Part shown: in pieces, positions 1-64,000 of the stretch
Layout: the number at the start of each line of letters is the position of its first letter
Numbering within the stretch: position 1 is the first letter of the stretch
Assembly: GCF_902652985.1 (NCBI RefSeq)
Contig: NC_047024.1
Location: forward strand, 31,930,001-31,994,000
Source of the DNA: Pecten maximus
Lineage: Eukaryota
Reading direction: 5' to 3'
DNA: 64,000 nt
Position numbers and translations under genes: made by a program
The notes under the pieces: generated by a model
Told to the model about the DNA's origin: nothing
Seen by the model: only the letters and a program-made list of their open reading frames with translations
Database searches by the model: none

Positions 1-2288
1 GGTACTCAGGGTCATGATATTTGAGTGAACATGTGTTCAAGTGAAAGACGATGTATTATCAAGGTCTTAGAAGTCAAAGATTAAATGACTTCTCAACAAT
101 CAAGAGGCTCAGGGTTATGATACTGTGACAGTGGCAAGCTTTGATAACTGAAACTGAATGGTTTAGGTTTGTTCAATTGAATGATTTTGACCAGGCTTCA
201 CACTGTTCAAATGTGTTTAATAATGAATCTAACAAAATAAAAAATCAACTATCGGTATGTATTTCAGAACTCATGTGACTGTTTAAGACCCATTGACCTC
301 CTGTTGATGTCCTTTGATAGACTGTTATTATAAAATTACATTCAATAACCTTACAAATGCAATATATTGCAAACAATTACAATTACGTTTCAATTACCCC
401 ATACATGCAATACTGTCACTTATGGAAAAAAACATTTAATCAGGTCAGAGACGTACAGTACTGGGAGGGTGATTTTGTACTCAAACTCTGCGCGAGCGAC
501 GAGCGGCGGACGAGCGAGCGGAGGGAATTAAAATCACCCCGCGATGTCGCCCGAGCGAACTCGCGGCGACATCGCGGTGAGATCGCTCCCGCAGCGACAT
601 CGCGGCGAGATCGCTCCGGCAGCAATGACTTGAGCGATGGGTATTAACGATACGTGTATCGATGTGTTTGACCGCTAGCAGTTGAGATGATTGGTAGATT
701 TTGTTACTTACATGCAAGTGTTCACTATTCCAAACGTAAGACTCGAGATCGAAGTGATACGGTTCTCCGTGATGACCATGCTATAACTAAATAAAAAAAG
801 CATCTGGATACCGTATAGTGAGTCTACGAAACTCACTTAACGTCTCAATTGCTGCTGTTGTTAAATGATGTGGTTTAAATTATCTGTAATTCAATGATTG
901 TACAGTATATAGGCCTAGATGCATTTAGTCACTTCTGATTTAGCTGACCTGTTTATAGATGGCGCTTTGTACACGACCTCAGATGCTGTGACCTCTGGGA
1001 GGCCACATACGGGGTTCGTTTTTTAAAGATCACGGACTTATTTCTATGTGATCTAGCAAAGTTCTTGATTTCACAGTTTAGTCATCACATATATCTGAAG
1101 TATTTAGCTAGTAACATGACTGTTTGAGAAATTGATTCAGATACATGTACGACCCGTGAAGGAAGAAAAGACTATAAACATCAGATCATTACTTTGTCCA
1201 CGCGGGGACATACATATAGGATCTATATCTGTACGTCCTTGATCCACATGCTTTTGTCAAACTTGTTTTGTTGTTGTTTGAAGAAAAACAAATTTTATCT
1301 TCATTACTATAACTTATTATCATTTTGTCTTTGACTTTTTTGTAGCGGGTTTCATAGACTGTAAAATTATTTGAACATTTCGATTATAACCACCAGCATA
1401 AAACTTTGCCGTTTATCTTTTTTAAAGATATTTCTTGTTTATATTTATTATTATATAACAAAATGTAGATCAGTAACTGCAGAACTATTGTAATATTCAG
1501 GTTTCTGTAATAGAAATATTTTTTTTGTTTATCATACAAGGAATGGCGAATGCACAGGTCAACATTAACTTCATTATCAACAGATATTGTCATTATTAAT
1601 AGTTAACATCCTTTTTTCATTAATAAAGAAAAGAAATTTTAAAACAAAAAATTTGAAATGTTTGAATTAAAAACATTAAATTATAATGACGACTCAATTT
1701 TTTTTGAAGTTGGTTTCCCCAAAAAACCAAATTCAAAACCTATAGAAAACCTTTAATTTTTCTTAAGAGTTTTTCGAATGATCAAGCCCCAAGAGGGCCC
1801 CCTTTTAAGCCTTTTTTTTATTATAGTTTTGTTACATGCAATTTTTAATTGTTTATGTAATTTTTTGCTTAATTAAAAATTTTTGTTCATTCCGGAATTA
1901 TCACCAAACTTTTATTGCAAAACCTAAATTTTTGGTCATTTTGAAAAAAATTTTCTAAAGCTGTTTTTAACCTCCTTTTGCTTTTTCTTTAAACCACCAG
2001 CAATCCCGTCTTTCCTCTCTCCTAAATTACCCACATTATCCCGCACTAATTTTGGTTAATGGAAAACTCACTCCCAACAAATAAAGTTTTCATGGGACGG
2101 TTTTTTGCTAACCTGAGTTGGTATTTCATATATAACCAAACTTCAAAGACCTTCCTATAGAAACACCTTCCTTTGTCTTTACCAGAGTTGGTGTTCGGGG
2201 AATGAGCCTGGCACAGGACGCAACAAGCAGACGCATTTTAACATTCACAATGAATCAATTTTATGGTAAATTAATAAGTATTGTGTTA

Positions 2289-2667
2289 AAAGTGCCCATT
2301 TTCTAATATATAAAATGGTGTATTTGTAATAATCAGCTTGAAATTAAGAACATCATTGTATGAAATCTCAAGGAAAATATATCATTCAACAGATACAACT
2401 TCGAATTCACTTCCCTAGAAAAAACAGTATTTAGGACCGTTTTGGTCATTTTGATCCATCACATAGTAGCGTGTTAATTTGTGTCCCCCTCGTCCCGTGA
2501 AAGTGCACGTTTTCTAATAGAAAATAAAGTATTTTCTTAACGTCTGACCGATTTGAAATTAAGAACAACAATGTATGAAATGTCAAAGAAAATATAACAT
2601 TCAATAGATTAATTTTCACTTCACTAGAAAAAAAGGAGTATCCTGGACCGTTTGGGTAATTTTGACC
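2289..2667. repeat. Diverged tandem dimer, ~210-bp period
   Basis: Blocks AAAGTGC..TTTTCTAATA, TTGAAATTAAGAACA..TGTATGAAAT and GGACCGTTT.GGT.ATTTTGA occur at ~2289-2457 and again at ~2500-2667. Confidence 0.7.
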
Positions 2668-3274
2668 TACGGCACGATACGAGTTTTTGTATTTTTGTAT
2701 ATCGACCTTAATTTGAAGACAAATTTACCTCTCATAACATCAATGAAATAACGCAAACTTTACACCGATTTGTTAAATTATACCAAACCAGAAATCAAAC
2801 GTGTGACTTGCGTTTAATGTCGGTCTATTTAGCCACAAAATAGGCTTTGAAACCCAGTGTGTTTCGAAACGCTACGAGGCGATGCAGCCAATATGACGGC
2901 GAATTCCGTGTCACCTAGGTTTCAGAACGAGGCACTCCGATACTTCCGAGCATGGGTGATATTTGGTAAGATATATAGACTGTTACCAGTCTCCCTGATA
3001 TACAAGTCTCTGATCAGGTTTATTAGAAATATATAGGAAAGAAGCAATCGTTTTAAAGCAAAGCGTTTGATGATAGAAATTCATCATGGCTCAATTTTTG
3101 GTAATAGATATAAATCATTTATATAAATTGTGCATGTTATCATCCTCTCATCAAAGTATGGTTGAGAAAGTGTGTTGTCCATCCAGACGCCCATCCATCT
3201 GTGTAGAATGTGTAGATATTCGAGTTTTATATAATTAGAGGATGTAGCATACGTACAACTAATCACCTAGGTGT

Positions 3275-4105
3275 AATACTGAATAGATTTCACTGATGCT
3301 GAATAATTAATAGATTGTACTCATGATGAATAATGATCTTAAATGGTACCCTTATGAATAATGAATATATTTCACATGTGCTGATCGAATAACCAATTGA
3401 TTTTACCGATACTGAATAATGAATAGATTTAAATGATACTGAATAATAGATAGATTCACTGATGCTGAATAGAGAATAGATTTCGGTGATGCTGGATAAT
3501 GAAAAGAATGTACCCAATATGAACAATGGAGAAATTGTACCCATGCTGAATAATAAATATATTCCACTGATGCTGAATAATGAAAACATCCCAGTGTTGC
3601 TGGATAAGACATAGGTTGTACTCATGATGAATAATAAATAGATTCCCTGAAGCTGAATAATGAAAACATTCCAGTGTTGCTGGATAAGACATAGGTTGTA
3701 CTCATGATGAATAATAAATATATTCCACTGATGCTGAATAATGAAAACATTCCAGTGTTGCTGGATAATAAATAGGTTGTACTCATGATGAATAATAAAT
3801 AGATTCACTGATGCTGAATAATGAATAAATTGTATCCATGATGAATAAATAGATTTCAAAGATGCTGGATAATTAATAGATTCACTGATGATGAATATCA
3901 AATAGATTTACTGATACTGAATAATATATTTTACTGATGATATAATCATGAATAGATTTCACTTATGCTCAATAATAAATAGGTTGTATTCGTGATGTAC
4001 AATGGGGAAATTTTACCCATGATGAATAATGAATAGATTCACTGATGGTGAATAATAAAGAAATTGTACTCACGTTGAACAATAAATAAATTTCACTGAT
4101 GCTTA
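3275..4105. repeat. AT-rich minisatellite (~25-27-bp subunits, ~80-bp higher-order unit in the core)
   Basis: Reiterated ATGATGAATAATAAATAGATTCACTGATGCTGAATAAT motifs. CCAGTGTTGCTGGATAA recurs at 3591, 3671 and 3752. Explains the repetitive ORFs at 3290-3901. Confidence 0.9.
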
Positions 4106-4128
4106 CATTCATGTATATATAATATATT

Positions 4129-6643
4129 GGTTTAAACTGTATTTTATTTGGTTATAGCAATGGTACATACAAATAATACAAATATAAGGATACAGAAACA
4201 AGTACTTGGTACTTATATTAATCCGTCTCCTGATGTAGATATAGGCTATGGACCGATATTGATAAAATTAATAATACATATGTCATATATATTTATTTAT
4301 ATATATATAATGTGCAGGGAAGAGAAAAAGAACGGGTGCAGGGGTCGGGTTGGGGATTACTTGGTGGCATCGGGGTTGGCATCAAAAATGCAAGAATGGA
4401 ACAAACACTGGTTATTTATCATCAGAGTTCATAACAAATATGTACTTACACTATATGATATAAGTATTGGGACTGTACATGTATTTCTGTAAATATTTAC
4501 TATTAATATATAGTAAAACAATACAAACACAAAATCTTAACGAAATCTGCGCCATACAAAGTGTATATAAGTATCGCGACGATAAATAGGATTTCTAGCA
4601 TAAAGACAATGGTAATTTCAGAAACGTTTAGATTGAATGATGAAACTTTGAACACAATCAAAAATAACTTCGTTGAACTGAACAGGGAATTCTGTACTAC
4701 CATGGAGTAAAAGGTTAACATTATAGTTAGGAGGAAGGCGATTAAAACATTTAAGTCTAAGCTGCCCGTAATTGGCACAATGGAGGAGGAAGTGGTCAGT
4801 AGTTTCAGTAGACAGATTACACGAACACATAGGGCTATCAACTAAGTTTCGAGCGAACAGATGAGTATTCAATGAGCTGCAATTTATTCTTAGACGTGCA
4901 TGATGAATCTGGCCGTGTCTGCTTCTGCAGTGGTAATAGTGCTGAGGGACAGAGTGAGCAGAAAGAGTTTCGGAGTTAAGGAATGTTTTTAAGTTAGTTA
5001 TGGACGGATTGGATTTGATGTTTTCAGGAAGTGTGTTCCATAAATCAACAGAAGAGGGTATAAAAGAATCTTTATAGAGATTTGTTCGACAGTTTTTTTG
5101 ACAGAAATTATTAGCTCTTCAATTGTGTTATGGGTATGAATATCAGATTGACGAGAAGGTAGGAAGTTATTCAGATAAGGAGGGCACTGACCATGAACAA
5201 TCTTGTGGAATTGAATAATTTTATGCTTTCTCCTGCGAGCACTAAGGGGGTCCCAACCGGTTTCTACATAAAGTCTAGCGTGGCTTGTGAGTTTAGTTGC
5301 ACCAGTCACGATTCTAGCTGCTTCTAGCTGTATATTTTCAAGAATCTGGTTTTGGCCTAGAGTTAGGTTGTCCCATACAATATCACCATATTCTAATAGG
5401 GGTCTAATGAAAGTATAATAAATAGTTTGAAGAGACTTCCTGTCAATACTAAATTTGAGATTTCTAAGTAAACTAAGTTTTTTAGAGGCTTTACTAGTTA
5501 TGTATTGGATATGGTCAGTCCAACTCCCGTTAGCAGATATTGATACACCGAGGTGTTTATGGCACGTTACTTCAGTTAGGGAAATGTTATTCATGATTAG
5601 GGGTGGATGGATAGGTTTGTCAAGTTTCTTACTTACAGTCATTGTAACAGTTTTGTTTGGATTAAAATGTACGAGCCATGTTTGAGACCACTAAAGAATT
5701 TTGGTTAGATCGTTATTTAACTGATTTGTGGCCAGACCCGGTGACTCCACTTCGACATATAGAGACGTATCGTCAGCAAATAGTTTTATATTACAATGGA
5801 TGTCATGAACAATATCATTTATGAAAATTAAAAATAGTAATGGTCCTAAAATTGATCCCTGGGGTACTCCTGCTGTGATGTATGCTAAATAAGATTGCTT
5901 ACCATTTATAACAACACGTTGACAACGATTTTTTAAGTAATCCGTGAACCAAGTTAAAAGATTTCCTGTGATACCCAACGATCTTATTTTAGAAAGAAGG
6001 CCTCGATGCCAAACCCGGTCAAAGGCCTTACTTATATCACAAAATGCCATTCTGATTTCTTTAATTACCTTTATCCAACGCGGAGAAGATATCATTAGCA
6101 ATAGATACGAGTTGATTAATAGTGGAGTCGCCGGATCTGAAACCGGACTGACAGGGTGTTAGTAGGGATTTGTCAACGAGATAGTTGTAAACATATTGAT
6201 ATACGCATCGTTCCATCATTTTACCAACAATTGACAGTAGTGATATAGGTCGATAATTACTTAAAGTAGATGGGTCATCTTTTTTATATACTGGTGTAAC
6301 ATTAGCAATTTTCCAAGATGATGGGAATATACATGCAGTGAGCGAAAGGTTAAATACTGCTTGTAGTGGATAGCTTAAAATATCGGCAGCTTCCTTAATC
6401 AAACGTGGACTTACAAGGTCGGGACCAGAGGCTTTCTTCGTGTCGAGGGAATGTATAGCATCAAGAACGTCCTGGCGAGATATTACAATATCAGAAAGTA
6501 TATGTGTATGAGACTGGTTTAATACAGGGGGGTCAATGTAAGTGTCATCAATAGTAGATTGAGAAGAGAAAAAAGTGTTGAAAGCGTTTGCCTTATCCAG
6601 GTCGTCAAGTAAAATATCGTTATTGTCAGAAATAGGAGGAATA
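4129..6643 (-). mobile_element. 5'-truncated non-LTR retrotransposon (CR1/L2-group LINE) with 14-bp target-site duplication
   Basis: ORF2 remnants on the - strand, then a 3' UTR ending AATAAAATACAGTTTAAACC. Identical flanks ATATATAATATATT at 4115-4128 and 6644-6657. Confidence 0.92.
4618..6643 (-). pseudogene. Disrupted LINE ORF2 reverse transcriptase with C-terminal Cys/His motif
   Basis: Motifs WKIANVTPVYKK, NYRPISLLS, QSGFR, FCDISKAFDRVWH, GVPQGSILGPLLF, LFADDT, HKHLGV and CSC...ETTDHFLLHC are spread over ORFs 6061-6402, 5691-6101, 4998-5642 and 4618-4872. These are separated by frameshifts and a stop. Confidence 0.93.
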
Positions 6644-7904
6644 ATATATAATATATTACTTGCGTGTACGGCTATGAGCCTAGCTATATCTATGACGGAT
6701 CTTTGATATATCGATAGACTTGTTTAATCAATATCCGGTTAGCTAATTTAATATTTTTACACTGTATAATTATTCTGCTTATGATTTTGATCTACATTTA
6801 ATGCTTCAGCTGTGTGACTAAGATGCAATGTTTTATTGAATCATCAATGTTGAGGTGTTTTAGATGTCACAATAATGTTGCTTCCGTCATAATGTTGATA
6901 ATGATCTGACTGGTCTGTCTGTTTTTGACAATTTCAGTTTAATGTACGTTTTTTCTTCGTTGATATACATGATAATGTATGCCCTTTTGTTGATGTAATT
7001 GTTGGCGAATTAGTTACTGAAATCGAACCAGATGAGTTTAAAATAGCATGTGCGGTGTCGTCTGTAATTTCCATGCCCCCCACCCATTTCGTGTCGCTGG
7101 GGTTCATTTGGGTATATAAAGGTAAACTTTCGCAGGTAAGGCTAATGTAACCCACACTAATCGGGACCATCGTTAATATCACGAAAGCTGTATTTAAAAG
7201 TAATATAGCTGTCTGGCTATCCAGTCAGTGACATTGCAGCTTCGAAAAGTGAATGAAAATAAATATTGCTCTTTTGAACAAGTAGAAGCATGTTTATGTT
7301 CACGTCCACCGGAAGTATAGTTGTTGTTTTTTTTATCTAGAAACATTTATTTCTACTATAAACAGTAATGGGAAGTTTTGACCGAAAGTTTATCTATGCC
7401 CTAAAACGTCTAAAATGGCGTATGCAATGGTTATTGGTAGTTTTATACACTACTGGTATATTTAATGAGTCCCACAAGTGACAAAGAAGTACTTGGTCTC
7501 AAACAAATATGCCATTACATTTAATCATGTTATATACAGACATTAATTTGAAAAAAGATGTACAACTACAGGCCTCAATTAACCATCAACAATGCCAAGT
7601 CAGTGATTCGGGCATCTGAGTAAACGCCCGTAATAGAAAAAAAATAAGAATATCAAACTAATTGACATGAAGCCCTTTAAATAAATGAAATTTCTCTAAC
7701 ATCTGTTTCAACGGTGAACGAGTTACCTCCCTTCTCCATATTATATTCGACACCACCGAATGATATACGGTCTGATTACATGGAAAAAATGAATTTGTGG
7801 TATGTTAGTATTTTCAAACCTCTTAACAAATTTTAACCCTGGTTGAATGAAGTTTGAAAATAAGTGTGTACACAAGCACTTTTTGAATGCGGAATTTTAA
7901 ATGT

Positions 7905-8032
7905 CATTCGGTTTCCGGAAATCAATGTTTAGAAATACCGGAAATGACAGCTTGCGCATGTCGAAAGGGTCGTAGCAACGAAAGGAAAAATTTACCAACA
8001 CAAGTAAAGTAAGGTTTAGGAAGTCCTGCGTC
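7905..8032 (+). promoter_or_regulatory. Putative housekeeping promoter/5' UTR of the roadblock gene
   Basis: Clustered ETS-type CCGGAA sites (TTTCCGGAAA ~7912, ACCGGAAAT ~7937) and an NRF1-like TGCGCATG (~7953) immediately upstream of the ATG-only first exon. Confidence 0.5.
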
Positions 8033-11000
8033 ATGGTAAGACATCAATAACTCTGCAGACTGTTTACGTAGAACCAAAGACTTTTGATTCATGTAATTAA
8101 GTGATAAATGATGGACAAATCTAGCAATATACCAACCAATACTTAAAGTCGTTTCGATGGTGTGACGCGCACTTGTTTCTGTACTGCACAGAGTGGTTGA
8201 GATTGATCTCTTGATAATGATTTTGGTTATAATCAGCTGTCCAGCTGTAACTGTAGACCACAGATGCCTGACTCGTCTCATTTATATGTACTCTTATATG
8301 TTATTATTTTATAAAACGAGTCCGGCACCTGTGCTGTAGACTAGATTGAATTTATCATACGGAAAAACTACAGTACGTTTATGGTAAATACTGTTAGCTT
8401 TTAAAAGTGTTATTTTCATATCGTCTATCTTAAAACCACAAGCTGACCTGCATTCACACTTGAATTCAAGTCGTATCGGTGCCCAGTTGTTTCGGTACTC
8501 GGTCGTTTCGGTACTTTGCGAAAGTCGTTTCGGTACTTACAAATGTAGTTTCGGTACTTGAATATAAGTCTTATTTTTGACTAATAATGAACGTCTTAAG
8601 ACCATGTTTTGACGATTGTTATGCTATTTTTACCAAGTATCCTGAATGAACAAAGGGAGAAAACTCTAACAGTCAAACAGAATAAACGTCCCTTAGATAG
8701 ACTACGAATGTGATATGAATGACTCTATTTATTCCGTTCGAGCTAAACAGAATTGCTTCATTGTTCATGGTTCCTATTATCATCATCTTAAATCCGTCAC
8801 AATCTACGATTAGAGTCCCTATAAATGTCAGAGGTTTGAAGACATGCGCCATGGCTATTTGATATCTTCCTCAAAATTGAACCGCGTATATCTATTCCCG
8901 CCAATTTCGGTTGTTTGAACAAGTTTTGATCGTTGCCAATGAAAATTATTGTTTGCAAATTATTGTTTGCAAATAATATCAATTTAGAACAGTGTTGCTT
9001 GCAAGTGCTGGCGAGAATGGATAGTCAACAGTTTATTTTGAGTATAATGGTCTTTTATAAATGACAAAAAGAGAGAATATTCATTTTCTATACGTTGCAC
9101 TCATTCATCTTCTATACGTTACACTTATTCATCTTCTATACATACTAGCTACTATTGTTTTCGTTTAGATGAAATAGCTTCTATGGACACATTGCACTTC
9201 TAGCCAAGAAGGGAAACGGCCTTCCTCAAAAACTTCGATGTTGAGAGGTTCTGTCTTTCGTATTCTTTCCAAAGCTTGAATAGACGTCTTTGTGATTTCT
9301 GGGCCCTCTTCCGCTGGAATCGCTTGAGTTTCCCTTCGTTCACCAATCGAAGTTGTAGGGGGATGGAGGCCGTCTCCTGGAAGAGTTCCTGGATGAGCAG
9401 GTAGAATGGCACTGGACCTTTCGTGTTTACTCTACTGTTCAGGCGATGGTGCCACCCTTCCACGTCGTAGTTGGTCCTGATGCTAGTCTTGAACATGCAC
9501 CAATCACTGATTGGGAAGACCCTGAAATTATAAAAAAAAAAATATAAGTATTTCAAATTATCTATCACTTTCGTAAGTAATTGTTTATAGCAGATAATTA
9601 ATAACGTGAAGTAGTTTAAAGATCTGGTCATTTTTCAAGATGGTACTTTTTTCAGGTGTTGGTTACCAAACAGATTTTAATATTACAAAAAGACTCTGAT
9701 TTACCTGTTCATCATCCAGGTCCTCTCAATGTAGATCATCAGATCAAGGAGGGGCCCAGACGATGCCCTCTCCCGGAGACTGTCAAACGCTGCAAAGATG
9801 TGTTCTCTGGGTAGAAAGTGTAGAGCCATCACCTCGGAAAGAAAGCTGTAAACTTTCCCATGCTCCTCGTAGGCTTTCTGTAAATGGAAACAATAAATTA
9901 TGATAAAACATAAATTAATATGGGAACACAAAATTTTATCAAGAACTTACAATAGCATTTGTATGTATGGGAATCCGTCGCTAATCCATTATTCATTAAC
10001 AAATGAACTTTTCATTTATAATTACCTTCAGGCCAAGCTCCTGGACTTTCCTGTAAACGGCTTGCGTCCAATAAAACAAATTACTGGGACTAATATATAA
10101 AATGTTAAACCAATAAAACAAATTACTAAGTATATCGGGACGTATATATAACATATAAAACCAATAAAACAAATTACTAAGTATATCGGGACGTACTATA
10201 GTATATATAACATGTAAAACCAATAAAACAAGTTACTAAGTATATCGGGACTAATGTATAACATGTAAAACCAATAAAACAAGTAACTAGGTATATCGGG
10301 ACTAATATATAACATGTAAAACCAATAAAACAAGTTACTAGGTATATCAGGACGTATTTATCGAATTGTACTCACCACTTCCACAGATCCGGTGCTGCCA
10401 TCTGCTGCAAGAGTCGCACTGTATGGCCTCTTGCCTAGGCCGAACAATGGTGTCGCGTTCGGTGCACATGTCAAGCGATGCCATAATGACATAATTGATA
10501 ATTTTGAGAGTGATACTCTCATTTTTATGACAAGTTGGTAATGATTTCGAGCTACTCTGATCTACTCAGTTAAGAAAACAACCGTGATCACGTTTGAAGT
10601 GTGATGTGCGTGATTGTATAACTTTTTAAAAAATGTCGAACCGACTTCCGAAAAGTACCGAAACAACTTTCTTTTTTAGGTACCAAAACGACCAGGTACC
10701 GAAACGACCGTACACTTCTACCGAATGCAAACAATTTTGTAGATTACTGTGCTTTATTTCTAGGCTGAAATTGATGAAACCATCAAAAGAATTAGTGCGC
10801 ACAAGGGTGTACTGGGAACCGTTATAGTCAATAATGAAGGTAAGTCACTTTAAAGTTTACTTCAAATTACATGTTTTAAAATTCTATTTTGTAGTTTGTA
10901 TTGTACATGTACATGTGTACTACTAATCCTTGCAAAGATATTTTTTATTATATATTTACATTAATTAATCTTAAAATGAATAATAAACAAGGCATAATAA

Positions 11001-12261
11001 CTTTCAGTTGATGGACTATGACAATTAAATGTATGCACAAGTTTGGCAACCAAATTACATACGCCCATGGCCAATTGTCCTCATTTTATTTTTTTACAAA
11101 TCATTCCAGCTATATTTTCCACAACACATATTTTCTTCTGTTAGCTGTGCACATATCCTGCACTGTATACAATTGAAAAACTTAATAGGAATTTCTTAAA
11201 GTTTGCAAACTTGTGGAAGAACAGGGGAAAACACATTCCCGCTTTGTTCCCCCGACAGGAATCGGACAGGGTCTCCGGCATGATAATTTAAACCACGGTT
11301 CTGCTGCCTAAGCCAAAGAAGCATGCACCTAATGCTGAGTGACAGAGACCGTATTTAACACTATATTGTACAAGCAACACAGAAAGGTTCCTTTTACAAT
11401 ACTCACTTTCTTTCCCAAATTTCAACCCAAGGCTCTCAATATCACCACAGTGGGATAATACGTACCAATGTGACAGAATAGGGAAAAACACATTCCTGTC
11501 AAGTTTAATTCCCTGACAAGAAGCATGGTCCGTCAGTTAATTTAGATCATACCATATTTAACAATTTGTATAAACCACACCATCCGTTCCTTTGACACAT
11601 GCAAAACATAACCAGTACATCTAATGCTGAATTAGTTTTGATGATTTTGTGATATGTTTTTAATTTCATACTTGTATGCTAGTGGGACCTGCATACTATA
11701 TCAATTAACCAGATGTTGACATGTTGTACCATAAAACTTGTGTAAAAGTTATAGAATCATGTTGTCATCTTTTTTACTTAATTTATTATCTAAATTTTTG
11801 TAGAGATACACTAACTTTAATGTTTTTAATGAGAAAATTGTCATTTAAAAATACATACCACTAATAAAGTATTCATATTCCCAGGCATTCCTATTAGAAC
11901 AACACTAGAAAATGCTGTTACAGTACAGTATGCTGGCCTGTTTCATCAGCTCACACAGAAGGCACGCAGCACTATACGCGACATTGACCCACAGAATGAC
12001 CTCACCTTTCTCAGGATCCGGTCAAAAAAGCATGAAATAATGGTGGCCCCAGGTAATGATTTCTAACAATCTTTTTGTTCTTCTACATTTTTTTCAGAAT
12101 TGAAAATGTTCACGATAACTCTACTTTTACTATCTTGAAGCTCGTGCATTATGAATTATATTGATAAAAGTGGTTTATTAATGTTTGCTCTCACTTCATT
12201 TTGGTTCACAGATCTTGAGTACTTATTGATAGTAATCCAGAATCCCAACGAAGCAGTATAG
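8033..12261 (+). CDS. DYNLRB: Dynein light chain roadblock-type (LC7), 4 coding exons, 98 aa
   Basis: Exons 8033-8035 (ATG|gtaag), 10764-10839, 11885-12052 and 12212-12261 splice in frame to [98 protein letters not shown]. This is the roadblock signature, with the ATG-only first exon known for the family. Confidence 0.96.
9200..10484 (-). pseudogene. Spliced PHD-finger + MULE transposase remnant
   Basis: Exon 10376-10484 encodes [36 protein letters not shown] (PHD-like). A remnant ending at 10026 encodes [17 protein letters not shown] (MULE CxxH region). Exon 9705-9877 encodes ..MALHFLP..YIERTW. Exon 9200-9521 encodes [14 protein letters not shown] (catalytic Glu region). The central DD part is missing. 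Confidence 0.85.
10069..10355. repeat. ~51-bp tandem repeat inside the MULE (5-6 copies)
   Basis: AAACCAATAAAACAA..TACTA.GTATATCGGGAC recurs at 10108, 10158, 10217, 10268 and 10319. Confidence 0.9.
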
Positions 12262-12656
12262 GTCAGGGTGATTTATGTCTGCTAAACATGTGTCTGCTTT
12301 GTGTTAAAATGGAATGCAATATTGTGTGATCAATTAATCTAGCCAGAAATTGTGTGCTGAAGTTAAATTAAGGCATCTAATGTGGTAAAGTTCTAATTGG
12401 ATTATATGTTACCTGGGTATTATGATTTACATTCTAACTTTCCACTTTTTGAATTGGTTGATTCAGCAGTACATGTATAATTCTACAGCTTTTGGAATGG
12501 ATGTAGACCCTGTTATTAGATTTTGGAAGGGTAAAAGAGGACTCCAGTCCAGAATCCAGATACAAAAGATACATTGAATATTTTTTATTCAAAATATGTA
12601 TACAATGACACAATGTATATTTGTATCTTAAAAAATTCATTATAATGTGGATCTTG

Positions 12657-13325
12657 GGTGTTCAGGTGGCACAGTGGTAACATACCTGCCTTTCACCTAG
12701 ACAGCCAGTGCCAGGGGTTTTTCTTACTTGTTTAGGATGGGGTATTTTTGTCTCCTTAAATTGAATTAGGAAAGGTAATTTCATGAGTATACTGCAAATA
12801 TGGAGTGAATTTGGCCAAAATAAGAAATAATTTCAATTGGGAATGGGGCCCATTACTGGCCCCAAAAAGCCCTCAGAAAAGTTAATCTGTTAATCAAAAT
12901 ATAGATGGTCATTCCCATTACGCTACAAGAACATCTAACGACATCGCATAAGAGGTCATTTCAGGATGACCTTTTGGATTACCCAATCAAAATACTACTT
13001 GCAGAATCTTGGAAGTGAATTTTGTATCTGCGAAATATAGCTTGCATAATCTGTCAATCTGTTTCGTCCAACGAAGCATATAATGATGTACCAAAATGGT
13101 TAGCTTCAGATGCTGTGACGAATGGGATGTCGTTAGATGTTCATGTAACGTAGTGAGAATGACCATCATTACTTTAATCAGATTGAGAAAAGTTTGGGTT
13201 TGATTCCTCAATTGGACATGAAAAGGTATGGGGTAACCTACCCTTCAGACCATGTGGTTCCATTCGGCCGAACAAGAGTGATTAATATAAATTAATATAA
13301 CTTGTTTCACAATTATTGTCTATTA
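12657..13325 (+). mobile_element. Degenerate tRNA-derived SINE interrupted by nested insertions
   Basis: An A-box-like GGTGGCACAGTGGTAA at ~12666 and a B-box-like GGTTTGATTCC at ~13197 are separated by inserted sequence, including the MITE below. Confidence 0.4.
12904..13167. mobile_element. MITE with ~45-bp imperfect terminal inverted repeats
   Basis: GATGGTCATTCCCATTACGCTACAAGAACATCTAACGACATC at the left is inverted to GATGTCGTTAGATGTTCATGTAACGTAGTGAGAATGACCATC at the right. No ORF. Confidence 0.8.
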
Positions 13326-16061
13326 AAAAATGAAGGTTACAATAAAAATTGCAATTTCAAGCATATGTACAATAACAACTTGTCTGCTTCAGATTAAACT
13401 TTTAGGAGTCCAGCTCTAATCCAGATTAAGACACCAGATTTTTATTCACAATCTAATATATTTTACGCTGCTGAATTATTAAGAAATCTGTATCGATTTT
13501 GATGGCTACTTGAGTGAAAGTTAATTATTAATTTGATTTGCTACAAATATATGAAATGACAACTAGTCCTGTACTAATATTGCTTGAGTACATGTTGTGT
13601 TGGGATGGCTAGTTTGACTTGTAGTAATAAATATCTATGTATGACCTATTTTGTAGTAATCAATCAGCTAAGATAGTAACTATAACTTATGGAGTTACTT
13701 GATCCATATTCATTCAATTTTGAAATGCGTGTCTCATTCAGTTTCAGGTTTGGTGATAAAATTCAAAGCATTTTCTACTATTATTGTTCTGTTGATATGA
13801 TATGAAAAGAGCTCTCTTGTTAGGAATATATTTGGTAAATCGGAATTTTACAGTTGTATATTAAATAGTACAATAAAGTAACAATACAATCACTGGTCAT
13901 AATACATGTATGCTAAATGTTGAGTGTTGTGCAAGGGAGATAACTCATCATATACTCTATACAATAGAGATAACATTGTCCTCTTTCTGACAACTTACTT
14001 TTTATATATTTTTTTTTTCAGAAAGGGAATATCTTCTGATTGTAATCCAGTCACCAAAGGTCCTCTGTTAGATCAAGGACATCATCATACTATGATCATC
14101 TTCAATGCCAAGTGATTTAGTCCTTGTGGAAAGACTTTAATATTTGTTCAAAATTGTATGTTTTGCTACATAAAGGGCTTAAAAAATGTGTAGATTTGTT
14201 TACCAATTTACAATCAATATGGAAAAGTGATTTTCTTTTTGATAACAGAGGGTGATGTAATCTACAGAGATGTATGCAGCATTACTATGTAAGTCAGTTT
14301 GTTGTTGTATATATTAGGTACAGAAGTCAAAACATCTTTCAATGTACAAACTGCAAAACTAAAGAACATAAAATACTTGAAGACTTTACAAAAAGGGGGT
14401 TTATTTATTCATGTATATGTCATAAAACATATTAAAAATACATAAACATATTGTGATGTTGTTGTTTTTAAAAAAGAAAACCTTCAGTCTATTACTAAGA
14501 GGCTAACAAGGTCAAGATATTTGTGTATTTAACGAAATACTTATAAACCTTCCCATTCCTTCTTATAAAGGTCCAGAAGGCCTATAGAGAAATTGTATTG
14601 TCACTGGTGGTAATGATGAAGAATTATGATTTTATAGGCTGATGGCTCAGTATTTGAAGATTATGACATATTATACTTTGTAGTTCATCTAAACATACTT
14701 CATTTCTTTTCCTTGTACAATTTTGTGTTTTGGTCATTCAAAATATGTAGTGCTTATTGATGCTAATTGTACCTCAGATTTCGTTTGTAGGTTAACCTTG
14801 GTCCATAAATGTGTATGCTTATTTTATTGACTTGAGAAGCAGTAAGTTTGGATTTTTACAGTAAAAATTATTGACCAACAGAGAGGAGGTAGCCACATAT
14901 TAACAGATTGGTTATATTGTAAATTTGTTTCTAAAAGAAAACTAAAGACCTCGGATGCAATAAATTTTGAAACTTTATTCACATGAAGCAATTGCACAAT
15001 GCAAAGAAACTGCCTGTTATACTAGGACAATACAGAGAATGAGGGCGATTACACAGCCACCATACAATGTACATTGATATATTAATCAAGCATTATGTGT
15101 GTACGCCATGTGTTTCTGACTTGTAGTTTGGGACTATTCAGCAGTAGAGTATTTTGTTCCTACACATTGCAATTATCAGTTCTCTGATTGTTCTGTGACT
15201 TTGTTGAAACAAAGTACTTAAATGTAGATCATGTACATTAATCCATGCATGTGATGATATGTGCATTATTCCAAACCTCATCACAACACCAACTTTTGAA
15301 AACAAATTTGAAGTGTAATTATCAAAACCTAGATCCATCCCAGAAATTGTTTAGGGCCTAATCTGTAGGCTAAGTCATTGGTTTAATTACCACTAGATAT
15401 GTGAAATTTATAAATGTACATCAAATTAATCCTGAAACTAATTAAAGGTAGACATGGCACAAGTATCAGAAATATTAAGATAAGGTGAAACATTCCTAAA
15501 TCCGACGATGGACACTTATACATGGCTATATCAACGTATTGGGTTACATTTAGCCTACGAGTGAGCTCGTATCTTGTTTACAGAATCAAAATCGGAATGT
15601 TTTACCATCTTTTGGGATATATTTCCCTGTGAAATGAAGGACAGCAAAAATGAAAAACAACATAACAGATCAAAACATTAAGCAAAGGCGTACAACTGTC
15701 TACTCAGTACAAATATAGGCAAAGGAGACTAACTGCAGGTGCACCAGTGTATGTTAACTGTACATCAGAGAAGTTAAAATAAGGTTTAGATGAAAAATGT
15801 AGAAGCAGTACAAATATAGAATAACTGCCATAGAAATACCTTGTGTATGTATCAAGAAAGAAAGCATGATGCATATAAGCTTCATTGGGTGCTGATTAGT
15901 ATTGACATCACCAAAGTTTAAAAAAAAAAAAAAAAGATGTCCAGAAAAGATTCATGAGTCTACAATTATAGTAAAAGGGGCATAACTGCCACAAGATATG
16001 AAGATCCCAAAAATTACTTCAGTGTTTGATGACTTCATCCCCAAAGTTTCACCAAGATGTG

Positions 16062-17075
16062 AAACAAGAGATCCCAGAGGGATCTTGGCGCCCACCATTG
16101 AATGATCTTTATAGGTTCAATGTCAGATTGATCTTTTCTCTACTTTTCCCTTCCTCTAAGTCTTACTAATCTGTGTAAATTCAGAAACAGCCCTCTAGTA
16201 CTTTTCAAACAAGGGGAACCTATATATAAAATTTAAGATTTAGCGATCATGGCTGTCTGTCGGCCATGTTGTTTTCGGATATGTCCCAAAATGCAATACC
16301 AGGGACCAAGGGGAACCTACATATGAAACTTGAGAAAGATCCCTTCAGTACCTTCTGTAAAATAGCGATAACAAACTTCGATTGTCAAAATCCAAGATGG
16401 CTGCCTGTCGGCCATGTTGTTTTCCGATAGGTCTCAAAATGCAATATACATAACTAGGCACCAAGAAAAACCTACATATGAAATTTCAGAAAGATCCCTT
16501 CATTAGTTTCTGAGAAATAGCAATAACAAACTTCAATTGTCAAAATCCAAGATGGCTGCCTGGCGGCCATGTTGTTTTCCGATTAGTCTCAAAATGCAAT
16601 ATGCATAACTAGGCACAGAGGGGAACCTACATATGAAATTTCAGAAAGATTCCTTCATTACTTTCTGAGAAATAGCGATAACAAACTTCAATTGTCAAAA
16701 TCCAAGATGGCGGCCTGTCGGCCATGTTGTTTTCCGATTGGTCTCAAAATGTAATATGCATAACTAGGCACCAAGAGGAACATACATATGAAATTTCAGA
16801 AAGATCCCTTCAGTGCTTTCTGAGAAATAGCGATAACAAACTTCAATTGTCAAAATCCAAGATAGCTGCCTGTCGGCCATGTTGTTTTCCGATTGGTCCC
16901 AAAATGCAATATGCATAACTAGGTACCAAGGGGAACCTTTATATGAAATTTGAGAACGATCCCTTCAGTACTTTCTGAGAAATAGCGATAACAAGAATTG
17001 TTTACGGACGGACGGACGGACCACGGACGCAGGGCGATTTGAATAGCCCACCATCTGATGATGGTGGGCTAAAAA
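16062..17075. mobile_element. Non-autonomous Helentron-like element (HINE/DINE-type) carrying a 155-bp tandem array
   Basis: End hairpin AGATCCC-AGA-GGGATCT plus subterminal GCCCACCA. About 4.8 monomers (CAAAATCCAAGAT at 16386, 16541, 16696, 16851). GGAC microsatellite. Terminal palindrome GCCCACCATC-TGAT-GATGGTGGGC. A-run flanks. Confidence 0.88.
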
Positions 17076-17653
17076 ACTGTAGGAGATTGTCAATCAAAAT
17101 ATAACCTTCCAGATCAGTAAAACACCTACAATAATAGTCCTAAAAATCATTATCTTTATATAAAGTACTGTTATCTTTAATAGATATGCAATTACAAAGG
17201 TGATAATGTTTCAACCAAAGAAAATAAATGGATTAAGATACACTTTTATTTACTATACACTTGTAACACATATTTATATATATCTTATATTAAAGGTTTT
17301 GGGTCCAAATGAATACACAATTATTTTTTATGCATATTTACATTTAATTTTATTTTGGTGTGATAATAAATCCAACAATACACTCTATATACCTCTTTAT
17401 TGTTGAGAAACCATCTTCATTAAAAGCGAGATTATTATCACTTAAAGTCACAGGATCTAATATTCAAATAAAATATTACGTCAAATAGACAATGCTTTTT
17501 GGAGGAAATAATATGCAGATTTTATACAATTATAACCATTTAAAAAGACCTGTGTTTTCAATTCAAATTTTTAGCACCTTTTAAGATTTTTATCCGACTT
17601 CTCTTTGAACAGAGTAATAAATAACAATACTATATATAGGTCTCTAAAAACTG

Positions 17654-18184
17654 ACAAGAGGTTCAATGGGTCTGTATGGCTCGCCTGACATTGTAACATG
17701 GGTTTAAGTATTATGAGTTTGTTTTGCAAAATAAGTCATTGATAGTTGATTATTGTGAACTTTGTTTCGAGATATATTGAATAAAGGACTGACCTTCCTT
17801 TTGACGACATAATGCAGTTAGTAGGCAACAACCGTACATATTATCCATAGGGTACATCTAGGCTTTCGATTAATGAGAAGTAATTCAATTTATTTTTACA
17901 CATGTGACCTTTATGAAGGTCAATGTCATTCATTTCAACAAACTTATCAGTAGCCTTTACTCCTCCAAGTATGTGACAAGCCCAATATACATGTAAGGTA
18001 CGGTATCTTGATTTAAGATTTTAATATATTCAGGGCTCCCGTGACCTTAAAAGTAAGGGTCACTCATTTGAACAAACTTCATAGCTCTTCACCACAGCAT
18101 GAATTGGGTGAAGGGTCTCTTTGTTATTGAGAAGAAATTGTTTGAACGAAAAAGTTGACAATTGAATGCCAGGTGAGCTAAAAA
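17654..18184. mobile_element. Degenerate HINE-type element
   Basis: Starts ACAAGAGG..GCTCGCCTG and ends CCAGGTGAGCTAAAAA. Internal GTGACCTT..AAGGTCA motifs. Confidence 0.65.
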
Positions 18185-19399
18185 TAGGGTGGGTGTCCTG
18201 AGTATACTTTTGAGGTATATTAACCCATAAAACAGGAGATTTTAGATTAATTTCATGAATAAAGCAAGGATCATATTAAGTGAAAAGAAAACATACAACA
18301 AATTTAATATACAAAAGAACACTGATTATATGATACACAACTATTTATACCTACAAATAAAATCTCTATCACAGCATTGGAGCTTTCAAATTACTCCAGT
18401 TTTAACAAAAATATCACAGTTGTTACAATAAAACAAAGGCAATTGCAGGAATGTATAAACCTATTTAAACAACAACAAAATAAAAAGTGATAACTTTGTC
18501 ATCAATCATTATACATATTCATAATATAACTCATTTCTGGAAACCAGCTATCCAATATACAGTGATTCATGCTGCAGATTAAATATTCTACTGATTTTCA
18601 TCAGCCAATTGACATACAGTCTGATGACTTCTTAATATATTAAAAGTAAAATCTATGACAAGTAGTTTTTTTCTTTTTAATTTCATTTTTCCTGCAAAAG
18701 CTACATCGTTAAAAAATGTTTCCTGCACATGCATGGTTTTACCACCTTCAATGTACATGACTCGTTAGGTTTTGTCTCACCGATTATAGTCAGTGCTCTG
18801 TCAATATGCAAAAACATGTCAATCATGTTTGATGTTGTTTTTGAGCAGCAGGTTCAGTCATTAAAGTTTTACATCCTTGATTGTGTTCGATTTTTCAGTA
18901 TAATTGACAATACAACATATCCATTTACAAACATTCATATCTCATGATAACTTCAAATCAAATGGCACGTTTAAGTAAATTGTGACAGAAGTAATACACA
19001 GTAATACACAGTATTACTTTTCTTGTCAAAATGTCTATAGCCATTTAAACATAACAGGTGGGAAATATGATCATAATTGGCCCTCTAAAGAGTCATGTCT
19101 GTATATGATAAATATATATATCCTCATGTCAACATACATTAAACTATAGCATGAGTATTAGTGAAACTAATGAATGCTTCCGGATTGTATTTGGTCATAC
19201 ACCACACTAATGATGCATATCTGTAAACAGTATGTTAAAATGGAGAATTTCAAAGAGGAAAGAATAATGTTTGAACATATAATACACGCTTTTGGGTCCG
19301 ACACACACTTATGCTTCAGCTATGAAAGTAACAGCATGTTAGTGATGTACATGTCAGCTATCTGTATAGGCATCAATTCAAATAAAGTCATACTTTGGA

Positions 19400-19800
19400 C
19401 ATAACATTTTAACAAAGGTTAATAACTGCAGTAATTAAGAGGTTGTTGACCCAGACTTGTTACACTGCACATTGTCTTAGTAGGACCCTGCCACAAAATT
19501 TTAACAAAGGGCAATAACCCTGTAATTAAAGGGTTGCAGGCCAAACTTTGATACACTGCAGATCATCTTAGTATGACCAATGTATTGACCAAGTTTCATT
19601 TTCCGTTTAAATGCAAGCAAAGTTATGTTCCAGACACAAAACTTAAACAAAGAGTAATAACTTAATTAAGTATATATAGCCTTAGAGTTGTACACACCAA
19701 GTTTCGAGATCCTTGCTAACTGTTGTCAAAGTGATGCTCTGAACACAAAACGCAAAGACAGACAGATTGACAAAGCAGTAATTTTATGCTACCCTTAAGA
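19400..19800. mobile_element. Degenerate HINE-like relic
   Basis: Repeated TTTTAACAAAGG.CAATAAC, CCAAGTTTC motifs and a GACA microsatellite. Confidence 0.45.
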
Positions 19801-20939
19801 GACTTTACCTTCATGCCAACATAAAGAAATAAATAGTCTTGGTCAGTATGATAAATATTATGCCCTGATGTCAACTAATAATTCACAAAAAAGTATCTTA
19901 AAATAAAAAGAAATGTCAGTCAGATATTCTCATGTTATAATACTAACATATATTACTGTACACAAAAAGAAACTTCAATTTGTCAGTGTGATATTACAAT
20001 TAATAACCCGACGTGAAAAAAATGATCATGAAATCAATAAAATTCCAAATAATACTTAAAAATTACCAAATTAGAATGTATTTGTAAATATAATAGATTT
20101 AAAGGAATGCATTTTTTTATTGGAGGAATGTTTTTTGGAAAGTCTATTTTGGTCATTGGAAAAAAATCATGAAAATTTACATTTAAAATCCTACATTGCA
20201 CAGCGTGCAACAAAATAAGTATAAATATAATCAATTGTCTTTTTTTAATCAATAATTCAGTTACAATTTACTTAATTGAGCTGTCATTAAATAAAAAAGT
20301 AAAAAAAACTCAATAGTACCATGAGTATTAATAATCTTCAGAATAAAAGCAATTTGTGTAACAATTGTGTAGCAATTTAATTTGAACCATATGTCAGTAT
20401 GATAAGTTACTTTCAACAGAAACAAGAGGGAATGGAATGAAAATAATTCAGCTGAATCAAGAGCAAATGATATGTTATCACTGTCAAGGTGGCTATGTTA
20501 TGGCTACCACATCCAATACCCAGTGGCAATACAAATCTTTATATTCCTCTTGTTACTCTTCCAATCTCCATAGCACCATTTACCAAAGAGCACAAACAGA
20601 AAAAACTTTATTTTTTGGCACAGCTTAAAACAGGGTACATATTGATATTTATAACATTTACAGATAACCAGAGGGACAAATTACACTCGAAGAGTAATAC
20701 TGTAGGATTTCCTAACAGATGAACATAACACATTATATTTATACTATATTTCAACAGTTGCTAAATTCAATTCTGCATCCAGATATTACTAACAAAATGC
20801 AGGTCAATCATATAAAAATGAAATGTTATCAATCTCTTTACAGGATGCTTTGTTTTTAACATGATATATATGTACAGTCAGATGAAATACATAGATAGCA
20901 TAATGCATATTGCCCAAAGTAACAATAGCATTGTTCTCC

Positions 20940-21500
20940 TCATATTGTGACAACAATTTTTACCTTGTCTCGTTATTCCCATTTGACAACAACTATCCTC
21001 TTGTCTTTTCCTATGACAACAAAATTTCTCTTTGTCTTGTCTCTTTGACAATAACCTTTTCCCTTATATTCCCCATGGCACAACTTTTCCCCCTTGTCTA
21101 TTTCCTGTGAGATGAGCTTTTCCCTTGTCATTCCCCTGTGATAACAGCTTTCCTCCTTGTCATTCCCCTGTGATAACAGCTTTCCCCTTGTCATTCCCCT
21201 GTGATAACAGCTTTCCCCCTTGTCATTCACTGTGACAACAACTCAACCCCTTGTCTTTCCCCTGTGACAACAACTTAACCCCTTGTCTTTCCCCTGTGAC
21301 AACAAGTTTTCCCATTGTCTTTACCCGTGACAACAAGTTTTCCCCTTGTCTTTCCACCCCAGAAAACATTTTTTTCTCCTTGTCTTTCCCTGTGACAACA
21401 CTTTTTTCTCTCTGTTCTACAACTTCTTCCCCTAAAACAACTCTTTCTCTTGTTTTGTCTCTTCGACAATAACTATAACAATAACAAATACCCTTTGTCA
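20940..21500. repeat. ~31-32-bp pyrimidine-rich minisatellite (probably in the MATCAP 3' UTR)
   Basis: Unit TTGTCATTCCCCTGTGATAACAGCTTTCCCC at 21125, 21157, 21189 and 21220, with degenerate flanking copies. Confidence 0.88.
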
Positions 21501-21966
21501 CGCCTCTGTACCAATAATTAATTGTCTTCTTCATTGTTTCATGTACATTTAAATTACATGGAAGTACAGTCAGGGTATCTTGATTTCAGACTAATGGAAA
21601 AATATAATTTTTGAAGTAATACCAAGTTATTATCTTTAATACATTTATAAAGCATGCAAAAATGTATGAAATTACAATGTATAAACACAATAATATCCCT
21701 GTGTCTGTTATAATTCTGGTTCATGAACATTTTTAGAAGAAAATTATGCTACAAAGCTAATACATGTAGATATATTACAGGATCAGGAGATATGGTTCAG
21801 AGTTCACTTCTTCAGAAAAGAACTTCATGTTGAGGTAATTTACATTAAAGCATACCATTATAATCCTAATGGTGTGAAATCAAAAGGTATACTTTAATAA
21901 GCAGACCACAAAAAAAAACATCACAATAGTTGGTGTGTATTTAACAACCTATAGGTTTACAAATCA

Positions 21967-24900
21967 TCACACATTTTGTAGTACAAGGTCTGTAAGGCCA
22001 TTAGCCTCTGCAATACGATCCAGATGTTTGATGTAGGACGTTCTGTCCTCCATGAATGTTGGCACCCGTGTCCCTTCCAGATCAGCATAACCTTTTAGAC
22101 GATCAACATCCTGGTATGCCACTTTCCCAAGTCTCATCATCATAGGGAAGTCAATCTGCCGGCGGTACTTCAGAATTTGAAGTGCTCCAGATAAATACAC
22201 CTGGTCCTTGGAAAATGCACCTGTGAATTTTTTTGTTAAAAAGTTTTATATCCGAACAAAATAGTACATAAAGATACAGAGTATAGTTAAACAAAAATAT
22301 CCATGAAGATGAATTCAAATACATGTACATGTAGTTTATATTTTTGCAACCAACAGCAGTATTTATCAGATTACATTTAAAGTATTTTGTATTTCTATGT
22401 AAAACACGAGGCCCAGAGGTCCTGTACAGCTCACCTGGTTGGATTTGACCAAATGTCAAAATAATGTTCATGTTCAATTCGTTAACAGCTTTTTCTTACT
22501 AAATTGCTATATATGGTTATGGGGTGGGGATCTCATCTGCTTCAAGGATATAACCCAGAAACTAAGTCCCTTTTGGTTGGTAAGGACCCCTGGGCCTTTG
22601 TTTACATCAATATTGTGTTTATCTCTTTATGCCCAGCAATGCTATATATGGTTATGGGGTCAGGATCTCAAAGGTCGTTTGTAGCAATATAGCCAAATTG
22701 CTCCCTTTTGGCCTCACCCCTCAGCCCCACAATTAATAGCTTTTTGAATCCCAATCACATGAAGATGGTACTAGTCATATATGAGAGATATCCATCGCTT
22801 AGTTCCAGAGAAGATGTTTATAGCAAAATTACTCCCCTTTGGTCCCGTCTCTCAGCCCCTCCTTGGGGAGCATTTGTATTTTTTTGAATCCCCGCCCCCT
22901 TGGGATGCTGCATGTACCTATCACATATCATTGATATCCATTGCTTAGTTCAAAAAAAGAAGTTGCTTATAGCAATATAGCCAAATTGCTCCCTTTTAGC
23001 CCTGCCCGTCATCCCCTGTGGTGTCAGCCCCACGATTTATAGCTTTTTGAATCCCCATCACTAACAGATGCTTCCAGTCAAATTTGGTTACATTCCAATC
23101 AGTAGTTAAGAAGTCATTTTTGTTAAATTGTTGATAGACTGACGGATGGACGACGGAAGCCATAGTGTATATGGCATGGCATAAGCACACATTGGTCCTT
23201 CGAACCAGGTGAGCTCAACATCAAAATTAGCACATTTCAGTAGCATTCAAGGATAAATAAAATACATAATGGTATCAAGTTAAGCTGCTTGTATTTATGG
23301 GATTTTTTGGAAAAAAAATGAATATTTCATTACTCTTAAATCACTGCTCTTAAATCCAAGAAATTTCAAGACATGCATAGGCCATGTTATAACGGTCTGA
23401 TCATCACAGGTGTAAAAACTAAAAGAAACTGACAATAATAAATGTTTAATAACTATAAAATCTGTACCTGGTGTCGAGGTGTCTACCTGGCCACGTTTGG
23501 CACGGATGCAGTAATCCCATCGTACATTTGGGTCATTGACAAACCGACCCAGATCTTTAAACAGATCCTTGAGAGATAGTTTTGAGGCCTTATATACTGT
23601 GTAGTAAAGCAATGCTGACCGCCATAGACAAGGGTTCTTACGGAACAACACACTATGCAGAGAGGCCAGACCCTCCTCTGTTGGGTTCAGCGGTAACAAG
23701 TCCAGCTCCTTACGTACCTTCCAGTTGCACCATGGTTGAAATTTATTGTTATAACTGCGGACATAGTGAGTACCTAAAATACAAATTGTGGTTTATTTAT
23801 GAGTGCCAAATAAGCTTAAAAAAATATTAAAATTATCATTTCATTCAACCTAACAAGCTCACTGTGCACTTATAGAAACACAAAATGGGCACACTGAATT
23901 AAACCATGTATGGGGAAATGTGTCCATGTGAAATCTTGGTGGAAAAGTTCGTTAAAAGACTTAAGATAATATTTATTTAGCAGATCAGTGAGGTAAGGAT
24001 TTTCTATCTTTCAATTAGCGCACACATACTCTGATCTTTTCCTCACAAAAAAAGTTGGGAGTCCACTTATTAGATTGAATACGGTACAAGCCTTTATCTC
24101 AGCCCGATTCATTAATCTTTAGATTACAAATCAAATCAAATACATATATGAAAACAAAAGAATATCTTATACAAACCAAGTTCATGTCGAAGAAGTCCTT
24201 CTACCCAATATTCCCTCAGATTACTAACACGAACATTTAGCTGAGGTTTGCCTTTATGTCTTGTCATTGACCCCCTAGAAAGGAGTTCCTCAGTCAGATT
24301 GACAACAATTTCTTTTTCTATATCTTCCTTCTTGAGATAGCGTTGCACCAAATTGTTGATTTGTCCACGAGATATTATCTGACCACCGGTCTCTGTTTCA
24401 AAGTTCTCATAGCTTCCATACTGATCAATAGCACGCTCCATTATCAAGATCGCCTGATGAAAAAACAGAAACATGCTGCATATTCATGTATCTAATAAGC
24501 ATAGTCTCGTTAACATGTGTGCTTATTCTTAATTTATATTTTGTTTCACTAAATTTCTGTATCTACATATCAATACACTGTATATATATACATGTATATG
24601 CAGTTTGAAGTATCAACAGACATATACAAAATCAGCAAACAAGAGGCCCAAGGGCCTTAAAGGTCATCTGACTCTAGATTAAAGACCCTTATACTATTGT
24701 AGTATGCATTCTCTGTAGCGAGTGTAGTGGCACTGTTGGCCATCTTGGAATTTGGATCAATCCGAAAGATAACAACACTTGATCAAGACTATCTCAGAAT
24801 CATTTCTGGTAAGTTAGAGCTGAATCCCACTGGTGGAATTTGAGAAGTTTGAAATAAGCGTCGTTCAGGAAAACCATGATTGTGCAATCATATTACAAAA

Positions 24901-26200
24901 TGGCCGATGTGACTGCCATGTCAACTTTTTTACGAGGCCGAAAAATAACAACACTTTGTTGGCCTTCCTTCTTTAACATCCTCACCAATTTCCAGCTCAA
25001 TGGCACCGGTGGAACATGAGAAGAATTTTAAAATGTGCTTTTCAAGATGGTTGCCATGACGGCCATCTTGAATTCCGAATCGGCCCGAAAAATAACAACA
25101 CTTGGTCGGGATCATCTCAGGCAAGTTTCAGCTCCACAGCACTGCAGGTAAAACTTGAGAAGTTTAAAATGTGTTTTTCAAGATGGCGCTATGGCGGCCA
25201 TCTTGGATTTCGGATCGGCCCAATTAACATATTATAACACTTGGTCGGGATCATCTCAGGATCATTTCAGGCAAGTTTCCGCTCAATAGCACAAGTGGAA
25301 CTTGAAAAGAAGTTTTAAATGTGAAATGTTTACGGACGGCGGACAATGGACGGACGAAGCATGATGGCTATAGGTCATCCTGACCCTTCGGGTCAGATGA
25401 CCTAAAAAACAGGTAAAGAATTTAATCATTATATTTTGGTAAATTTTATATAATTATATTAAACAATAAATTCTATGTATGACATTAAAGTCTATAACAT
25501 CAGCAAGCCTAATATTTAAGGAGGTACTATCTGAGCTAATTGTTAAATTTGAGTAGCAATTAAAACATGAAGTGCATGTACCTACCTGTGGTATAAACTT
25601 GTCTGAAGCTACACTAACCCTCTCTAAAACTTCAGCATCAGCAGGGAATTTGTAGATGAAGTATGGATTGTACTGACATTTTGCTCGTAGAAATCTTTCT
25701 TTTTCTGCTTTTTCATTGGCTGGTTTGATTGCAGCAAGAAGTGGAATTTTCTTTCTGCGTTCACTGGAAGTGGGTTGGGATGCTTCTGGTAGTGTAGCTC
25801 TTTGTCTTCCAGGTGGCGTGGCTAATCTGTCTATAGAGGAAGAGAGGGCAGTGCTACTTGTAGACATTGGAGTATTGATAGATGGTAGACGAAGACTTCC
25901 TGCTGTGCTAGGGCGTTCACAGAAACGGAATGATGATGAGGAAGTCATGCCATGATGAGGAGTACTACTGGTAGTGTTTTCTGACTTTGACTCCAAAGCT
26001 GATGATGATCTAACTTTTTGTCGACCTAGAGGCTTCATGACTTTAGGACATTTTTTGTTTTTCCTTTTCTTTTTCCGAAGAGACTTAGCACCAGCACTAC
26101 TAGGTTGTGCAAGGTTGAAATCCAAATGATTCATTGCTTTGTCTTTCATGGTTGCAGTGTTACTCACTTTTGTAGCGCTCTTGTGCATAGCTACAGCCAT
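21967..26200 (-). CDS. MATCAP: Microtubule-associated tyrosine carboxypeptidase (MATCAP/KIAA0895 family), 4 coding exons, 483 aa
   Basis: Exons 26200-25586, 24453-24177, 23773-23468 and 22220-21967 splice in frame (phases 0, 1, 1). Ser/basic low-complexity N-terminus. Catalytic motifs YNPYFIY, EGLLRHELGTHYVRSYNN (HExxxH), NPTEEGLASLHS, RWDYCIRAKRGQ and FSKDQVYLSG are characteristic of KIAA0895/KIAA0895L. Confidence 0.94.
22401..23216. mobile_element. HINE-type element in the last MATCAP intron
   Basis: Subterminal AGCTCACCTGG inverted to terminal CCAGGTGAGCT. End hairpin near 22408. Internal diverged repeats (TAGCAATATAGCCAAATTGCTCCC). GACG/GGAC microsatellite. Confidence 0.82.
24637..25408. 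mobile_element. HINE-type element in a MATCAP intron
   Basis: AAACAAGAGGCCCAAGGGCCT hairpin. Subterminal AGGTCATCTGAC and terminal GTCAGATGACCT palindrome. Internal repeats AATAACAACACTTGGTCGGGATCATCTCAGG. GGAC microsatellite. Confidence 0.85.
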
Positions 26201-27520
26201 GGCTCAATGTGTGGGACAGGTCAGTAAATAAAATCATTTTGTTAGGGAAGCAGAAGTAGAGGAGATAAAAACAGATACTTCTTTACCTCCTGCAATACAT
26301 TCAATATGTTGAGTGTGTACATGCTGTTCAGTGATCAGTTTTCATCACAAAGTCATCACGTTCCAATAAGGGAATCTAAAATATAAAATTAAGAAAGATG
26401 TGGTTCAAAGCCAAACACAAAGAATTTTGATACATGTTAAATTGTTTCATTGACATTGATAATGATGAAAATGAATTTTGTTGTAACAATGAAATATTAC
26501 GTCATACATTTAATATTATTACAATTGTAAATTCTTATTTATTATAATTACAGTAAAGCTGAGGAAGGAAAGCCTACATCCAGATTGATTTAGTATTTTG
26601 TGTACATTACATTGTTATTTCTATTTTGTTCATGTTTAGCCATCAACTTAAATTTGTAATTACAAAGTGCTAATAAAATTGAATTGAAATACAAACATAT
26701 TTTTCTGTACCAAAATATGTCCATAATCCTGCACATTGCATATATATATATATTAACATTAATACTACATTCCTTAATTATCGTAATTTTTAATACAGAA
26801 AAATCACCTCTGTGGACTATTCTTATTGATTTAATTAATTGAAGTTTTTAATTATTCAGCTGGATTGTATATGTATGACTTTACATGATTTTTCAACAAC
26901 AAATGTGATGAATGTTAAAGGTTCCCTCAGACTCTCAGACTTAATCAAGATTGTACACACAAAGTGACATCACAAGTTCACAACAAATAGTTCAATGGTC
27001 AGAGACCTTAAGCTTGCAGATCCCTTAAAGCTGTGATGATGAATTCGAAGGATATATACATACGTAAATCCTCTTTTAAGTGCCATCTAATTAATAATAA
27101 TATTGATGTCATAGCATTTAATCTTGTTGATGAATATATCATATTGTCTATCCTTTGTTCTTTGTTTTGACTGATAATAGCTTTATCACTATAGACCTGT
27201 CATAATCAACAATAAATTCATGTTGTAATGAAACAACATTGTAAATGCAGGTTTGGCAACACTTATTTTTTCAAATGATTCTTACTTTCCTATTAGCAGA
27301 ATAACATGTATAATGTAAATGCCCAAATATATATGCATATAACACATTAAATGAATGAGACATAAATCGCTAAATGTACACAAAACACAAATAAAATTTT
27401 AATAATATTGTGAATAATATTGTTGAGTAATTGTGTTTAATTGAAACTGGTGACAACTTTGGAAGACTGATTTTTCAGACAAGTATGCTTTAGTGTGACT
27501 ATATGGTGTTCATGTGGACA

Positions 27521-28139
27521 TGTACACGTCTAAATTTATGTTCGTAAAGGTGTCGGTTTGAGGTGAAAAGCCGATCCTTTTACATTGGTGCCGTACTGAC
27601 CAGGATCTTGGCAACCCGTTTTGGGCATTTTTGAAATTTTGGTGCGATAAAATTGGTGAAAACTGAGTTGAAGTGATGGCAGATAAACATATTTCAGGTG
27701 TACCCGTTAGGGGTCCGGGGGCATTGTACACGTGGTCAGTCATGTAGTCGTCAGTATATTTCGACTCTGAATTGTTTGTAGGTTTTTATACCGTCGTCTA
27801 TCATATAGGAGTATGGCCGTGTAGCCGTTAGTATTTTCTAGAACTAGGACCATGTGGCTGAGAGTTCACTAGACACTACTGTCACGTTGTCAGAGTATGT
27901 GTGTTGGAGTGTATAACAGAGTGGTATAATTTGTCTATATGTCAGTGTGTTTTACACATTACTAGTGTTGTATAATAAAACTACCTGAACTTGATATATC
28001 TTGAGTTTGTGTTTATTTGCCAGACTTCACGTACAAATTATGGCTCAGAAAGTAAGACCCTGACGGACCCAAGATCACCGAACCTTGGTATAAATATTTT
28101 AAAGGTGTCGGTTTGAGGTGAAAAGCCGATCCTTTTACA
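27521..28139 (+). mobile_element. Miniature non-coding LTR retroelement (TRIM-like): deleted 5' LTR, tRNA-His PBS, PPT, intact 415-bp 3' LTR
   Basis: Exact 40-bp direct repeat TAAAGGTGTC...CCTTTTACA at 27545-27584 and 28100-28139. TGTACACGT at 27521 and 27725. TGGTGCCGT(AC)TGACCAGGAT follows the first copy. A purine-rich tract precedes 27725. TG...CA ends. Confidence 0.82.
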
Positions 28140-28299
28140 CTTACATAGAACAGCTGGGAAATATACTGTATCTTAAAATAATAATTCGTTCCAATTCTTT
28201 GATTGAACACAATTCAAAGTATAATTCTATATCGTCATTAACATCCCATTCGGATACATTTCAGCAGGATAAGCACAAAATGTAAAAAAAAAATACTTA

Positions 28300-28640
28300 C
28301 AAGCTAATCTGGAGGAAGAGACGAGACCCAGTAGGTCTAAATTATGTTGATTCGATGTGCCAGTGACCATGACCTGGCGAGTTTGGTGAATGGCATTGGC
28401 TAAGTTCGGTAGACTAGAGTCAACTGAGGTTAGTGATAGGAAAGCGCATGGCTGATAACAAACCTAGCCTGATCAATATTATAACAAGGTAACTTGTTTG
28501 TACATCACAAAATAATCCACAATGTTATTAAAAGACAAAATACAGAATTTGTCAACCTTAGCAACCTTTCAAAAGCACCGACCCGGAAGTTGTCAATTGT
28601 GTTGTAAAATGGATCCGTAACATTTCCGGATCGATATATT
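28300..28640 (-). promoter_or_regulatory. Putative promoter and non-coding first exon of MATCAP
   Basis: ETS sites ACCCGGAAGT (~28581) and TTTCCGGA (~28623). Minus-strand donor GTAAGT at 28299. A plausible acceptor at 26376 upstream of the ATG. Confidence 0.45.
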
Positions 28641-28832
28641 TACAAACTATGTAGTTTAGCAGGGCGGTCGAAACGGTTAGACCATATTTGTTTCGTTTTT
28701 GAAGTAACGACGTATTTAGTGATATTGGTTTACAACGAATGAATACTGACAAAATCATGCCGTGTGGATGCTATGTATTAACATCAGGTCCGTAAAATTG
28801 TATGTCTACTAGTCTATATTTGTTGGTTCGCA

Positions 28833-28864
28833 CAGAGACCTATATTAGTATACATAGGTCTCTG
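28833..28864. mobile_element. 32-bp inverted-repeat footprint flanked by a 7-bp TSD
   Basis: GTTCGCA | CAGAGACCTAT-ATTAGTATAC-ATAGGTCTCTG | GTTCGCA. Confidence 0.7.
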
Positions 28865-30465
28865 GTTCGCATTAGTAATCGACGTAATATGCTGGTTGTA
28901 CATGTACGTGAAATAGACTGGCCCCTAGCCTCTCTCCAGCTAAAATATTATAATCATAAATGAAATTGAACCTTATACTTTTGGTCGTTAAATGTTTCAA
29001 ACTAAGGGGAGATAATCTTACGTTGAAATAATTAATTGTAAACCTACAAAAACGAAACCTTGGACTGGTTGCTTGCTAGTATTCTAGTTGTACGACCATG
29101 CATAAATGCAGATCATAATTAAAATATACAAGCAATTCATTTTCCTTATTTGCTCTTGCCTTACGACAGGTTGTCACCGTGTCGCAGCAAATGTCATTTT
29201 TTGATGAAATCGAACAAAGTGAAAATTGAATTGTACGCTGATATAATTACTTGCATCATAAATTTTCTAAGTATTTGACTAAAACATTTTTTAAATATTC
29301 TTTTAACATGAACTAAATTATATGAACGTGTTGATATATTGTCAATATTGTATTTTTTAAAATAATTTACCTATTCTAACGATATCAGTGTTTGTGGATT
29401 CGAGCAGCATCAAGGTGGGAAAGCTAATTGCTGGGTTCTTAATATTTGTGAATCCAGTTAGTTCAACGTACTTAAACTAAGATGAAGATTCAATCCATTT
29501 TTTTGTCCAACTGTATACATTATAATGAGTAAATGATAATTCTAGTAGGCCGTGACTCATACTCTCTTATAATATTGTACGCATTTCAAAATCTTTTTTT
29601 TAGTTATCTTTTGTTATCTATCATAGTGCAATATCGAATTATATTATGTGACGAAATACTTATGTGTTGTAAGGCCATAGCCAATCTAATTAAAATCAGC
29701 TGTCGCATGCCTACGTTTACTGCGTACTGGGCCTTAACAAAGTACAATGTACCTTCAAATGTAGTAAACATAGTCATGTAACAGCCGATTTTAATCAGAT
29801 TGGGCCATATCATTACATATTTCCTGTCTTTATAAGGTGAAATGATTTTACATGGTTATATCATTGTCTTATTGTTATTTCTTAATCACGAGTTATGGGA
29901 CTTCCTATTGTTTTGTATATCGTAGCTTCATGTAATGTGTTTCACACTCGCTGATAATTTACCACGTGAATGCCATCTGCAGGTTTGGTAGTTATCCACC
30001 TACATTATGTAATATTGGTAGAGGCGACCAATGTGGGAACCTCAGACAGAACTGTAAATTTGCTTTCGCGCCTTCTTGGGACAAGGAAACGACTTGCAAA
30101 ATAAACATACTGTATCCATTTAATTGCAACATCATCTCTATATGATGTCTCAGTTTTCCTAACAACGTTTTTCCGTTCTTTCGTCTCACTTGCTAAAAAG
30201 TAGCACTTTTTGTCTCTTAAATTAAAGTCTCCATGCTGGACATTATGAGACCCAAAGTTGGTGGTTTTGATTGGTTACAAAATTGTATAAATATCATATG
30301 ACCAGGAAATATCAGTTACAGTGTCTATATAAGTATGAAATGTATGTGTGATAATATTATAAAAACACTCATCAATGGTCTCATCTTTCAATAAAACCGT
30401 CTTCGTGACGGTTGCGAGAACGTAAATCACAGTAAAAAAAATTACGAATGATACAACATATCATA

Positions 30466-30665
30466 CAGTGGAACTTCGTTAACTCGAACTCGGATAACTC
30501 GAATACCCAGCTTAACTCGAAGTACCTCGCCGGTCCCGGCCGAATTCTCTCTTTATCTTAGTAAAGAAAACTCGGAAAACTCGAAGAACTCGGATAATAC
30601 GAAGTGAAAATTTGGTCCCAACACTAAAAATTCTATTTGAAATGATCGAATAACTCGAAGTATAA
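30466..30665 (+). mobile_element. One end of a Tc1/mariner (pogo/Tigger-like) non-autonomous element
   Basis: TA|CAGTGGAACTTCGTTAACTCGAACTCGGATAACTCGAA, with reiterated AACTCGAA subterminal motifs. The opposite TIR was not found. Confidence 0.6.
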
Positions 30666-31039
30666 TTTTCGGCGATCGGTGGTAAACGCCGACATTTTTT
30701 AAGAGCTAAATTCCGTTTGTAATACTGAACATATCGGCACTACTAACCTACATGCTATTATGAGTGTTTCATAAATTCATAAAAGAAATTGTCGGTTGAA
30801 TCTTATAACAACATGTCTTGGTGATAAAAAGTACTGCTTTACTTACATCAGGTAATTTCCTAAGGCGGTCGCCGATATTAGTACACACGATAGTCAACAA
30901 CTCATCTACCCGTTCGCTCAAGCGGAACTAATCTCTGACACACCGGTAGATCTATATACATTTCATGCTTATCGTGTGTTCTGTCGATTGTATCCGAGCC
31001 TTTGGTTGTTCGTGTGATGTGTTGATCGTGTGTTATGTC

Positions 31040-31537
31040 TATCTTGTACCGAGTTTCCATAGGCCGTATCCGGATTTGATCATGACTGTGTCTCCAGTAG
31101 GTCGTGTCCGGATTTGATCGTGTCTGTGTCTCCAGTAGGTTGTGTCCGGATTTGATCGTGTCTGTGTCCCCAGTAGGTCGTGTCCGGAGTTGATCGTGTC
31201 TGTGTCTCCAGTAGGTCGTGACCTGATTTGATCGTGTCTATGTCCCCAGTAGGTCGTGTCCGGATTTGATCGTGTCTGTATCTCCAGTAGGTCGTGTCCG
31301 GATTTGATCGTGTCTGTGTTTCCAGCAGGTCGTGTCCGGATTTGATCGTGTCTGTGTTTCCAGTAGGTCGTGTCCGGAGTTGATCGTGTCTATGTCCCCA
31401 GTAGGTCGTGTCCGGATTTGATTGTGTCTGTATCTCCAGTAGGTCGTGTCCGGATTTGATCGTGTCTGTGTTTCCAGCAGGTCGTGTCCGGATTTGATCG
31501 TGTCTGTGTCTCCAGTAGGTCGTGTCCGGAGTTGATC
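31040..31537. repeat. 38-bp minisatellite (~13 copies)
   Basis: Unit GATCGTGTCTGTGTCTCCAGTAGGTCGTGTCCGGATTT. Confidence 0.95.
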
Positions 31538-32084
31538 AATTAAGTTTACGCCCTAACAACTTTCATACCAAAAGAAGTTTATGATGTCATTTACTCGGTC
31601 ATCATGATAGCACGCCAAATGTATCGGAACAATACGTTTTGTTATTTTCATTTTAAGTCTTGGGCAATTTATTGCAAAGCCTATTTTTTGTAAAGCTTTT
31701 ATTTGTATTCACACGATTTTGAAATATCATTTCGAACATTAATTACGGGATTCAGAACAAGAACTACATGTACATGGTATAGAAATAATATTGAAACATT
31801 TACACACTATCAACCACGGATATGTTTTGGTTATAATTGCCCTCTTTTATATTTCCTATGATTTCCTTCTCAATCTCAGGTTCTCCAAAAAGGAATCAAG
31901 ATTTCAAAAATTTGTGCCTTCTGCATAATTTACTTACAGTCTTTGATATGGCTAGGAGGTTAGCTCTCTGCTGTTGGCTTTGGAATCTCCTAGAGAGATG
32001 CTATGTCGCCGACAAGTAGCAATTATGCTCGAATGAAAATATCAATAGACTGTTGTTTATTAATTCTTTTACAATACTAAAAGT

Positions 32085-32830
32085 TACATACATACAAAAG
32101 GTGTGTTCTACGTTATTACCACCCTCCAAAAGTTACAAACAAATGTACTTTATGCTATTACCACCCTCCAAAAGTCACATACTTTACGCTATTACCACCC
32201 TCCAAAAGTCACATACTTTACGCTATTACCACCCTCCAAAAGTCACATATTTTACGCTATTACCACCCTCCAAAAGTCACATACTTAACGTTATTACCAC
32301 CCTCCAAACGTCACATACTTTACGTTATTAAAACTCTCCAAAAGTCACATACTTTACGCTATTACCACCCTCCAAAAGTCACATACTTTACGCTATTATC
32401 ACCCTCCAAAAGTCACATACTTTACGCTATTAAAACTCTCCAAAAGTCACATACTTTACACTATTACCGCCCTCCAAAAGTTACATACTATACACTATTA
32501 CCACTCTCCAAAAGTCGCATACTTTACGTTATTAAAACTCTCCAAAAGTCACATACTCTACACTATTAAAACTCTCCAAAAGTCACATACTTTACGTTAT
32601 TAAAACTCTCCAAAAGTCACATACTCTACACTATTACCAACCTCCATAGTTACATACTTTACACTATTGCCACCCTCATAATGTTACATACTTTACACTA
32701 TTACCACCCTCCAAAAGCCACATACTCTAGACTCTAGACTATTTTCGCTATCAACACCCTCAAACTGTTACATAGTTTTCCGCTATTAACGCCCTCTAAA
32801 ACTTGCATACCTGAATTTATTACCACCATC
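32085..32830. repeat. 34-bp minisatellite (~21 copies, degenerate at the ends)
   Basis: Unit CTATTACCACCCTCCAAAAGTCACATACTTTACG. Confidence 0.95.
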
Positions 32831-34043
32831 AATGGTTCGAGCTAGTCCTTTTATCTTTTTTATTTGGACTGATTAACAAATCAATTCCAACTTTTGTATG
32901 TAAATTTTGGTCTGATAAGCTATAACTGATAGGAAGCTATTGTTACGTGTGCTGGTTTTAGATATATTTCTATACTGTAGATGTCTTTATGCATGTCTGT
33001 AACAGGTATTTATACACTGTCAGCGATGTACGCGCTTCTAGGTTTACTGTTATCCTGCGTGCCACCTTTAAACTATTATAATTGGTCGTCCAAAAAATCG
33101 AAAATCGAAAATGAGTAAGCCATGGGTCTAAAACACTCTTCACACTATTTTGATATTGTCGTGGTCAACTTTTGTTTTCGGAACTTTCCGTCTGGAGTTC
33201 AACCCATCTGGTGCCTAGTACCGCTGATTAGAATAGAAGGAGCATATAGCTTTATGATGCAGGCTTTAAAGTATAGTTTCGACATTGTATAAACTACTAA
33301 ATCTATATTTGAAAAGTGATATTCAATAGTTTGTCGTTTAAAAAAAAATAGAACGTGATATTATGATTATTTGATGTAAAGCGACTATCGCGAAATGTAT
33401 GCTTTAACCACCGGTCTCATTAACTTTATCCTGCTTTGGCAACTTCACATAATATTAAAAATTCCTGATTCGTGAAAGGAGACACCTGTTAATGAAGCAG
33501 TAGAGCATCCGTCGTCCAGAGCTACGTTATCGCAGCTAATGAAGCAGAAGCTTTCTAGAATAGCTTATTCATGAAACAGTACTCATACTCAAATACATAC
33601 GTTCATGATTTAAGCGAGTTTAAAGGAAGTTGGATTGAGCACATATTTCATACTTGAGTACAATTTTTAGCGTTTTTTATGAATTCATTATTTCATTTCG
33701 TCTCATCTGTACACAAATACATAAAACAAAGTTCCAAGTGGTAGCGGGGCATTGTGATCAATATCGCGGAGGAAGGTCAGCGAATTACATCCTTGCTTTT
33801 CTCAATTGAGTTGCATCCAAGCTTACTCCGCTGATTTGTAGTGCTTATAAAGGAATGATTATGGGCCTCTGTATACAAATATCATACTTGTATTCATGTG
33901 TTGCCATCGCATTATCAATTTTGTAATAAGTATGTATTCTTTTACACACCGGTTGCCCCCATCCCCGGCATCCGTTAAAGGCAGTGTTTGTATAGCTTGT
34001 TTCAGATTGTAGTATCTCGGCGTAATCACGCGGACTTGAAGAA

Positions 34044-34273
34044 TTTGGTTTGGATGGTTTGGATGGTTTGTTTTGTTAAACGTCCTATTAACAGCCAGGG
34101 TCATTGAAGGACGTGCCAGGTTTTAGAGGTGGAGGAAAGCCCGAGTACCCGGAGAAAAACCACCGGCCTACAGTCAGTACCTGGCAACTGCCCCACGTAG
34201 GTTTCGAACCCAGAGGTGGAGGGCTAGTGATAAAGTGTCGGGACACCTTAACCACTCGGCCACCGCGGCCCCC
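34044..34273 (-). mobile_element. Full-length tRNA-derived SINE with 11-bp TSD
   Basis: The minus strand reads GGGGCCGCGGTGGCCGAGTGGTTAAGG (A box), GGTTCGAAAC (B box), TTTCTCCGGGTACTCGGGCTTTCCTCCAC (V-SINE-like core) and an AAACC tail. TSD GACTTGAAGAA at 34033-34043 and 34274-34284. Confidence 0.92.
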
Positions 34274-34445
34274 GACTTGAAGAAGCTACAAACTGAACTA
34301 ATGAGATAACTCACATTTCGAAGGCGCATTCATTTATTCGGAGCTTAAATATTCGCTCACCATGTAATAAAATTGTTTGCGTCTATTATCATACACAAAT
34401 GTAATGAAAGGATTGTCTTCAGCCATGTTAACGATATTGAGTTTA

Positions 34446-37400
34446 TCAGTACACTTCTTCGTAATTTAGGTAGACTGTCCAAAACAGAAACTGAAATAAG
34501 ACATACGCAATTAGATACAGGATCCGGAAGTACTTCTCCACGACACCAGTGGGAACCGACATGAAGAATTTCGCACCAAAGCTGTTGATCAGGTCGTCGC
34601 TTTCTGATTCTACACTGACCGGACCATCCTTCAATAACAAAAACAAAATATTTTAGAAGGCTGAAAAAACTTTTCCTTGTTATATAACTGCAATGCTGTA
34701 ATGATAAAATGTTTCATTTATCGAATATCTTGATTTTGATGCTTCATTTTTCTTGTTATCTTTGTACAAGTACAAAATAGAAAATGTTAAAATAATAATC
34801 TTGATCAGAGAACTAAAAGCACAAAAAGGAAATATTATCTGATGCATATGGTTTTTTTTTTTCAAATGTTTCACATCTTGGAGAAGTGGGAAATTATGTT
34901 TATATGAAGGTTCAGTCAGTATTTATTTATTTACCGACGGCAAGGTGTTCATTTCGATGAGATCTACATTGCTCCTTTGCTTACTATCCTGGGGATCGCC
35001 TATTCCCCCAACTACTGTGCGAATCTTCTTCTTCATTTCTTCCTGTCGTCTTACTTTATCTTGGAAGATATCCACAGCGTGTACAAATGTATATTCAAAC
35101 ATGGCTACCACAACGAAAAGCAGTGATACCACAAACCACACCTCCATTGCTGATATCACGAACTTGGCTGACAGGAACAACTTCGTTCCCACCTGTTCTG
35201 TGATCATAGCCAGCAGACACAGTGTTCCAAGCTTGACTCTTGAGGACACCTCCGAACGCTCTATCCAAAAACTCAGCCATCCGACAAGCACGATGAAAAT
35301 ACTGGGTAAAAACAAACGTGCTGCGCTACTGGCAAAACTGAATCTTACGTGTACCAATAGTTGTATGCACGAACTATCTACAACTGCAAATAAAATAAAA
35401 AATCTCGTTAAGTACACATATGTACAGTATAACAATTGAGGTTGACTTTATTTTGTTATGGTTTGTATTGCCATTCCTACATATGTAAGTACGTCAAAGC
35501 ACAGGCCTATATTTCGAGGTCCGACCGAAAAGGGTAAAGTCTTCAAATTAGACCGATAACATTAACTGCTTGGACAGGTGATATTCATGGACTGTCCGTT
35601 TCGCCTGTTTAAATTTGGAAGGAAGTAATCAATATGTACCCTTATTGGGTCAAAAACTTAACCTTTTCGGGTGTGATTATGGAATGGCGTAGCAAGATTA
35701 ATATAAGTTGATATAAATTGTTTCCTTATTGTAAAATAAATAAAGTGTTTACATTTACAACGGTGTCAGAGTTCTGTCAAAATCTGAAGGTAGGGTGCGA
35801 TCCGTTTTGTCATCTGCAGTGTCAGTTTCTTGTAAAATCCATATTTTACCAAAACATATAGGGAAATGTCTTCACGTTTGCCTTTTTTCGAATCAGTAGT
35901 GCTTTAACTCCAAAGCTTGGATTGTTGTATTTATGATATTTACGACTTGTGTTTAAGTAGCGAAAAATCTCCCGACACGCAATTTCCGAAACGTGCACCA
36001 ATGTTGCAAATTATTTTAAATTCCCAACACTCTTATAGAAAAACAACTCCAGTCAAATCATTGTAAGATTTACAACGTCAAACGTCTTTCCCATTTTTTT
36101 TGTTCTAGTTGAGAACATTAACAAAACATCTAATATATCTCTGTATGATACAATGGTCACTCAAACATCATATAGCTGCTTGTCAAAATTATATGCTGTG
36201 CTTATAATATCAACGTGTAAATATTGTGTAAAGTACCTGCACTCGTATCTGACGAGCACTTCGTGAACTCCAAAGCATGTTTGGTCACCTCGGGGTTTGC
36301 AAAAGTTACATTGATCTTCGGCTGATGAATGGTGTCCCATTCCATGGAGACTTGGTCGTTTGTATACGAATCTTAAAACAAACAAAAAACAAAAAAACAA
36401 AAACAATATACATATATGAAATGAAACTATTGTAATATAGCAACTAGATTAGTACGGTAGTTTATTAGACATATGCGAATACTTTCCAAGTTACCAAACC
36501 CTCTTGCAATCACAGGCCAAAAAAGATACATACATTTGTACATTGTATTTAAAAAAAAAATACACCATAAAACACTTGTTTTAAATATGAATCATTAAAT
36601 AACACTTAAAAACGGCAAGTGAAAAATGTTTTTTTTTCTTTATAGAACGTTCTAAAACGTCACGTAATATTACAAAAGTTTCAAATTTTGGGGAACTGTA
36701 TGTTTCTATAATACCATGCACTGTCATCAAATTATACAATCGCTATGAAAATGAAGTATAAAATGATAAAAAAGAAAAGAAATTAAAAAAAACCTAAAAA
36801 AAAACCCAATAGAACAAAAAAAAAAAAAAAAGCAAGAAAACGAATTACCATATACAACTTTGAAATTTGAATTTAGAAAATAAAAACACACGTATACCAT
36901 ATGAAATAAATACCCAGGACAATGATGATTTTTTTTAAATCACATTTTTTCAGTGTCTGTACTGCAGGTAGGTCGTAAGAATGATCGTAAGAGGCGACTA
37001 ACTTTGTGGAACATTATCTTTTCTATTCTTTCTGAACAACTTTTTTCTTCCTTAATATCTCCCTGACTACTGCACTATAAAGTAGGCATCAATTCCGTGC
37101 TATCACAAGGAGACAGACACGAATATATCGCAGATTCCCAGAATCTATATAAATTCGCCGCTTGCATGCCTCTCTCACAAAGGAAAGACTGCAGTTATTG
37201 ATAAGATGTTAAAACAATACTAAACCAAGCCTAAGCACCGCACTTTACTAGTAATGTGACTTGGTGAGGTGTCCTGCTGGGTGTTTTTGGCCGTGTGCTT
37301 CAGTGAGATAGCATTACAAACTGTATTTATATGAAAAGCCCTGGACCCGTTTATGATTGAGAGCATTTCGTTAAGAAATTATGTGGTTTTTAACGTTTGT

Positions 37401-40400
37401 TAAAAAATACTCAACAAATACTCACGAATGCGAAACTTCATGAGGCAATCGAACAGACCGTTGGGAAACAGGAAGCCTTTCAACTCACACGCAAGTCCAA
37501 CTGTCATTCTAAAATCACCGAAAGAGAAAATGATATTACCAACATAACTTTGAAATTATCAAATTAATTCTGTAATTGAACTAATAATTTAGCTGTTATT
37601 TCTTTTTATCAAATCAATAAAAACAATCAGAGACTGATTCAAGGAAAATCAAAACTTCTTCCCGAATCAATTTGAAAAAGTAAATTATTTGATTTTCTTA
37701 TTGTATATGCACATTCTATGAAGTTATATAAAGTTTGTATTATTAAATTAATTGATTTAATTCAATCAATTAATTGATTTAATTCAATCAATTAATTGAT
37801 TTAATTCAATCAATTAATTGATTTAATTCAATCAATTAATTGATTAATCTATATAATTTATTTATTTATGTTACGTCCCATCGACAAAGTGAGTGATTTG
37901 GCTCATTGCTAAGTATTTCCAACGATAAAGGCTTACTACATACAAATGTTCCCTCCACTATAGCAGTAGTAAATGCTTATTTAGAAAAAATAAACAAATT
38001 AAGCGATTACTGATAATTTGTATTAAGGGTGAAATGCTAAAAACATACCTCATGCTGTATATCAAAGTTCCGTTTGCCATGAGCCATACGAAACGGTTGG
38101 CCATTGACGAATCGTGGATATGGGAATGTAATTCGTTTTCAACGTAACTCTCAGCTAGCCATATGTTTCCAAAATATCTACTTCGGACAACGTGGTACGT
38201 CTCATTAAAGTCAGAGTTGTTTTCGAAACGATAACTCAGTCTAGGATCATTCCAGATTTGGTACAAGTAAAATGTGAAGTCGGCTTCCGCCTAAGAAAAT
38301 AAATACATAATCCATATACATTCTACAGTTTATGATTTATAGTATAGATGTCGGACATGTTAACATAGTAATTTACAAATATATACAGAGGAATTGATCG
38401 GGTTAAAGTAACGCATTTCTTGCCGGATGGTTTTGGAGAGATAATATATCTAAGTTTTACATTTAACTCAATCAATTCTGTCCCAGCCATGAAATAATAA
38501 CACAAGCGGCTGAAAACAAACGTCGAATAGAGTTGCCTACATTCGAGGCTCTTTTGCAGACCCACTCGCTGCTATTCATTGTAAGCAGTTTTTTTCTTTC
38601 TTCCTAATGCTTTTTTTGACACTGCTTCGCTTTTGATGAGCGCTAGCCCCTCGGAAGAAAAGATAGTGCCATGTCCTCTGGACGAAACATCTTTATGAAG
38701 TGTGGGTAAGTACCAGATGTTTGCATTTTTGCAATTATTTTGAAAATAAGTACTGTTATTTAGGCCTTACACAAAGAGTTGGCAATTAAATTACAGTACT
38801 ATGAGTAAGCAAGCAAGCAAGCAACTAAATGATACGGAATTCCGTGATGAAATGAAAATCAAAATTGTGTTACTTTTCCCCACAGGATACAAGATCATAC
38901 TGTTTGTCTAGCAGTGATATGCCTGTATATATGTACATCAGTATGTAGTGAACGAATTTGATTTGATTTCGTGATCGTGTTAACGTTAACAGAGTGAAGT
39001 GGCTCATTACTATGCTCAAATTATATTATAGATAGAAACTGAGTGACAAATAATATAAAATAGAATAACAAATTATGCACCTCATGTGAATTAAAGACAT
39101 ATTGAATTATCTACATTTTGTACAGCGATTTATGTATATATGTTTAGATGTCTGTACCATTTAGTTCACAAGCGCGCTTAATATATCAGGCCGCTTATAA
39201 ACCATCGGTCTTTATTTTTTTTTAATTACCAATTTCAAATAAAATAAAGGAACAGCATAGATTAGGTAAATTCATTGTACAGTCAAATAAACAGCGAACG
39301 TTATGATATGTGTTTAGCTACATATATATTGCAAATTTATTGATGTTCTCATAGTGGTAAAATTATTTGATCAAAGTAATAAGTATCACCATATATATGT
39401 GAAACAATGTAGATTGATCTCTATATTATGTACCTTATGTGATATTCATATCATGTATGCTCATGTTGATCTCCATACGTTTTTTTTTGTATTTTTACAA
39501 TATGAAGTATTATGTATTATGTTTGTTCAAAACTGATTGGCTGTCAAGCCAAATGTAATAAAATGAATTGAATTGAAACAGACGTTTCGCTGACCTGGGT
39601 ATAGATGACGGTATACACGTTGCTAAACACATTTATCAAATCTATCAAAGATGATATTGACGTTTAAATAGTGCAGACTCGACAAAGACAAAGTGGACGG
39701 CTTGCAGTTATACTCTTCAGACAGTGATTGAGGTAGGTAATAAACATTGCAGAGTTAAGTTTGATGTTCATGCCGTTGAAGACTTCAAGTGATCATCATA
39801 ATGTACAGCAGTGCCATTCGATGACATTAAGAGAAGGAATTTTAGATATAAACCACAATTATATGAACAGAGTGTTACCTCACAAATTAAGTCAAATGTT
39901 AGGCAACATTGTATATAACGGTAGTTGAATTGAAAGTAGATAGATTTGGCCAATACATGCTTGAGTAACATAGAAGGTATTCAATACATAAGTGCGATTA
40001 CGGTTTACATTATTTTGATTAAAACTACCAAGGCTCTAATATAAAAATGTGTTTTATGTTGTGTCATCCAACCCATCCAACTTCCCGTTTTTTCACAAAA
40101 TCAAGGTACTTAGTAAATGATAAAGCAATAACAGCATTTTGATTTTGGTCGATATATGTTTATATCGACCTGGGGAAATTATTGACTTTGTCCTCAGCCC
40201 ATATTTTCTTTGGTCGATATAACCATGTATCGACCCCCTCAAAATGCTTTACTTGTATAATATAAACATTTCCGTAAACACAAACCGTATCTATGAACCT
40301 CATCTGGGTCATATGTATAGTGATGCGGACATTTGTTTTGTTACCTGGAAAACAAACGAGAAACAACATATACAATATATATATATATATATATAATTTA

Positions 40401-42610
40401 TCTCGTTTAGGAGATACATTGAATTGTGCTACAACGGCTGTAAATAACTAACTACCGGTAGGTGTTCAGGGTTATGACAAGTCTCAACCTACGTTACAGT
40501 ATGCAGTAATTGCACATTTGAGTTACTATGTCAGTACACGAACAAGACTCAATATAGCCTAGACATTGATGGTATTTTAACAATAATCACCTACATTATA
40601 TAGACCGAAACTAAAATCTGAAACAGGTATATACATGTATAAATGTAGCAACTGCCACAAGGATATAACGTTTTTAAACGATGACACGATGATTAGTGAC
40701 GTTAAACTAACAAATCTACCTAACATAAATGAATCACAGATTCGATACATTATCTCAAATCTTGAACCAATTAAATATCTTATGTAGAACACGCTTTGCC
40801 GGATTTCGGAAAGGTATTTCGTACTTACAAGTTTTGCTACACTATTTTTAAAATGTAATTCCAAATCGTTGTGCAGTGATGATATCAAAGTTTTTGTTTA
40901 TCTCGATATAATCTCGTTCTTAATAACATATCTTATATATTACAATGTATGTCTTGTAAATTATCTTTTGGAAATATACTATTTTATGTACAGTGCATTT
41001 ATAATCAGATACAGGTTTGATTTTGATGATACAAGGTTTTAGACGAGTGTCACAAGTGATAGCGATCCCCTCGCATTACACAACACATTTATACTTGCGC
41101 ATCTTGTTCCTGTAAGAGGTGTTTAAAGTAAGAAGACAACTAGGAAAAATCTTTACCCTCAACTTGTTCGAGATATTGCTATGGTTACTCCGTTTCTCAA
41201 GTTTCCTGAAATTCTGTTGAAAAATGAACCTTTGTGACCGTTGATGAAGTTAAATTTGACTGAATTTAAGTTAGGACAATAACTATGCAAATAAGGGAAT
41301 GCTGCATATGAAAAGCGAATTTGTCCAACAGATAGGAATGATAAACTAATGTATCAGGTATCATTAAATCTCGTTGAGGCATGGTGTTATGAGAGCTTTG
41401 ACAATGATAAATGTGAGTGAATTAACCTAAGGGCAATATGAAACCTGTACTCGTATAGGATATTGCGATAATAAAATCATATATAAAGTTCCATGAAATT
41501 CCGTTGAGTTTCGGATATAAACTTTTGAGATTGGTGACAAAATCATATTTGAGTGAGATAACCTAAGGGCAATAACTCTGTATAGAGGAGAGAGCCAGCT
41601 CTGAAAATCAATTCCATCGGAGATGTTGCCATGATAAATTTATGTAACACATTTCATGAAGTTCCATTGAGAAATGAACTCGTGAGAGATAGCGCTAACA
41701 AAATGTGTAATACACTAGCCGAATCCTAGACGACGCAATCGTTTGATATTCTACGTATCATATATAAATGTTTATGGAACAAGCTCATGATATGCCTTAA
41801 ACTCTGTTCGATAAATTTCTATTTCGGCAAACGAATTGTCGACTTGGACGGTATGTGTTTCACAACAATCGTGACGTCACAATAATAATATTATACTTTT
41901 GAGTCATATTATTGATTGCGAAACATATCAGGTTTGTGTTGAAATGTACAATCCTGAAAATACGCCACATGAGAACAATATGTTATACCATACCAAACAA
42001 TGTATTAAGATAGTTTACCGAAATGAAAATCATCTGAACGTAGCAGGTTTGTCAATGTGCGTTGCATGTACAAAATGTGTGACTTACATCTTCTGAGTAA
42101 AATCATTTTTTTCTCGAAGAGAAACATTCATGGATACGATGAGACAACTGTTGAAATCAAATCGACATCCTAACAAAACAGATTAAGCAACACCATGAAA
42201 TGGGTATATATGAGGTTGTGTGAGTGTCACGTAGTCTGGTGGACGCGTTTCTCATGTACCTATGGGAAATTAATCTAAAAAAATATACATTTTACCTGTA
42301 TGATAGAAGGGTGGCTTAGACTGGTCTTTCTGCAACATTTTATCTATTTCATGTCGCCTGAAAAAAATATAATGGAATTGATATCAGCGATACTTTTGAA
42401 AAAAAAATTGACCAACAATTCATTTAAAATTATTTCAAACAGATTAAAAAAATATATGACAGGTTACAATGGTTTACTCTATATAATAGAAATACTAACT
42501 GAATAATATTATATAAATACGTACTGTGCTGGTGCTAATTCAGCTTTGATGCTGCCATATGTGGCTATCGCAAGTAGCATCCAACACGTTTTCAATGATT
42601 TGGTAGCCAT
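34446..42610 (-). CDS. Divergent Cys-loop ligand-gated ion channel subunit (GlyR/GluCl-type), paralog A, 8 coding exons, 432 aa
   Basis: Exons 42610-42525, 42357-42296, 40344-40286, 38290-38049, 37508-37426, 36371-36237, 35383-34935 and 34628-34446 splice in frame. Signal peptide MATKSLKTCWMLLAIATYGSIKA. QIWNDPRL. C-x13-C loop CELKGFLFPNGLFDC. Second loop-C Cys pair. M1 LPSIFIVLVGWLSFWI, M2 SRVKLG, M3 ..AMFEY, M4 EKYFRILY..FW. Confidence 0.9.
37745..37848. repeat. 22-bp quasi-palindromic AT tandem repeat (~4 copies)
   Basis: Unit AATTAATTGATTTAATTCAATC, in the intron between exons 4 and 5 of paralog A. Confidence 0.9.
41420..41740. mobile_element. Degenerate HINE-like relic
   Basis: Two copies of AACCTAAGGGCAATA..TT.CATGAA.TTCC.TTGAG, spaced ~137 bp apart. 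Confidence 0.45.
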
Positions 42611-44574
42611 GATAACCGGCTGTTGTCAACAAAATTATGTCAAGTATATAGGTCTGGAATGAAACACAAAAAGACGAAATGTTTATTAGTGAACATTTCA
42701 TTGGTATTTATTCCTGCACTCAAATATTTGATGTTTGAGTATACTACATCCAAAGTCTTTAACATTGCTGTAGTATTTCAACGGTTTTTTTTTAATTAAT
42801 GTTATGAGATATAAGAACACGTCACAAAAATGTCTTGGCAAAAAGCAACTTCATTTTATGTATATGTTTATATATGTGTGTGAAACGAAAAGCTTTATTA
42901 ACCTTGTTCTTGAAGCTCTCTTCAGTACAAACCATAGTGTCTCTGTATTTCTACAATCTTTGTTTGTATTCGCTTTATATTCGTAATTTAAAACAGGTAA
43001 TCTGCAGCTAATGAAATAATTTTATCATCAACAGTCTTGGAAATGGTAGCCACGTTGCTATTTTTTACTTTAAGTGATTAGATATCGGACAATACAACAT
43101 CCATAAGTTAATGTATCTAAAATATAATTTTGAAACTGAAACTGAAATATAAAAAACCCTTTACTTTAACTTGCGGTAATCATATCTCGTTAAGATCGAC
43201 AAACGATGTAACACTGACGTCGATCGGTGGATATTGATCAGCATTGACTATTAAGAAGTTTATCAGCAAGGGCATGTACAAAATTGTATGCAACATCTAT
43301 CATTGAGTGACATGAAATAGAAAACGTCAATTAACAAGCACACATCAAACTAAATTATAACATATTCTTGTTGGGAAAAATTCCAAATCATCAATCTAGG
43401 TTTTACTTACCCTAGGTAGACCATGTCTCATAGTTGTAAACAGGGAATACATACGTATATCACTAATATAACACCTGCACATTAATGACCGCACAGGGAT
43501 ATCGGTAGCATCAATCATTGGTAGTTTATGAGGTACTTAAGGGCTTTGTGCACGCTGTTCATCAGAGTTGTACAATATCAGGGCCCGATGTGTACCTGGC
43601 TGTAATTAACCGTGTCCATACAGTAAGTAAGGAAACATGAGTGACATAGCAAAACAGAAAGTACCAAAGCTCATCCAAACCTTCGTGAAAATATATGGGT
43701 TATTAAAGACTACCTTATATATTGCTACACCATCTAAATCGAAAAACAAATGTGTTTAGTTTTATTGCACTGGGCTATAATAATTAAGTAAATTAAATAA
43801 CTAAGATTATATAGCTTACCTAAATACCCTAACGTTGAGAAATGTACGTCTAAACTATACTATGCTATATATAACTCACCTAATCACCCTTACTCCGACA
43901 AATGTATGTCTTATAAAATCTCTTTCGGTCATATCATATAACTACCTATCAAAGAAAGAGATTAATTTAACCTGATGGAGTTAACTTATAGCATAGAGAA
44001 ATCAAAGTTTACATAGCTCAGATGAACTCTGAAACATTTGAAAAAAATCTTAACTATCACACATACTATATCATACTGTCTTTTCCTAAGCGCAAATGCA
44101 TAAAAGCTGATAGCGCTCGACTTATAGAATAGATAAATCGAAAATTACATAATTCGCCTAAATACCATAGCCTCTGGAAATGGTAATTTCATTTATGTCA
44201 TTTGATTGGAAACAAGTATAACACTAGCTTATGTATGTAAACTAGGGTAAAGATGTGCATGCAAACAACCAACGTGACATAAGTCGTGGTCAGAGTTCAT
44301 AGAATCATGTTAAAATCGTGTTAAAAAAGTAAGTATTAAGAAGTAATAAAGCACACTTGCTCGTTACAATTGAATTAAATAAAACAAACTTACATCAATA
44401 TGCATACGTCAGCATAAACTGTAACACAGAAATTACAACCACAGGTATCGCAGCCGTGCTATTAAAATTAATTATTTTTTTTGTTATACACAATAATATC
44501 ATATCAATGAGATTTCAAGGAGTATGTAAGACTAATTTATAGAGTGGTATGTTTCCGCGACTCGCGTAGCAAAT

Positions 44575-45775
44575 AGAACTGATGCTAGTGTGTATTGTGA
44601 GGCTTGCGGAGTCAGAACTGATGCTAACGTGTATTGTGAGATTCGCGGAGTAAGAACTGATGCTAGTGTGTATTGTGAGATTCGCGGAGTAAGAACTGAT
44701 GCTCGTGTGAATTGTGAGATTCGCGGAGTAAGAACTGATGCTAGTGTGTATTGTGAGACTCGAGGAATAAGAACTGATGCTAGTGTACATTGTGAGACTC
44801 GTGGAGTAAGAACTTATGATAGTGTGTATTGTGAGATTCGCGGAGTAAGAACTAATGCTAGTGTGTATTGTGAGGCTTGCGGAGTAAGAACTAATGCTAG
44901 TGTGTATTGTGAGGCTTGCGGAGTAAGAACTAATGCTAGTGTGTATTGTGAGGCTTGCGGAGTAAGAACTGATGCTCGTGTGTATTGTGAGATTCGCGGA
45001 GTAAGAACTAATGCTAGTGTGTATTGTGAGATTCGCGGAGTAAGAACTGATGCTAGTGTGTATTGTGAGACTCGCGGAGTGAGAACTGATGCTAGTGTGT
45101 ATTGTGATATTTGCGGAGTAAGAACTAATGCTAGTGTTTATTGTGAGACTCGCGGAGTAACAACTAATGCTAGTGTGTATTGTGAGATTCGCGGAGTAAG
45201 AACTAATGCTAGTGTGTATTGTGAGACTCGAGGAATAAGAACTGATGCTAGTGTACATTGTGAGACTCGTGGAGTAAGAACTTATGATAGTGTGTATTGT
45301 GAGATTCGCGGATTAAGAACTAATGCTAGTGTGTTTTGGGAGACTCGTGGAGTAAGAACTAATGCTAGTGTGTATTGTGAGGCTTGCGGAGTAAGAACTG
45401 ATGCTAGTGTGTATTGTGATATTTGCGGAGTAAGAACTAATGCTAGTGTTTATTGTGAGACTCGCGGAGTGAGAACTGATGCTAGTGTGTATTGTGATAT
45501 TTGCGGAGTAAGAACTAATGCTAGTGTGTATTGTGAGGCTTGCGGAGTAAGAACTGATGCTAGTGTGTATTGTGAGATTCGCGGAGTTACAACTAATGCT
45601 AGTGTGTATTGTGAGACTCGTGGAGTAAGAACTAATGCTAGTGTTTATTGTGAGACTCACGGAGTAAGAACTAATGCAAGTGTGTATTGGGAGACTCGTG
45701 GAGTAAGAACTAATGCTAGTGTGTATTGTGAGACTCGCGGAATAGGAACTGATGCTAGTGTGTATTGTGAGAACC
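44575..45775. repeat. 39-bp minisatellite (~30 copies)
   Basis: Unit GTAAGAACTGATGCTAGTGTGTATTGTGAGATTCGCGGA. Produces the 13-aa-periodic ORFs on both strands. Confidence 0.96.
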
Positions 45776-47692
45776 GTTAAGAAAAACAGCTAATGCATAA
45801 TGCCAGAGTTTGTGGGAATCATGAAGTAAGTAAAAGTATGTATTATAAAAATCCACGAATTAGAAGTATGTACTGTTGTAGTCCAAGAGAAAGTAGAACC
45901 AATGATGCTATGTATTGTAGGAATCTCTGAGAATGCTAGCATATTTTGTGGAAATCTCGTAACAAATATATCTAATGCATGCATATATTGTGGAACTATA
46001 GGAGTACTGGAATGCAGACCTAATGCTAATGGGCTTCGTTGAGACTCGCGTAAGGAAGAAGAACTTACCGCAGTTTGTGTGTGGAGTTCACGAAATAAGC
46101 TAATGTTTACATTTAAAAAAAATTCCTTGAGTACATATATGTAAGTAGAGTTACTGCTAGCAAATATTGAAGGAATTGCACTGTTAGTTGTTACCTAATG
46201 TTAATGTGTATTGTAGGGTTTCCACAAAAGGTTTTGTTTTATTTTTTAACGTCCTATCGACAGCCAAGGTAGCAGTGTACAGTAAAAATGCCCAATTCTG
46301 AAAAATATGGCACATGTTTTAGATATGTTAACATTGCCAGTCAACCCTACATATTACCTATAATAAAGTATATATATTTGTAATCTGTACAACATTTGCT
46401 ATTTTAATACAGCGCTGAAGGATAACTTATTTTTTCTGTGTTTTTAGAGCTGTGAATACCATGGTACATTGTAACAACTTCAAAATTGCTTCAAAATTGC
46501 AAAATATTATGATATTTGACCCAAAATGACACAATTCTCTACACATTTTTTTTCTGAAACCTATTTAAAATTAAATATCTCAATACCAAAGACAGAATTA
46601 ACCTTGTTTTGACAGAAGTTGTACATTAAGTTTTCCCGCTATCTTACCTTGACTATGAGCTTCCGTTTTTCGCTGTAGACAAAACTAAATTTCCTGTGTA
46701 AACAAACTTTCGTAAAACCCGAAAATTGAAAATCCGGAACCAATTTATTTACTTTAGTTTTAATAAAAGTGAAGCCTGTATGTACTACTTCATAATGAAT
46801 ATACCAATTATAGTGTACATTTATTTTAATTTTTTATTTTATGCATATCATAATACAGGAGTTATTTTCTATTAACACTCAGATTGAATAAATATATTTT
46901 GTACCTAGTGACTTTTACATCAATAATATGAGACGGAAATGGCTGGAACGTGACTTGGTTTCATTACTTACCATCTGTTTAAAATAGGAAATTATGTCCC
47001 GTAACATAAACAATATAAAAACAGGGATTACTTGCTATTCTCCTTTTGCACAAATGTGAAATTGTGTAGGTGCATGTACTTTTGATTACAGCGATTGTAT
47101 TCATTGTGTACGATGTGTACATATAGTGGTGTAGTGCTTGTCTTCGTTTTCCTGTTGATTTAAGGGGTTTATTGTCCTTGCAATAGCAGGGCCATATGAG
47201 ATTGGGTGTCAAGGATATACATATAAAAGAAAACAGGGAAAACAAAAATCCCAAAGGTTGGTACATACTAGTTGTAGACTGCCTCTTTTTCATGATACAA
47301 CTGTATCGGCATGGTTAATTTCTTTTAAGTTCAGAGAAATGGCTCAAATAACTGCCACCGCATTGTCGGAATACACCCACCATATATATGTTTGCTGTAT
47401 AAGGCAATGACGGAAAACAGCTGTAGTTTGGAATCTGAGCACGTGCGTCAATTCGACTGACCTACTTTAAAGTGAAACAACGTTTAAAAGGCGAACATAT
47501 TTCTGTCATTTTTGACATCGTTTCACTTCAAAATGATTGTTTTGATGATTTCTTTTCATGACTGTTGCAGAATGAATAGAATACATGGCCAAGGCTCGCC
47601 ACTTTTGTCTTTATTTACCCTCGCCAAAGTACAGCTTATATTTTAAGACACTGACCATGTATTCTCTATGTATGAATCGGTATATATATATA

Positions 47693-48172
47693 TTGCGGAC
47701 ATATTTCTCCACCTAGTCAGTTGGAATCATCAGGATATATATTCAACGCTATCGTTGTAATGGAATTCTTTAAAATTACGTGACTCACCTAGAAATAAAA
47801 AGTGCAATGTCTGAGAATAGATTAAATACGAGATATCTAATGGTAATTAAAATAACACATTGAACAATGGTTCATTGAATTTCTACACTGATATTCCATG
47901 TTTTATATCAGCATGGTATCGGATACATATCAAGCCAATATTGTCCATTCAATTTGGTTGGTAGGTCTGGCCCTTCTGTCTCCATTGGTGTCCATATTAG
48001 CATTTTATTCTTTACGACTCTTGTGTTTTTAGCTCCTCCTGCAGTCTCATTTTCTGTTGAAATGTGGCAACAGCACATACGAAAATGTAGGCAAGCATTA
48101 CAGCAACAAAAATAATAACAATATAAAGTACCATATGTCAAATGATACCACTTTAAAATTAACCGACGGGAA
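47693..48172 (-). pseudogene. Partial unprocessed duplicate of the 3' end of Cys-loop paralog B
   Basis: Reads SVNFKVVSFDIWY, against PVNFKVVSFEVWY in paralog B. Retains the homologous last intron and part of the last exon (GTGGAGAAATATGTCCGCAAT). Has stops, indels and a donor GT changed to AT. Confidence 0.85.
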
Positions 48173-49619
48173 TGATTGAAGAGCCAGATAATTAGTCCAA
48201 CTGCATGTTGCTTGGAAGAGGCGACTAAAAGTGACCCCGCCCTGCAGAATAGGATATTGTTTTCTGATTTTCAGGAACCGCTGCCTCCATCGCAATACCT
48301 GGGTTATTCTTTTTATTTGCTGGTGTTTCCATGACACTCATATCTATTGCGGAACGTTTTATCGCGTAAAGTCAACGATAATGTAAAGCGTCATTTTCAA
48401 CGAAAATTTGTGTTCCTGTCATTTTATAACTTTATTCTTTCCAACAAGTTGACTCCGATGAGAACGGTACACTGAACAAATTCTCAATACAATCGTGTTG
48501 TTTATGTGTGTTTTATTCATCATTTGCTGATTTTCTGTACCACTTGATTAACTTTCATTATTTGTGACTTACAATGTAAATCTAAAGCTACTAGGTAATT
48601 AATGTTGTACATGTCTAGAAAAAAAGTGTAAGTTCATAATGACACAGAAAAATGTAACCGACAGATGACGTACATCCTGCGGTCGTAGCCAATTGTATTG
48701 ATTTTTCTGTTTCTGTAAGTGTAAATTATAACATCCTCCACCTGTCGTAAAAATTCCAATTAGCAATGTGATGCATAAACAGTGTCGTAAACAAAGCTGA
48801 ATGTTTCATAATATAAAAAAGTGATATATACTGTAATTACTTTCCAACAGTAAATACAGATTTTTTTTTACCCAGCATGATCAATTCAAAGGGAACGAAA
48901 ACATACCAATGCAGTTCATGGATTGTGACATAGGGACAGATTAAGAAAAGGAACCAGGATTTTTCATCAGAAGCAATAGGCGATACTGGTATTAAAGCTT
49001 TAATAAGCACACACATTTTTCAGCAATACAATGATAAGGTATATTAATTTGTTCTTATTTGCAACCAAAAGACATACTTTATACTAAACTACTAGCAATA
49101 TATTATCTACTGGCTTGAAAACCAAGGATTTGCATATGTGTCTTACCTTTCATTCTTATCATAGCCGAACATAAAAACATGACCTGAACTAACACGTGTT
49201 TACACTTAGTTTAAATGATAATTTCATCAATAATGAACTCGATGTTTTGGAATATGAAGACATAAATAGCAACGGACTGTATCTGGTACGCAGGTAAGAT
49301 GAAAGAATATATTAATCAAATGTCCATGATACATATATGTTTCACATTACAAAACTCATTCTATAAGTTTAGTGGACATTTTAAACAATTATAAAAATCG
49401 CCATAAAAGAGTTTCTGTATGCATAGATACGCGATATCAGTTAGCATACCAACCTGAGGACTGGATTAATTTCATTATTTTACTTATTTACATATCTGTC
49501 CTTTGGAGGGTCCCATTGTGAAAGTGATTCCTTCAATGATGATATTTGACTGGAAGTATGCGTTTGGTAAGCGGTACCCTATGCTAACGTAGTCCAGGCT
49601 CAAAGTTGTGTCACTAGTA

Positions 49620-52600
49620 TCAGATATCAATTTCTTCATAGTTCAGAGCAATGGTCCAAAATAAGAACTGGAACACAATATATGAAACGGCATACACAAT
49701 GCGGAAATATTTCTCCACCTGGCCTGTTGAAATCATCATGATGTATTTTGCACCGAAGCTGTTGTTCTTTATCACGTCCACGCTATCGTTTGTATTGGAA
49801 TTTTTACCATTTACGGGACCCTCCTGGAAATAAAAACGTGCGATGTCTGAGAAAAGATGAAATTAATTATTAAAACAGCATATTTGATTAACTTCATTAC
49901 TGGTTCGTTTTATTTCCACATTGATATGCAATGTTTTACTCTTAAATAAAAACGCGTGGTATCACATACATACCAAGTCAATATTGTCCATTTCAAGTTG
50001 GTTAGTAGAACTGGTCCTGCTGTCTCCATTGGTGTCCATCATACCGTCTGATTCTTTACGATTCTTTTTCATTTGTTCCTCTTGCAGTTTCATTTTCAGT
50101 TGAAATGCATCAACAGCATGTACGAAAGTGTACTCAAACATTGCAGCAACAACAAATACTAACGACATAATGTACCAGACTTCAAATGATACCACTTTGA
50201 AATTAACTGGCAAGAAGAATTTCGTGCCGACTTGTTCCGTGATCATTGCTAACATAGATAAGGTTCCAAGCTTAATTCTAGCCGAGACTTGGTTTCGTTC
50301 AATCCAGAAACTTAACCACCCGACTAATACAATGAAGATACTTGGCATGAATATACGTACAACATTGCTAGCAAAACTGACCTTGATGCTGACCTTGAGC
50401 TCCAAACACGAACTATCGGTCACTGAAATAGAATAATTATATCTTCGATATTAATAGTAGCTTTAAGGATTGCGATCATTCAGAGTCCATACCAACTGAA
50501 TTTGTATTGCCTTATAAATAAATATGTACAATATTATATGTAAATAAGTGTTAGTAAACATATGACCGAACTATTAGTATTGAACCTGTATAAAATAAAA
50601 ACAGATCTAAAGTGAAAACACAATATGCACAACTGTAATTTATTTCGCTACTTTATTTACGTTTAATCAAACTTGACTTCTTATGTATCAATTCAAGGAA
50701 TGTTTTATCCGACACCTTATGCCTGCATTACCAAATTGGTAATTACTATTTTTATATCCACATTTCCTTTTGTCTTTTAATAATTTTACCTGCACTATTG
50801 TCTAGTACACACTGCAGTGCTTCCCATTTATCTAAGGACACTTCCTCATTGTCGAAATCCACAGGAAGCATCGGTTGCAGATCAGTATCCCATTTCAATG
50901 ATACTTTGTCTTTTGTGTACGAATCTAAATGTATAAGAAAACACGTTTTTTTCGAGCAAGGATATACACCTCTGAATATTTCACTGCTCATTACCTTATA
51001 TATATTTTCTTCATAGGTTGTAAAGATTAGTAATTTTCAGCAGAATTTTATAGTTGATAAGAAAAAGTATGCATAAGGACGTTAGTACATGATTTACTTG
51101 TTTCCGTATCATCCTTTATTCTTTCATATGTACATGTTCCATTTACCTCGACAAATACACTATAAGCTAGATATATTCCAATAAGATGACTTAAATCATT
51201 TTCATTGGTTGATAAGATTATTTAGTTATAAATCGGTTGTTGAGTATTTCAAAGGAAAGTAATGTCACGTAATAGGGAATATGCTACCATTTCTGTTCTA
51301 TTTGTTCCCATATTAGTTTACTGAAAACAGCTCTACTTAATATCTTATAAAGATACTTTATTATTAAGTAGAATATACAATTGAAAATAACGTGTTATCT
51401 TATTCTTTGCATGCACATTAATATATTTTCAATGATTGAAAATGATAAGTTACTCTTTTTTATCATATTTATTCTTTGCATGCACGTTTACATATTTTAC
51501 TTCAATATTTAAAAATAATAAGTTATTCTTTTTTATTATATTCTTTGCATGCATATTAATGTACATTAACTTCATTGACATAAAGCTGTTGATAGGACGT
51601 TAAACAATAATAAAACAAACCAAACGAAATATATAACTTAAGAAGTTGGAAATTATATTATTTTCTTTTTTATCCTATTCTTTGCATGCAGATTAATATA
51701 TATAACTTCCGCCGAATATATCTGGATAGTTCTTAAATGTTATAACAAAAATAACTTGGTTACACACAATACTTGCGTTTGTAAGCAATACTCGTTCTTA
51801 AATCATATTAACCATATTGGTATTCAATGCTAAAAAAACATTGGTTAATATACATTCGGAACTGATTCAGGAAGATATCCTCTTCGTTCAAATTTAATTC
51901 CTTCGTTTAAAATGAAAATCGAAAAATTTTTACCGACGAAAATAACCGGCTATGTATAAACCACAAATCAATAGTAACTGGTTAAAAAGTGAACGAAGCA
52001 TATAGCCTAGAAATCGATACAAATCACTATTATAAAATGTGTAGGGAATTCTCGGTTGTAACTTGAAGTGATGTTGGTCATTTAACATAAAACACCTTCG
52101 TAATGTATTTTACTTTTCGAAAAAAACTTAATTTGTTGTGAAAAATATAGGTTGCATTTCAATCATGAAAGGGATTTATCTGTATTGTTTTGAGGTCATC
52201 ATAGGAAAAATTACATAAACAAACAAATAAAAATACGTCATTACTGCCACTTCATTATGAGAACGACCACAATATGCGTTTGATCTTTATTACACATTGT
52301 AGACTAGACTATGACTACGTAAACTTACGAATTCTAAACTTTAGCCTGCAGACAAATAGAGCATTTGGGAAAAGAACACCTCTCAAAGTACATGCAAGTC
52401 CAGCTGTGATTCTGAAAAGTTGAAAATAGATGATTTATCATATGTATATAACACGAAAGTACGTTTAATAACATGAATTGAGATTGTTCACATGGTTTCT
52501 TATACACTTTTTTGTATTTTGAAGAAATGTTCATAAATCAAGGTACGTGAATGAGTCTCTATTGAATTGCGAAAGTCAGATATATAGACAATGTGCTGAA

Positions 52601-55600
52601 ATGAAGCGTACCGCATGCTGTACACGAGTGTCCCATTGGAAAGGAGCCAAACAAAACGGTTAGACATGGTCGAGTCGTGGACACGGGAACGTAGCTCATT
52701 TTCAATATAGCTCTCAGCGAGCCATATGTTGTCGAAGTATTTACTGCGGACAACGTGGTAGTCTTTAATACCATAATCGGTATTATTAGCAAAGGGGTAC
52801 TTTAGTCGCGGGTCATCCCATACTTGATAATAGTAGAATGTGAAATCAGCTTCAGTCTGCAAATATATCATTTATTTATATAGCGTTTACATACAACAAA
52901 CTTCGGGAGGACCATCAAAAGAAATTTATAGATACACTCTACAATATATGAATGAAGTATAGTAAAACATCACTAAACGACCATTGCATTGTAATAGTTA
53001 ACAAATATATCAACAACAACAAAATCATTTACATAAACAGATTATATGTAACATGTCTATAAAGGTCGCTCTCAGGAGAAGGTAACTTATAGTTCATATA
53101 CACTGAATCGTGTTTGGAACCACAGCTTATGACCCTTATTACACAAATTACTGTTAAAAGTTTAATTTAGTGAATGTTCGATTGTAATACTGATAGCTGT
53201 TTCTGTGTATATATTATAGAGTATACGACACGTAATTTGATCTACTAACCCGCTCCAAAAATCTCATCTCCGTCATATAGATGCTCATTTTAATATCGGT
53301 CTTGTTACCTGCAGAATTACACAAACAATTTTTTTTTCATTTTGATAATCGGTTCACAATATCTTAATGACGCTACATCGCCGACAACTTATACACTGAC
53401 TCTATTTACCGAAATGGCAAACAATGTTGAGGAATGTATATCTTTAGAAAGGCATAACAATTATAATAATAAAAGCCTCGCTTATTATATATCAACATAC
53501 AAAATGGAAGGAAGCCCGATATGATTTCTTCATGATGCAGTTAATTGGTTAAGAAGATGCAGCAGAAGACGCTTACTCTTCCGGGTCACCTGGTCTTATT
53601 CGTATCTGTTCTCAGCAGTCTCCCTGCAAATTTGTATTTTTATTTATACTTTGACCTCGTTTTCGGTTCGAATTATTTATTTTATTTTAAGGGTTCAACG
53701 TCCTCGCAACAGCCCAAGTCATATGAGGGTGTCAAATGAGGGTTTCAGGAATAGACCTAGAGTAAGAAAACAAAGCACATAAAGACAAGGGAGTGGAGCA
53801 AAGAACATTTTAGATCCAAAGTGTTGCAAAGGGGGCAACGGATCAATTGTATTCTCTTAAATGTATTCTGAAGACAAGGAAGAAAATCCCCGAGTCTTGA
53901 GTCGCCCTCTACGATATCTTTGAAGGTAAATGATAAAATTAGAAGCTCAAACTTTTCGAGGGTTTTACTAGTAATATTGTTAAGTATACGTTTGGTATTG
54001 TTGTAAAATATATAACAGCTTGGATGTATATTTATTTATTTATTTATTACTATTATCTATTTTGTAGTAAGTATTACTTATTTGAAATATCATACTGATT
54101 CTAGGATAAAAATAAAAACCTATGTTCCTTGTATTTGTAATCAATAACATTTATTTAGGTGAAGGAACATGGCGCCAGTCCATTTGGGGATAGCAATACA
54201 AAGTTGGACCTCGGATCTCGTGTTTCCCTTTTATAAAGCTGTATTTATTTATGGTCCATGGAGATTTGAAAAACATCACTATTTAACACTCAGGAGAATG
54301 TGGCAGCAGGTCTGCACTGAAAATGCTTATGTCATTTGAGTTCCAGAACACCTCTAGATGTGATTGGCCAATTATGATGATGATGATGCATGGCAACACA
54401 CCTACACAATATATAATGTTCTCCGGATATTGTGAAATAACTTCGTCGAGATGATAACTGATTACGCAAGCAAAGGGTATGACATTGTAATTGATGTTCA
54501 CAACCAAGCAGGTCAAGAATTACAGACATCGCTATAAATAAGGTATGTACGATTTATCAGGTGTTCATGAGAAAAAATAGTAAACCTGTGTCTTTTTTAT
54601 GACAAATAATCATAAATGTATGCTTTTGTTTAATTGTGTGTGCTCTCGACGGCAATATGTGTTAACACGTACAAATCATAGTTAGTATGGATATGCTGGT
54701 ATTTCTCGTTGTTTGATGATTACTAATATCTAAAAGATAAAAAAAAAATGGCATCTTTCTGAATAGAATGAGAGTTAGATATAGTAGAGCCACACTCTAA
54801 ATACAACAAACATCAGGTTGTTAGACTTTGGTACAGTAGAGCCACACTCTAAATACAACTAACATCGGGTTGTTAGACTTTGGTACAGTAGAGCCACACT
54901 CTAAATACAACTAACATCAGGTTGTTAGACTTTGGTACAGTAGAGCCAAACTCTTAATACAACTAACATCGGGTTGTTAGACTTTGGTACAGTAGAGCCA
55001 AACTCTTTATACAACAAACATCAGGTTGTTACACTTTGGTACAGTAGAGCCAAACTCTTAATACAACTAACAACATGTTGTTACACTTTTATACAGTAGA
55101 GCCAAACTCTTAATACAACCAACATCAGGTTGTTACACTTTTATACAGTAGAGCCAAACTCTTAATACAACTAACATCAGGTTGTTACACTTTTATACAG
55201 TAGAGCCAAACTCTTAATACAACTAACATCAGGTTGTTAGACTTTGATACAGTAGAGCCACACTCTTAATACCACTAACAACTAAATACGTCAACAAGAA
55301 AGAAAAAAAAAATACAATGTATATTGTCTCGAGAAAACACTTGATAAAGCTCGGAATAATCATGTGTTTTGGCTACACAGGGCAGTATGAAAAATAAGTG
55401 TTTGTTCTTTAAAATACAGAGTACCGGAACATATTGGCGACAGGGGCAACATAAATAGTGAACTAGTGTTAGCAACGAGGTATTGTTGATGATAGAGGCC
55501 TCATTAGGACGGAGTAGATAATATGGTAGAAATATAGAGCATATAAACGATACACTGACTCGTATAAACGTGAAGGAGGTTTTACCTGTGTGGTAAAATG

Positions 55601-56080
55601 GGGGGTTGGAATGATCCTTCTGGAGCATGGTTTCTATTTCCTGTCTCCTATAAAAAATAAGATTTAGGTATATGAAGTAATCCTAGATGAAATTGTAAAA
55701 ATATATGAATGAGCAGCGCATTATAATTATAAAAGTATAAAACAGGAGAAGAGCAAGGTTCATATTACTTGGAATATACACTAGCAAAATAAGAGTGTTT
55801 ACAATTACAAAATTGTGTATACTTCAGTTATTGCGTTAAATGTGTTTATAATAATTGCACTTTAATACATCTATTTTTTTAAATGTATAACTTTGCTTTG
55901 TCTATCAGTAATTGTATTGCCTGTGGTTATTTAGAATTAGTATATTTCATAGACAAGATTAAATCTTAAAGCTAATTGTACTCACTGTGAAGGTGTTAAG
56001 GAGTACACATTTCCAAACAATATTAGCGCTGTGATGAAGATGTACCGCAACATGGTTTGTGTTCCCGGCATTATGTCCAT
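49620..56080 (-). CDS. Divergent Cys-loop ligand-gated ion channel subunit (GlyR/GluCl-type), paralog B, 8 coding exons, 443 aa
   Basis: Exons 56080-55986, 55647-55586, 53308-53250, 52856-52612, 52411-52329, 50924-50790, 50422-49974 and 49823-49620 splice in frame. Five of the six internal exon sizes (62, 59, 83, 135, 449) are identical to paralog A. Cys loop CTLRGVLFPNALFVC. M2 SARIKLGTLSMLAMITEQ. Confidence 0.9.
54783..55270. repeat. 52-bp minisatellite (~9 copies)
   Basis: Unit AGTAGAGCCACACTCTAAATACAACTAACATCAGGTTGTTAGACTTTGGTAC. Confidence 0.95.
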
Positions 56081-56171
56081 ATGTCTAGAATCAGAAATCA
56101 TCACACAGTGTACCACAATTACTTTATTGTGGTCCGAACTATGTTTCCAATCATCATCTAAAATTATAATC

Positions 56172-56428
56172 CGTGGTTAATGGGCCTTAGCGACCAGCAA
56201 TTGTCTTTTTTCAACTCTCTGGGGACATACAGCCGGAGCTGCCATTTCGGCGCTAACAACTTACACGTGACATTTCCTGCACTGCACTACCACGTGCTGA
56301 GTCGACTGGAACACAACGGAGTAAAGTATCTTGTTCGAGGACACAACACAGCGTCCGTGCCGAAACTTGAACAAGCGAACATTCCGTCACGTGGCCCTGC
56401 AATCTACCACTAGACCGACGTGCCTCCA
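56172..56428 (-). mobile_element. Diverged CORE-type tRNA-derived SINE
   Basis: The plus strand GAGTAAAGTATCTTGTTCGAGGACACAAC resembles the CORE motif. The minus-strand head GGAGGCACGTCGGTCTAGTGGTAG is A-box-like. Confidence 0.6.
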
Positions 56429-56664
56429 AATCACACTTTTCTTAGAGGGGCGTGAATAGATTTCACTTTATCCAGTAAACGGTTTACCAGTTAATTGAAC
56501 AGAGATAGTTTTGCGTTTTTCCCCAGACTAGTCCAGTCAATTATTTGTAATCTGCCGTGCGACAGTACCAAACAAACGTAAGCGAAGTGGTCGAAGTGAA
56601 ATGCCAAAGACTGTTCGCGAAAATAAATATACATATATATTTAGATTACATATCTTAATATACA

Positions 56665-56880
56665 GTTTATTTTGTTAAATGTCCTATCAACAGCCATGGT
56701 TATTTAAGGAGACGTGCCTGTTTTTGGAGGTGGAGAAAAATCGGAGTACCTGGGGAAAAACCAACGACCTACGGTCAGTACCAGGCAACTGTCCCACGTG
56801 GGTTTCGAACTCGCAACCCAGAGGTGGAGGGCTAGTGATAAAGTGTCGGAACACCTTAACCACTCGGCTACCGCGGCCCC
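56665..56880 (-). mobile_element. Second full-length copy of the tRNA-derived SINE, 10-bp TSD
   Basis: Colinear with 34044-34273. TSD TTAATATACA at 56655-56664 and 56881-56890. Confidence 0.92.
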
Positions 56881-58516
56881 TTAATATACACTACATGATA
56901 AGACGGATATACTCTACCTTAACATCTAACCGCGCAGCATAATTGAGAATTGATATTGGCAATAAGGAGAGGTATGGGTGTAGACAATTTAAAGAACTTT
57001 TTAAACATCATGATCACCACAATTGTCACTTACTTGCTTTCAAATCTGTTTCTTCAAAAGTGTAACTATCGGTGTATCCAATCAGCTTTTAGGGTTTCAT
57101 CGGGGCACAGGGAGTATGAAGTAGAAGAAATAAATAATTCCATTACCTACTTGTATATCTTAATTGCACAGCAGGAAAGAACTCGCCAGGGTGCTGTTTT
57201 GGATCAAAATACTGTTTGTTTTGTTTGCTTTGTTGGTTTTTTTTGTTTTTTTTTATTGATTTGATATCTTTCAGTATGTCCACAACAAAGTAGTTACTTT
57301 AGACTCCGAAACATAAACAAACACGTTACGTTTCGACATAACGGTTTAGATAAAACATATATTCAATTCATTTGGATAATGGAGCAAAGCTTTAAATTAT
57401 TTGCAGTTTTTATTCGCATGGAAAATGCCAATCTTTCTTTCAATGCCGTAGAATATTCTATGAAAATAGACAAAATTAGACACTAAAATGACCGACATAA
57501 AAATTTAAGTTCTGAATTAAAACTGACTTATAAATATGTCAAATATTATGGTAAACACTTACCTTATACCTATAGAAACCATGTTGTCGTCAAATGAGTT
57601 TATCGGCAATGCTGACCTTGCCCGTTTCAGCCAACAACTGTTAACACTACATGTGACAGATAGACCATGAGTTGTCTTTGTCCAAGCGCTGATTAATGAC
57701 CAAACACGTGGGATAAACCAATGATGCGTGTCGTAGTGGCACAGGTTTTATAACCCAACAGACCAGATACCTTATTGTTTACAAAATGTCTCGTCACGGT
57801 AAATGCGTGATAAACATAATGGCTGTTGCACTCCGTTTGTAAACAATATATAATATTGAACAGTATTTCGAACATTATAGCTATAATATCAGGCTCGTTG
57901 AGCCTTATTACTTTTGAAAAGTGCATTGTATCTCCTACTCAAGTATATGCGTTCAAACACAAAAGCCAAGTTCTACCGGAATGTACAAAATGTAATTCAT
58001 AATGTTAAATAATGATAACACAAAACTGAAAAATTTGTGGAATATTCGGTTATTATTATTTTTTTAAGACAGCATATAAATGACAATCACAATACAATCA
58101 CATGTTATGCGAAAAGACTTAAATACATTTGAATATCCATTTAGATGTTTCAGACTTCGTTGAATTTGCTTATTTCTATTGTAAATCAAAATAGAACCAA
58201 TATTGTAGATTTCCGTTTCAATTTCCGAACCACATTGATGATAGTTATAATGCAATCAGTGTAATTAAGATACTAAATTCACTAACTTGATGACATCAGA
58301 ACGTTATTGCAGTTTTTCTTAAATAGTTTCTAGTTTGTTTTTGCCGACTTCGATTTTCATAGTTTCGTCATAAATGTCATTCCTTTAGCGGTCAGATTCA
58401 CTGACGAGTCCTCGTAGGATGTGTTTGAATCGTCATTAACAAGATGGTAAGCACGAGGTGCCAACTGTACGTTATTAGGATAAAAACAAATATATTATCT
58501 CTGTCTGTCTCTCTGA

Positions 58517-59378
58517 AACATCCCATTCTATTTTGTCTTGACATTAGTATTAGGGTATAAAACAGCCCATTCTATTTAATCTTGACATTAGTATTAGGGT
58601 ATAAAACATCCCATTCTATTTTGTCTTGACATTAGTATTAGGGTATAAAACATCCCATTCTATTTAATCTTGACATTAGTATTAGGGTATAAAACATCCC
58701 ATTCTATTTAATCTTGACATTAGTATTAGGGTATAAAACATCCCATTCTATTTAATCTTGACATTAGTATTAGGGTATAAAACATCCCATTCTATTTAAT
58801 CTTGACATTAGTATTAGGGTATAAAACATCCCATTCTATTTAATCTTGACATTAGTATTAGGGTATAAAACATCCCATTCTATTTTATCTTGACATTAGT
58901 ATTAGGGTATAAAACATCCCATTCTATTTAATCTTGACATTAGTATTATGGTATAAAACATCCCATTCTATTTAATCTTGACATTAGTATTAGGGTATAA
59001 AACATCCCATTCTATTTAATCTTGACATTAGTATTAGGGTATAAAACATCCCATTCTATTTTGTCTTGACATTAGTATTAGGGTATAAAACATCCCATTC
59101 TATTTTATCTTGACATTAGTATTAGGGTATAAAACATCCCATTCTATTTTGTCTTGACATTAGTATTAGGGTATAAAACATCTCATTCTATTTTATCTTG
59201 ACATTAGTATTAGGGTATAAAACATCCCATTTTATTTTGTCTTGACATTAGTATTAGGGTATAAAACAGCCCATTCTATTTTGTCTTGACATTAGTATTA
59301 GGGTATAAAACATCCCATTCTTTTAAGTTGACATTAGTATTAGGGTATGAATTATCCCATTCTATTCTATCTTGACTT
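58517..59378. repeat. 44-bp minisatellite (~19 copies, highly homogeneous)
   Basis: Unit AAACATCCCATTCTATTT(TG/AA)TCTTGACATTAGTATTAGGGTATA. Confidence 0.96.
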
Positions 59379-60088
59379 CTGTTTTTTTTGTAGTATTATC
59401 CTTGTCTTGACACAACTACTATAGTATGAAATGTTGTGTTATTTGTTATTTCGCCGCAAGAAATTTGGTGTTCAATATCATTTGGTTGGTTGTGATATTT
59501 ATATATTTTAATTATCTTATTGACTTTAACATCATTTTATGTTATCCCAAACTTTAAAATCCATTTCTCTTGACTATCCTACGTATCCGATTCGATACAT
59601 TTTGTACATTGCACTCTACTTTAAATTAGACCTCAAAGTATATAAGTTTGAATTACAGTATAATTGAGAATATCCTTATGCACTATAGCATATTATTCCC
59701 CAGCCAATTTAAAGCATAAGACAGTGTTGATTCAATTTAGTTGTTATAGATAGGTTTGATCAGTTACCTCCCCTGTACTGCACTCCGATATTTTCAGGAC
59801 TACATGTACATAATAGATTTGTAAATAAGTGGTCGACCACTCTTATAACGTCTAAAACACATAATCAATCATCTGCATCAAGATTCTTCAAAACAAAAAC
59901 GTGTGTATGTGTAAATACATGGTATTAATTGATATGTGTAAGCCTTACAACGAGCACATACTATACATTGCACTTCTGAACCAGTTGTAGTTTCCTGTTC
60001 CCGGTGATTAATGCAATGAAAACGCTGTAGTATCACGTACACCAGCCTGTTACATGTGTCCGTATGTGTCATCCTTCGTGGTATACTG

Positions 60089-60214
60089 AGGTCATTTGTA
60101 ATAAACTATTCCAAGGTCATTTGTAATAATAACTATTCCAAGGTCATTTGTAATAAACTATTCCAAGGTCATTTATAATCAACTATACCAAGGTAATTTG
60201 TAATCAACTATTCC
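60089..60214. repeat. ~25-bp short tandem repeat (~5 copies)
   Basis: Unit AAGGTCATTTGTAATAAACTATTCC. Confidence 0.85.
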
Positions 60215-61507
60215 ATATTTAGAATTTTGCTCCTTTGTGTTGTTTGTCTGAAACTACTTAATCTCCATATGAAAATATTACATCACATGAAACAAAATGC
60301 GGGGTAGAATGAAAAATTCGGATCTGGAGAAAATGTTTCCTGTACCTCATATGACGCATATCCTAACGTTTCCACCGATTCCGATTCGGTATTATGTTAT
60401 TGATGATCTTAAACATTTTGAAACAAGAAATTAAAACATCACTCTAATTATCTATTAATTCTCAGTTATATACGGCTTTAAACTAATCTGGGCTTCAGAA
60501 CTAGTATACATCGTAGTTGCAATTGTATTTGAACTTGAAACATAAAATAATCGTTTTTGTCGTTCTTTTTTATAATGTGATCGTAACGGTTGCAGAGTGG
60601 TATCTTAGACTAGAGTTATAAGTTATCTACATTTTAATATCTCGGTCTAAATAACATACGAAAAATTTTGAGGTTTGAAGGTCTGATTTTCAAGGCCAAA
60701 TCGTAATGGATGTTTGCAAATGTAAAATAAAAAGAAAAGGATCGAATATGTTTTTTTTTAAATCACTTATATATTTTGTTATAATATCTTGTGACTGTTG
60801 TACAATTCTTCCTAAGCCAGCTAAACCTGTTGGTTAAGGTAGTCCGGTTTGTATTACGTCATCCAACCTATCAAGTTGCCTCTCCTCGCTCCACAATCCG
60901 TATTTGCACTTGCTCCATAATGTGTGGTGTGGTTGTTGAACGTTGTGCATTGAGTGTTGATGTTAAGATTGTATTTAAACATCAATGACCTGACAATAAA
61001 CTATATTTAGATTTCGAACACGGACAAGACAATCATATCCACAATCCTTAAAATAGCATTTTTCGTGACTTAACAGAAGAACAGACATCGGCTTTTCGCG
61101 TCTTTTGAAGGGATTTTTTTTCACAATGCATAAAACGTAAATAAAAATATGAGTAAGTTTGTTTGTAATTACGTTTGGTTTAATAGATATCGAAGTCACT
61201 CACCGGTTTCAAGCAGGTCCGTATTAAGATAACAATATAGGGCACACGTGAAGGACGATAAGACTAATATATTGTACTATATATGTGAACGCTTCCAGGA
61301 ACATAAACATGTAAGTACATTTGTCCTTATTGATATTAAATCCATACCTATTATAATACTTATATCACGTTACTAACATATGTATGGAGTATAACGTAAC
61401 ATTACTCGTGCTGTCTTGATATAATAACCATAATCGTATCATTTATCGAAACACTTTTTATATATTTCACATTTTTCAATGCCTGGAAATGATGCATTGT
61501 TCAGTAT

Positions 61508-64000
61508 GGGGTCCATACCTCCCTTACCAGTAGATTGGGGGTCCATAACTCACTTACCTGATGTTTGGGGCCCATACCTCCCTTACCTGTTGATTGGGGG
61601 CCAATTCCTCCCTTACCTGTAGATTGGGGGTCCATACCTCACTTATCTGTTGCTTGGGGGCCCATACCCCCCTTACCTGTTGATTTGGGCCCATTCCTCC
61701 CTTACCTGTAGATTGCGGGTCCATACCTCACTTACCTGTAGATTGGGGGTTCATACCTCCCTTACCAGTAGATTGGGGGTCCATACCTCACTTACCTGTT
61801 GATTTGGGCCCATTCCTCCCTTACCTGTAGATTGGGGGTCCATACCTCACTTACCTGTAGATTGGGGGTTCATACCTCCCTTACAAGTAGATTAGGGGTT
61901 CATACCTCCCTTACCAGTAGATTGGGGGCCCATTCCTCCCTTACCTGTTGTTTGGGGGCCCTTACCTCACTTACCAGTGAATCGGGGCCCTTACCCCCTT
62001 ACCTGTAGATCGGGGGTCCATACCTCCCTTACAAGTAGATCGGGGGTCCATACCTCACTTACCTGTAGATCGGGGGTCCATACCCCCCTTACCTGTAGAT
62101 CGGGGGTCCATACCTCCCTTACCAGTAATTTGGGGGCCCATACCTCCCTTACAAGTAGATCGGGGGTCCATACCTCCCTTACCAGTAGTTTGGGGGTCCA
62201 TACCTCCCTTACAAGTAGATCGGGGGTCCATACCTCCCTTACCTGTAGATCGGGGGTCCATACCTCACTTACCTGTAGATCGGGGGTCCATACCTCCATT
62301 ACCTGTAAATTAGGGGTCCATACCTCCCTTACCAGTAGATCGGGGGTCCATACCTCCCTTACCTGTAGATTGGGAGTCCATACCTCCATTACCTGTAAAT
62401 TAGGGGTCCATACCTCCCTTACCTGTAGATTGGGGGTCCATACCTCCCTTACCAGTAGATTGGGGGTCCATACCCCCCTTACCTGTTGATTGGGGGTCCA
62501 TACCTCCCTTACCTGTTGATTGGGAGTACATACCTCCCTTACCTGTTGATTGGGAGTCCATACCTCCCTTACCTGTTGATTGGGAGTCCATACCTCCCTT
62601 ACCTGTAGATTGGGGGTTCATACCTCCCATACCTGTTGATTGGGAGTCCATACCTCCCTTACCTGTAAATTAGGGGTCCATACCTCCCTTACCTGTAGAC
62701 CGGGGGTCCATACTTCCCTTACCTGTAGATTGGGGGTTCATACCTCCCTTACCAGTAGATCGGGGGCCCATACCTCCCTTACCAGTAGATCGCGGTCTGT
62801 ATTATTTACTTTTTATTAATGACTTAAGGTACTTGTCTCCAGTTATGTTTATTGTTTTGTCCACCCCCCTGAATACTCTGATTGTGTTTTTGTTGTTAAA
62901 ATTAATGTTTTCGGATGCTTTTCACCAGTTACGGCTACTGTTTTGTTCATCCTCTATAACAATTAGTTACGTATTGTATATATGTGTATGTTGATGCTTC
63001 TATGTTATACTTATGAGCCGTAAGGCTTCAAGTTGAATAAACTAAACTAAACTAAAACCAGTAGATCGGGGGCCCATACCTCCCTTACCAGTAGTTTGGG
63101 GGCCCATACCTCCCTTACCAGTAGTTTGGGGGCCCATACCTCCCTTACCAGTAGATCGGGGGCCCATACCTCCCTTACCAGTAGATCGCGGTCCCTACCT
63201 CCCTTACCAGTAGGTTGGGAACCATTCCTCCCTTACCTGTAGATTGGGAGTACATACCTCCCTTACCTGTTGATTGGGAGTCCATACCTCCCATACCAGT
63301 AGATTGGGGGTCCATACCTCCCTTACCTGTTGATTGGGAGTCCATACTTCCCTTACCTGTAGATTGGGGGTTCATACCTCCCTTACCAGTAGATCGGGGG
63401 CCCATACCTCCCTTACCAGTAGATCGCGGTCTGTATTATTTACTTTTTATTAATGACTTAAGGTACTTGTCTCCAGTTATGTTTATTGTTTTGTCCACCC
63501 CCCTGAATACTCTGATTGTGTTTTTGTTGTTAAAATCAATGTTTTCGGATGCTTTTCACCAGTTACGCCTACTGTTTTGTTCATCCTCTATAACAATTAG
63601 TTACGTATTGTATATATGTGTATGTTGATGCTTCTATGTTATACTTATGAGCCGTAAGGCTTCAAGTTGAATAAACTAAACTAAACTAAAACCAGTAGAT
63701 CGGGGGCCCATACCTCCCTTACCAGTAGTTTGGGGGCCCATACCTCCCTTACCAGTAGTTTGGGGGCCCATACCTCCCTTACCAGTAGATCGGGGGCCCA
63801 TACCTCCCTTACCAGTAGATCGGGGGCCCATACCTCCTTTACCAGTAGATCGCGGTCCCTACCTCCCTTACCAGTAGGTTGGGAACCATTCCTCCCTTAC
63901 CTGTTGATTGGGAGTACATACCTCCCTTACCTGTTGATTGGGAGTCCATACCTCCCATACCAGTAGATTGGGGGTCCATACCTCCCTTACCTGTTGATTG
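61508..64000. repeat. 30-bp minisatellite running off the window, with a 634-bp higher-order duplication
   Basis: Unit GGGGGTCCATACCTCCCTTACCTGTAGATT. Interrupted by two near-identical ~260-bp inserts. Confidence 0.96.
62798..63056 (+). mobile_element. Short retroposon 3' end (LINE-like tail) inserted in the minisatellite; duplicated at 63432-63690
   Basis: Ends GAGCCGTAAGGCTTCAAGTTGAATAAA followed by (CTAAA)3. The second copy differs at only a few positions. Confidence 0.7.

Follow-up and report, generated by a model that had tools for sequence, protein, structure and literature searches.

Few receptors have been studied as thoroughly as the Cys-loop channels, in which the pairing of an Asp in the Cys-loop with an Arg just before M1, like the Arg in loop D, is regarded as a near-universal part of the mechanism. 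A locus in the scallop Pecten maximus raises the question of what becomes of such channels when these residues are replaced: are the genes still working ones, what could open the channels that they encode, and do they form a chemosensory repertoire? The window (by which we mean the whole stretch of DNA that was analysed, 64,000 nucleotides long) carries on its minus strand two intact Cys-loop receptor genes of eight exons each, A and B, which have matching exon sizes and phases.

Gene B (56080-49620, minus strand) encodes 443 amino acids in eight GT-AG exons, and its translation is exactly that of database protein P0001, known at NCBI as 'glycine receptor subunit alpha-3-like'. Exact spliced mapping of P0001 places exon 1, with the signal peptide, at 55986-56080, exon 2 at 55586-55647, exon 3 at 53250-53308, exon 4 (loop D YYYQVW, loops A and E) at 52612-52856, exon 5 (the Cys-loop, CTLRGVLFPNALFVC) at 52329-52411, exon 6 (loop B, loop F and the start of loop C) at 50790-50924, exon 7 (M1-M3) at 49974-50422 and exon 8 (M4 and the stop codon) at 49620-49823. 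Gene A (42610-34449, minus strand) is an open frame of 431 amino acids, also in eight GT-AG exons, and is identical from exon 2 onward to database protein P0155. Its exon 1 (42525-42610), which provides the start codon and a hydrophobic signal peptide, was located by comparison with the N-terminal ends of its orthologues from Ylistrum and Argopecten (the peptide resembles those of P0154 and P0156) and through a phase-compatible donor, a phase-2 GTACGT. An open reading frame starting at 47293, with an 'SLTP' motif, had also been considered for this exon and was dismissed because it has no usable donor. Exon 2 (42296-42357) and exon 3 (40286-40344) were found by tblastn, exon 2 with P0001 as query, and have canonical splice sites. 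Exon 4 (38049-38290) holds loop D (YLYQIW), W.DPRL, loop A (WLAESY) and loop E; exon 5 (37426-37508) the Cys-loop (CELKGFLFPNGLFDC) and the start of loop B; exon 6 (36237-36371) the HSYT of loop B, loop F and the first half of loop C; exon 7 (34935-35383) the end of loop C and M1-M3; and exon 8 (34449-34628) M4 and the stop codon. Between the two genes lies a pseudogene fragment (47686-48163, minus strand) that corresponds to the 3' portion of exon 7, to intron 7 and to a piece of exon 8, and whose translation is broken by stops and frame shifts. Its blastn matches to gene B are one of 436 nt that takes in intron 7, at 76% identity, and one of 55 nt at 82%; gene A gave no blastn match.

RNA reads bear out this splicing for gene A. 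Contigs from four runs in three studies are joined exactly at modelled introns 3, 4, 6 and 7: 38289 to 40285 (intron 3), 37508 to 38049 (intron 4, so that exon 4, also defined by its splice sites, has joints on both sides), 35383 to 36237 (intron 6) and 34627 to 34934 (intron 7, in all four runs). Moreover, the contigs have 83 letters between exon 6 and exon 4, the length of exon 5, and loose contig ends past exon 3 read exon 2. Depth is about 40 in exons, including exon 7, against 3-6 in introns. These runs, whose sample names are coded, were classed as RNA by a guess from the index, and the spliced contigs themselves argue for RNA.

Constraint is equally apparent. All three transcript SNPs in exon 7 of gene A are synonymous, and between A and B pN is 0.25 and pS 0.82, which is saturated, so that no dN/dS ratio is given for these paralogues. 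Within the protein, pN is 0.22 in the extracellular domain, hardly above the 0.17 of M1-M3. The idea that these are expressed and constrained genes is supported by the spliced transcripts of A and by this comparison. On the sequence comparisons, A and B are old duplicates under purifying selection, whose duplication predates the scallop radiation.

The encoded proteins have the standard layout. Pfam finds Neur_chan_LBD (PF02931, in exon 4 of both genes) followed by Neur_chan_memb (PF02932, in exon 7), which are also the precomputed domains of P0001 and P0155. An AlphaFold model (pLDDT 81.7) shows a beta-sandwich ectodomain and four membrane helices, which is the fold of a standard subunit, a ligand-binding domain plus the membrane part. 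The best structural matches are GlyR alpha-1/alpha-3, RDL, GABA-A and GluCl (18-26% identity), with Foldseek TM-scores, normalised to the target, of 0.72-0.86 against the chains listed. Sequence searches, for which single exons or P0001/P0155 served as queries (the joined gene A model was used in local computations only), gave RDL as the top full-length PDB match (E 9e-39), with RDL, GlyR and GABA-A structures about equally distant. Among the matches listed, PDB sequence and structure hits were to GlyR, GABA-A/RDL, GluCl and pH-gated chloride channels, plus one chimera of a proton-gated channel and GlyR.

With GlyR alpha-1/alpha-3 and mollusc GlyR-like proteins, which are among the best sequence and structure matches, the scallop family shares fold, domain order and the landmarks of the ectodomain. 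HMMER alignment to GlyR alpha-3 and an alignment of 36 sequences show that W.DPRL, the C-x13-C Cys-loop with its FP (Cys, Phe and Pro are invariant family-wide) and the second disulfide in loop C (C220 and C232 of P0001, invariant in a family-only alignment and nearly so among the 36 sequences) are all retained, as are the Ser/Arg of loop E and the Tyr of loop B. The agonist contacts, on the other hand, are gone: glycine-binding F63, R65, E157, F159, Y202, T204 and F207 are replaced by Y, Y, R, H, S, V and S in types A to C. In loop D, F63/L64/R65 has become Y-x-Y (YLY in A, YYY in B), with a Tyr at the Arg position in every family member; in loop B, ESFGYT has become RIHSYT in both genes; and loop C, which reads CSSDTSAVVDSSC in A and CVLDNSAVTDSSC in B, has lost its aromatics. 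The family-wide site table records R65 to Y, E157 to R, F159 to H and F207 to S. In canonical channels the loop-D Arg holds the carboxylate of the agonist and the loop-B Glu its amine. Both positions have a documented role in agonist choice, and in related channels amino-acid agonist potency is abolished when the loop-D Arg is lost (PMC4338433). Overall identity between the paralogues is no more than 28-60%, yet loops A, B, C and D hardly vary from one to the next, if at all, and rank among the most conserved parts of the protein. They are lined by His and acidic residues, and each paralogue retains both faces of the binding site.

What the sequence-only reading had seen in the letters therefore stands. 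The two intact, same-orientation paralogues of eight exons are there, on the minus strand and with GT-AG introns throughout; the partial third copy is real, albeit merely a decayed 3' fragment of gene B. The retained motifs agree with HMMER and with solved GlyR structures, the altered motifs that it had read in loops D (YLYQIW/YYYQVW), B and C with HMMER and the 36-sequence alignment, and the disappearance of the two residues that serve amino-acid agonists, the Arg of loop D and the Glu of loop B, with the site table drawn from that alignment.

Replacement extends beyond the pocket, to the parts that link it to the pore. The Cys-loop Asp (D148) and the pre-M1 Arg (R218), a pair that is typical of the superfamily although not strictly definitional, are each kept in 23 of 23 canonical sequences, whereas all 12 family members have A or G in place of the former and V, F, Q, K or I in place of the latter. 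The WxPD motif is altered as well (36-sequence alignment). The pore entrance of the anionic branch is P-A-R (Pro at -2', Ala at -1', Arg at 0'), with no Glu at -1'. In the scallop proteins it is S-S-R for A and S-A-R for both B and C, which means that the Pro has given way to Ser, that the 0' Arg is kept and that Glu is absent from -1'. They further share with GlyR the 9' Leu and 13' Thr, and differ from it by a Lys at 2' across the family.

How large and how widespread is this family? The sequence-only reading had proposed a lineage-specific expansion from the anionic branch (GlyR/GABA-A/GluCl), in parallel with the chemotactile receptors of cephalopods. The anionic origin fits the sequence and structure matches among those listed, and the lineage restriction also holds, to bivalves and mainly to scallops. 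The expansion, however, does not: the 918-Mb genome has four members, found independently with two different exons, of which only two (A and B) are in tandem, the others being dispersed copies with the same eight-exon structure. Orthologues occur in Argopecten, Mizuhopecten and Ylistrum, family members thus reaching up to three other scallop genera, and in both Mizuhopecten and Argopecten A and B still share a scaffold or chromosome. Beyond scallops there are a partial relative in the pearl oyster Pinctada and a distant cousin in the hard clam Mercenaria. This range rests mainly on an exhaustive HMMER search of 1.84 billion representatives, which gave only three matches below 1e-30, because a word-index protein search (with one protein, then a family profile), which returned only scallop proteins and one fragment, was of limited sensitivity, as it missed the Pinctada fragment. 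A protein-atlas search returned generic anionic clusters only.

Tree building gave the family a clade of its own on a long stem (SH-aLRT 92-99%, from a quick search), outside every sampled characterised GlyR, GluCl and GABA-beta sequence. The stem that separates it from the canonical sequences measures 1.3 + 0.53 changes per site; the references were matches to the M1-M3 exon, taken without the GABA-A alpha/gamma/rho, histamine- and pH-gated clades or an outgroup. The long, supported stem sets the family apart from vertebrate GlyR alpha and mollusc GlyR-like proteins alike. With canonical GlyR-like proteins of molluscs and vertebrates it shares 20-27% identity, as against 37-41% among the canonical ones themselves. 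RDL, vertebrate GABA-A beta/rho/delta and the GluCl of nematodes and arthropods, all with anion-type pores, match as well as GlyR and are no closer than it; the scallop family lacks the loop-D Arg of GABA and glutamate receptors, and its long stem lies between it and the GluCl and GABA-beta sequences that were sampled. NCBI names the orthologues variously GlyR alpha-like, GABA rho-like, GABA alpha-6 and GluCl-like, and labels that vary in this way between orthologues must be automatic. A literature search of limited coverage found no paper on this bivalve channel clade. From its sequences we take the clade to be one of orphan anion-type channels, as yet undescribed, whose ligand site is fixed and non-canonical.

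The explanation that we favour, and consider probable, is that A and B encode functional subunits of an orphan clade, small, old and restricted to bivalves, on the anionic side of the Cys-loop channels. Their products are predicted to assemble into anion-conducting pentamers, given a pore that has Arg at 0' and Lys at 2' and lacks Glu at -1', and would be opened by something other than classically bound glycine, GABA or glutamate, a suggestion that comes from the change of the loop-D Arg to Tyr and of the loop-B Glu to Arg and from a loop C devoid of aromatics. As the pocket replacements are almost invariant across the four paralogue lines, one conserved ligand or stimulus is probably recognised rather than a diverse chemical repertoire, and the coupling of binding site to pore must presumably be rebuilt too, because neither the Asp of the Cys-loop nor the pre-M1 Arg is left. 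A bolder extension, conceivable but on balance doubtful, would make the clade a new functional class of anion channels, with a site of reversed charge (Arg putatively shifted into loop B, the loop-D Arg replaced by Tyr, loop C acidic and non-aromatic), a ligand new to the superfamily and a way of signalling to the pore that does without the Asp-Arg pair.

A chemosensory family of tentacle and mantle-edge epithelia, born of tandem duplication and pocket remodelling and sensing environmental chemicals, would account for a remodelled pocket without transmitter contacts, for the limitation to bivalves and for two tandem genes with an extra duplicated fragment, and cephalopod chemotactile receptors prove that Cys-loop channels can turn chemoreceptor (PMC10338036). 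We nevertheless hold it quite improbable, given just four genes in the whole genome, orthologues in the other sampled scallop genera, an ectodomain that evolves not notably quicker than the membrane domain, and pocket loops conserved rather than diversified. The proposed parallel with the cephalopod receptors is thus not supported. That these are ordinary glycine, GABA or glutamate receptors, their odd residues being an alignment artefact or a fast-evolving but functionally unchanged pocket, is what their database names would imply, and the retained loop E Ser/Arg, loop B Tyr and loop-C disulfide are in keeping with it. This seems very hard to sustain when HMMER, MAFFT and structure-based matches concur on the alignment, when the names are automatic, when identity to canonical GlyR-like proteins is so low and when related channels deprived of the loop-D Arg lose amino-acid agonist potency (PMC4338433).

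The loss of the Asp-Arg pair raises another alternative, since subunits without it could be unable to gate alone. They would then serve other channel subunits, B perhaps in the case of A, as modulators or structural partners, or be anion channels of a constitutive, ion-sensing or pH-sensing kind. The complete absence of the pair from the family, the altered WxPD motif and -2' Pro, the shared scaffold or chromosome of A and B in two other scallop genera, and the His and acidic residues of the pocket loops all speak for this possibility, which we judge unlikely. Against it, a ligand is the easiest explanation for orthosteric loops under such strong conservation, and both faces of the site are kept in each paralogue, so that homomers are possible. 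A proton-sensing role, to which the same His and acidic residues might point, is a guess. The pH-gated chloride channels (mite SsCl, insect pHCl) are likewise anion-type and gated by something other than amino acids, and match the M1-M3 exon with an E of about 8e-14, but they are no closer to the scallop family than GlyR is.

The interest of the clade is mechanistic. It is expressed and was retained from a time before the scallop genera split, yet with the gating pair and the loop-D Arg replaced together and a ring of 2' Lys in the pore, and is therefore a compact test case for how binding and gating can be rebuilt, in four genes with one pocket design. Were the new-class extension true, the clade would be a natural experiment in the gating of Cys-loop channels. 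It may also indicate a bivalve signalling molecule not previously tied to an ionotropic receptor. In practice, the names glycine, GABA rho, GABA alpha-6 and GluCl attached to proteins of this clade are not to be trusted.

Other lophotrochozoan receptors offer partial precedents. The cephalopod chemotactile receptors CRT1 and CRB1 are, like the scallop proteins, mollusc Cys-loop channels that have lost the transmitter-binding signature (PMC10338036); they are, however, of nicotinic, cation-type origin, and the parallel drawn with them presupposes a large tandem expansion, whereas the scallop genes belong to the anionic branch, number four and have a conserved pocket. Alpo4 of Alvinella pompejana and the nicotinic-like orphan expansions of lophotrochozoans share orphan status with the scallop family, being lophotrochozoan Cys-loop receptors with no identified agonist (PMC10338036; PMC6896357). 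They are nicotinic-like and often intronless and form families of at least a hundred, while the scallop family is GlyR-like and has eight exons and four members.

Contig 10 of the king scallop Pecten maximus (assembly of 918 Mb) carries, at 31.93-31.99 Mb, two separate genes whose minus-strand ORFs encode the ligand-binding and membrane domains of neurotransmitter-gated channels, as identified with Pfam. Gene B consists of eight GT-AG exons running from 56080 to 49620 on the minus strand, defined by exact spliced mapping of its database protein P0001 (443 aa, 'glycine receptor subunit alpha-3-like [Pecten maximus]'). For gene A (42610-34449), exons 2-8 were located by tblastn and splice-site reading, and a signal-peptide exon was placed at 42610-42525 (minus strand), which has a phase-compatible donor and encodes a peptide resembling those at the start of the orthologues from Ylistrum and Argopecten. 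Joined, the eight exons read through 431 aa without an internal stop and match the database protein P0155 from exon 2 onward. P0155 itself, a predicted isoform (X2), is without a signal peptide because its model starts from another first exon at 43424 (minus strand), which encodes MVYLG and has a GT donor. Searches used single exons or P0001/P0155 as queries, the joined gene A model being confined to local comparisons. A and B share strand, exon phases and exon sizes (62, 59, 83, 135 and 449 nt are identical), and the spliced models bear out the two intact eight-exon paralogues claimed by a sequence-only reading of this DNA.

The partial third copy claimed by that reading is also real. It lies at 48163-47686 (minus strand), about 1.4 kb downstream of B, and comprises the 3' part of exon 7, intron 7 and part of exon 8, with 76-82% nucleotide identity to gene B and no match to gene A. 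Its reading frame is interrupted by stops and frame shifts, and the presence of an intron marks it as a segmental duplicate that has decayed; a retrocopy origin was rejected on the same ground. Decay is the fate of this intervening fragment and is excluded for genes A and B. Nearby, a minus-strand ORF at 47190-47293 (MKKRQSTT...) combines a hydrophobic stretch with an 'SLTP' motif, as at the ends of signal-peptide exons, but is without a donor site; it may be what remains of a lost copy's first exon, or a product of chance. The spacer between the fragment and gene A holds a 39-bp minisatellite (44575-45772; 30.7 copies, 89% matches), which generates long artefactual ORFs on both strands.

Genes A and B most likely belong to a clade of anion-type channel subunits that is small, ancient, confined to bivalves and still functioning. 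Two separate whole-genome searches, one querying the M1-M3 exon and the other the main ectodomain exon, returned the same four loci, i.e., A, B, P0159 (15.73 Mb, same contig) and P0173 (25.63 Mb, contig 6), after which matches fall sharply to 25-34% identity. All four have eight exons of almost equal sizes. When the M1-M3 exon was searched exhaustively with HMMER against 1.84 billion cluster representatives, only three matches fell below 1e-30, and family-like clusters numbered about eight in total. Orthologues of types A, B and C, three of the paralogue lines, occur in Argopecten irradians, Mizuhopecten yessoensis and Ylistrum balloti, with A and B on one scaffold or chromosome in Mizuhopecten and Argopecten, while type D is present in Ylistrum and Pecten. 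The pearl oyster Pinctada imbricata has one partial family protein, and the hard clam Mercenaria mercenaria a very divergent one, which lacks the Cys-loop Asp and shows -2' Ser, 2' Lys and 14' Glu in the pore as in the family. Three near-identical Mercenaria proteins named 'glycine receptor alpha-2-like' (P0112, P0163 and P0164), encoded on one chromosome, share these pore residues, although their Cys-loop is without even the FP motif; a sister lineage may have undergone a recent local expansion here.

The family branches as ((A,B),C), then Pinctada, then D (SH-aLRT 89-99%) in a 36-sequence maximum-likelihood tree, with Mercenaria sister to all other members through a join that involves long branches. 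A stem of 1.3 + 0.53 changes per site parts it from vertebrate GlyR alpha, mollusc GlyR-like proteins, GluCl and one GABA-beta, in a quick-type search whose references were picked from M1-M3 matches, several anionic clades and an outgroup being left out. Types A, B and C each have one sequence per sampled genus, and the A/B duplication therefore predates the scallop genera compared. Identity to canonical GlyR-like proteins is 20-27% for family members, whereas canonical proteins from different phyla share 37-41% with one another. An AlphaFold model (pLDDT 81.7) has the standard fold and matches GlyR, RDL, GABA-A and GluCl structures about equally (18-26% identity).

Residues were read from the 36-sequence alignment and from HMMER comparisons of gene B with GlyR alpha-3 chains of known structure, both of which agree with the manual alignment to GlyR from which the motifs had first been listed as kept or replaced. 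W.DPRL, C-x13-C, the loop C disulfide, the loop E Ser and Arg, and M1-M4 are kept. F63/L64/R65 has become Y-x-Y, loop B ESFGYT has become RIHSYT, and Y202/T204/F207 has become S/V/S. The 36-sequence alignment reveals further replacements: (i) in loop A, WxPD reads W-L-A/V-E, (ii) the Cys-loop Asp (FPxD) is Ala or Gly and the pre-M1 Arg is Val, Phe, Gln, Lys or Ile, both residues being present in 23/23 canonical sequences, and (iii) in the pore, -2' Pro is Ser (Ala in type D), 2' is Lys (Ser in type D) and 14' is Glu (Asp in the Pinctada fragment). The 6' Leu is not distinctive, because several canonical mollusc GlyR-like proteins carry it too. The new pocket (three Tyr; Arg-x-His-Ser-Tyr; loop C Asp-x-Ser-Ala-Val-x-Asp-Ser-Ser) is invariant or nearly so among paralogues only 28-60% identical.

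What might such a receptor respond to? Binding of amino-acid agonists by GlyR, GABA-A and GluCl depends on the loop-D Arg and on the position in loop B, and a GluCl without the loop-D Arg has its glutamate potency abolished (PMC4338433). Since the family has replaced these documented determinants, glycine, GABA and glutamate are unlikely to activate it in the classical way. The near-invariance of the pocket across divergent paralogues rather points to recognition of one conserved ligand or stimulus, and 0' Arg, the absence of a -1' Glu and 2' Lys suggest anion selectivity. With its Arg moved to the principal face, the family resembles, by analogy only, the lophotrochozoan GluCls, whose arginines are also relocated. 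The family might instead consist of silent or auxiliary subunits, or of proton- or ion-gated channels, a reading that retains some weight because the Asp-Arg gating pair is lost but that we consider improbable.

Public transcript data show that gene A is expressed and spliced. Three studies supplied four public runs, guessed to be RNA by an index; their contigs were aligned to 34420-40400 within gene A, and the runs were taken as RNA because spliced records are an RNA product. Spliced contigs of 1.1-1.4 kb are joined exactly at gene A introns 3, 4, 6 and 7, with GT..AG ends, a loose contig end past exon 3 reads exon 2, and depth is about 40 over exons versus 3-6 over introns. All three differences between transcript and genome are synonymous. 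Between A and B, pS is 0.82 (saturated) and pN 0.25, which indicates old, constrained duplicates. By part, pN is 0.40 in the cytoplasmic loop, 0.22 in the ectodomain and 0.17 in M1-M3, and the binding domain is thus not notably faster-evolving than the pore domain. Short high-depth stretches in gene A introns (35691-35746, 37014-37052 and 39517-39574), whose contigs run on into unrelated sequence, are probably pieces of dispersed repeats transcribed elsewhere.

The parallel with cephalopod chemotactile receptors drawn by the sequence-only reading fails on the three points compared: the paralogue count that it had proposed reveals no expansion beyond the four loci, the pocket is conserved rather than diversified, and orthologues are found across the sampled scallop genera. 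On present evidence, this is not a new sensory system. The A and B proteins are already public under automatic names, which vary by orthologue (GlyR alpha-1, alpha-3 or alphaZ1-like; GABA rho-1, rho-3, alpha-6 or beta-like; GluCl-like). A literature search of limited range found no description of the clade, the work found on mollusc Cys-loop diversity dealing with nicotinic-type expansions (PMC6896357, PMC13174522, PMC10338036). What gives the family a moderate interest is that binding site, coupling residues and pore have all been rebuilt in nature.

Elsewhere in the window, three adjoining minus-strand ORFs at 4998-6402 resemble a non-LTR retrotransposon reverse-transcriptase fragment, and minus-strand ORFs at 23295-26200 belong to an unrelated gene and include one Ser/Pro-rich exon of 248 aa. 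The GC-richer window end contains more minisatellite-like arrays with repetitive ORFs (61977-62489 and 63215-63628).
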